Origin: Picochlorum sp. SENEW3
Lineage: Eukaryota
DNA: 64,000 nt
Direction of reading: 5' to 3'
NCBI GenBank assembly: GCA_034226945.1
Contig: CP120453.1
Location: 1-64,000 of the forward strand
The position numbers and the translations under genes were made by a program. Positions 1 through 64,000 of the stretch are shown here, piece by piece; positions within the stretch are counted from its first letter, which is position 1, and every line of letters starts with the position of its first letter. The notes under the pieces are model-generated. The model was not told the DNA's origin. It searched no databases and saw nothing but the letters and a program-made list of their open reading frames with translations.

Positions 1-65
1 CTCAGTACTTCGTTCAGTTACGTATTGCTCCCTATACCCTATACCCTGTGCATACCGTCGTTCTT

Positions 66-3000
66 GGCAGGAGGGTAATGAGGGTAAATAAGCCAATATT
101 CACACCACTTCCCACCACACAAACAAAAAATAAACACAATTTCCTAATAATACAAAAATAATCTATCATAAAAACAAAAAACATCACAAAAATCCAAAAT
201 AAATCCAAAAAAAACAACCCCAACAAGACCAAAATACCCTAACCAAAAAAAACACACACCAACCAAAACAACAATATAGACAACATATGAAAGAAGAAGA
301 ATTATAATAAGAAGAACCCTTATATATACAGCAACAAACACTAAAAAAACACGGCACACAACAAGATCTGCTCCTCCTACTACACCAAAAGAAACAGCAG
401 ACCAACAAAGACGACGCAAAGCAATCGAAAGAAAATAGCTCATAATACTCCTCATTGATAATGATAATGATAATGATAAGAACATACACAACAACAATCG
501 ACACGACCAAGCAACCAACAATAACAGGAACAGGACACAACAGAACCAAACACACAACAAGAGAAGAGAACAACCTGGAGAGAGATAGGATAGACTCACA
601 GACAACATCTGAGAGATTGAGAGAGAGAGGTGTAATAATAGTAGTAGTAGTATAATATATGAAAATAAATAAATAAATAAATAAATAAAAGACATGAAAT
701 GAAATGAGAAAGAACGAAAAAAGTATTGTCTTTGTTTCACAACAATAACAACAAGCACTACTAGAGTAACCAACCTCACACCAATGGTTTTGGAGTTTTT
801 CAGTATCTTATCATGCAAGGCACGCGTACGTACTTATGTACTTGAACGTCGACTTCTATCTGTGAATGACAGGAAATCACGACATCCCCGGTCAGACGTC
901 CCTTAATACAAGAAATCAACAACCATCCAGCATGCACCACCACTACTACTACTACTAAACAACACACAAACAAAGAAGCAAAGCAATCAAAAGAGAAGCA
1001 AGTAAATATCTCATAATAGTAGTAGTAGTAATGATAATAACATGCACAACAATCCACACGAGCAATAATACCAACCAATAATAACAGAGCAGAACAGAAC
1101 AAAGCACACAAGTCTCATGCTCACAAGAAGAAGAACAACCTGGAGCTACCCTACACAGACAACAAGTGAGATAGAGAAAGAGTTATAATAATATCATCTC
1201 CTTCACAACAACAACAACAAGCAAGCTGTGGCAAGCACTAGAGTAATGTTGCTTGAATGCTGGAGGAAAGTATGACATTGTCTTACTTAGACTTCATGAG
1301 GAGTTGCAATTAGAATAGTAGGACATAACTGCGGCGCTTCTTTGAATGAGGGAGATGTCGTCGTGTTTATGTTGCTGCAAAGAAAGCAGGCGAGTCTGGC
1401 TCTCCTCCTCGACCAGCTGGCTGTGTGTGTGTGCTCCACATCCACTCCCATCAAAATATGTGTTCGATGGAGAGAGCATGAATCACAAGAAAATCCACGA
1501 CATATCCTCGGTCAAACCTCTTGTGTGATGGGATGGGAAGAAGAATGAAAAACATGCCACCAAAAAGCACGACGAGTGTGCCCGAGCGGTCTCATGGTCG
1601 TCCTTTTTTATTGTCCTCATTGACGGACGAACACCACGTCCGAGGAGACCGGGGTTCAACTTGGTCCTACTTTTTTATTGTGTTTGTTTACGGAGAGATC
1701 TCCGTACGACACAACCTGCCGTACCGAAACACCAGGGCGCCCTGTCCACATCAGCAAAAGAGTTGTACCTGCCACCAAGGTCACCCCTTCACCCCGCCGA
1801 ATGACCACGCCAGAGACAATGTCCACTCCTCTCGCTTTGCACATATATTACTATCATATCAATACATCTACACAAAAACGCGCAGGACTGGACATTGTCT
1901 TTGACACCCCCAAACACGCGCTACAAGGTCGGTCATACTCACCACCAAGGTGACCACTTCACCTCGCCGAATGACCATGCCAGAGACAATGTCCACTCTT
2001 CTCGCTTTGCTCATACATTGATATTATATAAATACATCTACACAAAAGAGCACAGGACTGGACATTGTCTTTGACACCGCCAAACACGCCCCACAAGCTC
2101 ACTGATAGTGACCACCAGCTTTACCCCTTCACCCCGCCAAATGACCATGCCAGAGACAATGTCCACTCTTCTCGCTTTGCACATACATTGATATCATATA
2201 AATACATCTACACAAAAGAGCGCAGGACTGGACATTGTCTTTGACACCACCAAACACGCGCTATAAGGTCGCTGACACTCACCACCAAGGTGACCACTTC
2301 ACCCCGCCAAATGACCATGCCAGAGACAATGTCCACTCTTCTCGCTTTGCACATACATTGATATCATATAAATACATCTACACAAAAGAGCGCAGGACTG
2401 GACATTGTCTTTGACACCACCAAACACGCCCCACACGCTTGGTCATAGTGACAACCAGCTTTCCCCTTCCCCCCCCCAAAATCCCCATCCCAGACACAAT
2501 CCCCCCCCCCCCCTCTTTCCCCAAAAATAAAAAAAATAAAAATACATCCACACAAAAGAGCGCAGGACTGGACATTGTCTTTGACACCACCAAACACGCG
2601 CTATAAGGTCGCTGACACTCACCACCAAGGTGACCACTTCACCCCGCCGAATGACCATGCCAGAGACAATGTCCACTCTTCTCGCTTTGCTCATACATTG
2701 ATATTATATAAATACATCTACACAAAAGAGTAAAAAACACAAAAAAAAAAACACAGGACTGGACATTGTCTTTGACAACCAAACCCCCCACCAAACACGC
2801 CCCACACGCTTGGTCATAGTGACAACCAGCTTTACCCCTTCACCCCGCCAAATGACCATGCCAGAGACAATGTCCACTCTTCTCGCTTTGCACATACATT
2901 GATATCATATAAATACATCTACAAAATAGAGCGCAGGACTGGACATTGTCTTTGACACCACCAAACACGCGCTACAAGGTCGGTCATAGTGACAACTAGC

Positions 3001-4578
3001 TTTACCCCTTCACCCCGCCAAATGACCATGCCAGAGACAATGTCCACTCTTTTCGCTTTGCACATACATTGATATCATATAAATACGTCAACACAAAAAC
3101 GCGCAGGACTGGACATTGTCTTTGACACCACCAAACAGGCGCTACAAGGTCGCTGACACTCACCACCAGGGTGACCACTTCAACACGCCGAATGACCATG
3201 CCAGAGACAATGTCCACTCTTCTCGCTTTGCACATATATTACTAGCATAAAAATACGTCTACACAAAAGAGCGCAGGACTGGACATTGTCTTTGACACCC
3301 CCAAACACGCCCCACAAGCTTGGTCATAGTGAGAACCAGCTTTACCACTTCACCCCGCCGAATGACCATGCCAGAGACAATGTCCACTCTTCTCGCTTTG
3401 CACATATATTACTATCATATTAATACGTCTACACAAAAGAGCGCAGGACTGGACATTGTCTTTGACACCCCCAAACACGCGCTACAAGGTCGGTCATACT
3501 CACCACCAAGGTGACCACTTCACCCCGCCGAATGACCATGCCAGAGACAATGTCCACTCTTCTCGCTTTGCACATATATTACTATCATATTAATACGTCT
3601 ACACAAAAGAGCGCAGGACTGGACATTGTCTTTGACACCCCCAAACACGCGCTACAAGGTCGGTCATACTCACCACCAAGGTGACCACTTCACCCCGCCG
3701 AATGACCATGCCAGAGACAATGTCCACTCTTCTCGCTTTGCACATATATTACTAGCATAAAAATACGTCTACACAAAAGAGCGCAGGACTGGACATTGTC
3801 TTTGACACCCCCAAACACGCCCCACAAGCTTGGTCATAGTGAGAACCAGCTTTACCACTTCACCCCGCCGAATGACCATGCCAGAGACAATGTCCACTCT
3901 TCTCGCTTTGCACATACATTGATATCATATCAATACATCTACACAAAAGAGCGCAGGACTGGACATTGTCTTTGACACCACCAAACACGCGCTACAAAGT
4001 CGCTGACACTCACCACCAGGGTGACCACTTCACCCCGCCGAATGACCATGCCAGAGACAATGTCCACTCTTCTCGCTTTGCACATACATTATTATACTAT
4101 AAATACGTCTACACAAAAACGCGCAGGACTGGACATTGTCTTTGACACCGCCAAACACGCCCCACAAGCTCACTGATAGTGACCACCAGGGTGACCCACT
4201 TCAGCCCCCTGAAAACCAACCTCAGAGACATTTGTTTTTTCTTTACGATCTCTCAGATACTACTTATATATGATTATATATCTGGGCAAACGTGCGGGAC
4301 TGGACACGTTTTCGTCTGGTAGGTAGACCACTGCAAAGGATTGGACTACTGACAGTCACCTTGTCCCAAGTGGGGGCGCCTTTTTCTCCTTGTGGCGCGC
4401 CCAATTTTGTGCCAGTTTTGGACCCCTCTGAAATGGACCCAAAACAAAATATTTTTCAGTTCTGACTCGTGTTTGATGCTATTGAAAGGTAAATAAAACT
4501 TAATATGTGGAGAGACGGGGCACATCGTCAAAAAATCTATACCCTACCGTGCTTGACACATGGATTTGGGCCATATAA
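66..4578. mobile_element. Repeat element family A, copy 1 (A/C-rich head, tRNA-like segment, 170-bp array, unique tail); non-coding, class unknown
   Basis: Starts GGCAGGAGGGTAATGAGGGTA, the same head as the element at 4579. Bases ~251-4578 recur nearly identically at ~8765-12208, both ending ...TTTGGGCCATATAA. Confidence 0.75.
1772..4200. repeat. 170-bp tandem array, ~14 units
   Basis: GACATTGTCT recurs at 1891, 2061, 2231, 2401, 2571, 2762, 2942, 3112, 3282, 3452, 3622, 3792, 3962, 4132. Two intervals are lengthened by small insertions. A degenerate unit follows to ~4320. Confidence 0.97.
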
Positions 4579-5779
4579 GGCAGTGAGGGTAATGAGGGTA
4601 TATATCCACATAGTCACCCCACTTCCCACCACACAAACAAAAAATAAACACGATTTATAAATTAAATAATATACAAACTACCCAAAAATAAGAAAATATC
4701 CAAAAAATCAAAAATAAAGCCAAGAAAAAACACCACCAACAAGACCAAAATACCCTAACCAAAAAAACACACCAACCAAAAAAACATCCAAAAACACCAC
4801 CAAAAGAACGAGAATATACAATACAATATCAAGAAGAATAATAAGTAGTATAATAAGCACCTATACTATATATACAACGACAACGACAACAACAAAAGAC
4901 ACGGCATACCACAAGCTCTGCTACTACTACTGCTGCTCCTCCTCCTACTACTACTACAACAACAAGAGAAGACAACAACAACAGCAACCAACACAAAAGC
5001 AAAGCAAAGCAAAACCAAAATCAAAAGATACAAATCTCATAATAATCATAATGACACAACAACAATCTATACTATGCTATGCTATGCATGAATGAAAAGA
5101 ATCTCTGTCTTCTTCTTCACAACAGCAACAGCAGCATCAACAGAAGGACACAATATTAAGTAAGTAAGTAAGTAAGAAGAATACCAATAATAATAATAAT
5201 AATAAACACCCATCATTAAAAAAAAGCGTCGCACACCCAGTGCAAAACAAACAGTGGTCTGCTGCCACATGTCTGAAGAAGAGGGAGCAGCTCGGAACAA
5301 CAAGAATGGCGATCTTCCCATCACCCCTTGACTTGACTGGGACCACCACCAAAAACATACCAACCAAACCAATACACAAAATAAAAAGGGTGTTGTATAG
5401 CAAAAAAAAGTAGCACTCACCAAAGCGTCGCACACCACCTGAAACAACAACTCTGACAACACACACCACAAGCTCTGCTACTGCTACTACAACACAAGAG
5501 AACACACCAACAAAGCAAAGCAATCAAAAGAAGATACTATCTCATACCAGTTACTATTAGTTAGAGAAATAGTAATAATCATACTAACATGCACAACAAC
5601 AATCGATATGAGCAAGCAGCCAATAATAACAGGAGGAAACACAAATACACACACACAACAAGAAGATAAGAACCTGGAGATAGACTCACAGACAAGATAT
5701 GAGATAGAGAGAGGTACAAGAAGAAGTATGTGAAAAGACATGAGACAAGAAAGAATGAAAAAAGTATTGTCTTTGTTTC

Positions 5780-5820
<41 letters not shown>
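5780..5820. repeat. (AAC)n microsatellite, ~13 units
   Basis: Perfect caacaacaac run. Confidence 0.95.
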
Positions 5821-5822
<2 letters not shown>

Positions 5823-7412
5823 GAAGAAGAAGCAAGCTGAGGCAAGCACTGGAGTAACGTTGCACCAATGCTTGAGTATTTCAATATCATCATCATGCAT
5901 GGAACGCTTACTTAATTACTTATACTTCACGTGTTGCAATGAGCATAGTAGGATAGTAGTAATATATATATATATATATCTATACAATTGCGACGCTTCT
6001 TTGGGTAAGATCTCGTCGTGTTTAGAGACTGCTCCACAGCTATCCTCCTCTCCACCTGTGTGTGTGTGCTCCACATATCCAGGCGCCTCCATCAGAAGAG
6101 GTCTTCGATAGGAGGAGGAAAAAAGAAACACCAAAAGTGAAACTACCATACCATCATCATCGGTCAAACGTCCCTTGTGATGGGAGATGAAAAAAGCACG
6201 CTGAGTGTGGCCGAGCGGTTTAAAGCGTGTGGGCTCTCTGGCCCATGGTCGTCCTTTTTTATTGTCTTCATTTACGGACGAACACCACGTCCGAGGAGAT
6301 CGAGGTTCAACTTGGTTCAACTTGGTCCAACTTTTTTATTGTGTTTGTTTACGGACATTCGCCAGAGAGCACGACCAGAGACCAGACTCTACGGGTCGCA
6401 TGCCAACGGTCTGGGGCTTTGTCGGACCGAAGGGTTCAGAGAACGAACAAAGAAGCATGTGGAGTTGTCCTCACAATACTTCTTGTATCCAAGAAGGAAA
6501 AGCCGTGTAGGAACCAGTCCGAATACGTCAGTATAAGGTGTCCCTTCCTATGATTGTTGTGCATACGCAACATATTGCGGGTAATCTCTCGAGTGTTCCA
6601 GACCAAGTTGACACCACCTTCCAGAGCCATGGCATCGCGTTGGCCCAGGGATGCCACGCACTGCGGAAGAAACGGTACCCCATATTGATTAAAATTGAAT
6701 GAATGGATAATTAAAACAGCATTCAAGAGTTCCTCCGTCGTCAACGCGTCGGTTTCCACGCCAACCGACGGTCGTCGATTCCATTCGCGTCGCGACGGTT
6801 GGGACTAGCACAGGCCTGGAGTCGTCCTCCATGGGCATAGAGGAGCATCATTATTGCTTTAAAATTAGATCTCAGTCGAAAAAGCCGACGACTGACCACC
6901 ACGGAGCACAACAGGGGTCCAACAACAACCGTTCCACGGGAATGTCATGACAACACTCGCAACGGTGCCAACAGGCCACGACCTCCTTCTCCCAGGTTTT
7001 CCACCCTCTAGTATCTTATATTGATATATCTTTCAAGGAGACTCCTGGGCTCCCTCCAATCAAACTCACTCACAGAGGTGGCTTTGCCCAGAGGTTGTTG
7101 CGAATTCTGTTGTGAACATTGGTGGTGAATGCGACGCGAAATACTCCTGATGCTGGTGAGCGGAGAAGCTCTTTACTAGCATCTCATCAATTCCATATGT
7201 ATGAGATGCCTAAAGTCGTCAGGCCACGGGTGAAAGCTCTCAACCTTGGAGTCTGAGGCAGCTGCTTGTGCTTGATTCCTGGCCCACTGCAAAAACATGC
7301 GGTGACCAAGGCGAGTCCTCGACACATGAATGCGCAATCTGGCTCCTTGCATGGTTTCTGTGGATATATATAAGACATAGTAGCACCACAGACGCGACGA
7401 TAGAGTGCTGAT

Positions 7413-8707
7413 GCGCCCACAATCGTATCCCAAGCGTTGGGAAGTGACTCCCAGACACACCCCTCCCTGGATGACCGGTCACGCAAAATCTTGGAAATCT
7501 GAGAAAGGTCTTTTTGAATTACATCTATATCAGGTGCCTGAAAGTGACAAACCAGGGAGCAGAGCTCTCACGCGCCCACAATTGTGCCCCAAGCGTTGCA
7601 AAAGTGCCTCCCAGACACACCCCTCCCTGGATGACCGGTCACGCAAAATCTTGGAAATCTGAGAAAGGTCTTTTTGAATTACATCTATATCAGGTGCCTG
7701 AAAGTGACAAACCAGGGAGCAGAGCTCTCACGCGCCCACAATTGTGCCCCAAGCGTTGCAAAAGTGCCTCCCAGACACACCCCTCCCTGGATGACCGGTC
7801 ACGCAAAATCTGGGAAATCTGAGAAAGGTCTTTTTGAATTACATCTATATCAGGTGCCTGAAAGTGACAAACCAGGGAGCAGAGCTCTCAGCCGGCCACA
7901 ATCGTGCCCCAAGCGTTGCAAAAGTGCCTCACAGACACACCCCTCCCTGGATGACCGGTCACGCAAAATCTGGGAAATCTGAGAAAGGTCTTTTTGAATT
8001 ACATCCATATGAGGTGCCTGAAAGCGACAGACTAGAGAAAAAAGCTCTCAGGCGAGCACAATCGTGCCCCAAGCGTTGCAAAAGTGCCTCCCAGACACAC
8101 CCCTCCCTAGATGACCGGTCACGCAAAATCTTGGAAATCTGAGAAAGGTCTTTTTGAATTACATCTATATCAGGTGCCTGAAAGTGACAGACTAGAGAAA
8201 AAAGCTCTCAGGCGAGCACAATCGTGCCCCAAGCGTTGCAAAAGTGCCTCCCAGACACACCCCTCCCTGGATGACCGGTCACGCAAAATCTTGGAAATCT
8301 GAGAAAGGTCTTTTTGAATTACATCTATATCAGGTGCCTGAAAGTGACAAACCAGGGAGCAGAGCTCTCACGCGCCCACAATTGTGCCCCAAGCGTTGCA
8401 AAAGTGCCTCACAGACACACCCCTCCCTGGATGACCGGTCACGCAAAATCTGGGAAATCTGAGAAAGGTCTTTTTGAATTACATCTATATAAGGTGCCTG
8501 AAAGCGACAGACTAGAGAAAAAAGCTCTCAGGCGAGCACAATCGTGCCCCAAGCGTTGCAAAAGTGCCTCCCAGACACACCCCTCCCTAGATGACCGGTC
8601 ACGCAAAATCTTGGAAATCTGAGAAAGGTCTTTTTGAATTACATCTATATGAGGTGCCTGAAAGCGACAGACTAGAGAAAAAAGCTCTCACGCGCCCACA
8701 ATCGTGT
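7413..8707. repeat. 160-bp tandem array, ~8 units, two sequence variants
   Basis: CAGACACACCCCTCCCT recurs at 7452, 7612, 7772, 7932, 8092, 8252, 8412, 8572. Variant segments are CAAACCAGGGAGCAGAG and CAGACTAGAGAAAAAAG. Confidence 0.97.
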
Positions 8708-8764
8708 ACCAAAGATCACCAGTTTTGGCTGAAACCAAAAGTTTGAGGTTATGGACTCCCCTTT

Positions 8765-11700
8765 ACACACACCAACCAAAACAACAATATAGACAACATA
8801 TGAAAGAAGAAGAATTATAATAAGAAGCACCCTTATATATACAGCAACAACGACTAAAAAAACACGGCACACAACAAGATCTGCTCCTCCTACTACACCA
8901 AAACAAACAGCAGACCAACAAAGACGACGCAAAGCAATCGAAAGAAAATAGCTCATAATACTCCTCATTGATAATGATAATGATAAGAACATACACAACA
9001 ACAATCGACACGACCAAGCAACCAACAATAACAGGAACAGGACACAACAGAACCAAACACACAACAAGAGAAGAGAACAACCTGGAGAGAGATAGGATAG
9101 ACTCACAGACAACATCTGAGAGATTGAGAGAGAGAGGTGTAATAGTAATTGTAGTAGTAGTATAATATATGAAAAAAAATAAATAAATAAATAAAAGACA
9201 TGAAATGAAATGAGAAAGAACGAAAAAAGTATTGTCTTTGTTTCACAACAATAACAACAAGCACTACTAGAGTAACCAACCTCACACCGATGGTTTTGGA
9301 GTTTTTCAGTATCTTATCATGCAAGGCACGCGTACGTACTTATGTACTTGAACGTCGACTTCTATCTGTGAATGACAGGAAATCACGACATCCCCGGTCA
9401 GACGTCCCTTAATACAAGAAATCAACAACCATCCAGCATGCACCACCACTACTACTACTACTAAACAACACACAAACAAAGAAGCAAAGCAATCAAAAGA
9501 GAAGCAAGTAAATATCTCATAATAGTAGTAGTAGTAATGATAATAACATGCACAACAATCCACACGAGCAATAATACCAACCAATAATAACAGAGCAGAA
9601 CAGAACAAAGCACACAAGTCTCATGCTCACAAGAAGAAGAACAACCTGGAGCTACCCTACACAGACAACAAGTGAGATAGAGAAAGAGTTATAATAATAT
9701 CATCTCCTTCACAACAACAACAACAAGCAAGCTGTGGCAAGCACTAGAGTAATGTTGCTTGAATGCTGGAGGAAAGTATGACATTGTCTTACGTAGACTT
9801 CATGAGGAGTTGCAATTAGAATAGTAGGACATAACTGCGACGCTTCTTTGAATGAGGGAGATGTCGTCGTGTTTATGTTGCTGCCAAGAAAGCAGGCGAG
9901 TCACAGCTCTCCTCCTCGACCAGCTGGCTGTGTGTGTGTGCTCCACATCCACTCCCATCAAAATATGTGTTCGATGGAGAGAGCTGTGAATCACAAGAAA
10001 ATCCACGACATATCCTCGGTCAAACCTCTTGTGTGATGGGATGGGAAGAAGAATGAAAAACATGCCACCAAAAAGCACGACGAGTGTGCCCGAGCGGTCT
10101 CATGGTCGTCCTTTTTTATTGTCCTCATTGACGGACGAACACCACGTCCGAGGAGACCGGGGTTCAACTTGGTCCTACTTTTTTATTGTGTTTGTTTACG
10201 GAGAGATCTCCGTACGACACAACCTGCCGTACCGAAACACCAGGGCGCCCTGTCCACACACATCAGCAAAAGAGTTGTACCTGCCACCAAGGTCACCCCT
10301 TCACCCCGCCGAATGACCACGCCAGAGACAATGTCCACTCCTCTCGCTTTGCACATATATTACTATCATATCAATACATCTACACAAAAACGCGCAGGAC
10401 TGGACATTGTCTTTGACACCCCCAAACACGCGCTACAAGGTCGGTCATACTCACCACCAAGGTGACCACTTCACCCCGCCAAATGACCATGCCAGAGACA
10501 ATGTCCACTCTTCTCGCTTTGCACATACATTGATATCATATAAATACATCTACACAAAAGAGCGCAGGACTGGACATTGTCTTTGACACCACCAAACACG
10601 CCCCACACGCTTGGTCATAGTGACAACCAGCTTTACCCCTTCACCCCGCCAAATGACCATGCCAGAGACAATGTCCACTCTTCTCGCTTTGCACATACAT
10701 TGATATCATATAAATACATCCACACAAAAGAGCGCAGGACTGGACATTGTCTTTGACACCACCAAACACGCGCTATAAGGTCGCTGACACTCACCACCAA
10801 GGTGACCACTTCACCCCGCCGAATGACCATGCCAGAGACAATGTCCACTCTTCTCGCTTTGCTCATACATTGATATTATATAAATACATCTACACAAAAG
10901 AGCACAGGACTGGACATTGTCTTTGACACCACCAAACACGCCCCACACGCTTGGTCATAGTGACAACCAGCTTTACCCCTTCACCCCGCCAAATGACCAT
11001 GCCAGAGACAATGTCCACTCTTCTCGCTTTGCACATACATTGATATCATATAAATACATCTACAAAATAGAGCGCAGGACTGGACATTGTCTTTGACACC
11101 ACCAAACACGCGCTACAAGGTCGGTCATAGTGACAACTAGCTTTACCCCTTCACCCCGCCAAATGACCATGCCAGAGACAATGTCCACTCTTTTCGCTTT
11201 GCACATACATTGATATCATATAAATACGTCAACACAAAAGAGCGCAGGACTGGACATTGTCTTTGACACCACCAAACACGCCCCACACGCTTGGTCATAG
11301 TGACAACCAGCTTTACCCCTTCACCCCGCCAAATGACCATGCCAGAGACAATGTCCACTCTTCTCGCTTTGCACATACATTGATATCATATCAATACATC
11401 TACACAAAAGAGCGCAGGACTGGACATTGTCTTTGACACCACCAAACACGCGCTATAAGGTCGCTGACACTCACCACCAAGGTGACCCCTTCACCTCGCC
11501 GAATGACCATGCCAGAGACAATGTCCACTCTTCTCGCTTTGCTCATACATTGATATTATATAAATACATCTACACAAAAGAGCACAGAACTGGACATTGT
11601 CTTTGACACCACCAAACACGCGCTACAAGGTCCGTCATACTCACCACCAAGGTGACCACTTCACCTCGCCGAATGACCATGCCAGAGACAATGTCCACTC

Positions 11701-12208
11701 TTCTCGCTTTGCACATATATTACTATTATATAAATACGTCTACACAAAAACGCGCAGGACTGGACATTGTCTTTGACACCGCCAAACACGCCCCACAAGC
11801 TCACTGATAGTGACCACCAGGGTGACCCACTTCAGCCCCCTGAAAACCAACCTCAGAGACATTTGTTTTTTCTTTACGATCTCTCAGATACTACTTATAT
11901 ATGATTATATATCTGGGCAAACGTGCGGGACTGGACACGTTTTCGTCTGGTAGGTAGACCACTGCAAAGGATTGGACTACTGACAGTCACCTTGTCCCAA
12001 GTGGGGGCGCCTTTTTCTCCTTGTGGCGCGCCCAATTTTGTGCCAGTTTTGGACCCCTCTGAAATGGACCCAAAACAAAATATTTTTCAGTTCTGACTCG
12101 TGTTTGATGCTATTGAAAGGTAAATAAAACTTAATATGTGGAGAGACGGGGCACATCGTCAAAAAATCTATACCCTACCGTGCTTGACACATGGATTTGG
12201 GCCATATA
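8765..12208. mobile_element. Repeat element family A, copy 2 (left-truncated by ~185 bp, array shorter by 5 units)
   Basis: Near-identical to ~251-4578. Identical ORF translations at 800..1111 vs 9306..9617 and 4346..4531 vs 11977..12162. Confidence 0.9.
10284..11830. repeat. 170-bp tandem array, ~9 units
   Basis: TGGACATTGT at 10401, 10571, 10741, 10911, 11081, 11251, 11421, 11591, 11761. Confidence 0.97.
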
Positions 12209-12209
12209 A

Positions 12210-12759
12210 CTCTTTTTGAATTACATCCATACGAGGTGCCTGAAGGCGAGAAACCAAGGAGCACAGCTCTCACGTGCCCACAATCGTGTACCAAAGATCA
12301 CCAGTTTTGGCTGAAACCAAAAGTTTGAGGTTATGGACCCCCCCAGGGTTGCAGATAGTGTCATATTTTTGTCATATTTGGTGTCCCATCAAAGCTCAAT
12401 TTTGACCGAAAATGTCATATTTTGTGTCATGTTTTTGTCATATTTTTGGTACGGTCAAAGGGTACCTTTGATGGGATGTGAGTACTGATGTATAGAATAG
12501 GCCTGTCAAAAAGTACTTTGATGGGAGCCAAACGTCAACTTGGCGCTGAAGAGGGTCAAGGAGGCTGCAGCCCAACTGCCCCAACTTCCACTGCTCTTGG
12601 TGTCATATTCTTCAGCGAGGTGTCATATTTTGGTGTCATATTGCCAAAAAGTGTCAATTTTCGTGTCATATTTCCTGGCGGAAATATGACACCAATTTCG
12701 GGAAATGTCATAAAAAAGCAAAATATGACACTATCTGCAACCCTGGACCCCCCTTTACA
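12210..12759. repeat. Right-end fragment of a second, more diverged family-B copy, interrupted by the MITE
   Basis: 12211-12343 plus 12754-12759 align with 8629-8766 (last 160-bp unit plus tail ending CCCTTTACA). Confidence 0.85.
12344..12745. mobile_element. Non-autonomous hAT-type DNA transposon (MITE), 402 bp
   Basis: Perfect 26-bp TIR CAGGGTTGCAGATAGTGTCATATTTT. 8-bp TSD GACCCCCC at 12336-12343 and 12746-12753. Many subterminal TGTCATAT motifs. Empty site GACTCCCC-TTTACA at 8754-8767. Confidence 0.93.
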
Positions 12760-13206
12760 GCATTGGTGCCAATCACCTTGTACTTTGAGCCCATAGCTCT
12801 TGCCAATGCCTTGGTACTGGGACAATCGGGTGGTTTTTGGACGCTATTATGTTTCAACGCATTTATGGCATACTTTGTCAATCTGACAAATTTCCTCGTG
12901 ACCAAGTACACATCACCACTCACCCTGCAGGTGCTTGGGAATGCAAAAGGAGTTGTTGCTGTTGTGGCATCTGTCATTTGCTTCCGCAATCCCGTGACAT
13001 TTTACACTATTCTAGGATATTCAATTACAGTAGGTGGAGTCATCTTGTATTCAAACGCCAAGAGACAGTCTAGAAAGGTGGATGCACTCAAGAAACTGTC
13101 AGCAGCAAAAGTATCTGGCATTGAACAACCCAGTTCCCCATTCACACCCTCCTCCAATCCAATGAATACTGCAGAGAGTCGTGAGAGGAATATTGGCGCT
13201 ATCTAG
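12760..13206 (+). pseudogene. 3' part only of a TPT-family nucleotide-sugar/sugar-phosphate transporter; 5' part absent from window
   Basis: [43 protein letters not shown] is the C-terminal signature of plant TPT-family transporters. The frame begins abruptly at the repeat boundary with no ATG there. Confidence 0.8.
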
Positions 13207-13719
13207 TCTCTCTGTGAAAGGACTTAGGTAATTCATTCATGTATCGCAGACCTAACCAGTTAGTTACCAGAGATTTGGCTGCAATAAGGAGGGCTTGGAT
13301 GTTCTAGCAAAGAAGATTTGAGGTTAACACTCTTCAAGCTGCAAGGCCCTGTCTCCATCAAGGAAAATACTGAGGTCACTGAGGAATCGATCACCTCCTT
13401 ACAGGGGCAAAAGGAATTAGCACCTCACACAGTATGGAGCATTAGATTGCCTACAAGGGTCGATGCATCATGCATCAGTCAATCGAGACACGCTAGTGGC
13501 CTCCTTTCTAGTGGCCTCAAAAGTTTGAGAAGAGAGTGTGATGCAATCGATGATCACGTGCAAATGCAGTGGTTGAATGAATTATACCATCTTCCGGAAC
13601 CCAAATAAGAACTCAAGCCACCTATCCTGATTGCCAGCATTCGCTTCCTTGAAAAATCAGGTTATGACTCAGGTCAGGTTCTCTCGGCAGAGCTCCTTGC
13701 GTTTATTGTATTGCTCAAA

Positions 13720-16149
13720 TTACATGCCAGGTAGACATCTCCATTCTCTGCCCTCTGTTTTCCCAAAATTTTCAAAATGATCCCAACCCGATTGTAATCT
13801 TCCAGCAAGAATTTCTGTATTGACATCTTCGTAAACCATTCTGTAGAATTCTTCACCCCCTGGACAAGCTTTTGATGGACGTGACCTTCCGAAAACGTCT
13901 ACTGCGAGATCAGAGCCAACCAGAGCTTGAATACAGGAACCCAGGTTGCAGTTCATCCAAAGCTTATGCATACCAAACGGGGCATCAACTCGGCACTTTG
14001 AACCGACCGAAAATCGATTAGCGATGTGTGGTGACGGTAACGAGAAATTATTCTCAACCAAACATTGGGAGAACCACGAATCCTCTGCCATTCCATCCCA
14101 CATTGAGGCATTACTTTTGAACGGGACCTTGAAATTCTCCAGACACCAAAGCATAGCAGATCTTTTTCGAAGACTCAAGCCTCCATTACCTCCGCTGTTA
14201 CTTTGGAGAGCACTAAGATATCTCCAATGGATGGCCGGGAAAGTTTCAGGGTACACAGGTGAACCGACGTAATCAAAATCAAAGAAATCCTCAATTCCAT
14301 CCCGCAGAAGAAGTGCATCTGACTGAGTTATTAACACAAACTCGCATTGAACTGTTTTTTCCCACAAAAAGTCAGAAAGCAAAAGTTCATTATACTCCCT
14401 AGGTTGGTCTGAGAAATTTCCAAAAATTGAGGGGATCTCGATTATTTCTATTGCAGTGCCCTCATACTTTTGTCTCCAAATGTCTGCAACAGCTGGTGGA
14501 CCGAGTAGATAAAATTTCCAATAGCGGCCCAAAAAATGCCGGTGCACTCGCAAACTAAAGTCAAGCCATGGGTGTTCACGCCCATCAATCATGACTAGAG
14601 CACTGCAGGTATTATTTTCATATGTGGGTATCACATTCCCATCAAGTGGCCATTTCTGTACAGTAGGATATGCTCTGTCGATAAAAAACTGATAAAAGCC
14701 CAGACAATCGAGAGTGGTGCCGTTCGACGAATCCTGATACCGAGAATAGCACGACCAAGATCTTCCCTCAGCTTTCCCATACTTCAAGTAATGTTCATGA
14801 CCTGTTCCACCTTGCTGTATGGCTTTTTTAACGTCTGGATAGTTCTCAAGATATATTGCTTCTCTGTCGCACTCTAAGAATTGATTTCTCAAACGATCAG
14901 GAGGACAAAAATAGTGGCTGGAGGGAGAGAGATGTCCTGTGGTGAGGTAATGATTCCTGGCAGACCTCACTTGCATATGGCTATTTTGTAGTAAAGATAT
15001 TAGATAATAAAAGTCACTGCATGATCTATTGAATTCATCTCCCGTAGAGTGAAGCATGCTTGAAGCGTGGGTTTTGTCAAGCCAGAATCTCCCTTCATTC
15101 GTCAGGGATGAACAACCAGTGTACATCCAATATTCTGCATGCAGAAAGTGCATGTTGTTATATAATGATGCCATGATATTTTTATTACTTTGATTATTGC
15201 AATGTGACAACGTTAGAGAGACGTTTTGCAGTAGTTCTAATTTCAACGCGAGGTTTTTGCCACCTGCTCCTGATAGGCTGTGGCCTACATGAAATCCTAT
15301 TGAGTCGCCGTAGTGGTGACAGTCCACATTAAATGGAGAGCAGAGTCCATATATCCCCTTTAAATTTACGTATTTGACAGGAATCCTGGATCTCCAGATC
15401 CAAAGTCCAACTCCTCTGTCTTCTTCCCGGTAAATACGACCTCGTCTGTAAATTCTTACTAAATTTTCTCGACTCAGTAGAGCATCAACAACATCCAGTG
15501 ATAACCCATACATTTGTCCTAAAGCCCACAGTGGTAAAAGGTCCAAGGAGGTGCTATATTGTAGCCTCTCTCTGTACTCAATCGGTTGGTTAGGAAGCAT
15601 TTTACCAAAATATACTAGAGATGCAGGTAAAGTCCTTATGACTTCTACAAGCCTGTGATATGATACAACAACATCCGTGTCCACTTTTATGACATAGCAT
15701 GCCGTGCATGCTCCTTGATAACTATTCAAAATAGATGAAGCCGACGACAATAATGCCATAGTTTGCAACATGAGCCTTTCATAATCTGGTTCTTCCTGAA
15801 CAATGCGAATATCTCGGAATGCCGCCTGCTCCTGTCTTGTCATGTTTAGCAAATTATCATCAACAGAGAAGATCACAAATAGTTGTCGCATAAAGGCCAA
15901 ATTTTGAGCTCGATGATTCTCATTCCAAAATGATCGGAGCTTTCTCCGCTGCCAAGACCGGAGCGATTGCTCCTCAGCCCGACTGATAGATGCCATAACA
16001 ACACACAATCTGGTATCCTTGCTCGAGTCAATAGTCAGTAGAAAGAGAATAATTACTAAAATTGCTACGGAGCAAGTGACGAGAACTCCTCCATCATAAC
16101 CATATCGTCGTGCCCTCAACCTGCGCGAAATCCTGACTCTATACACCAT
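13720..16149 (-). CDS. Type II membrane multi-domain glycosyltransferase: GT31/galactosyltransferase-like + YPDV..HY..G..EGR repeats + DUF5672-like
   Basis: 809-aa intronless ORF with an N-terminal TM. GT31-like motifs YVIKVDTDVVV (DxD) and EEDRGVGLW. DUF5672-like motifs LITQSDALL, DYVGSP, GGNGGLSLRKR, EDSWF, PFGMHKLW. Confidence 0.8.
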   Translation of the reverse strand: MVYRVRISRRLRARRYGYDGGVLVTCSVAILVIILFLLTIDSSKDTRLCVVMASISRAEEQSLRSWQRRKLRSFWNENHRAQNLAFMRQLFVIFSVDDNLLNMTRQEQAAFRDIRIVQEEPDYERLMLQTMALLSSASSILNSYQGACTACYVIKVDTDVVVSYHRLVEVIRTLPASLVYFGKMLPNQPIEYRERLQYSTSLDLLPLWALGQMYGLSLDVVDALLSRENLVRIYRRGRIYREEDRGVGLWIWRSRIPVKYVNLKGIYGLCSPFNVDCHHYGDSIGFHVGHSLSGAGGKNLALKLELLQNVSLTLSHCNNQSNKNIMASLYNNMHFLHAEYWMYTGCSSLTNEGRFWLDKTHASSMLHSTGDEFNRSCSDFYYLISLLQNSHMQVRSARNHYLTTGHLSPSSHYFCPPDRLRNQFLECDREAIYLENYPDVKKAIQQGGTGHEHYLKYGKAEGRSWSCYSRYQDSSNGTTLDCLGFYQFFIDRAYPTVQKWPLDGNVIPTYENNTCSALVMIDGREHPWLDFSLRVHRHFLGRYWKFYLLGPPAVADIWRQKYEGTAIEIIEIPSIFGNFSDQPREYNELLLSDFLWEKTVQCEFVLITQSDALLLRDGIEDFFDFDYVGSPVYPETFPAIHWRYLSALQSNSGGNGGLSLRKRSAMLWCLENFKVPFKSNASMWDGMAEDSWFSQCLVENNFSLPSPHIANRFSVGSKCRVDAPFGMHKLWMNCNLGSCIQALVGSDLAVDVFGRSRPSKACPGGEEFYRMVYEDVNTEILAGRLQSGWDHFENFGKTEGREWRCLPGM

Positions 16150-16165
16150 ATATAGACCTATACAG

Positions 16166-16442
16166 ACTCTCAGGCTGGTGCTCTAACCCACAATTATTAG
16201 GCCGCTTTTACTTTATTCCTTGGTTCCCGTATGGTGCCAAAATCTGAAACCTGTTCGGTCCTTCGAGAAATACAGAGAAATAGTACCGTAGTATCCGTAA
16301 TGTTTCGGAAATGAGACTTGCAAAAAGTGAAAATCCTTCCGAAAATATAAGATTTAGCCCGATACTTTGATTTTTTTATTTTCCAGTCTTACATGCCCGG
16401 TGGTGAATTAATTAGTGTGGGTTACAGCACCAGCCTGGGAGT
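16166..16442. repeat. 277-bp segment bounded by 27-bp inverted repeats (MITE-like, no TSD seen)
   Basis: ACTCTCAGGCTGGTGCTCTAACCCACA (16166-16192) matches the reverse complement of 16416-16442 with 2 mismatches. Confidence 0.75.
16284..16371 (+). repeat. 88-bp direct repeat, copy 1
   Basis: TACCGTAG...GATACTTTGAT, 3 mismatches to 19511-19598. Confidence 0.95.
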
Positions 16443-16650
16443 TCCCGGTCGACGGAGGAATTCGCGAATTACCTGCAGGTACCCCGCTTGATCAAGAGGC
16501 GACCTGGTCAGGGGGCATTGATGTAAAATCATACATACATACATACGTACGTACAAATTGGTAATCAATCAATTGATAAAAATCGTTTCTCAATTGATTC
16601 CTGCTCTGTGTGTCAGACGGGAAGTTGTCGGGCCTGCTTTGTCAAGCGGA

Positions 16651-19467
16651 ATGCATCTTCAATTTTCACTTGGGCTTCGGCGGCCAAGCATGGTGATGCT
16701 TATGTTGATATTGGCATCGCTTGGATACACACACACATATATATATACACATAGAGAGAGAGATTGGGAATATGTTAGTCGCAAGGTGTTTGTCAACGCG
16801 ACTGAGGAAAATCTAGGCTCAAGCAATTTGGTTAATATTTACACATTTCAGAAAGATGAAGGTAGTCTTTTATGGGATTGGGGGCTCTACCATGGATCTT
16901 TGTTTGGTTACGATTCCTTGCACATACTTGATCACAACTCTGGTGACCATTATACAAGATCTGCTCTTCAGAAACTTCAGAGGAGAGGAGCCCAAATCAG
17001 AACATCAAACGGCACTTTTACTCACAAGAATACAGAGCTCACGAAGTGGATGGCAGAGGCATCCTCCGAATTTCTCGTGCCGATAGATGTAGACGAATTT
17101 TTGGTTCTTTGGAAGGGCAATGCTATTTCGACAGACTCGAAAGACATTCACAATCATTTTCGCTTTGTCCCAAGAGATGGGCGGCGATATAGAATGGCAT
17201 CAATATCTACTATGGAATGTCCAACTAGAACATTCCAAGATGATGCACAATCATTCAGGAGGACACATAGGATGACAACTTTTATCATGCCTGGAAATCG
17301 TCTAACTTGCATGTCAAAAACCTTTTATTTCAGACAAAGTTTTGTCCGCACAGACCAAGGAAATCATGGCGGAACGGTAACAACAGATTCACAGGACAAA
17401 ACCAAAGGATACACTGTTGGTAGATGCCCATATTATCACTCCCCAAACTTAGCGCTCATCCACTATGGCAGTTACTTGCCATGGGAAATACAAAATAAAA
17501 AAATGATGAGAGGTGCCGTAGTGTACAATCACACAGGGAAGGTGGACGCTGGGATGCCATGTGGAGAGATGGGGGTGCATTACTGCTGGTGGTATCAGAA
17601 GATCATTCAACAAGGCGAGACAAACCTCAGGAATGAGTATGAGGCAAGGATTCCGTGCAATAGGACTGATTTGTTTTCATCCCAGGCAATCAAAATAGTA
17701 ATACAGCAGGAGGAGATGGGAATAGGAGTGGTGAATCACCATACAGAGAAGAGGCCTCTGAATGACATGTCTGGTGTGGAGAAGGTTTTCATAGTGGGCA
17801 CATCACACTCTGGCACTTCAATTTTAGAACGGATAATGGGTAACATTCCAAGTTTAACTGCGCTATGTAGAGAAACTGAGATGTTTTTAGGGAAACCGTT
17901 TAAGCCTCTTGATCCAACTGATTCAGTCTTGTTGAAGCTTGCAGATGACTTTGACTCTGATGCGGTAAAGAGAGGTGCAAAGTTCTGGATTGAAAAGACT
18001 CCCAGACATATTTTTTTTATTTCGCGAATTCTGGAGATGTTTCCCAAGAGTTACTTCGTGTGGATCACCAGAGATCCTATTCAAGTTGCCATATCACTGA
18101 GAAAGAGAGGGTTAGGAGTTCACTGCAAAGGTAGTTTTTCTGGATGTGGTGAATACTGGACAAAGGGGAATGAGCACGCATTTTATCATTTATCTAACGT
18201 ACCTAGAGTATTTCGACTGAAGTTTGAGCATTTGTACAGTCGAGACCACGTGTTTGATGTACTTCAAGACATTTTTGCCCTGTTGGATATTGATGTGCCT
18301 GTGACATCTTCTCTCCTTCAGTCAGCACGACGCCAGGCTTCGAGAAATTGCTATCGATTTACATCGGAGAGGGAGAAAGAGAGAATTTTGTTCCAGGAAG
18401 CGGTGTCAAAGTCTATGAACAGCTTTCAGAATGCTGTAGATCCAAAGAACCATGACATCTATAGAGCAATCCAAATGTCATCAGATTGGAATCAAGCAAA
18501 GCCATACAATGTCTCTGTATTGGACTCGCTGGAAATACTACGTTCGAATAGAACACGATCCCTTGCAAGGAGACTAGGATACAACTATCCGTCAGTAATA
18601 TTTCAAGCTGAGAGGCTTTCTGGAAGTCCATTGCTTGACCAGGATAACACAGGTTTTGAGAATATGAATGGGGTGACAGTCATTAAGACAGAACCTTGGA
18701 TGGTATTTAATGTATCATATATTATGTATTTTGCTGGGCATGTAGGGAAAGAAATCAGAATTGCAGGGTCTAATAGTGGTCAAGGTCCTTGGAAAATGCT
18801 TGGTGCAGTTGTGCTAGAAGGTTTCCATGCAGCATGGAGTCATATAGCTAGTCCGGACATATATATAGACAAGCCTGCTACAACAGTTCGACTGTATTTT
18901 CACGCTGCTACAAGAGAAGGTCAATGGACATATGTTGCGATAAGCAGGGATGGTGTCACATTTTGTATGCATTCCATGGCAAAGATTGCGCCATTTTACT
19001 TGCGTGTATTTGTCATTGACGGAACATTTTATGGCTTGGCCAAAATCGGAAACAACTCAACAGCGATCTTGCATTCTAGTGATGGACTAACAGAGTTCAA
19101 GCAAGGCCCACTGATTCTACCAAACAGTAGGCATACATCAGTACTTCTAAAAAATGGATCAGTGCACATATTCTACACCATAGTAGATGAAGCGCCTGAG
19201 CGAATTTATCATACTGAAGTAATGAATCCTCAAGCTGACTGGACAACATGGTATGTAGGAATTGGTGTTCCCATTCTAGAGCCTGAACTACCTTTCGAGG
19301 GCGTGGAAATGCCTTTGGTTCCATCAGAATTTGGTCCAGCGCCAGGTTTAGTTCGACAGCTCAGAGATCCTTATATTTTTGAGGATGATGAAGACATAGT
19401 ACTTTTTTATGTTGCTGGTGGCGAAAGATCTATATCCATTGCCAGGTTGCTTGTATCAACCGAGTAG
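16651..19467 (+). CDS. Multi-domain glycan enzyme: GT2-like + sulfotransferase + five-bladed-propeller glycoside hydrolase-like
   Basis: Intronless ORF; first ATG at 16651 is followed by a hydrophobic anchor. GT2-like: FQKDE..HILDHNSGD..PIDVDEFL. PAPS-binding motifs: VFIVGTSHSGTS, EKTPRH, RDPIQVAIS. GH32/43/130-like blades: HIASPDI..RLYFH..AISRDGVTF..LRDPYIF. Confidence 0.82.
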   Translation: MHLQFSLGLRRPSMVMLMLILASLGYTHTYIYTHRERDWEYVSRKVFVNATEENLGSSNLVNIYTFQKDEGSLLWDWGLYHGSLFGYDSLHILDHNSGDHYTRSALQKLQRRGAQIRTSNGTFTHKNTELTKWMAEASSEFLVPIDVDEFLVLWKGNAISTDSKDIHNHFRFVPRDGRRYRMASISTMECPTRTFQDDAQSFRRTHRMTTFIMPGNRLTCMSKTFYFRQSFVRTDQGNHGGTVTTDSQDKTKGYTVGRCPYYHSPNLALIHYGSYLPWEIQNKKMMRGAVVYNHTGKVDAGMPCGEMGVHYCWWYQKIIQQGETNLRNEYEARIPCNRTDLFSSQAIKIVIQQEEMGIGVVNHHTEKRPLNDMSGVEKVFIVGTSHSGTSILERIMGNIPSLTALCRETEMFLGKPFKPLDPTDSVLLKLADDFDSDAVKRGAKFWIEKTPRHIFFISRILEMFPKSYFVWITRDPIQVAISLRKRGLGVHCKGSFSGCGEYWTKGNEHAFYHLSNVPRVFRLKFEHLYSRDHVFDVLQDIFALLDIDVPVTSSLLQSARRQASRNCYRFTSEREKERILFQEAVSKSMNSFQNAVDPKNHDIYRAIQMSSDWNQAKPYNVSVLDSLEILRSNRTRSLARRLGYNYPSVIFQAERLSGSPLLDQDNTGFENMNGVTVIKTEPWMVFNVSYIMYFAGHVGKEIRIAGSNSGQGPWKMLGAVVLEGFHAAWSHIASPDIYIDKPATTVRLYFHAATREGQWTYVAISRDGVTFCMHSMAKIAPFYLRVFVIDGTFYGLAKIGNNSTAILHSSDGLTEFKQGPLILPNSRHTSVLLKNGSVHIFYTIVDEAPERIYHTEVMNPQADWTTWYVGIGVPILEPELPFEGVEMPLVPSEFGPAPGLVRQLRDPYIFEDDEDIVLFYVAGGERSISIARLLVSTE

Positions 19468-19510
19468 AATTTATATTAGGGCGGATCAAGTCGATTGTGG
19501 GTTTTTTTTC

Positions 19511-19598
19511 TACCGTAGTGTCCGTAATGTTTCGGAAATGAGACTTGCAAAAAGTGGAAATCCTTCCGAAAATATGAGATTTAGCCCGATACTTTGAT
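19511..19598 (+). repeat. 88-bp direct repeat, copy 2
   Basis: Matches 16284-16371. Confidence 0.95.
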
Positions 19599-19843
19599 CA
19601 AAAGTGAGAGATATCCTCTCAATTATGGCTTGAAAAATAGCTTGAATTCTACTGATTCCAGTGCTACCTCTCCCGCTCGGAACCGCCCTTTGAAACTCTC
19701 AAAAATCAACAACAATGCTAGAATGAGCGACCCGTGGCGACACCACTTCATGGCGACTTTGATGGACAATGGGTGCTGTTTCAATTCCCTCGCCCCCTGA
19801 TATATCACTAATTCAATATTATATTGCTATTACAAGAAGAAAA

Positions 19844-20117
19844 AGGGCCACTTACATCGACGATTTTGGGTTGGGTCGTTGGGTTGGTTGCCCTGTTGCC
19901 CGAGACATCGCCTCAGTGGAGGGCCTCTGTCACCAATAAACCCACCCAGGACCATAAAAGACCTTCTTAGAGTGCTGAGAATACGATATTGGGTGAAAAT
20001 ATCGCACATGAGTGCAAGAAAACCTCTTTTGCCAAACTGGTTGACTGGCCAGAGGCAACAGGCTCTCTACAGGCGAGGTATGTCGCTCTTGGGCAGCAAA
20101 CGTCAAGTATTTATTTT
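19844..20117 (+). ncRNA. Candidate structured non-coding RNA of unknown family
   Basis: Nested helices 19894-19905/20087-20098, 19908-19913/20071-20076 and 19916-19926/20060-20070. A 5' hairpin and several internal hairpins. Non-Watson-Crick pairs within the helices are G-U on +. T-rich end. Confidence 0.5.
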
Positions 20118-20401
20118 ACAAATTGCGCGTACATCCATCCATCAATAGGAAAATCTAATCGTCTTTCATACATCGGCACTGTATCCACTACTAAATACTA
20201 TTTCGTTTTGAGATCACACTGAGTGCATCGACGTATATATACATCGACAGAGAAATCTTACGCTTGTATATGCGACTGTATCAAGCATTTGTGTAAGCAT
20301 TACTTGATCGGCCAACGTGTGCAGATGGATTACAAACTTTCCACCGCATTAGTTTGGGCGCTGGCTGGATATCTGGGTATTCCAACCCTTTTTTGGATGG
20401 A

Positions 20402-21100
20402 ATGGCAAGGTTTCTATGGCTCTTCCTAGGGTGTGTGTTACTCTGGAGTTGTGGTCCTATCTTTTCTGTCATGGGACTGGATAATGATGATGATGATGAT
20501 GTACCAGCAAGAGATACTGACATTGTCGTTGTCAAAGGCGTATCAAGAAAACTACTGCAGCAAAGTGCTACAGATGCTGAGGGAAAGCAGAAGATGGAGG
20601 AGGAGAAGCTCAAGTTTGAGATTGATTGACTGATCATAAAGAGCTTCAAACTACTTGAAAAAAAATCCTTGCCCTGTTTGCTAACAAGGAACTCTAGCTT
20701 CACTGGCAGTGGGGATAAATTGTCTAGATTGAGTGCCACTCAATTTAACATGAAATTATCGACAATAGTAGCCAGGCTGTAGCAAATGGAAGAGCGAAGC
20801 ACACAACACAGCGACAGACCCTCACAAGGTAGAGAAAAAAGGGCACATTGTCAACCACTGAGGAAGGCCCTTGCCACAAGGAATGTCCCAAACCAACCGA
20901 AATTGCATCCAAGTAATCATCACTCTTTCATAGCAACGATTTGAGCATGTGAAAGCCATGTTGAGATTTCTGTCAAGAGATGGCCGTGCTTAGGACACCA
21001 TGGTGTTTGACCAAGCTTTGGTGACAACAGCCCAACGTCGCATGATGGCACTCCTGAATCTCCACTCTCTCTAAAACAGCGCAACGTTATCAAACAGTAG
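20402..21100 (+). pseudogene. Probable decayed gene for a secreted pro-protein
   Basis: MARFLWLFLGCVLLWSCGPIFSVMG signal-like peptide, acidic stretch, RKLLQ cleavage-type motif, then a stop at 20629. Downstream frames look coding-like but are broken by stops; the 3' limit is approximate. Confidence 0.45.
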
Positions 21101-22112
21101 CGAAATCAAATGAGCAAACAACAGAAATATCCATTCACGCGTTTGGATATCAGGAGGTTTCGTGACGCGATCCATGTACGTGCACATGCACGCTTTCTTT
21201 GAATAACGGAGCTAATATAATGGCCGCAATTCCCCACGTCGGGACGCCTCCCGTGACAGGACCTATGGCTAATTAATCCGCGCGATAGAATGTAATTCAG
21301 AACACACTGATTATTCATCCATGCACTCGTGTTTAGGTGCAAGCGATCCATTGTGATTCAAAGTAGTGAATTCTTCGAATATCCAATAAATCTTTAACAC
21401 TATAATGTAGCATCCAAATGAAAACCTTTGAGAGAATTGGCGCCGATGTTTGGAGCCTGTCCTTGTCCCACTCACTATTGAAAGCGATGGGAGGATCCGA
21501 TTTGGGACAACGAAGAAAAGAATCACTGGCACTTTGACCCCGGCAAAAAAGACGGGGTTAAGACTTCCTCGTCCCAAAATTTAGGGCATGGGCGTGCATG
21601 ATGTTCATTCCATTCCCATCTCCTTGAAAATTGCCATTCTCTTCCCATTGATACACTGGAAATGGAGTATATCCGCCGAGGGAGAGAAACAAAGGCTGCG
21701 ACGAGTCATGAATACATTTCTATATTTGAACGACATTTGCACAACAGAAAAAAATTATGGCTCATCCAAGCGATGGCCAATAGCGGCAAGTATTCGACCC
21801 CGGCATGTTTCCCAGCTAGATTGCGGTCCACGCGTTTTTTCAGCGGACAAGGCCTGAAATTGTACACATTTAGCGCAACATCAAAGCTAGATGCTTAAGA
21901 AGAAACATTTTGTTTCGCTTTAAATAACCCGCAGTTCCTGTCCATTTGTGCCGAATCTGACATTGGGTTGGTTGGTAGCCGAGAGAACAAATGGATTTTT
22001 TGCCTGAAAGATAATGTCAGCTCGTAATCTCTTAAATTCAGGGAATACAACGTTACAAAAATACAAAGGAATCCAATACAAGCAGTGTTCTCATAATATT
22101 CATTCCACACTA

Positions 22113-24981
22113 CTACTCCCACGCATCAATCTCATCACGAGCAGAGGGCAGGGAGGATAACTTGACGTCAGAGCCATTCTCAACACTCATTATATCCTCA
22201 AGATCCATGCTGCTGAGTATATACTCAGGAGTATCATTATTCTGGTTTCTATACGTCGCAGAAGCCACTTCGAACAAACCCTGTTTGCCGCCGAGACCTG
22301 TTGATTGGGCGACAGAGGAAACGTGCTCCTGCCACTGAGATGTACCAGATGCTGGGCTCGTCTGGGCTAGTTGGTACCCTAATTGCTCTGCCAATTCGTA
22401 CACCCCTCCCCATTTTTCTATAGCCCTCGCAATGTCGAAGCGATTGGCCCTCACAAAGTCATTCTTCAATGGCATGACCCCTGATGGCAGATCGCTACTC
22501 AGGATGAACTCGTCAATCTCATGCTTCACATTCTCAATGGAATTCCAATATCCCCGAGGCTTTCGTGAGCGACTTTTTGATCCCCATCCCATCCGTTTTG
22601 CCACATTGGAAGCACCACCATGTGCAGACAGAGCCTTTTCTAAGTCGGTGCGATGAGAAGCTCTCAACTCGGACCGTGACGGAATCATCCTGGTATCTCC
22701 ATAGGTTGCTTCCAATTCATCACGAAGCACCTCGAAATTTTTAATCATGTCTGCAAACATTCGTACAATATGATTGGCATCCCCATAGGTTGCTATGCGT
22801 CAAAAAAGATTTGAAAAAGTCAACAACGCGACGTACCTCCAAGTTTGGGCCTCTGCCTTGTTGGCACTATCACTCCGCCATCTTGCTCAATGCGACGTCG
22901 TTCTACCTCGTGTTTGATGGCCATCAGGTTGTTGGGCATATCTTCAAACACCATTCCTTCCAGCAGTGGTTCAATAAAGCCACACATGGATGCCTGGGTT
23001 GGTATGATGATCTCAACAGCATATTTCAACAGTGTCTGGGGACCAGCATAATCCTCCTGGACATCACCTACTACTTCTTGTATCGCCCATTTCCCCTGGA
23101 ATTTCTCGACATCCCCTGCCACTTGTCGAAACTGGACTTCGCTGCACACACAGACAGAGAGATACATGTTGTTGATTAACTCCACTCCTAGTATCATCAT
23201 CATCATCATGATTACCATGTATATCGAGATAAGACCCATCGTAGTAGTAACTCACCTGAATGGCTTCTCAACCAGGTCCATGACAGATTCGGCATGAAGG
23301 CACATGTAATACATATTCTTGTATCCAACCTGCCTCACTCGCACCACGTTTTCAGGCGCTGCTCTGGGAAGTCTGATTCGCTCACTAGAAGCCAGGTTGG
23401 GAACGAACTCTGCAAGCCTATTGTAGTCTGTGAGGACATCCCATACAAGCGAGGGAGGTGCATTGATCCTAATTGCTGCAATGGACCTCCGATGCAAATA
23501 ATCCAGGCCATCAAGCCTCCTCAAATGAATTTCAATGTCGTCATTATTGTCCTCTGATGACGAGTTTTTTCTGGGGTCGCCTGAATCAACCCCAGAAAAA
23601 ATCAAGGCTTTATTATTGTCGCCTGTTGCTAGAAAAGCGCTCCTTGTACAATCGCCTCTTGGCAGCATCGTCACACCATTGCTATCATGATCATCATCTC
23701 TTCCCAGAGCATCTCTCCCGGAAGAAGTCTTCTTTTTCTGCTCCAATTCATCATTGAGAGCTTCTTTCACAGACACATTTCCCGGAGCTCCCGAAGGCGG
23801 CAAAGGCACCCATGCAGTTCCCAAATAGGCAGACTTGGCTGCATCCATCACTGCCAAGCGATTCTGTCTTTCTGCTGTGATTGGCGCCGATGCTGCATAC
23901 GGGGATCCTCGGGGCCAAAATGGACCTTTCGAAGGCAATCGTGCCTCATCATCATCATCTTGCTCAGCATTCTCTCTGGAAGCATTCTCTATGAGCTGTG
24001 GAATGTCTGGGTTGACCTCTGTCCCAACCCAAGATGCCAATCCCGATGCTTTCAACCTTGATTCAGACACGGACTCTGCCCGAGATGCTATGGCTCTAAT
24101 ATTGGATGGAAGCCCAGCCTTGATGATGTATGACGTAATCTGTGAAGGCAAACTGAATCGAGGCTGGATGCAAATGTCATACCTCAGAAATGTCGACATC
24201 TGTGCCGAGCTCGCCATGTTTGACTCGACAATCCACCGTCCATACAATTCTTCGAAATCACCAGAGACCATTCGGAACCGCACCTCCTTTCTCCATGACG
24301 ACGACGTATCCACCTCTTCCACCTCGAGCTCCGCCTCCGCCTCCAGGCGCCACAGAATGCTCTGACTACACCCAACTTGACGTAGCCGCGTGACTCCAGG
24401 CTTGGCAGATGGCAACCTCTCACAAACCTCTAAATTCGGAACAAACCCAGGCAGAGCTTCATAATCAGTCAACACACCCCAAACATCCTCCAATTGAGCT
24501 TGCACCCTAACCTCTGCCACAATACGTTTTGACCCATCCTTCCTTTTGTCATCATCATACATGTGGATCCCAGTTATACTACTACTATTATTAGTCGTAG
24601 TATAACGCCCTCCTACATATAGCAGTATTTTGACATTATCAGAGATCAATAGAAATGAAAAGAACAGCCAATCTCTACTATGGATTCACAATCAATCATT
24701 GAGAGATAACTCGTACCTTGTTGTTGTTGTTGTTCTCCAGCATCATTGGCCAGTGCTCCATGGATGATGCATCCCTTCTTCTTCTTCTTCTTCTTCAACA
24801 CATGATGAAATGATGATGATGATGACGAGAATCGTGCACCATGTGCAACAACAAAGAGACTCTTTTGTGCTATAGAACATCTTTGCCTCAAAGAAGAAGA
24901 ACCTGAAGGCCTCTGTCCTCTACACACTTGGTGAAGAGAGGCTGGCACATGCACCGTGAGTATGCTCCGCTCCAATGCCAT
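22113..24981 (-). CDS. Plastid-type protein with two polyketide-cyclase/START (Coq10-like) domains; 4 exons 24981-24717, 24612-23256, 23141-22837, 22750-22113
   Basis: Two VWxVLTDYxxLxxFVPNL motifs. C-terminal RKPRGYWNSIEN..DIARAIEKWGG as in plant homologs. GT-AG introns keep the frame. Confidence 0.88.
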
Positions 24982-25708
24982 CTACAATCCTATTTTTATC
25001 GATTCATTTGTCCTCTTCTAGTAGTAATAATAATAAAATGCGATACTCGTCTTCAGCGTCGTTGTCAAGCATCCACAGGGCTGTCTTCTCTTGTTGTCAT
25101 CGGGAAAATGCTCCCCGACTCTGTCCGTCTTTGGCGAATCCTACTACGATGAATCTATGATTATCCTACTTGGTAGTAAAGAATGTTTACAAATGAAATA
25201 CCACTGAGGTAGCCCTGTGGATGGTTCAAAACGACGCTCTGAGGGTGTTGCCCTCCTCCAATGCTCATGGTCCAAGGTTGGCCTTGATGAGATACTGCAT
25301 GCAGAGTGGATCATCACCTGTTGCTAGACTGGACAGCAACTGCTCTCATCAATCAGAGCACACAGCATGTATGCATCCTGCTCTCCATTGGGTTCGGAGA
25401 GCCTTTCTCTCATCATCAAGAAGGAAGAAGAAAAACAAGAAGGCAAGAAGAATGGAATATGATAATAATAATCGACCATCTTGTGTCCTTCAAACAGAGG
25501 TGTTGATGGGAAGAGAAAGATACGATGGGTTGTCCTGAAATCGATCAAATCATCCCATCATAGTACATCCATGACCGACCATCACAAGTGATTGGGTTTG
25601 GAAAATCCACACTGATCCAAATCCATTTGGATAGACAAAATCTCGCCTGCCTCGGCAAGGTGCTGTTATTTTCTTCTGTACAACGCTTGGTCGCATCACC
25701 CGTGAAAA

Positions 25709-26593
25709 ATGCAATCAACAGCTTCAATTAGCCGTACATCGGCCTTCGTTGGTCGCTCTAGGGCTCAGGTGCGTGTGATGTACATGGATTGCGTCGATTG
25801 CTTGGACAAGATTCTTGCACTCTCTCAGCAAGCGAAAAGACGACTCATATGTTTTGATTATTAAAAGAATAAAATAGTCATAGGATCACGTGTATACCAT
25901 GTGCAGGCCAGACGCTCTGCAGTGACTGTGTATGCTGCTGCTCGCCCTCTGTGGCAACCAGGAAGCACACCACCAGCCCATCTCGATGGATCTCTTCCAG
26001 GAGACTTTGGATTCGATCCTTTGAACCTTGGAGCAAACAAGGCTGCTCTGGACTGGTACCGTAATGCCGAGCTTCAGAACGGACGCTGGGCCATGGCTGG
26101 TGTTGCTGGCATCTTGATTCCAAACATCCTTACCAAGGCTGGCGTGTTGGATGTTCCAGACTGGTTTGTGGCTGGAAAGATTGCCCAGGAGAACTCTGCA
26201 ATTCCATTCTCTTCTCTGCTCATGGTTCAGCTCTTCCTTCACAACTTTGTTGAGATCAAGCGTTGGGAGGACATGAAGAACCCAGGAAGCCAGGCAGAGC
26301 CAGGGTCATTCCTCGGATTCGAGTCTGCTTTCAAGGGAACTGGAGTTTCTGGATATCCAGGAGGTCCATTCGACCCTCTTGGTCTTGCATCTGGATCCAA
26401 AGAGAGCGTTGATGACCTCAAACTGAAGGAGATTAAGAATGGTCGCCTTGCCATGGTGGCCTTCCTTGGATTTGTTGCACAGCAGGCTGCCACAGGAAAG
26501 GGACCAGTCGACAACTTGTTGGATCATATCGCCTCTCCATGGGCAGTGAACTTTTGCACAAACGGAGTCTCCCTTCCAGTGAGCATTTTCTAA
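25709..26593 (+). CDS. LHCA8: Photosystem I light-harvesting chlorophyll a/b protein; exons 25709-25768, 25907-26593
   Basis: LDGSLPGDFGFDPL, ELQNGRWAM, EIKNGRLAM. AGILIP.ILTKAG and PGSQAEPGSFLGFE match green-algal Lhca8 better than Lhca7 as recalled. Confidence 0.93.
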
Positions 26594-26659
26594 GTTAGAA
26601 AGCACTGTCATACACTGTGCTTGCATAAAGAATACACTTTTTAGACGAATGTAAAGCGT

Positions 26660-27014
26660 TCAATTCGACAATGCGCGCTTTCGAGCCTCTTCTTCCTCTT
26701 GCATTGCTTTTTCCAACCGCTCCTCATACGGCGTGGTGCAGACCCGAATCGGTTTATCAATGGCATACTTGCTGCCTGCAGGTCAAGGCGCACACATGGG
26801 TCAGAAGGGCGTTTGGGATCCGAAACCCAGTCTCAGACTCCCTACCTGAGTTATCAATCCCTATTATTTGTTCATTATTTTCATCAAATACAAATTTGCA
26901 GCCAGCATGCGGTGGAGTTGCTGGCTTTGGATGGCTCTTTGAGTGTTGGTCGTTGGGCATTTGCCCAACATCCTCCAGGACGTTTGGCTTTCCCAAACAA
27001 CACAGGAACACCAT
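26660..27014 (-). CDS. Small 94-aa spliced protein; exons 27014-26846, 26775-26660
   Basis: A 70-nt GTAGGG..TGCAG intron joins MVFLCCLGKP... to SKYAIDKPIRVCTTPYEERLEKAMQEEEEARKRALSN-stop. It fills the gap between two genes. Confidence 0.7.
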
Positions 27015-27068
27015 ATTTGTGTATCTATATAATTTATATGTATTAAATAAATAATATAAATCGACAAT

Positions 27069-29896
27069 TTAGGGCACACCATTGTCAAAACGACAGATAC
27101 ACTCGTATACATTGCCGTTGAAAAGGCGCGATGCGAGGTGCTTGTTCTTGATCATGGCCAATTTGAGCACGTCACACTTTAGCTTTGCCGCAAAGTTTGT
27201 GTGGATCGATCTGCCCATACCTTCTATAATGACGAGATCTGTCCCGACTGTGGCATCTGCCACGTCCTTGCTCACACGAGTGAGATCCAGGCATGGGCTG
27301 CCCTGGCCATTCTCGACAACATACAGCCGGGGCTCTCTGGCAGCATCTGTTCCAGGCTGAGAATGCAAGGATGGCAGGGCTGGTACTGGGCTGTCTTCTT
27401 TAGGACTTCCCGATGACGATGGAGGACTGGAATCGTTTCCGATGAGCATGGAGGACAAGTTTGTCATGGACGAGGGTCGTTGCATCATACCAGGAGGAGG
27501 AGGAACACGGCCTCCATTGGCTACTTGTGCCGCAATCGCTGCCTTTCTCGCCTCTTTCATGATTGGACATATGTCTGAAGCTCTATCAACGACATCTATT
27601 AATTCGTTCAAGGTGATATCGTTGATGGCTGGGAGGGAATTGGCAGCCAAAACAACCTCACCTCCTCCTCTCAATATTTCCCGTGCCAGGGGAAAACAGC
27701 CAAGGACGACATCTGCTCCTGCATTGTCAACAAAGATGAGACATCTGCGGTACGGGAATTTGAATTGCCCTTTCCCGTTGGTGTCCAAATCGCTCTTCGA
27801 AAGCCACACTTCGGCAAAGTCTGTGAGGTCATCAACCCTCCATGGTCGCTGGCTCAATCGTTCCCTAGCATGCTTGTACATTTCCAAAATAGTCGCTGTG
27901 TGATACAAATCTACGCACGCTTTGGCACCCCAATCAAAAATATTTGCTGCAAGTACACCCTGGACCAATGACAACAGGCGCGCAGGCGGTTCCAAGGTGT
28001 CAAGCTCGGCAAGCAAATCTGGCAGGGCCTCAAGCGCTGCAGCATTCTCACGAGCCTTGTCCATGCGATACACGTCATCAAATCCAGCCTCACGCAAACA
28101 TTCTTCTCTCACTTCAAAAAGGTCAGAAAGATTTATTTGGCCGAAAGAGCTTGACTGACTGCGGTATTTGGACAGGTACGAGTCTAATGATCTCCCAAAT
28201 GAGGCTGCCCTCTGTATGGCATCCTTGGTGTTCTGTTGGCTTGATGCAGCCTTCTCCATCACTGTAGGTATTTGATCCTGTAAAACTCCAACCCAATATG
28301 CCATCTCAGCCGCATCTGCGTTGATATCGATCGTATTTGCAACATACTTGCAACTTGTTGCGAGGAGAGGAAATGGCTCGCAGGTGGGCGTAAAATGCAA
28401 CACCCCAACATGAAGATCAAACTTTTGCGACTGTAATTCCTCTGATCCAGAATATTTAGGATGAGTTTCGAGCTGTGCAAGAGCGAGCTCGTGCTCTGTT
28501 TTGGCCGCCTCTGTAGCAGGCCTGACAGTCTCAATGAATTTGTCCACCCAAGCCTCAGACTTCTGTCCACTCTCCTCTCCATCCGAATTTTCGAGTGAGA
28601 ATTTCTCCACGAAGCGAGCTCTTACTTTACCAGCTTCTGATGTCTTATCTTTCACCGGTGAAATACCAGGGACTGCTTGCACCCTCATAAAGGCCCCCAT
28701 CGCGCCAAGGAATCCCTCATGCCGCAAGAACATGGCTCCCATCTCCCCCTGTGACCAAAACCGAATAGCATACGATATCGTTTCCATGGTATATAAATGA
28801 CCCCGGATGAAAAATCCACCAAAGAAAATCCTGGACAGATTGTATCGCTTGGCGTTGAGATAGGCCAACTGCCCAATATTGTATGAAATCATTCTCAACA
28901 GACTCATGGCAATGTCCGCTGGATTGTAATCCTCAAGATTCTTCTCACTATGCAGCACCTTTCCAAACGAAGATGCTATTGTATTCGCAGATAATCCTAT
29001 AGACGCATAATCGCGGCCTCCATAGATGTCTCCAACCAACATGTCCACATTGGAATTGTCCCCATGCGATGACAGCTCCAGCATCTCATCAAATGAACTA
29101 CACCCAGTCAACAATCTCCCCAACCCCCAAAACGTCCCTCCACCCATATTAGTTCCACTAATTCTCTGGTACTCCCCCTCCCCATCCACGCGCACCATGG
29201 ACACGCCACTTCCGATATTCACCAGCAGATATGGATACACTGTCCCAGGATCAATATCAATAAAAGAAATCTCCCCATTCTCATACTGGAATGCCTCATT
29301 CCTCACAGCCTGCAAAAGAAAATTACACCCAGACACCATGCACGCCATCTCATCCTCCCGCTCCAGAATAATCCCCAATCTCTCCCTGAACAACTCTGCA
29401 TACTTGAATGCCCCTCCCCCAGTAGCTTTGACTCTCATAGGCTTTCCAGAGTTCCTTCTCTTATGCAGCCGCTTATTCTCTATAAAATCCATGCAATCAT
29501 GTATCCTCGATGTCTCAAACTTCTCAAAACGAAGCTTCCCACCCCCAGACTCGAGGGGATTCCTCACAAAGTAGGCCAACTTGATTAATGACCCACCGAT
29601 ATCCAGAGCTATATGGGACACATACTCACTCTGATGGGGCAGAAATATACTAGGAGCATCCTTTCTATTCTCACCTGCGCCATACAATGCAATACTCACC
29701 CACCCATGCCAGAGCCAGTCAACGACAGCGGCATTCGCATACCTGAGAGCAGAGGACCGCACCGTGGAGACCATTCCTGACTGATCTGGGCCCCCTTGAC
29801 ATTGATATGGTCATGATACTCATCCAAAGATGAGCGATGTCTATCGACAGTCTCGGGACCCTCCCTATCCTGGTCTTTTTCGAAACCTTGTTCCAT
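27069..29896 (-). CDS. PANK2: Pantothenate kinase fused to DUF89/ARMT1-like phosphatase; intron 29742-29675; start uncertain
   Basis: Kinase motifs ALDIGGSLIK, ATGGGAFKY, LVNIGSGVS, GGGTFWGL. DUF89 motifs LAANIFDWGA, FVDNAGAD, IEGMGRSIHTN. Confidence 0.95.
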
Positions 29897-30292
29897 TCCC
29901 ACTCATCTACTGATCCATCCCTTTATACAACCTGCGTGAAGAGTTGATGGATGAATTCTATGAATGCCATGGGCATTGCTGTTGCTGTTCTTGTTCAATG
30001 CAATGAGGTCTCTGACTTTGACTTGAGCCATCCCAGCTAGCTGCAGCTGAGAAATCCAAGGACAGGAGTTGGCAAGGGTCCAATCCATCCCTGGTATCGC
30101 TAGCAGAACAATATAATGATTATTACTGCATAAAACTTTTTTATTATTCAGTATTCGGAGAGAACCATGCCCTCATCATTACAGCAGAAACAACAAAGAC
30201 ATTGAGAGAGATTCGCTCACGGAATTGGTTAGAAACTACAGGCTATTCTTACACACCCTACTGCTAGGGGAATATTTATATAGATAGACACC

Positions 30293-31093
30293 ATGTCGAC
30301 GCCGGGGAGCACTGTGTCACGGCCGAAACCGTGGGAGCGACAGAGTCGAGTGGAGGGGACGTCGTCTCCTGCTGCGGAGGGGGCTGCCAAGCCATGGGAA
30401 GCATCGCGACCTGTGTCATCTGTTGAAACTGTGGTGCCGGAGTCGTCGGCGGGGCCGTCTCAGCAGCCGGCTGCGAGGCCTTGGGAGGCAGGTCATGGGA
30501 ATCAGGGTGGGGTGATGACGACAGGGAGTCCGTACTACTACCAGAGGCCTGGGAGTTATGGGTTGTATGGCAATAGCGGTATGTATGGCAATAGCAGTAT
30601 GTATGGCAATAGCGGTATGTATGGGAATGGCAGTATGTATGGGAATAGCGGTATGTATGGGAATAGCGGTATGTATGGGAATGGCAGTATGTATGGTCCC
30701 AATAGCGGCATGTATGGTAGCAGCATGTATGGTCCCTATAGCGGTATGTATGGCATGAATCCCATGGGAAATATGTATGGCCGTCCCATGCCAGGTGGAG
30801 GAGATCCCAACGCACCATCAGCGTGGCAGGCCATGTTGGGTGGCATTGGCAGCATGGTTCACTTTTTTGGCAGGCTGTCCTTCTTGGTGGATGAGAATGC
30901 ACATGCTGTGCACTTTTTCGTCAGTGCATTGTTACAATTACTAGATAGGTTTGGATCTCTGTATGGAGAGCTGGCCAGATTCATACTGCGACTGTTGGGG
31001 TTGCGTACAAAGGAATCCACCATGGACAAGGAGCAGCATGTTGAAAATCCAAAGACATTTGATGCGACATGGCAGAATACAATGCGCAATTGA
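30293..31093 (+). CDS. PEX13: Plant-type peroxin 13
   Basis: Three (K/R)PWE motifs, a YG-rich region, and FFGRLSFLVDEN..FFVSALLQLLDRFGSLYGELARF. Confidence 0.9.
   Translation: MSTPGSTVSRPKPWERQSRVEGTSSPAAEGAAKPWEASRPVSSVETVVPESSAGPSQQPAARPWEAGHGNQGGVMTTGSPYYYQRPGSYGLYGNSGMYGNSSMYGNSGMYGNGSMYGNSGMYGNSGMYGNGSMYGPNSGMYGSSMYGPYSGMYGMNPMGNMYGRPMPGGGDPNAPSAWQAMLGGIGSMVHFFGRLSFLVDENAHAVHFFVSALLQLLDRFGSLYGELARFILRLLGLRTKESTMDKEQHVENPKTFDATWQNTMRN
30565..30753 (+). repeat. 18-21-bp coding minisatellite (MYGNSG repeats) in PEX13
   Basis: GGTATGTATGGCAATAGC-like units, about 10 copies. Confidence 0.9.
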
Positions 31094-31211
31094 ATTAATC
31101 AATGTATATTAATACTTGTAATAGAAGGTGATTCAAATCGAATAAACGCGGTTTGGGTGGACATTTCTCGACATCCAGCATTATTACGACAAGGATCTGC
31201 TTTGGAAATCA

Positions 31212-32576
31212 ATGAGTCATTTCAAATACGTGGTACTTGGAGGAGGTAATAGCTCTGGATATGCTGCCAGGCAATTTGTGAATCTGGGTGGTGGTCCAAG
31301 GGAGCTCTGCATCATTACAAATGAAGCCTACGTGTCATACGAGAGGCCTGCGCTGAGCAAAGCCTACTTGTTTCCAGACAAGCCAGCGAGGCTTCCAGGG
31401 TTTCATACTTGTGTTGGTGGGGGTGGTGAACGGCAGGATCCAGACTGGTATGCCAAGCATGGGATTGAGTTTATGGTGTCAACTCAGGTGACAGAGTTGA
31501 ACAGGGAGGAAAAGGTTGTTAAAACGGACCAGGGGGAGAGCATTTCGTATGATACGCTCATCATCGCGACGGGGGCACGGGTGAGTTTGACGTATCTATT
31601 TTCTTCCTCTGACACGTTGATTGAGTATAGATATACTTGTTGTTTCCATGTGCAGCCAGTGACTCTGTGGGATCTCAAGGCTTCTGGGGCGGATTTGAAA
31701 GGTATATACTACCTCAGGAATGTGCAGGATGCTGATGTATTGATTGATGGTATTGCAAAGGCCAAAGAAAAAGGTGGCAAGGCGGTCTGTATTGGGGGAG
31801 GGTACATTGGGATGGAATGTGCTGCTGCCCTGGCCATGAATAATCTGGAGGTGACCATGGTGTTTCCTGAATCCAGGCTTTTTGAGAGGCTTTTTACTCC
31901 TGAGATTGCCGAATTTTATGAGAAGTTTTACGCAGACAAGGGCATTACACTGGTGAAGGGTGCGCTCTGCAAGTCGCTTGAAGGAGATGAGACTGGATCA
32001 GTGACGACAGCAGTGTTGGACAATGGAGCCAAAGTACAGTGTGACCTCGTTGTGGTGGGTATTGGCGCCAGGCCTAATACTGAAATATTCAAAGGGCAAG
32101 TTGACCTAGTAGATGGGCCACCAGGAGGTATTAAAGTGAACAGCAAGTTGCAGACGAGTGATGAAAACATCTATGCAATTGGCGATGTGGCAGCCTTTCC
32201 ACAGTCCTTGGAAGGGGGCAAGCTGACACGCCAGGAGCACGTGGTGAATTGTCGAACATCAGCAGCATATGCCATGTCATCAGCCATGGGTGAAAAAGTG
32301 GGGGATTACGAGTATTTGCCATACTTTTACAGTAGAGTGTTCTCGCTCTCGTGGCAGTTCTATGGATCTTCTGATGCAGAGGCAGTGACCCACTTTGGTG
32401 ACATGGCATCTGGTAAATTCGGTGCTTTCTGGGTCAAAGAAGGGAAGATTGTTGGTGGATTCTATGAAGGAGGGGATCCTGAAGATTTTTCTGCCCTGAA
32501 ATCGATTGTTGTCAATCAGCCCAAGGCTCCAGAGAATCTTGCCGATCTGGGGCTGGGACTTGCTTCCCGCATGTAA
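31212..32576 (+). CDS. MDAR: Monodehydroascorbate reductase; 75-nt intron 31581-31655; C-terminal SRM (PTS1-like)
   Basis: FKYVVLGGG, YERPALSKAYL, ARLPGFHTCVGGGGERQ, IGGGYIGME, YLPYFYSRVF. Confidence 0.95.
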   Translation: MSHFKYVVLGGGNSSGYAARQFVNLGGGPRELCIITNEAYVSYERPALSKAYLFPDKPARLPGFHTCVGGGGERQDPDWYAKHGIEFMVSTQVTELNREEKVVKTDQGESISYDTLIIATGARVSLTYLFSSSDTLIEYRYTCCFHVQPVTLWDLKASGADLKGIYYLRNVQDADVLIDGIAKAKEKGGKAVCIGGGYIGMECAAALAMNNLEVTMVFPESRLFERLFTPEIAEFYEKFYADKGITLVKGALCKSLEGDETGSVTTAVLDNGAKVQCDLVVVGIGARPNTEIFKGQVDLVDGPPGGIKVNSKLQTSDENIYAIGDVAAFPQSLEGGKLTRQEHVVNCRTSAAYAMSSAMGEKVGDYEYLPYFYSRVFSLSWQFYGSSDAEAVTHFGDMASGKFGAFWVKEGKIVGGFYEGGDPEDFSALKSIVVNQPKAPENLADLGLGLASRM

Positions 32577-32668
32577 GGATCCCGTGTCCGCATGCATCGA
32601 GCATTCGTGGTACTGTCCATATGATGAGAATACTATGATTTATTTCCATGCAATACTAATAAATAAAG

Positions 32669-35196
32669 TCAGTCGACGGTCTCTTGACTCGCTGGAATGA
32701 CACCCATTCTATACAAGAGGGGCACATCCTCCTCATCAGAGGACTCAGGCTTTTTAGCGCGTTCCTGAGATTCCTCTGTTTCATTGAATTGTATCATTTC
32801 ATCTGGGACTGCTTGTCTTCTTTGTCTTTTTCCGGTGGCAGGACCATATATGGATTCGTTTGGTGGGTGATCATCCAGTTTGGCATCCCAAGACCAAGCA
32901 GAAAGACGATTCAATTCTCTGGTTCGTCTTGCTTCTCGGCCCTTGTCTTTTCCAGGAGATGAGTGGGAAGGTTTTTCTCCGTGTCCCTTCGGATCATCTA
33001 TCGCACGCCGCTCCTCCACGCCTTCTTTTTGCATTTCATCACCACTGCCGTCGTCGTCATCATCATCAGTCAATAAAATTGGTCTCACTTTGCTCACTGC
33101 TCTGTTTCTTCCTGCTTCCTCCTGGTCATTTAGTGATCCTTCACGCGATTCAGATGCTATAGAGATACAGGAGACGGAGCGAGGGGACTTTTCCTCCCTT
33201 AGATTGCTCTGCCTCTGAGTTTCACTTGGAGGGAGTTCTTCAAAGGCAGATTCACCCCGACCTCTTCTCCATAAGGGAAATGGAAATCCAATTCGCAGGT
33301 CGTATTTGTTCAAAATATCAAATAGCAAGTTGAGCTGGCCCAAGATATGGGGTTCATCATTCTGAGTCTTTGATGGATTGTCCCACCGCCTTCGATCCCA
33401 TGAATTCTCAGTGCATTGATCCCAAAGCTTGAAAGCTCTCTTCGCTGCCCTCTGATCAGCCATATTAGGAATCTGCACAACCTTTTTTCTTGTGTCCATT
33501 CGATATATTTTCCCCATTCTGGAGTCCTCGTCAAGCATTCCATCTCGAAGCCGAAATGTATGGTCTGACACAACAGGAGCTATGGCGTCTTCAGAGAGGC
33601 TTCTAGGATTTTGCTCCTGCCCGGTATCATCAGAATCACCATCTCTCTGAGTATTTTCATGTAATTCAGGACCATCTGCGCACGTTATGTATATTTTGAA
33701 GATCACCAGTCAGAAAAATAAAATGAAAAGGAACCAATGCAAGAAAACATACCAGACTCTGAGACAACATCAATTTCTTGGACTGGCAGGACATCATGTC
33801 TATCCGACCCTGAATAGAGACCCGGAGATCGAGCTTTTCTATGCGTTTCTCTCCTCCGCATCTTTGTATCCCTTTCTTTGTCTTGCTGGACTGCAGGTAT
33901 CTTTGCAGGCTTCCGAATCCCCACATTGCTGAGGTCATAGCGATCCACCTGATTTGATGACTGTAATATGGGGGCTTTGTCTGCCTCTGTGCCTTCATTT
34001 TCACAGAGAATTTGATTCAGCCCAAAGTCATCAAGAATTTGCTGAGGTAGACATTGTTCAGGTTCCTCATGCATGTCTCTTGGGGTATCCACATCCTTGT
34101 TGCTCAACAATACATGGCCTGTTGGGAGCTTCATATGTTCAAAGAACGATTGCCGTAAAACATCATCTTCCATCAAGAGGTCACATGCAGCAGAAGAGGT
34201 TCCTTTCCAAACAGTGTAAATCTCTAGCAGCACTTCTTGAGAAAGACCCTCAATTTTGAGATATGACAAACTCGGTAGACACTTTGCCAATTTTTTGATT
34301 GCATCTGTAAAATTTCCCTGCAACTCGTCAGCGAATCCAGAAACAGTACTCAATATGAGAGATTCCAAGGTTGAACGAGACCCTGTATGTAAGGCTACAC
34401 CACAACCCAATTCTCCTTTCGACACATGGTATTCCGCCAAGACCATGAGAAGACATCCAAGTACATGAGGACTAATATCAATTGCTTCGATATTAAGGAA
34501 TCGAAGCTTGGCGTGCCTCCATAGATGCACCAGGAATGCCATGTCTGGTGTAGCAAACTCTGTCGGATCACGAAAAATCCCAGTCGATAGATCCCTTCCT
34601 ATCGAGCCATTGTGTGAGACGTCTAAATATTCCAAGTTCCAAAAGCAAGGAACAGCGTCTACATTGCCCAGCACATTCAGATGCTCAATCCCTAACTGAC
34701 AATTGTGCAACACCAAACACCTTAATCTCCACCAAGGTCCCCAGAACACAGCGTTCTGAATCATTTCTGAGAGTCCCATAACAGGTATTGGAATATCCCT
34801 CACATCAATGGTGTCAACAATGACCATGACGGGCGAATCCCGTGGTGGTGCAATGGTTGAAAATAGTGCTGCTACCTGGCCAGGTGAGCATGGGCATGAC
34901 GAATCGAATCGAATGACCGCCCCTCCTGGAATATTTGACATGGTCTGACAACTACGACTGTCCATCACAAGTTCTCCAGGTATCTCCTCCAACAGCCTTA
35001 CATGCTCACAACACTCTGGCACTTCAAACTTGGTGCACTGGTCCTTGTACAGGGTCACAAGACTGTTATTCGCTGTGGTCCCCTTTCTACCCTCGTGGCA
35101 CTTCTGCGATACATCATCAATGTCTCCATGGACTACGACATTCTCCTGTTCTACATCCTCAATAGCAGCGAGGCACAAGTCTCCCAAAGGATCCAT
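32669..35196 (-). CDS. Leucine-rich-repeat protein (RNI/TONSOKU-like LRRs) with long disordered C-terminus; intron 33752-33676
   Basis: LRR-like motifs LRCLVLHNCQL, LEYLDVSHN, LRFLNIEAIDI, LSYLKIEG. A phase-1 GTATGT..GCAG intron joins the two ORFs. Confidence 0.7.
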
Positions 35197-35438
35197 GGCA
35201 ACTTCGACCGATCACTCGGAAGAAGATCTTTGCACCCCACCAATGGCAATATATATTAATTACAGTTGTGTGTACCCTGGATCCATCGCATCCAGCCTCA
35301 GCCTTTCGAAACGCTCTCTCGAAAATTCAAAATTTGAGCGACTTTTGTTTCTCTTGTTCCTAATCCTGCGAACCAGAATGTATCCATTTACACAGTTTCA
35401 TCGCAAAATAATTTTGAATAATAATAAAATCCATGGCG

Positions 35439-38400
35439 TTAATGGCGATGGAGCCGTTCAATTGCTTTGGAGACAATGCTTGTCGAGGTTGGGGCCAGTG
35501 GGGCGCCTTGAGTCTCTCTTTGTATTCGACGAATGCACATCATCACCTCAGCAGGATCATATCCCATCTGTGTCAACTTTCTGGAGGCATCTAGAAAAGG
35601 CGATTGATCTGCAGAGAGAGGTATCTCTGTTTTCTGGTCGGCTGGCCAATGCTCTATGGATGTATGTGGAGTTGATCGAGCTACTGCTGCCTGGGAATTA
35701 ACCTTGTGTCTGGCAAACTGGATGTTCTTCAGTCGAACAACAGCCGGAAGATTCTCTGTATTCTTAGTATCCAGGAGGGAATCTACAAGATCCTTTGGCT
35801 TCGAAATGAGAACATTGAGGGCACTGTTCTCTTGCTTGCCATCTGACAAGACACAAACTGCTACTCTCATTCCATCCTTTTCAATTTTCCTCACTTTCAC
35901 AAGTCTGGATTCGATACTGAAGAGATCGCCTATATTGAGAGCATTGATGTCGCTAAGAGATCTGATTGGGCCACTTGATCCATCCATCTGGCTCTTTGTG
36001 CCCATGTTCTGTGTGGTGCCTGCACCATGGCACTCTACGGTGGCAGGTTTTGATCGTTGTAGGGTTTCTTGAATGTCAGGCAGATGCATTTGAAGAGATT
36101 TCAAAAACACGTTGCGCTCATTCTCAATCAGGAGCGTGGCCCTTTCTCCTTTCCTGCATAGAGATTCCAAGAATGGGAGACAGCACAGTGAATACCAGGC
36201 TCCTGGAGCATCTGGGCTTGAACAGCCTTTTCGTCCCTCCCCGATAGAGACATTCGCCAGGGCATCCAAAAACATGATAGACTTCTTTGCCAAGGTCCAA
36301 CCAAAATCACCTGGCCTGAAACTTGTTAAAGAAAACTCTTGTTGCTTTTGTGAAAATGCTCGCGGAATGATGTCGCACAGTGATATATTTGAATGTAGAC
36401 TTTCCACAACGTCTAGGGATGGAGGCCTTCCTAGGGCTCCAAGAGCACTGTTATATGATTCCGAAAGCGCCTGGGATGTGCTAGGCTTGAACAGCTCCAG
36501 CCCAGGGATGGAGGGCAATATTTGGCTGTACAAGTACTCGGCTTCCAGCAACACACCCGGCAAGACTGTTTGAGGAAATCTACTAGACACCATCCGAAGT
36601 GCTTCTCGAGATGCTGTCCTCCAAAATACTTCATAGAGAGAGCTAATCTGATCCCGTGCCTCTCCATGAATCGGAACAAGACCAGGATGCGACTTCAGAA
36701 CAAATTGTAACAGGTGAAGGAGCTCATGTCTTGCTGGCAAGGAGTCTCCATCACCTGCTTGAGAGAAAATGCTGATCCAGGTCGTCATCATCAAATTGAA
36801 ACAGGACTTTAGCCGATGTATGGATCGCATTTCAGGCCTGGAAAATAGAGCGTACGCCAATCTTAAAGCATTCACAGCAAATTTCTCACTGCTCTGGTTG
36901 CGATGATTTGCCTTCAAAACATATCTTCTAATGTGTGTGGCTAGAATGTACTGATATAAATCCACCGCATTCGAACATTCATGTTCTTCCATTTTGACCT
37001 CGAAGATTGATGCGCTGACTTTGTCGTACAAAGCTGTATCAAAAGGAGTAATCATTGTGTCCCCATTGCTCATCTCGATAATGCCTGATATGACAATCCA
37101 TAATGGTTCAAGAAACTCCGCCTCTGGTCCTTCTGGATTTATGCGTAACTGATTTGCCAAATGCATAAACTCGCGTAGCGTCCCACATGCTCCCGATTCC
37201 AGCTCTTGTCGAATGTCACCCTCTGTGGAGAGCATGTCCAAGTCAGAGGTCCCATCTTCACGAGTAGAATTCACAGAGCATCGTTTCTGAATGGTCCAAA
37301 ATCCCTCAACGGTCCATATTGCACATCGACGAAACAGCCTTCGGAGCTCTTTCCCAGCAGGCATCGAACAGGACATCAATGGTGCCAAGGGATCCAGGAA
37401 ATGAAGGATGGCCTGCATGACTGACCTCTGCCATTTCAATAAAGCCTTGTCAGCGTTGAAAGAAGTTTGAATAATTTCTCGACGCCTTTCCTCCAGACAC
37501 TCATCCAGAAGCAATAAGATACCAGGAAGTCGATGGCGTAAATGGCCACTCATGACAGCCTCTCCAAAATGTCTCAACAAAGCTCCCCGCCGGTTGCCCT
37601 TTGCATCGGACCGAAAGTCAAAGGTGCCATCAGAAAGAGAGGGAAGTATTCCAGATGTATGGCGAGCCAAAATTGTCGTCAAATACCACGAACATTCGTG
37701 CCGTCCGAAATCCAGCACGGAGAGTAACCACATCCTGAGAATACTGGGCAGATTCATTTCATTCTTGAGCACATCAGGAGCATTTTCTAGTGTATGCGCC
37801 AGAAGATATAAGGAAAAATTTCGATAACGCAAATTTGCATACTTCCAATACTGCGAAAAAGAATACGGCTCTGTAGCTTTGGATTCTATGGCTGACCAGG
37901 AGACTGTATTTGATTGGATTTGCAGTGCGTAACACCTAGCCAAGACTTCCACCTTTTCACTTCCCAATCCTTCTGTCCTGCATTTCTCAGTGAAGATATT
38001 TGGACGTGACCTTCCCCACAAATGGTAGTCCTTCTGCACAAGGCATTCTAAGCGAGGGACAACCTCTGATCCAAGATAATGGACCAGATTTTCTCTATCC
38101 CTGATAACCATATTTCTCTCCTCAGCAGTCATTCCTACATTTTCACTCATGCAAGTTTCACGCCCAATTTCTATCATCTGCAATGTAAAATAATCCATCG
38201 ATGAATTAAAATGTCCACAATATAAGCAGCGATATTAAAACACGCACCGTGCAGAGAAGGGTGAAACCACTGCGAATGATAACTTTTGGAAAGGTCTGGT
38301 TCACATTGAACAGCATATCTGTCAGCCGCTCTGTAAGTATGTGATGTGATTTAGTTCCAAGATATGTGCAAAGTTCAGTAGCCCTGTCAATTCCAAGGAG

Positions 38401-40815
38401 TAAAACTTCGTGCAAGGAGGCATACATGACTGACAAATCAGTGAAGACATCAACAAGTTTCTTTCCTCTCATACGGTCATTGTACGTCCATCCACTTATA
38501 GAGCAGTCATCTACAGGCATGACTTTGTTCTCTACAATGGCATCTAGTAAAGGCAATGCTGTTCTCATATCATTCGCGATTGATCCTAGCGTGTCTCCTA
38601 TGTTTTGCAGCGCAGCTGGACTGCAGAGTCTCCTCTTCTCAAGTATTGCTACGAGTTCCAGTCTTCCTCTTAAGAGTAGGGCTTTTGTATGTGGACTACT
38701 AGATTCAAAATCCACGAAAGGCTCTGATCCCAACAGCCGCTTTTCAATCCTCCAGGTAACGTCGTCTTCTGGCAGAATTCTTGACAGATATGTTAGCAGT
38801 TCAACTGCTCTCCTCACACCGCCTATACTTGTCAGAGTCCCCGGATACTTTCGGTCTTCTTCAATGTCATCGCGGCAGTATTTGACCGTCACATCCTCAG
38901 TCACCAATGACTCGGCTGACCTCAGCACCTTCTGGAGCATGCTCTGAGTGCATTCGTACTGCACATGGCCAAACAAATGGTGTGGTAAAAACGGAGATTA
39001 GGAAGACTGACCAAGAGCATCAAGCAATGTAGGCAAACGTACCATCTTTTCATACATATCGCGGTCTGATGACGTATCTATCAACTGCATATGTGACTGG
39101 GAGACGTCTGGATGAAACTTGTAGAATGTCTTCACAGCATCAATAGTTGACATTGCCCTCAGGCACAAGGAATTCCACACAAACTCATCCGCATACGTGA
39201 GTTTAGTGGTCTCATTGGCTTTCAACGGTATTAATTGATTACTAAAGTCACCGTATTGTTGCGGTCTTTCAGGCTGGGGTGGCGTCGGACTAGATGCCAT
39301 GCAGCCTGCATGAGAAACTGAGTTTTTCTTGTTTGCTATTGGACTGACATTCTCCTCCTCAAGCTCAGCACTGCAGCAGGCATCTTCTTCTCCTTCCAGA
39401 TTGCCTGTTTCTTCTTCTTGTTCTAAATTATATCTTGTCGGAGATACATATGAGGGATCAGAGCGCTGTCTGGAATGCTTTGTTGTAGATGCACCCCTTG
39501 GCCGTTTCGGTGGAAGCAAGTTTTCCCCAACTTTGGGCGCTCTTTGGCGCTTCCTAGGACCAGAACCCACCGCCGTCACTGTATTAATGTGCCTAGTCAA
39601 AGATTTATTCGAGTAAAGAGCCGAGGCAGGAATATCGTCATGTTCTGCTACCGACAACCTGATTCCCATGGTCTCTGACACCCTTGGTTGTGATTTGTTG
39701 TCCTCCTCTTCCTCCTCATCAATGTCCTTCAAATCGTCATCTAGAATACATAAAAATTTCGAAGTTTTCGTAGGCTCCTTGTCAGGATTACTGAAGCCCG
39801 CAGTTAATCGGCTGAACATTGAAGCCTGTGCAGGAGTTCCCAGATCACGTACTATTTCTGTGATTTCCTTTTCTAGTCGTGGTTTTGAAGCAATCTCTAA
39901 AGCCTTCCTTCGAGTCCTCTCCCCTTTAAATTGGAGCGGGAGCTCAGCTTGTCGAAGAATACGCCTTCTATTACTAGGTAAATCCTCTCCACCCTGAGCA
40001 GGCTGTTCTTCTGCAGCAATGCTACGAGATACAAGCGCCTTGTTCTTCCTCCTTCTCCGCTCCCGACCCAACAATTGATCTATTGGCGCAGCTGATGCCT
40101 GATCGCTAAGATGAGTCAGCACTAGATAATGAGCAACCGACTTATACCCCTGCTCTTTGGCCTCATGAGACAGCTGATTTGTTGGAAACCAGCCCCTCTT
40201 TATCCTCATGCAGTTTGCTCCAGAGCAGTTGCATATATCCCTACATGCAGGACACACCCAATCCTTTCTGCCCCGAACTTCATCAATATTCTCTCCGATA
40301 CGAAGCCAAAGGCAAGATCCACACCAATATCCCCGAGCAGGCCCTCCATAGTAATTGTTCACCCCATCACACACAGAGCACACTGTCTTTGGCTCTGTGC
40401 TCCTCTGCCGACAAAAATGGCAAGACTTGCAACCATACGGACAAGGTTTAGGATGCACCTTGGCACAGAGTTTGTTCGCTCTTGGCTTACTGTATGGCCG
40501 CGATGGAACAAACTGATACAGCCTCTTCAAATGCTCTACAGAGTAGGACTCCCTCTGTGACATGGGCTGCTTCTCCTGTTCCTCCCGAAGAGACGACAGC
40601 AGCGGACCAATCTTGGTCGACTGCTTCACATCATCCCAGTCGACGTCATGCGCAGTATCAGACCCGTCGTCGCTGTCTTCTAGAGAGATGATGTCTGGAC
40701 TTGTCACCTCCACAACCTCCACGCCTTGCTCTTCCACCGGAGCGTCCCCATGAGTCTCTATATCTTCACGTCTGTCTCTAATTCTTTCGAAAAACTCCAA
40801 AAAGGGCTGAGACAT
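35439..40815 (-). CDS. ~1740-aa protein: CDCA7-type zf-4CXXC_R1 + MMS22/Mus7-like helical region + OB-fold-like + UBA-like; exons 40815-39043, 38958-38248, 38177-35439
   Basis: CHFCRQR..C..C..WCGSCLWLRIGE..WVCPACRDICNCS..C zinc finger (confident). Two phase-0 GT-AG introns join three ORFs. The other domain calls are weaker. Confidence 0.78.
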
Positions 40816-41076
40816 GGCGTATCTTCTGAATCACCGAAACACATCCAATCTCCACGTGACTCTTGTGGCATAACTCGCCATTCCCATGTACTCTTGTTAA
40901 CTAATAATATCATAAAAGTAGTATTCAAGTGCTTGTGGGATGCATCTGTGAGGAATCAATTCTGCAAAGCTCAACCAGGATTTGAATTACAGGTGCGCCA
41001 GGGCGCCTCCGAGGAGTCCGATCGAGGGCCATGGCCATGGCCATCATCAAGATGCATCATCCCTCCGCTTTTGGAT

Positions 41077-42096
41077 ATGGATACATATAGTAAATTTGAA
41101 CCAATGCGCATCTCGAGGAAGGATTTGTCGGATATTGTGTCAGCCTGGTGTCCTGTATTTTACTTAAATCACTCGGATGTGTATGGGCCTTGTTCTTTTG
41201 ATTTCTTCATTGAGAATAGCAAACTGGTACACCGAACAGACTCTAATGAAGACATAGTCTTGGTAGAGAGGGGTTTATTGCGCTCAGAGGTACTCGCTGA
41301 GCACAGCAACAGTGCAAGACCTGACAGGTTGTGGTTGGCTCTTTGTGAGAGTGCTCGGCGGGGACAGCCGGGCCATATCGACGATGTTCCTGTGTATGCG
41401 CATGTCAAAGCTATTAGAAAATACACGGAAGGACCAGCAGAGGAATGCTATGAGGCTTTGGAGATTACATACATTACCATGTTTGCACACAATGGTCCCT
41501 ATCATGTGCTTGGGGCCAGGGTTGGAGCACACGATGGGGATATCGAGCATATCACGGTTCGGATAGATCCTCATGATTATAGTCTGATTGGTGTGTGGTA
41601 TAATGCTCACCGAAACCATGATGGTAGTTGGGTGTATGCGGACAGAGTAGAGATGGATGGTGATTGTCAAAGAATTGTGAGTTACATTGCCAGGCATGGG
41701 CACGGGCATTACCCAGAGCCCAGAACAATATATAGGCATTTTTTCCTAGGAAATGATGTGATGAAGCGCGAGAAGCGCTGGGACCCGAGGAGGGTCATCC
41801 TGTTGCCTACATGGAAGGACGTGGGACATGAAACAGTCGAGCTTTGCATGGCTGCATCACGAGGTTGCCAAGCACGCACGAAACTCCCATATTGTGCTCC
41901 ATCGTCCAATCATAGACCTAGTATTGTGGACACAGATCCGTGCGCATGGCTGCGCTTCAAAGGGTTCTATGGGGAAGGAAATGGAGCAGCAGCCCCTGTG
42001 ATGCAATGTTGGTTCCTCAATGCCGAGCCACCATGCAGTAGGCACCCGCTTCTGCGCTTATTTTGTCACTTTTGGCCCGAGACTGCTTCCATCTAA
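41077..42096 (+). CDS. Vps62-related protein
   Basis: PVFYLNHSDVYGPCSFDFF, MFAHNG, GAHDGDIEHITVR, YIARHGHGHYP. Confidence 0.8.
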   Translation: MDTYSKFEPMRISRKDLSDIVSAWCPVFYLNHSDVYGPCSFDFFIENSKLVHRTDSNEDIVLVERGLLRSEVLAEHSNSARPDRLWLALCESARRGQPGHIDDVPVYAHVKAIRKYTEGPAEECYEALEITYITMFAHNGPYHVLGARVGAHDGDIEHITVRIDPHDYSLIGVWYNAHRNHDGSWVYADRVEMDGDCQRIVSYIARHGHGHYPEPRTIYRHFFLGNDVMKREKRWDPRRVILLPTWKDVGHETVELCMAASRGCQARTKLPYCAPSSNHRPSIVDTDPCAWLRFKGFYGEGNGAAAPVMQCWFLNAEPPCSRHPLLRLFCHFWPETASI

Positions 42097-42106
42097 TCTA
42101 CCTGTA

Positions 42107-43241
42107 TCATTCTTCTTTCTTGGTGCCCTCATCATCTTCCTCCCGAATGTCATCAAGCTTACCTCCAGGTGTCAGCGATTTCACAATAATCCGCATGATG
42201 AGGTAGGACCAATATATGTGCAAGAGGTACAGGAAAATGAGCAATCCATTCAGGATGGATACATGTGGCTCGATATCGACTCCGCCAACTTGCTTTGCTC
42301 TCTCATACGTGTCTGTCAATGTAGAGCGAATAACAATGAAACCAAATGCATAGATTCGGGTGGCAAACCAGCTAAGTGCAAACATGATGAACCAAAATAC
42401 ACTCATCCACTCTGGAGCTTTGGCATATCTTGCCATTTTAGCTGCTTCTAAGAAGATGTCATTCATCTCATGACAGGCAAGGACGAGCACTCCAATGTGC
42501 AACAGACTGCATGCATCATTCGTGATTATAGCAACGGTTCTCTTGAACGCGATACAATTGTCATACATATAATAATACGTACTGGAGATAGTATGAGTAC
42601 CCAATCAGGATGACGGTGGCCACATGATGGGCAAACAACTGCCATCTGTCATGCCTCTTTGTTTCCCACAGGAATATCATGGGAATGGCCTGTGAGTAAA
42701 ACGCAAGCTCGAATCTGTAAATAAATCTCTCACCAGGACTAACTATCTGGCCCATACAAGGCAGGTCAAAGCATTCCGAATAGCATAGTTTGAGATTCCA
42801 GAACCAAGCCTTTGGGAGTGCCACATACAGGATAACAACCGAGAAGGCAATCTGCACCCCACACTTGTATGCCGACTCTTTGAACTTCTCATATCTGTCC
42901 GATGTATCTTTTGAGAGATTCTTAAGGTCTGATGGAATCCTGAGAGCGAAGCAAGACAACCACTGCATGGAAAAGGTCGCATGTCGAGTCAACTGACGAA
43001 GGACAAGAATTCGGGATTCTCAACGTACATGATAGACTGTCTTATCCAGTATATATCTCACAATAGGGAACAGAATGGCAATTATGGTCGCAATCACGTA
43101 GTCCATGGCCTTTTCCTGAGGCAGACTAGGGAAGTAGTCTGTTAATGCTTGCACTGGCCAATCTACGAGCGTAGTCATCTTGGTTGCAAAAAAGTCTGAA
43201 AAAAAGTACCATCTGCTTGGTGGGTCGTCGAAGCCTTTCAT
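42107..43241 (-). CDS. LAG1: Ceramide synthase (LAG1/TLC domain); exons 43241-43029, 42962-42583, 42506-42107
   Basis: KFKESAYK, WETKRHD..FAHHVAT..LIGYSY, HEMNDIFLEAAK, DDIRE. Confidence 0.92.
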
Positions 43242-43570
43242 CCATCCATGATTGACTGAGTGGCAGCAGCAATCATCAAGAGCAGTCTTTTCTTTTTAAA
43301 CCTTTTTGATGGTGGATCATCGATGAGATTTTTGGCGAACCTACACAGGATGGATGGATATCTATGATGCCAATTGATCATGATTTCTCTGTCGTTTCAA
43401 TGCTATATCGCAGGATTGAGAAGCACATGTCATGATAGTATCTCGATTACATTGTACACCATACTATGCATATAAAATGATGACGATGCAATCGTACGAG
43501 TAAGAGAAAAATAGGCACCATCACCATGCGTCAAGATGACGATGATGTCGAATATATCATGGGAAAGAAA

Positions 43571-44564
43571 TTAGATGGCAGAGAAGTACTCCTTAGAACC
43601 TTCTGGGTCTGGCTTCATGGTCTTCTCTCCTGGCTTCCATCCAGCTGGGCAAACCTCATCTGGGTTGTCCTGGACATACTGGAGAGCCTGGAGCACACGG
43701 AGGGTCTCATCGACATTTCTCCCGAATGCCAAGTTGTTGATGGTGGAGTGCTGGATGACTCCCTCCTTGTCAATGATGAAGAGTCCACGAAGAGCAACTC
43801 CATCCTCGGACAAGACTCCATAAGCCTCTGAGATTTCTCTCTTGAGATCAGAGACCAATGGATAGGCGAGGTCTCCGAGTCCTCCCTCATTACGTGGGGT
43901 CTGCACCCAGGCAAGATGAGAGAACTGAGAGTCGACAGAGACTCCGAGAACCTCTGTGTTCAGGTTCTTGAACTCTTCGTATCTGTCAGAGAAGGCTGTA
44001 ATCTCAGTTGGGCACACAAAAGTAAAGTCCAATGGGTAGAAGAAGAGGACGATATACTTTCCCTTGTACTTGTCGAGGGAAACATCGATGAACTCCTGGT
44101 CATACACAGCAGTGGTGCTGAAATCTGGAGCGGCATTTCCCACAAGTGGAGCCTGCACATGGAATTGAGCACAGAGTCAGCACACAGAGGTCGGATCTCA
44201 GCCACACCATTACAATGTCCCATAGAGACACATCCAAATGCATCCCACTATGATCCATATGAAATAATCAAGCACATTAAATTCCCCATGCGGAATATTG
44301 GGCTACAGAACGAGTTCCTACTACGATTCTGTGGCGATCAGACGTCTGACAGAGCGCCACCGATCTCGACGTATACACCATCATTGTGGACAGATCTCCG
44401 CCACATTGCGAATCAAACATGATTTATCAACGTACCACGGCCTTGCAGGTAGTATCCACGGACACACGGCGAGACACACCAGCAACCTTGAGGGCAGCAG
44501 CTGGGCGTCCAGCACGAACAGCAGTGGAAGATGGCACAGATGCCACGCGCATTGTCTTCATCAT
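43571..44564 (-). CDS. Plastid 2-Cys peroxiredoxin; exons 44564-44436 (transit peptide), 44152-43571
   Basis: [15 protein letters not shown] and [11 protein letters not shown]. Confidence 0.97.
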
Positions 44565-44921
44565 CTTTACTTTTGTTTTATTATTGGGGTTGTATCAAAG
44601 AAAAACAAATGCTGCTTCTGGATGAGCCCAGATCGCTCATCTATCCTGTCTCATCTCATCGCGACGATCGTCTGGCCCAAAAAGGCGCCACCAAAGGAAG
44701 GCGCCCTGTTTCCTTTGCATAGGATGAAGAAGGGGAGAAAGACCAGAGGTTTCGGTATTCCATCGGATATAATGGTATCAGTGAATGATCCATCAAAGAT
44801 ACAAGGGTCAAAAATATGACAACATGACCAGATCTTTTCTCCATGGGGTTGTTAACGCCCAGTCTGTAAACAGTGACTGAACACTGTATTTCAAACTCCT
44901 GGGGAGTCATTACAGCACTGT

Positions 44922-47900
44922 ATGGTTGAATTGACTGTTTCGTTGTTACCTGTACTTGGGTCGCTGTTCCCGGGGTTTGTGGGGCTTGGCTTTGTGTGCC
45001 TATTGCTTCTTGGAGGACTGGCACATTCGAACAGTGACTACTGGAGGACTCTCCGGCAAATTTGGAGACCTTTGGCCTTTTTCTACATCCTTTCTATTGT
45101 TATAGTACAATTTGGACTGGATGCGCTGGCCTGGGTGGATGTTCTTCGTTCAAGTGTGTTAGAACGTGCCCTAGGCTGGTGTGGGTTTCGACTTCACTGG
45201 GTCAGAGCGGGAGCTCTCAAGTACGTTGACGACGGTGTCCTCTTGGGTGCCGCATGTATATTTGCTGCCAAGGTTTCGCAAGAGTCGCCAAGGGCCAGTG
45301 ATGAGTTCAAAGGAAAAGGTTTTGCGAGGAATCAGTGGCTCCTGTTTGTGACACTAGCTGGTTCCTGCTGGCAGTTGTCTGGAGTGTCGATGATGTACAT
45401 ATTTTTTCTGCTATATTGGGCAGTCAAGATGCCATCGAAGAACCATGTGCGCTCTTCGCTGGAGCGGCTTCGATATGTACTGGCTGGGAATGTCCTCATT
45501 GAATATGTCTTGGTGTTTGGGGAGCATTTTGGTGTCCAAGGAGTGGTGTCAGAGAAGATTCTGTTCGCAATATTTGGTGTATCACAGCTTCGAGATCTAG
45601 GATTGGCGAGCCCATGGTCTTGCATTGTAGCGTCCATGCATGTGATTGTGCTTTGTGCAGCCTTTGTGTTTTGCTCTGGGGCCATTGCTGGGGTTCCTCA
45701 AGACTCTACCCTGCTAGGCGACGTAGATGACGATATAACGGCTCCACTGTTGCTTTCGGATGAACGTGTAGATGGCTCGAGATCAAACGACCACGGTATG
45801 CAGAGTGAGTTGAAACAGTGTCGGGTGCATCTCTTAGCTGGGTGCTCCCTCCTTGTTTGTGGTCTTAGCACGCCTTCTCTGTTTGGAGTTGTTTGTGTTT
45901 TGCTGGGAGTATCTCTATATAACGTGAGTATTTCTAGAGGCTGTGAGAGCAATCGGTTGCGAAGCTTTGCAGTGTCATTTGCATCTTTGTGGCTGCTGAT
46001 TGCATATGGGTTCACACTTTTGGCCCATATCGGCTTTACCATCAAAGCAGGATTCTGGTTGAAGTTTACGATAGGAAATGCTGAAAATCTTCAGATATGG
46101 CAGTGGATATGTTTGGCATTGCCTCTTTTGGCAGAATATGGCGCTGGGCTTCTGAGTCATTATAACATCCCTGCAGAAGAAGCATTCTCTGTCCCTGCCT
46201 CAGTGGTATTCATTCCGTCCATCCTCCTGTCGTCGTCGCTTTTCATCTCAGGTACCTTGGGTCATGATGTGATACACTTTTTGCTACTTTTATCTTGCTT
46301 TGGCATTCTAGGAAAGGGTTCCATACGTGCTGGTATTGCTGTGGGGGAGATATTTAGTGTCAGCAGAGATCTTGTCCGCTGGATTGACTCGTATCTGAAC
46401 CTTCTTGTGGTACTTTTGTACACAGTATTTATGATCCAATCTGATTATATATTGGATCTAGTGTCTAAGCACGAGATGGAGCCTTTGCTGGATCTGCTTG
46501 GTTTGTGGACTCCTGCTGATGCGAGAACTGTTCTGCAGCAGATGATTCCGGTTGTGGCCACGGTACGATACATTTTAGTATTTCATGCTAACAAATACGA
46601 ACTATCTACGGCAATATTATATATTGTAGGTTAAGATATACGGGGGATTGATGGCACAAAGATCAATCTTGTTTCATGGCAGGAATTGCCAAGGGTCTTT
46701 GGAATCCTTGCGACCAATTTTTGTCATTGCCAATGTAGTTTCCTCTACAGGGTCCTTGTCTATATTTGTGGCCACGTGCATAGGATGTATTTGGTTGACA
46801 AAAATAAGCAGTATCATGTGTCTACTGTATTTGATGCTGTCTGTGTGTGTTCTTTTGGGGAATCCATTCAAGTCTGACCAATGGATGTGGGAAGGCTCCG
46901 AAGAAGGAGATGATGGGCCTACCTCTTCCGTAATGATAGGAGGACTCCTAGGGGTGTATCAAAATTTCCAAGGAAAAGAAAAATACTTCAAATCCAAATC
47001 ATCCAAGTTTGTATCTTGGATTCCTGTGGCTCTCCTAGTAGGCACAGCAATGTTGGATTTCTTGGTGCAAATCTTTGTATTGGGACTTGTCTTTCATCAA
47101 GATTACTTTCATTATAGTTTTTCTTCGGATGAAAAAGACATGCTTCAGAGTCTTTTTAGTATCAATGTCAATGCGAGAGGTATGGTGCTGTTCTTTGGAC
47201 TGCTACGGCCATTCTTGGTTTTGTCAGCTATTCGTTTCAATAGGAGAATGCTCAGCATCAGCAATCTGGCATCACATGTCGGCTTCGATCAAGCAAGTCT
47301 GGGGATCATCAATAGCAAGAATATATTAGGGCTTGGTGCAAGATTCATGAAAATTATTTCTGGAATTCTAGTCGCTGTGGCCATTTTCAGCTTGGCCTTG
47401 CAGGCACCATGCATTATGAGTTGGGTCCTCTTGTTACTTTTGCTCGTTTCAATGAGGCCCATCTTGCAGCCTCGATACAGTTTTCACAGATCTCTACAGA
47501 TACGTATGGTTTTAGTTGCGCTCATCACATTTTGGGGGCTCGTGTATTATCTTCTCTCAATTGAATGGGTTTGCTCAAAGCTGGCACTCAAGGATGGCCA
47601 AGTTGAATTTCTGAAATTGTTAGGCGCCATCCATCCATGCAAAGAAAACGTTCCCGGCTTTTATACCACTCTAATCGCTCAGTTCTTAAGCATAGCTATG
47701 ATATCCTTCAGTATCAATAGCAACGAGTGGAAGCTGTGCAGGGACCTCTGTATGGATGGAACCGAAAAGAGTTTGCTCTTCTGGCCAATTTCACCCAGCC
47801 ATCCTCCCAGCACAGATGTACAGGGGGAGACAATAGCCCCACCTGATAGCACCAATATTCTCTTAAATATACTGAGGAATACCATAGAGAACTTCTACTC

Positions 47901-50900
47901 GATTTTCGGCCCAGAGTTGGTACTACTAAGCTTGCTAATGACAGCTTTTGTTGCAAACAATGTGCTCTCGGTGGCATGCATCATGATCGTGGCACTGAAT
48001 ATGATCTGCTCAAATAATATCTTGTGGAATAGGTACCTCATGGGACCTATCCTGATGATGTATCTCCTGTGGCAGCATACTTTGTCCATTAAAGCTTTGA
48101 ATGGAAGGAACCAGCTAGAGGAAGAGATTTGGAACTGGCTGGGATTTTCAGAAATGGAAACATCTGCTCTATGGCTCATGTTTACCTCCTGCATTCTCAT
48201 TTCTTTGGAAGTGTCACAGATTTTGAATAAACATGTCCACACTGGAGATTTGGGAGCGCCAGATGTCTGGGGGCCCTTGGATTTCAACACAAGTGGTCTG
48301 TGGGGCAAACATGACTGGGCTCGTTATTATCTATTTAGATACCACATCGACCTAGTGCTTGTAGCAGTAGTAGCATTGTGCAGCATCGATGATGATTTCA
48401 TACATGGAGGATACCTTGCTCTCTCACTCTTTTATTTTAGGTCAAAAATAAATCTCAGATGGGGAAGAAATGATTTGTTCAAATGGCTTCCCATATACAA
48501 CATGACTGTGATCATTATTGCTATCGTATATCAATCTCCCTTCGAGATACTATGGAATATATCGACAGATGAAGATCATGAGTGCACTTTGGCGCACTTA
48601 TTCGGTCTTTATAAGTTCCATGGGAATGGAAGTGATTGCAATGGAGAGGAAGGAATTGGGCTCCTCTCGCTCGGCAGGAAAGGGGTACTGACGGATATAA
48701 TTCTGTGGGTATTGTTGCGTCTTCAAACTTATCTATATTCTTCTGAAGAATACGGCAAAGTTGTGGAAATCGTGGAAGAGGAGGAAAATTCGCAGAGGGA
48801 GTTGCACATAAGAGAAGAGGATGAATCCATTCTGCAACAGGCAAACAGTGCTCTGCAGGCAAGCGAAGATCGCGTGGAGAGGATCAGAAGAATCGAGAGA
48901 ATAAAAAGAACGATGGCTCAAAATGTAGATAAAATGATATCGTTGACGAACCCAACTCCTACCGATTACAACTTTTTGGAGGAGGAACAGGCCGAAGCAG
49001 ACTTTCAGAGAAACGGGCAGATGTACCTCTTGTCGACGCCCAAGTCTTTGAGAGATCTAGATCATGGAGGAATAGATGACACCTGTGTGTATGGTGGAGA
49101 AAATATGAGATCATGGAACAAGATTAAATCAGCATGGAATTACATGCTATCAAGAGCAGATAAAAGGGAGTCAAACATTGCATATGTTTTGTTCATTCTT
49201 GCATATGTTTCTGACTTCTCTTTGGTTACCATGCTTCTGCCCTTTTCAGCATTTGTCTATGCACTAGTTTCCATCAAGTCAGCAAATCTGTACTGGAAAA
49301 TTATTTTGGTGTATTGTGAAGGTGTCATCATCTTAAGCTATCTATATCAGGTTCCTGCCCGACTGAACTGTGAGTTCTTGTCAGAACCCTTGATGGTTGT
49401 TGCTGAATTCGTTGGAATCCACTCCAATACCGCTAGAACGATCCCCATTTTCTTTGTGTACTTGGCAACTTTATTTCATGTGTTTGGTTTGGAATCTAGG
49501 AACAAAGCAGCGCAAAGATTGGGCAATCGAGATGAGGTCTCAGTGGAGTCAACCAGCGAGTCTGGGCATGTTGGCTCGTCATCTGAAGTCAGGATTCCTT
49601 CCAATAGGACGGCGTATGCCCTAGTCAAGGGGCAAACAGATAATCTAAACATTTGGAGGCGAGCAATCTTATTCCTTTCTCAAGCTTTTATCCCTCATGA
49701 AGTTCCTGTTTCTTTCCTAATTGTTGAGTTTGGGAAAGGGCATTCTGTACATGGGCATCTTAACAAACACTACGAAAATGCAGTGCAGTCCATTGCCGAC
49801 AATATCAATACTCATTTGAAGGTACAGTTCTATTCTTTCATCGGGATCTCTGATAGGTCTGCTGGAGACATGGTCGACGAGAGCAGCCCGAAAAAAGTCC
49901 TATTCAGAGTGACGGCTCACCCTGTGGCCCAGGCTACCACATTTTTGAATCCTGCCAAGACATTAGCATCTGTGCTTACTGAAAGTGAAATGTATAGAAG
50001 TGGGGGAGTGCAATATTGTGAACACCACAGTCGTCAATCTCAAGATTGGTATGCGCTGACTGTACTGTTTGATATTATAGCGTTCATATTTGTGGCACTC
50101 AGTTACAATAAAATGGTCCGAAGCCCAGGAAGTATCCAAGAAATCACAAGTCAGCATGTTGTACCCCTTGGTTATTTGGTCACTTTGCTGATTTTGTTTG
50201 TTTTTCTTGTTTTGGATAGGCTCATTTATACCATTGGCAGTCAGGCAGGCAAAGCTGTACTCCACTTGATGTACGATATTCTGTGTTGGTCTTTGAAAGA
50301 TGTGCTACATCTGATCTACGTATCCGTGATTGCAGGCAAATTATGATTCATTTTTGGTACTCAGAGGCGCTGATTTGGTCCATGGGAAATTCCTCTACTG
50401 TTCATTTGATGTATCTCCGGATGTTCCTGCTGCTCAAGTGTACCTCCTTTGCTCTTAGCGCTCTCCAGTTGAGGTCTGGGTATCCACCTCCTGCATCATA
50501 CTCCAACGGCATGGGTCGTCACACGTTCGTTTTCATGAGATCAATTTCAATCACATCATCTGCCTTCTTCCATATATTTGCTGCTATCCCCTTCATCTAC
50601 GAAATTAGGCAGATATTGGACTGGTCATGTACCACGACTGCTCTCACATTGTATGACTGGCTCAAACTGGAGGATATCAATATGAGTCTGTATTTTGCAG
50701 CGGTGATGCAGTATGCAAATTCTTTCAAACCAGTAGGTCAGAAGCAGCCATCTTATCTCAAATTTTTCCAGGGCGCTTTGTCTGTTTTTGCCATTTTGCT
50801 TCTTTTATGGGTGCCTTTGCTGATCTTCTCCTCAGGAAATCCAATCACAGGCATTCCCCAGATTGTCAGATTTAGCAATAATGTCACCATTTCTGCCGCA

Positions 50901-51995
50901 AGTCAAGCTAAAGAAGGGTTTCATTACAAGTTTTCCCAGGAACTGTTCCTTGGTGGCCAACAAAACGTTTGGGGCAAATGGATCCAATCAAACTCTTCCT
51001 TGCCAAGCCCACTCGAAGGTGCATTCTCAAATGCTCAGTTTCAAATTCTCTGCACGTCCACAGACTCAGAGAGTTCTTGGAAAGTATCTCCTCCTCTGAA
51101 GAAGGATGGTATGGCAATTTTAGAGGATGAAAGCATCGATGTCACCATGGCTTTTGGTTGGCATGCTGTGAGAGACACGCCTATCGAAAGTGACCACGGA
51201 GGTCCGGCTTGCTCTGGAATTGAAGGCTTCCCTCTTTCATGGGAAACCAGAAAGCTTCTTGTAGATGCCATGGACAATATTCGAGGAGACGAATATCAGG
51301 AAGATCCCCTCAGAAGAATCAGTCTGAAGCGCAGATCTTTGAATGAGTCGATTACCAGCGATGTGAATAGTTCAACCGCACTGGTTCCCGCATTTTGGTA
51401 TTTCCGTGGGGACTCATGCGAAGTCAGACCGGTCAAACCAGAGGATTTGTATGTCGCCAGGGCTATTCCAGGTAGACATTATCATCCCAATGTATCATGG
51501 TCAGATATCTGGCTAGCATGCGATGCTTATTTATCGTCGGATGAGACCAATCACATCTGGTGGAACTTCAAGTGTGTTCTAACAAATAGTGATAGAGTTG
51601 AAAGAGACAATTCTGGGCAGAATGGATTGGGATCAGATTTGTCCTTTAATGAATGCCCAGACATGTACAGAGGCCCAATGTTGGTTGGACTCTTTGATAG
51701 AACATCAATAGGCATAATAGGCGAGACAATAAGTAGATTTGGTGTCATCGGGCTATATTCTGTATTCGTATATGGTATAGGGAGATTCTTGCGATTGGCA
51801 ATAACGAACCTGAGAATGAGGATACCATATGAGAACTTTCCCTCAACTGAACGGCTCATGTCGCTCTGCCAGGATATCTACATTGCACGAGCAGAAAAAC
51901 TCTTTGAACTCGAAGAAGAACTATATGCCGCACTTCTTGCTGTGTATCGTCTTCCAAATGTCATGTACGAATTGACAACAAAGAAAAAGAATTAG
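44922..51995 (+). CDS. PIEZO: Piezo mechanosensitive ion channel (~2313 aa); exons 44922-46562, 46630-50270, 50336-51995
   Basis: Many TM helices. PFIYEIRQILDWSCTTTALTLYDWLKLEDI (PFEW motif), ALQLRSGYP, LCQDIYIAR..ELEEELY. Introns keep the frame. Confidence 0.95.
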
Positions 51996-52016
51996 AAACA
52001 CATTTGTAATTTCAAT

Positions 52017-53774
52017 CTACACTTTCAATAATCTGTTCCTGAGATGAGTTAGCCTGATTGGACGGCCAGTAGCTCCAATAAACCACGTAATGGAGGACAA
52101 AAGATACAAACCAGCCGTCAGGGCAAAGACTGCACGGAAACCAAATGCAGATGCAGCCAAGTGCCCAGTCACAACATTGCCCAAGATACCCGCTGCAATA
52201 GAGCAGCTATTTGTCAATGCCAGTATCACCCCAGCATCATTCGAGGCGATGTCTTGAACATAGGAATGGAATCCAGGGTAACAGAGTCCTTGGAACGCCA
52301 CCGCAATCGATATTGACGCCGTTGCAATTAGAGGAGAGATGTTCTGTGACTGGAACACTAAGAGAAGAAGACACTGTGCACCTCCCAAGCTAGAAATAAT
52401 CTGGAACAACCTCCTCACCTTCAGTGAATTCCATTGTTTCTTTATCTCTAGATAACGAGATAATCGCCCCGACACTGCAGCAACAGCAGCGGTCAATAAC
52501 CATGGCATGGCGCTCAACACTCCCAAAGTGTAAAGGTTGCTCACTCCCAACGAGTGAAGAAAAGTCGGGATCCAAGACTGAAGGACAAAAAACCCAAATC
52601 CTATTACTGCATGGGTCCAACATAAAAGCATCAAGTCTCCTGAATGTCTCCTGAACCTAGCTAACTGACTTTTACGCTGCATCTTGGAAGGAGCTCTTTG
52701 GACACGTTGGCGAGCTCCCGAAAGAATATCATTCATTCCGAATAATCGATGAAATGGCTTTTCAGACAATAAAATCAAACCAAAAATACTGCATATGATT
52801 CCAACAACGCCAAAAGCTGCAAAAGTACCAAAAGTGCCGACAGAATCTGCCATCACAGGTGTTATTATGAGGCTTGCTACAGTGCCAATGCTGTAGCAAG
52901 CATAAATGCCAGACGTCTTATCTCCTCTTTCCATCGGAGAGAAAGACTGGGCTGATGTGGCAGAGATCCCTGGCATCAACACAGACTGTGAAAACCCTAG
53001 GCCACATCGTAGAAGAAAAAGTACGGCAATGGGGTTGCCAGCCATTGGTATACCAAGCATGAATACGCCAAATAAGCTCCAAGCAGCCATACCCAGCACC
53101 AATGCAGAGATTCCACCCATATTATCGGCCAGCACACCAGCTGGAATCTACAGCATACCAGTGAAAACATGTGAGCGCGGTCAACCACACAGCCAGAAGA
53201 AGACAGTGCCTGTGCATTTGCCAACCGCAGCAAGCAGTCGCTCTTGCATCCTTAAACAGGAACATCATGTGGATGATACTGGCATCACGCTCCCCTTTAT
53301 GAATGCTAAATACATGCAATTGACACAAAATAGAAACAGTACCTGGCCTACGATGTACCCGAATAGAAGTGAACTCTGAATCAGTCCCATGTCAGCCATG
53401 GACAAAGCAAATCGCTCTTGAATGGGAATAGCAAGCACAGAGAAGGAAGTTCGACTGACAGCAGCCATGATGGATGCACTACATGCAACCAAGAAAACCC
53501 GCAACACTCTATCTGATCCTACGGCATCTTCTTTCTGAACAAGACCAAGAGATCCTGGTAAAGGCTCTTCGCACAGGCCCCCCTCTGTCATGCCTTCTTG
53601 GACGATTCCAGGTGTCTGAACCCCCACCTTGAGAGACCGTTCAATGTTCGGGGTGCGCCCTTGCTGCTGAGCCTTCCAGGAGGGAACGCTCCTGAGGAAC
53701 CTAGCAGGGGCAAATCCGCGAAACCCCTTTGTATCTGGCTTCATCCTCATCAAATGACCCTCAAATAAAGACAT
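52017..53774 (-). CDS. MFS anion/phosphate transporter (SLC17/PHT4-like); exons 53774-53343, 53147-52017
   Basis: GLIQSSLLFGYIVGQ|IPAGVLADNMGG, SWIPTFL, AGVILALTNS. Confidence 0.88.
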
Positions 53775-54117
53775 GATAACGTATTCTAGCGCTAAAACTG
53801 CTTCTTCTGAGATTTGCCATGGCGAGTGGTATCTGTATACCCTCAGGAAACCTGCCTACGTGAACAAATAACACAGTGCTCTGGCCAGTATTGTCTAATG
53901 AATTTATTTGCGTTTTCCTCTGAAGCCCTTGTGCGATTGTATGAGGCTCCTGATGTGCCAGATGTGCTATATTCACATTGATAGAACCGCCCTATCAATG
54001 GATTATTTGATAGGATTGTCTATCGGAGATGCACAATATCCTTTTCAAAGATCAAAGATGATATTCTCGAGAGCGTGGCACTACTCGTGGTAGATAAGTC
54101 CTGAAATTTAGTTTCCC

Positions 54118-55665
54118 ATGAATCCATCAGCATTGAGTGGCATTGTGCCCCGCAATGGGGTGAATTGCGTCTCTTGTGTTGGTTTCCATGTGAAAGACAT
54201 GTGGCACGTCCAGCGGTCGTCTCTGCATTGCCTTGACCAGAGAGCAAGGAATGGAAATAACACGATAGTAAACAGTCATAGAGTACGTCAGATTGGGCAC
54301 CATTCCACTCCTGGACAGAGAATCAGATGCAGTGCTGTCTCTGTTGGAGCTGTAGAAGAGTGGTGCCAGAAAGTTGGTTCTCCTGGGATCTTCATGTGCT
54401 CTGAGGGATCAGATGAAGATGTAGGAAACGTAGAAAGTGATAGAAGGGTATACCGGGCGAAACAAGACGTGGACAAGGGGGCTGCAATCATTTCAATACC
54501 TGGAGATGTGGCTGTGACAATAACAGATGTAGAGCAGGATGAAGAGTTGAAGGCAATCACTGAGGGGCGGAGTGAGCTGGTGTGCCTGGCAATATTTGTG
54601 GCCAAGCATAAAAGTATGGGTGATGTATCTCCCTGGAACATTCTCATGCAGTCCTTGCCAGAATTTGTTGATTTGCCTGTGTTTTGGAGTGAGGACGAGA
54701 GGGCTCGATTGCTTCGAGGGTCCGCCGTGGCAGAAGAATCGCGATCGAGAAACAACGAGCTTCAGAAAGAGTGGGAAAGCTTGGAGGGTACATGCCCAAG
54801 CTGGCTGACCAAGGATGGTTTTTTCAATGCCATGTCTGTGGTATTGAGCCATGCTGTGTTTTTGCCTTCTGTTGGCTGTTTTGCGCTCTTGCCAATTCTA
54901 GGGGATATTCAAAAGACTGGCAGTGGAAGCGGCGCAAGTATTGACTATGATGTAAACTCAAACATGGTCACTGTAACCTCCTCCATCAGCCTGAGTGCTG
55001 GAGACGTGATTGAGGTGTTTGATGGTAGGCCCAATGGTGAAATATTTATGGCTACAGGCTACGTGGAAAAAGCAAACCCTGCAGACTATCTTGTATTGAA
55101 TGCATCACTGGTTGTAGCAGATAGATTGTATACTATGAAGGAAGAGGTTGCCAATGCCATGGGATTTTCCAAGTCGGTTGACTTTCCAATTTATCAAGAC
55201 AGGCTTGCCATCCAGCATCTGGCGTATCTCAGAATGTCAAGGATAACGGATGCTGCACAAATGGCAAAAGTTAATTTCGAAGAAGATGTGATTATATCCC
55301 AGGAAAATGAATACGAAATCCTGCAATTGGTCATGGGTGACCTGAGAGAATGGCTCCAGCAGTACGAGGGTGGACTTGAGGATGATGTCAAGGAACTACA
55401 GAGAACAGATCTGTCACGTAGAGACAGAATGGCTACAATGCTCAGGTTGGGCGAGAAGAAAATTCTGAGAGGCACCATGGACGGGGTGAGGAAACGCCTG
55501 GCTCCAATCAGGGGAATACCAACAAAATCAGGCTTGGAAGACCCGAATTCAGATCTCATTGAAATTTTCGATGCCATCGAAGCAATCCCATCTGCCCCTA
55601 AAAAGTTGTGGCAAGGCTTGCAGTCGTGGGCTAAAGGAGATCAAGATCCAAACTGGAAGCGATAA
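54118..55665 (+). CDS. SET-domain Rubisco-LSMT-like lysine methyltransferase family protein, transit-peptide-like N-terminus
   Basis: LPVFWSEDERARLLRGS, GRPNGEIFMATG, LAYLRMSR, LRLGEKKIL. Confidence 0.85.
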   Translation: MNPSALSGIVPRNGVNCVSCVGFHVKDMWHVQRSSLHCLDQRARNGNNTIVNSHRVRQIGHHSTPGQRIRCSAVSVGAVEEWCQKVGSPGIFMCSEGSDEDVGNVESDRRVYRAKQDVDKGAAIISIPGDVAVTITDVEQDEELKAITEGRSELVCLAIFVAKHKSMGDVSPWNILMQSLPEFVDLPVFWSEDERARLLRGSAVAEESRSRNNELQKEWESLEGTCPSWLTKDGFFNAMSVVLSHAVFLPSVGCFALLPILGDIQKTGSGSGASIDYDVNSNMVTVTSSISLSAGDVIEVFDGRPNGEIFMATGYVEKANPADYLVLNASLVVADRLYTMKEEVANAMGFSKSVDFPIYQDRLAIQHLAYLRMSRITDAAQMAKVNFEEDVIISQENEYEILQLVMGDLREWLQQYEGGLEDDVKELQRTDLSRRDRMATMLRLGEKKILRGTMDGVRKRLAPIRGIPTKSGLEDPNSDLIEIFDAIEAIPSAPKKLWQGLQSWAKGDQDPNWKR

Positions 55666-56085
55666 CAAGACGCCTCTTCAGCCCATTGAAGATGTTCTCT
55701 TCACCCCCTTCAAGTGTGAGATGGGAAGACTGAGCAGCAGAATGAGAATCATACGCGAGGATGACTCCTGCGTACTGCATACATTAAAATGACATTTAAT
55801 TAGTTAATAGAAACAATATGTTGGAAGAAGGGACCCGTATAAGGGTTAAATTCACAAAGGAAAGCGAGGTACGCATGCGCTGCATTTTCACTCCCGGGAT
55901 ACCCAAGGAAATGCACCGTTTCTCAGTCACTTATGAAACATACATGTCATTGTAGGCGTTTGAGAATGCAACAGTACTGCATTGTAGCACTCAGGGAAGA
56001 AGGTGCAAAGTGGCTGTGGGAGAGCAGCAGGTGTGTGTACTCTGTGCTTATTGTCCGACATATTTGACAGCTGATCACGGTATAT

Positions 56086-58259
56086 ATGATGGCAACGCAG
56101 GAGACGAGAACTATAGACTTGAGTAAATGTGAATATCACGTGTTGGATGAGGAACACGAGGATGATGATGGCATGCAACCATCCAGTCCAAGTGACGCAG
56201 ATACTGCCCAAGCTGATTTGGACATTTTTGCTCAATTACAGGCTCCTTGCCAAGGTATAGATAGGCTACATGATATCATATCAAATACTGATCCAGATGC
56301 TCTTCTTCAAGCGTCGAATGAGGTGTCTGATGTGACCAAGCAGGCTGTGAAGGAGGTGATTGATTATTCATTGATGGACGTGTCCGTCCCACAGTCGTCA
56401 ACGTTGTCCAAATTTGGATTCAATGTTGATGGATTCGACGCAGAGCAGATTTGGTTGCAGTTAGATTCGATTAGTAAGCCGGCTTTGAGACACATCAAGA
56501 GAGCGTTGCACAAATCCAGGGATGTTGAAGCTGTCATTCCAGAGGATGTGGAGGAGGCTCTTGACGGTACGTTAGGGTATACATTACTGTAATAGATGAA
56601 AATATTAGTACCAATTCATATATTTGGATTGTAGAGTTGTTGGAGATTCAAACAGAGCATGGCCCGGATGATGGGGCACCAGGGGAGGAGGACAGTGAGG
56701 ACGACGATGGTTCTGAGACCAACGAATCTGACGACGATAACGAATCTGACGACGATATCTCTGGAGAAGAAAAAGAAGATGGGGTCCGTGAGATGCAAGC
56801 AGTTGAGGATGAGCATCTCAATTTGGATGACATGGAAGCATTTCTGCAGGAGGCAGAAGACATCCAGGCTCGGGAGAATGATCCAGAAAGAGGCGATAAT
56901 TCAGATGAAGAGGCTTTAGATGCTTTATTAGATGATATGATGAATACGAAGGGCGGCAAGACTTCTGGAAAGAGACTTTCAGATGCAGTAGACCATTCTT
57001 CAGATCCTCTGTCAAATGCAAAATATGAGGATTTCTTTGGCCCTAGAAAGAGCTCAAAGAAAGCCGTGCGCTTTGCAAATGACACTGAAAAAGATGACGA
57101 TAAAGGTACCTCCGATATTGACGAACAAGAATCCGAGCCTGATTCAGATGATGATGGCGATGATTTCCATGATGACCAATTTGAGTATGATCAGGAAAGT
57201 GACCAAGACGAGGACGACGTTATGCCCTCAAGGCATCAGATGAGGCTAGAGAAGGTATCATCAAAGATTCACAAGTTAGAAGAGGAAGCATTGGGAGAAA
57301 AAGACTGGTTTATGAAGGGAGAGGTCTCTGCCAGTCATCGCCCAAAGAACTCTGCCCTGGAAATAGACCTTGACTTTGAAACCACAATGAAGCCTCCCCC
57401 TCAGCCCACTGAGGAGACAACAAAATCGTTAGAAGATATCATCAAGCGCAGAATTGCTGATCATAAGTTTGATGATGTTATTGCTATAGTTCCTACAACC
57501 GAAGAGAGGAAGAAGACAACAGTGGAGTTGGATGATGTCAAAAGCTCTCAAGGATTGGGAGAAATTTACGAAAAAGAATATCTTTCTGCGCGCATGGGAG
57601 GAACCAGTGAAGATAAAGATGAGCCTATTAGAGAGTTGGCGAAGAAGCAGTTCATTGCTCTGTGTGCCAAACTGGATCAGTTGAGTCATGGCCAGTACAA
57701 GCCAGTGCCATCCATTGAAGACGTGACATTTAAAGTGGACGTTCCTGCTATTATGATGGAAGAAGCAACCCCGGCATTTGTCAGCGAGGCATCCATGAGA
57801 AAGCCAGAAGAAGTATACAAGCTTGGCCAGTCACTAAAGAAATCGGTCGCCGTGGAAGATGAGGAGGGAGAGGAAAAGATTGTGACTACACGAGAGGGCA
57901 TGATGCAGGCAGAAGGAGTTGCAAAATCTGAAGCTGAGCTGACACGAGAGGACCGCAAAAGGCGACGAGCTGCCAAGAAGAGGGCAGCAAAGAAGCGCAA
58001 AATGTCAAGGGATGCAGAGCAGATGCAGAGAGCAGTGGCCGCGGGTAAGACTGCCATTCCAGGTAGAAAATCAGAAGAAGCACGCCAAATGCTACGAAAA
58101 CTCTCGTCATCAGCAAAATCTACCAGAACTTCTGGCACAAACTTTACAAAATCTCGTGAAGTCTTTGCACGCATGAATGAGCTGAAACAGCAGCACAACA
58201 ACCCACCAGCAGCCAAAGCCACATCAGATGATGTCCGATCCAGGCATCTCAAACTGTAA
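56086..58259 (+). CDS. MPP10: U3 snoRNP protein Mpp10; intron 56567-56634
   Basis: DGFDAEQIWLQL, WFMKGEVSASHRPKNSALE.DLDFE, LEDIIKRRI..FDDV, KSSQGLGEIYE. Confidence 0.95.
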
Positions 58260-58294
58260 AATCTATTATTATTTACATAATATATAAGTATAGT

Positions 58295-58687
58295 TTAGTA
58301 GAAGAATCCCAGCACCTTTCCTCCCAACTTTTTCCTACGTGCCTCCTCGTGATCCATAATCCCCTGAGACGTTGTCATGACGAAGAACCCGAACTGACGA
58401 GATGGTAAAAGGCGTCCGACCCAGTCCTCCACATCACCAGCACTAATGTCATAACGAGGAGAGATGACTCCACACTTGTTCAAACGTCCATTCAACTCCA
58501 CAACAATCTTTCCAGAGCGATGGTTATCCACAAACTCAAACTCTCCAATATATCCATGCTTCATCATCACCTGAAGGAACTTAATAACCACCTTTGAGGA
58601 TGGGCGAATCAATACCTGCTTCTTTCCACGCTTCTCAGCATTGTACATGCTTTTGAGTGCATCTCCGAGAACTGAAATGCGAACCAT
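58295..58687 (-). CDS. RPS15A: 40S ribosomal protein S15a (uS8)
   Basis: [29 protein letters not shown]...GGKVLGFFY, 130 aa. Confidence 0.99.
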
Positions 58688-59451
58688 CTTTCTAGTAGTT
58701 CAACCTGCATTATCATGATAATTATTGTCAATTCCATGCCATATCATAGCGTAAAAGCCCAACCATTCCCCACAGAGTCGTGCCGACACAACGCCGGCTC
58801 CTAGACCAAACTCAACCATGGGCATGGCCACGTCTTCACCCCGTATGCGCCCAAAATATGACGACATAAAAATGGATGAATACACTGAGTGGTATATCAA
58901 GGCAGAACAATACACCGCCGTCAGGCTCCCATCCACCTCGAGCAGCCGAGACGCCGCAGCACCTTGTGGCTCTCGATAGGAAAGGTTCGCATGGATCTCA
59001 CGGTCTTTATAGCACATATTACTTGTACAAAAGACTATCATCGCAATAGAGTTGCCTCAATCCACTCGTCCAACGCTCTTGTCGCCTTTGCGGCCGGCTC
59101 ATGTTCCACCACGCACTCGCAGGCCCCACTACCAATATTTCTACCACATACCTGAAGCTGGTGATCTAATGAATTTATTTCTACAACAGATTGGGTGGAT
59201 AATGTGCATATGTTGCCACCAAGGGCACCTGAGCATCGCTCCTCAGACAGAAATGAGGTCTTTATCATTGACCATTGGGCACTTGTTTGATGGGAGAGGA
59301 GACGAGACTATTGATCAATTTAGAGGTGATCCCATGGAAGAAGGTGTTTGATGGGCGCATGGAAGTATTTAGATTGACGCATTTAAAATACCATCAAAGT
59401 CAATCTAATGCCCCCGCGCATACACATCCATGGCATACATAACCATTTGAA

Positions 59452-60633
59452 ATGTCTCTTAGAACGTCGATCAATGACCTATCTCGAGACCTGTCCGAGT
59501 TTGCGACGAGTCTTGAGTCGAGACTTGTCCAACTGAAATATTCCTCAGCACATCCTTCGACAGTGGATGCATGTACATATAAGAGGTGTCTTAATGATTT
59601 GGATAGTCGTGTGAAAAAGGTGGACGGAGAACTGGACAGATGCGAGGTTGTTGTGAATAATTCAGACGCAACTGCCAATGATCTGGTACACGAAGCACAG
59701 GTGGCACATGCGGCGATTGAAAGATTATTACACGATTCTGGTATATATAGTTCAGAGAAAGGGAAAGAGACGAGGGTTGGTACTCGAACAACGTCAGATC
59801 AACCAGAACCGAAACCATTGGATCCATGTTTGACTGAGAAGGATCCGTCACAGGATTCATCTCCGGATTCTTTGACGCCGTCTATGAAGCATTTGATGGG
59901 AAAGTATGGTGATTCGGGGTCCTTAAAGTATAGTCGGGAGGCAGCATACACCAAAGTCCTTTCTCCTGCATTTTCAGATGCCCTTCTCCAGCAGGAGGTT
60001 GCCATGCAGAAGGACGATGGTTTGCTCCAAAAGTATGCTCCAGATGATGCATATGTAGAAGAAAATACCCTAGAGCTCAAATCACAGGTTATTTTCAGTA
60101 GATACAACACGGATAGAGGGGGAGGAGGCACAGAGAAGCCAGAACCGATCAATGAGTTGGAAGATTTGCCGCCTGCAAGAGAAGAAGTAAAGCACTCTGA
60201 GAAGAATCTTGAGCAAGCAATATCTGCAGCGTTAGCTAAAAGCTCTTTGTCTCAAGGCGTAACACCGTCATCAGCTCATCAGTCATCACAGATGGCAGCA
60301 GCATCTGCCCCTCGCACAGTGAGTACACCCTCTGTGCCCAGTGCAGTCCCTGCATTTCGATCAATTGACACTACGTTATATTCAACGCTGCCGTCCTTTA
60401 TCAAAGGCCAGATTTCCTTGGAAGATCTTGCACGCGCAGGAGAAGCACTGCATGCTTTTGTGTCTAGGAACCAGGAGCAAGGACATGGAGTCACCTTTAC
60501 TGCACATGATGTCGAAAAGCATACATCTCTATCGCCTGTCAAGGCCAAGGTGCTGTTGAATGCCTTGGCAAAACTGGAACAAATCAAGTTGAAAGTCATC
60601 TATGGTCAAGGGACTGTGTACTTTTTCATGTAA
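59452..60633 (+). CDS. SKA3: Plant-type spindle and kinetochore-associated protein 3-like
   Basis: N-terminal coiled coil, disordered middle, and C-terminal YSTLPSFIKGQISLEDL..KAKVLLNAL domain resembling plant SKA3. Confidence 0.65.
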   Translation: MSLRTSINDLSRDLSEFATSLESRLVQLKYSSAHPSTVDACTYKRCLNDLDSRVKKVDGELDRCEVVVNNSDATANDLVHEAQVAHAAIERLLHDSGIYSSEKGKETRVGTRTTSDQPEPKPLDPCLTEKDPSQDSSPDSLTPSMKHLMGKYGDSGSLKYSREAAYTKVLSPAFSDALLQQEVAMQKDDGLLQKYAPDDAYVEENTLELKSQVIFSRYNTDRGGGGTEKPEPINELEDLPPAREEVKHSEKNLEQAISAALAKSSLSQGVTPSSAHQSSQMAAASAPRTVSTPSVPSAVPAFRSIDTTLYSTLPSFIKGQISLEDLARAGEALHAFVSRNQEQGHGVTFTAHDVEKHTSLSPVKAKVLLNALAKLEQIKLKVIYGQGTVYFFM

Positions 60634-60712
60634 CGTCATGTACATTTGGCTAGGGATTTAATGCCTGCTTCCCCTTTATATCGCAATAAGAATAGAAAAT
60701 AAATCATATAGA

Positions 60713-61946
60713 ATGCTAGCAGCTCGTGATATTGGTGGAACGCGTGCGTTCTCCTTTGTAGGCCGCCCAGTGACAGGAATTCAACGAATTGGCGGGGCAC
60801 GTGTACCACGCCGTAGATTTGATACAAACAAGGATCTCAGCAGGATACAATCTAGTTCTTCAGATGGTGCCATTACGCCAGATGGAATCATCGGCCCAGA
60901 TGGGGAGATTGTCAAAAGGGCTCCTCTGGACCCTGCAGACAGCAAAGCTCTGTGGAAGAGGGCAATCAAGCTTCCCATGTATTCGGTAGGGATTGCTCCA
61001 GTGTTGCTGAGTGCGACAGCAGCCTTTGTATATACTGGGGCTTTCCAGCCCTTGAAAACCTTGGGACTATGCGTTGCTTCGGCTGCCATTATTGCATGGT
61101 TGAATCTGTCAAATGATGTGTTTGATTCTGCCACTGGTGTGGACAAGAACAAGGCCGAATCTGTCGTGAATCTGACGGGAGACTGGCGCAAAGTATTTCT
61201 TATTGCGAATGCATTCTTTATTCTTGGAGTTGGTATCCTATTTTCCATAATAGCACAAGTGGTACGTTGTTTTGTAGATGACTGTTGTCTGACACTTGAG
61301 GGGATGGAGTCATGAATGTTTACTTTTCCTGCAGCCAAACGAGTTCGTGACTAAAGCATTATACGCCGCTATTTGTTGTGGATATTTATATCAGGGTCCT
61401 CCATTCAGATGGAGCTACTTGGGACTCGGGGAACCCCTGTGTTTCCTTGCATTCGGTCCATTGGCAACAAATGCATTCTATCTGGCCCAGATCCCTGCAG
61501 CGCTAGCCATTCCAGAAGCAGGGGCGTCCGTATTCAGTGTCATTCCCAGTTCCATGTGGGCTCTCTCCACATTCTTAGGTCTTTCAACAACGATAATTCT
61601 ATTCTGCTCCCATTTCCATCAAATAGATGGAGACAAGGTAGCAGGAAAACAATCTCCCGTGGTCAGAATGGGCATTGAGAAATCCACCTCTACTCTCAAG
61701 TTCTTGGTGGGGTGCTTGTACACAGTCATGCTGGTACTATGCTTATTCGGAGTATTACCATTTGCGACATGGACATCGGGCATGATATCGTATGGCTTTG
61801 CCGCCGAGATGGTCAAATTCGCAGAGGACAATGGCAGCAAGCCAGCAGACTTGAAAAATCTAAAATTCTTGGCCACCAAATGGCACATAGCCTTCAGCAG
61901 TATGCTCGTACTCGGCCTTATCGTATCTAAATTAATGGTCATGTAA
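60713..61946 (+). CDS. menA: DHNA phytyltransferase (phylloquinone synthesis); intron 61262-61334
   Basis: WKRAIKLPMYSV, WLNLSNDVFDSATGVDKNKAESVV, YQGPPFR.SY.GLGE, SHFHQIDGD..AGK.SP. Confidence 0.95.
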
Positions 61947-61981
61947 ACTAATCGATTACAAAATGCGAGAAAAAAGCACGA

Positions 61982-62657
61982 TTAAGAGACAAGGAATGAG
62001 TTCTTCTCATTTGTTTCGTCAATCTCCTTGGCAAGCTCAGGATCCTTTGCAAGCTCCTCATCTATAGTCGCCGTCTTCAATTGCTTCTTCTGTTTATCAA
62101 TCTGCTCCAATTCAATCATAATAGCCTCCACACGCTTCTTCGACTCGGCTGAAATCTTCTCTGCCTGGTCCACAATGGCCTTGAACCTTTCCGCCACATT
62201 CTTGATTTCCTTATCCTCATACTCTGGAATCTTCATAGACTTGTACGCCTTTTCAAATTTATCAACAATCGAAGCATCCAGCTGGCTCTTGTACGTCGCC
62301 CAATCCGGCTCGGCCATGGTCTGACTCACGCTCCCAACAGCTCGTTCCAGCTCCATCATGGTATTCTTCAACGATGCCAGCTCCCTTTTACCATTATCAC
62401 TCTGTACAATATTGGATATCGCATCCCAATCCACGGATCCAGTCGCGACAGCCTTTTCAGCAAACCATCTTTGCTGGACGCGAGCAACGCCACTCTGCAT
62501 CAATCATCAACGCCATATGCATTAAAAATATGTTTCATAATCACATTAGGGATAACAGCAGGGTCTTTGTGTCTCCATACGAATGCCAACCCCAAGGAGA
62601 AGGGTTTCTGACCCATTGTCCACGTACCACGTTCTGAATCAGCCTTGAGCGAATCAT
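61982..62657 (-). CDS. ATP5H: Mitochondrial ATP synthase subunit d; exons 62657-62628, 62494-61982
   Basis: VDWDAISNIVQSDNGKRE, PDWATYK, IVDKFEKAYKSMKIP, TIDEEL..DPEL..EID match plant subunit d. Confidence 0.9.
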
Positions 62658-62804
62658 ACTGTTTGATTGGAAATTATATTACATAAAAATGAAGAAAGCA
62701 CGCCGCATGGCCTTGTATTCGTACTCATGGCTCCCATCTGGATCATCGCCTCTCCCTTCTTGTATTCAGAAGATCTGCTATATATATCTGTAGCAGCGAT
62801 GCCA

Positions 62805-63161
62805 TCATCCGCCACTCAGAGGAGTGATGAAAGCAACTTCATCGCCAGGATGGAGTTCATGCACCTCTCCTGGCTTGGCATACTCTTGATTGATTGAGAA
62901 GATGTACGAGTCCCTGAGCGCCTGCATCTTGGGATACTACACAGACACAGAAAAAAGACCATGAGATGGGTATCATCATCAAATGGCAGAAGCAAAGAAG
63001 CATACCTTTGACTCGATATAGTCTCTGAGCTGCTCTGTTGTTGATGCTTTTGATTCTTCCTGCCCTCCTGCCACAATGTCAGACAGGTCCACAGTCAGGT
63101 CACTCTGGCCCACACACTCCCTCACCTGAGCAAAGAACAGAATGCGAACGGATGATCCCAT
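62805..63161 (-). CDS. MOCS2A: Molybdopterin synthase sulfur-carrier subunit; exons 63161-63006, 62936-62805
   Basis: VRILFFAQVRE spliced to YPKMQAL..SINQEY..GDEVAFITPLSGG-stop (C-terminal GG). Confidence 0.93.
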
Positions 63162-63651
63162 ACCACTGCTTGTATCCTAGTTCTTCTCGGGCAATCGTGT
63201 TTCTTTTCTAAAAAATCTCTGGGTCTAATGGCCTCTGTGTGCAGTATTCTACTCCTTGTTCCACTGATTCTACTCTCTGCTACTATCGCGGATGGTCAAT
63301 GTGATACTCATAGGCTGTCTTCTCTATCAAAAGACTATTGGGCTGTCGTTGAAAGCTATTCCGACGTGACCGTTGCCTTTCGAATTCCTGCAAGTTGTAG
63401 TACGAGGGCTTGCTCTCTCTCCACAGCGAGTCGAATCAGTGCCACCAATCCTCTTGCTTACTTAGCATATAAATATTAAAAAATGCCATTCAGCGAGGAT
63501 CACAACCGATACATCCCAGTCCGCGCCCTGGATTCGAAACCTTTCAAAGTTTGATCTTGGGCTCGAGCGCATGAGAACGCTCGATACTCCAGACTTGAGA
63601 CTGCATTCTTGATTAAAGAGCATATTTTATTTACAATATTTAAATTTGGTG

Positions 63652-64000
63652 ATGATGAACGAGACTGAGGGCTCAAAAGAGGTTCCTGTGTCACGGGGCC
63701 CCAGGAAACGAAAACTTTCGGGGAGTGCTAAAGTACGGAAAGTGTGTCTGAGGGAAGAGGAAAAGATCAATAGAGCAATTCAGGAGAGTTTATTTGCCAT
63801 ATCTGATTGTCAGAAGAAAGAATGTGGGCATGAACGGCATGGAAAGGTCAAGTTGCCAGAATTTGTTGGGTTCCTTATTCAGCCGAATGGAGAGGTTGTC
63901 AGCATGATGACGGGGATGTGGAAGCAAGGTATGTAGGATAGAGATGGTGTGGTCGTGTGTGAGGTACTCATGGAAGAAACGTGATGGTCTGTGTAGGTGA
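63652..64000 (+). CDS. 5' part of an unidentified gene; exon 63652-63928, probable intron to 63996
   Basis: Purine-rich ORF with NLS-like PRKRK and a GTATGT donor; runs off the window. Confidence 0.55.

Follow-up and report, generated by a model that had tools for sequence, protein, structure and literature searches.

An RNA-like fold near an algal chromosome end may lie in a conserved non-coding block whose subtelomeric copy is rearranged

RESULTS AND DISCUSSION

The window, by which we mean the whole 64-kb stretch of DNA analyzed here, carries at 19844 to 20117 a plus-strand sequence that an earlier note, made from the sequence alone, had put forward as an undescribed structured RNA. We find that this fold is the right half of a larger non-coding block (block A; Table 1) that is present in more than one copy, and that a rearrangement junction lies just past it in the window's copy. 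The explanation we favor, with belief and doubt about evenly balanced, is that a conserved non-coding block of low copy number, which contains a local imperfect inverted repeat, has a rearranged subtelomeric copy in the window, and that intact copies are probably contained in a longer transcript. The fold would then consist of this inverted repeat and a hairpin rich in G-U pairs. The block around them, non-coding and at least 0.5 kb long (∼19603 to 20106), would be a member of a small duplicated-sequence family of Picochlorum-type algae. The window's copy, 19.8 kb from the chromosome end, would be a rearranged paralogue lacking at least 478 nt that follow 20106 in the other copies seen, and is probably a relic with no function of its own. 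The intact block would most likely be transcribed by Pol II within a longer RNA with a poly(A) tail, either a long non-coding RNA or a long leader, and the 28-bp stem would form a stable structure inside that RNA.

One genome carries a protein annotation on this non-coding block of ∼0.5 kb, which is near-identical across several organisms of the Picochlorum type and environmental data sets; if its conservation is due to selection, it would be a new algal non-coding RNA. The site is also a cautionary case, in which a shuffle-beating fold, a TATA-like tract and a T-run together mimic a small RNA gene, with a junction in place of a "terminator" and equal folds in coding sequence.

Table 1. Positions of the fold, its helices and the neighboring sequence modules in the window
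Feature	Position	Strand	Description
5′ hairpin	19844-19894	+	20 bp in four helices, 6 G-U; G+T-rich tract
AGGGC/GCCCU helix of 5′ hairpin	19844-48/19890-94	+	in MFE structure
UCGACGAUUU/GGGUCGUUGG helix of 5′ hairpin	19857-66/19873-82	+	in MFE structure; 10 bp, of which 5 are G-U
Stem domain	19895-20097	+	bulged closing stem of 28 bp (11+6+11); the 133 nt inside it hold small hairpins
Closing stem, part 1	19895-19905/20087-20097	+	11 bp, in MFE structure
Closing stem, part 2	19908-13/20071-76	+	6 bp, in MFE structure
Closing stem, part 3	19916-26/20060-70	+	11 bp, in MFE structure
Inner hairpin	19964-70/19975-81	+	in MFE structure
Inner hairpin	20004-07/20012-15	+	in MFE structure
Nested helix holding TGGGT/ACCCA	19943-49/19989-95	+	probability 0.71; competes with CGATATT/AATATCG
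TATA-like A+T tract	19798-19827	+	18 to 44 nt upstream of the proposed start; within block A and "exon 1" of the SENEW3 model
T-run TTTATTTT	20111-20118	+	in block B, beyond 20106/20107
Block A	19603-20106		non-coding; the source organism has two or more diverged copies; near-identical in other organisms; the fold is its right half
Rearrangement junction	20106..20107		specific to this copy; contig loose ends in X1, X5, X7 and X12
Block B	20107-20625		second repeat family, ∼85 to 90%, more diverged; more copies in organism C; holds the T-run
88-nt dispersed direct repeat	19511-19598 and 16284-16371		96.6% identity over 88 nt; the copies bracket a sulfotransferase/glycosyltransferase ORF
CCCTATA telomere repeats	30-47	+	2.5 units; 19.8 kb from the fold
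Satellite arrays	1772-4208, 7413-8706, 10284-11839		units of 170/340 nt and 160 nt

Folding of the plus strand

The minimum free energy (MFE) of 19844 to 20117 was −100.8 kcal/mol on the plus strand (z = −3.86), which none of 200 dinucleotide shuffles matched, against −86.1 kcal/mol on the minus strand (z = −2.02; 6 of 200 shuffles as good), so that the comparison with shuffled sequence that the earlier note had named as a check came out in favor of its fold. The same strand difference is seen in the parts, with z-scores of −4.12 (0 of 300 shuffles) and −2.29 (4 of 300) on the plus and minus strands for the stem domain alone, and of −3.62 (1 of 300 as good) and −1.39 for the 5′ hairpin alone. 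Pair probabilities of the stem and the 5′ hairpin were 0.89 to 0.98 across four contexts, in which up to 1.4 kb was folded (0.55 and 0.93 kb among the others).

The 5′ hairpin that had been drawn from AGGGC/GCCCT and UCGACGAUUU/GGGUCGUUGG has both helices in the plus-strand MFE structure, as do all three helices of the proposed bulged rod, the outermost with 11 bp (19895-19905/20087-97). Among the enclosed pairings the agreement is partial: the hairpins at 19964-70/19975-81 and 20004-07/20012-15 are recovered, and CGATATT/AATATCG and GTCA-CCA/TGG-T-TGAC are absent from the MFE structure. Two pseudoknots had also been suspected, of which TGGGT/ACCCA proves to be an ordinary nested helix (19943-49/19989-95; probability 0.71) and GGGTT/AACCC is a bare 5-bp complementarity.

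Selection on a single strand had been proposed from the imperfect pairs, which are G-U on the plus strand. In the MFE structure G-U pairs make up 4 of the 28 bp of the three-part closing stem, and when its arms are aligned as DNA they give 28 matches, 4 mismatches and 10 gap columns; the stem is absent among the 7 inverted-repeat pairs listed by a DNA repeat search of the window. The asymmetry itself is found, with 10 G-U-type and 0 A-C-type mismatches over both arm alignments. Its reading as selection is less secure: the 3 versus 0 of the stem is not significant, and the 7 versus 0 of the 5′ hairpin falls in a G+T-rich tract (G 0.35, T 0.33).

Fold stability against the background of the window

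Because the site had been chosen as the best-looking one in 64 kb, the window is the proper control for it. We regressed MFE on composition over 2,126 windows of 274 nt, which placed the plus-strand fold in the top 1.1% (residual z = −2.63) and the minus strand at 9.5%. An RNALfold z-score scan of both strands returned 1,077 local structures with z ≤ −3 in 187 distinct loci of at least 120 nt, among which the stem domain (19894 to 20099; z = −5.27) ranked 24th. The loci above it are mostly satellites of the first 13 kb. Beyond 13 kb it is third, followed within 0.3 z by seven more loci at −5.20 to −4.99, at least five of which overlap long protein-coding ORFs. The stability of the fold lies in the extreme tail of the genome's own background and is not exceptional, and since comparable stability occurs in that tail, including in coding ORFs, stability alone is no argument for an RNA gene. 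Two minus-strand loci score higher than the stem domain, one at 43802 to 43993 (z = −5.61) and one at 52834 to 52975 (z = −5.35) inside an MFS transporter ORF.

Copies and variation of block A

Parts of 19790 to 20150 occur in 24 public sequencing runs from 14 studies, with a sampled-word share of 0.73 to 1.00 in three runs of one sample and of 0.09 to 0.44 in the remaining runs. Four runs (X1, X5, X7 and X12) were compared as contigs over 19000 to 21000; X1 holds all of the sampled words, and neither stretches without contig cover in X5, X7 and X12 nor low word shares in metagenomes were counted as absence or as a sign of habitat. Summed contig depth in X1 was 68 and 65.5 in the flanks, 119 to 237 over 19603 to 20138 and 300 to 390 over 19469 to 19602. 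Paired variant contigs of this run cover 19634 to 19780 (with 0 and 8 differences) and 19905 to 20088 (with 0 and 12), each at about flank depth. Two such contigs per segment imply that the source organism carries at least two diverged copies; the two forms would be paralogues or very different haplotypes. The only repeat within the window for this region is the 88-nt one at 19511 to 19598.

Pieces of block A in X5, X7 and X12 are 93 to 98% identical to the window, with 3 to 10 differences per 128 to 251 nt: 3 in 182 nt in X12 (19764 to 19945), 4 or 10 in 138 nt (19849 to 19986) and 5 in 154 nt (19957 to 20110) in X5, and 10 in 251 nt in X7 (19517 to 19767). The neighboring ORF has matches of only ∼85 to 88% identity in organisms sharing these pieces, and 12 of its 15 listed differences are at third codon positions; the nine differences listed in 19623 to 19856 fall into residue classes 3/4/2, with no 3-nt periodicity. 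The identity of block A is above the neutral expectation for non-coding DNA, unless the organisms are very closely related or paralogues account for the ORF matches. BPE23, SENEW3 and P. tauri are described as phylogenomically close in PMC12458973, and this closeness may explain part of the identity of block A between organisms. The genus is not uniformly close, since an average amino-acid identity of 88% is given for P. costavermella and SE3 in PMC6141220. The high between-organism identity of block A stays unexplained by a duplicated subtelomeric block, our preferred reading.

Conservation is not specific to the fold, since the left half of block A (19603 to 19843), which has no fold signal (z = −0.35 on both strands), is equally conserved. 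Of the differences known in 19603 to 20106, which number 14 (12 among the better-supported ones listed, plus 19832 and 20010 deduced from the protein model P0001 described below), none affects a base that is paired in the 28-bp stem or in the 5′ hairpin, and the widely shared 19856 A>G is on an unpaired bulge of the latter. In the inner hairpins, 20058 A>G keeps its pair as G-U, and 20047 G>T (opposite U20042) and 20055 G>A (opposite C20032) break theirs, with no partner change among those listed. Invariant pairs carry no information on structure. The variant positions would weakly favor constraint on the stem and speak, as weakly, against the inner hairpins.

Besides this identity between organisms, two points count against the duplicated-block reading: the plus strand folds clearly better than the minus strand around a stem that is robust to context, and 0 of the 14 known differences are on paired bases of the stem or the 5′ hairpin, which could mean constraint on these helices. 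We regard as rather improbable the reading in which block A, with its 28-bp stem and 5′ hairpin, is a genus-wide conserved structured Picochlorum RNA of few copies (a long non-coding RNA or a processed RNA of ∼250 nt) kept at 93 to 98% identity by selection; the window's copy would then be a truncated paralogue and the SENEW3 "protein" a mis-annotated RNA gene.

A copy-specific junction downstream of the fold

In all four runs, contigs whose match ends at 20106 (20110 in X5) continue with an identical foreign sequence, the start of which was not found anywhere in the window and which has an ATG 26 nt past the junction, and contigs of X1 and X7 that match from 20107 on have other sequence before that position. 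A 523-nt X12 contig covers 20062 to 20106 and then continues for 478 further bases. The window's own 20106/20107 join is seen in none of the X5, X7 and X12 pieces and loose ends listed; the source organism has both long and short forms at this place. We infer that the window's copy probably lost at least 478 nt here, by deletion rather than by insertion into the other copies.

Junctions also occur at 19511 and 19598. The 88-nt repeat at 19511 to 19598 has an X1 depth of 300 to 390, or ∼5 copies in the source organism. In block B, up to 8 X7 contigs match at one place, and an X1 contig (record 8) spans 20265 to 20625 with 49 differences and 22 gaps. Block A combines a position near a telomere, known for the window's copy, with at least two copies and mosaic boundaries, which together define a subtelomeric duplicated block. 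Subtelomeric low-copy repeats and segmental duplications are exemplified by the yeast X and Y′ elements and by telomere-associated sequences. Block A resembles these in lying less than 20 kb from the telomere, with satellites and an internal telomere-adjacent copy nearby, and in its few diverged copies, mosaic boundaries and non-coding character; it differs from them in an identity between organisms above the expectation for fast-evolving subtelomeres.

The surrounding 2.6 kb (19468 to 22112) has no convincing ORF in an otherwise gene-dense window and holds at least four repeat modules of differing copy number. A 76-aa ORF from the ATG at 20400 has a signal-peptide-like start and an Asp run, and the ORF between the two 88-nt repeats encodes 969 aa with sulfotransferase and GT2-like domains.

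Mobile repeats

Alternatively, the sequence could derive from a repeat that is mobile or was spread by recombination, for example a non-autonomous transposon or a foldback-type element, of which it would be a fragment; its stem arms would be decayed internal or terminal inverted repeats, moved to several loci and perhaps between lineages. We consider this unlikely. There are several copies per genome with differing flanks, sharp common boundaries and high identity between organisms; copy number differs among the modules 19476 to 19505, 19511 to 19598 and 20107 to 20625; aligned as DNA, the arms form an inverted repeat with 28 matches; and unclassified repeats are put at 1.87% in SENEW3 in PMC11092101. 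Against it, the stem does not bound the repeated unit, as contigs of other organisms cross both arm ends (19764 to 19945 and 19957 to 20110), and we saw no target-site duplication beside 19894 or 20098. Nor was a transposase or reverse-transcriptase domain found in 17 long ORFs scanned with Pfam, and copy number is low (∼2 in X1). Three patterns gave 0 matches each in viral contigs, and there were likewise none in prokaryote genome contigs (0 matches) or, with blastn, in plasmids and phages. A metagenome scan with a 20-mer from the single-stranded tract returned four loci, which we take to be chance matches because none has further similarity to 16000 to 24000 (blastn E ≤ 1e-5).

A MITE or foldback transposon has terminal inverted repeats at the ends of its unit and a target-site duplication; here contigs cross the arm ends, and the flanks of 19894 and 20098 are not duplicated. 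The likeness to such elements lies in two arms of ∼32 to 38 nt within repeated DNA, which form 28 bp and enclose 133 nt. The unlikeness lies in a unit that extends past both arms, in the absence of a visible target-site duplication and in a 10-nt asymmetric loop in the arms.

Transcription and the SENEW3 gene model

X12 is an oligo-dT metatranscriptome, and its contigs cover 19615 to 19945 with no break at 19844, so that cover sets in 229 nt before the proposed start; in the long form it extends to 478 nt after 20106. All four runs were read as contigs, which give no proof of transcription, strand or ends, and DNA may occur in an RNA library. Taken at face value, the X12 contigs would favor a polyadenylated transcript of greater length over a Pol III product of 270 nt.

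Among 5.8 billion proteins the translations of the element have a single match, the hypothetical protein PSENEW3n2_00000923 of Picochlorum sp. SENEW3 (P0001; 81 aa, two accessions), which was the only match of the 89-aa and 58-aa frames; the 83-aa frame, searched against 1.84 billion representatives, gave only a chance match to a repeat protein (E = 2.3e-4). P0001 joins the window's frames 19769 to 19915 and 20008 to 20077, and its last exon is not in the window. That the sequence is a small spliced protein-coding gene, as annotated in SENEW3, would accord with this join and with GT at 19916 and 20078 (the latter GTATGT). Against this, AC rather than AG precedes 20008, no spliced contig was seen in X1, X5, X7 or X12, and no Pfam domain is recorded for P0001. 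The window differs from P0001 by five amino-acid-changing and two silent differences, which coincide with run variants at 19801, 19856 and 20047; neither purifying selection on codons nor a homologue in another taxon was found. We judge a spliced gene very improbable. Since changing differences outnumber silent ones by 5 to 2 and no spliced contig was seen, we take P0001 to be a probable mis-annotation of non-coding DNA; and because of this ratio, the lack of 3-nt periodicity and the lack of any homologue except P0001, block A is predicted not to be protein-coding.

Known RNA families, telomerase RNA and the Pol III unit

Rfam 15 gave 0 matches at gathering score in the entire window, in line with the earlier note, which had recognised no family. 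At E ≤ 10 the region 19600 to 20400 has four matches, all with E ≥ 4.7, the best at 15.4 bits against a cut-off of 45. A search for tRNA genes, as such or as the source of a tRNA-derived SINE, found 0 in the window.

A divergent telomerase RNA had been suggested from TAAACCC, which lies beside possible pairings, and this we consider exceedingly improbable. CCCTATA is the telomere motif predicted for Picochlorum by Fajkus et al. 2021 (PMC8287931), according to which the template of a Picochlorum telomerase RNA must carry it. The window's own telomere repeat is CCCTATA, and none of its 7-mer permutations is present in 19401 to 20400 on either strand, so the element has no template and, unless the telomeres of this organism are built on another motif, a telomerase RNA is excluded on this ground; its presence in several copies and the lack of an Rfam match or a USE of the related-alga type also count against it. 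The USE motifs listed for related green algae (A. protothecoides and Ostreococcus; Table 1 of PMC8287931) are ACCCATAA and CCCRTAA, and neither occurs within 2.9 kb of the element; CCCRTAA has four matches in the window, the nearest at 16870, and as a consensus from other green algae it may not be that of Picochlorum. Relative to the green-algal and plant telomerase RNAs of PMC8287931, the element is alike in a size of ∼250 to 300 nt, a TATA-like tract upstream, a T-run that follows the fold and a single-stranded tract rich in C. It is unlike them in having neither a CCCTATA template nor a USE-type motif, in its more than one copy and in a T-run that the copies do not share.

The TATA-like tract (19798 to 19827) and the T-run (20111 to 20118) that had been read as the bounds of a Pol III unit are both present. 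The T-run is on the far side of the copy-specific junction, so the arrangement of TATA, fold and TTTT is an accident of the window's copy, and the continuation in all four runs has no T-run in its first 30 nt. With contigs crossing 19844 unbroken and no related-alga USE within 2.9 kb, a discrete Pol III unit is not supported. The resemblance to Pol III type-3 (snRNA-type) genes is confined to the TATA-like tract ∼18 to 44 nt upstream and the downstream T-run of this copy; unlike those genes, the element has no related-alga USE and no conserved terminator, and contigs of an RNA library cross its proposed start.

These results bear on the view of the earlier note that the element is a discrete, undescribed structured RNA of ∼255 to 270 nt on the plus strand, present in few gene copies and conserved across Picochlorum. 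The stable plus-strand fold, robust to context, and the absence of a known family stand; the discrete Pol III unit and the telomerase reading do not. For a discrete RNA speak the plus-strand z-scores of −3.9 to −4.1 against −2.0 to −2.3 on the minus strand, the robust helices with 10 G-U-type to 0 A-C-type mismatches, paired bases of stem and 5′ hairpin free of known differences, high identity across organisms, the occurrence of the sequence in RNA libraries and the TATA-like tract 18 to 44 nt upstream. Set against these are a T-run outside the sequence common to the copies, no USE-like motif of the related-alga type nearby, metatranscriptome contigs that run through the proposed 5′ end and, where they have the long form, through the proposed 3′ end as well, conservation that is equal over 240 unstructured nt upstream, pair-breaking changes at two of the three known inner-hairpin substitutions, comparable z-scores inside protein-coding ORFs of the window and the lack of an Rfam match. 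On balance we hold a discrete RNA gene to be improbable.

The chromosome end and the rest of the window

The first ∼29 nt of the window resemble a nanopore sequencing adapter, and the CCCTATA repeats that follow indicate that the window starts at a chromosome end. Positions 1 to 47 are a chromosome end with a putative untrimmed adapter and give direct support for the unusual telomere motif predicted for Picochlorum; patterns of the TTAGGG and TTTAGGG types had 0 matches. Satellites fill much of the first 12 kb. The folds of their units are very stable on either strand, and most of the best z-scores in the window come from them. At 4537 (4537 to 4660), CTATACCCTA is followed by sequence resembling the telomere-adjacent 48 to 130, an internal copy of the telomere junction, and the same 10-mer, CTATACCCTA, recurs with its upstream sequence at 12168 (12168 to 12210). 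Both sites are ∼330 nt past a 170-nt satellite array. These internal copies look as if left over from chromosome ends of the past or from a duplication of subtelomeric DNA.

The genes of the window are of green-algal type. The MDHAR ORF has 93% identity to proteins of Picochlorum sp. BPE23 and to a cluster holding P. renovo, and 63% to a cluster holding P. soloecismus. Two plus-strand ORFs at 46651 to 50346 and 50343 to 51995, which overlap by 4 nt, both have Piezo channel domains, with a THU9-anchor domain split between them; this points to a probable single Piezo-like gene with a frameshift, a short intron or an assembly indel.
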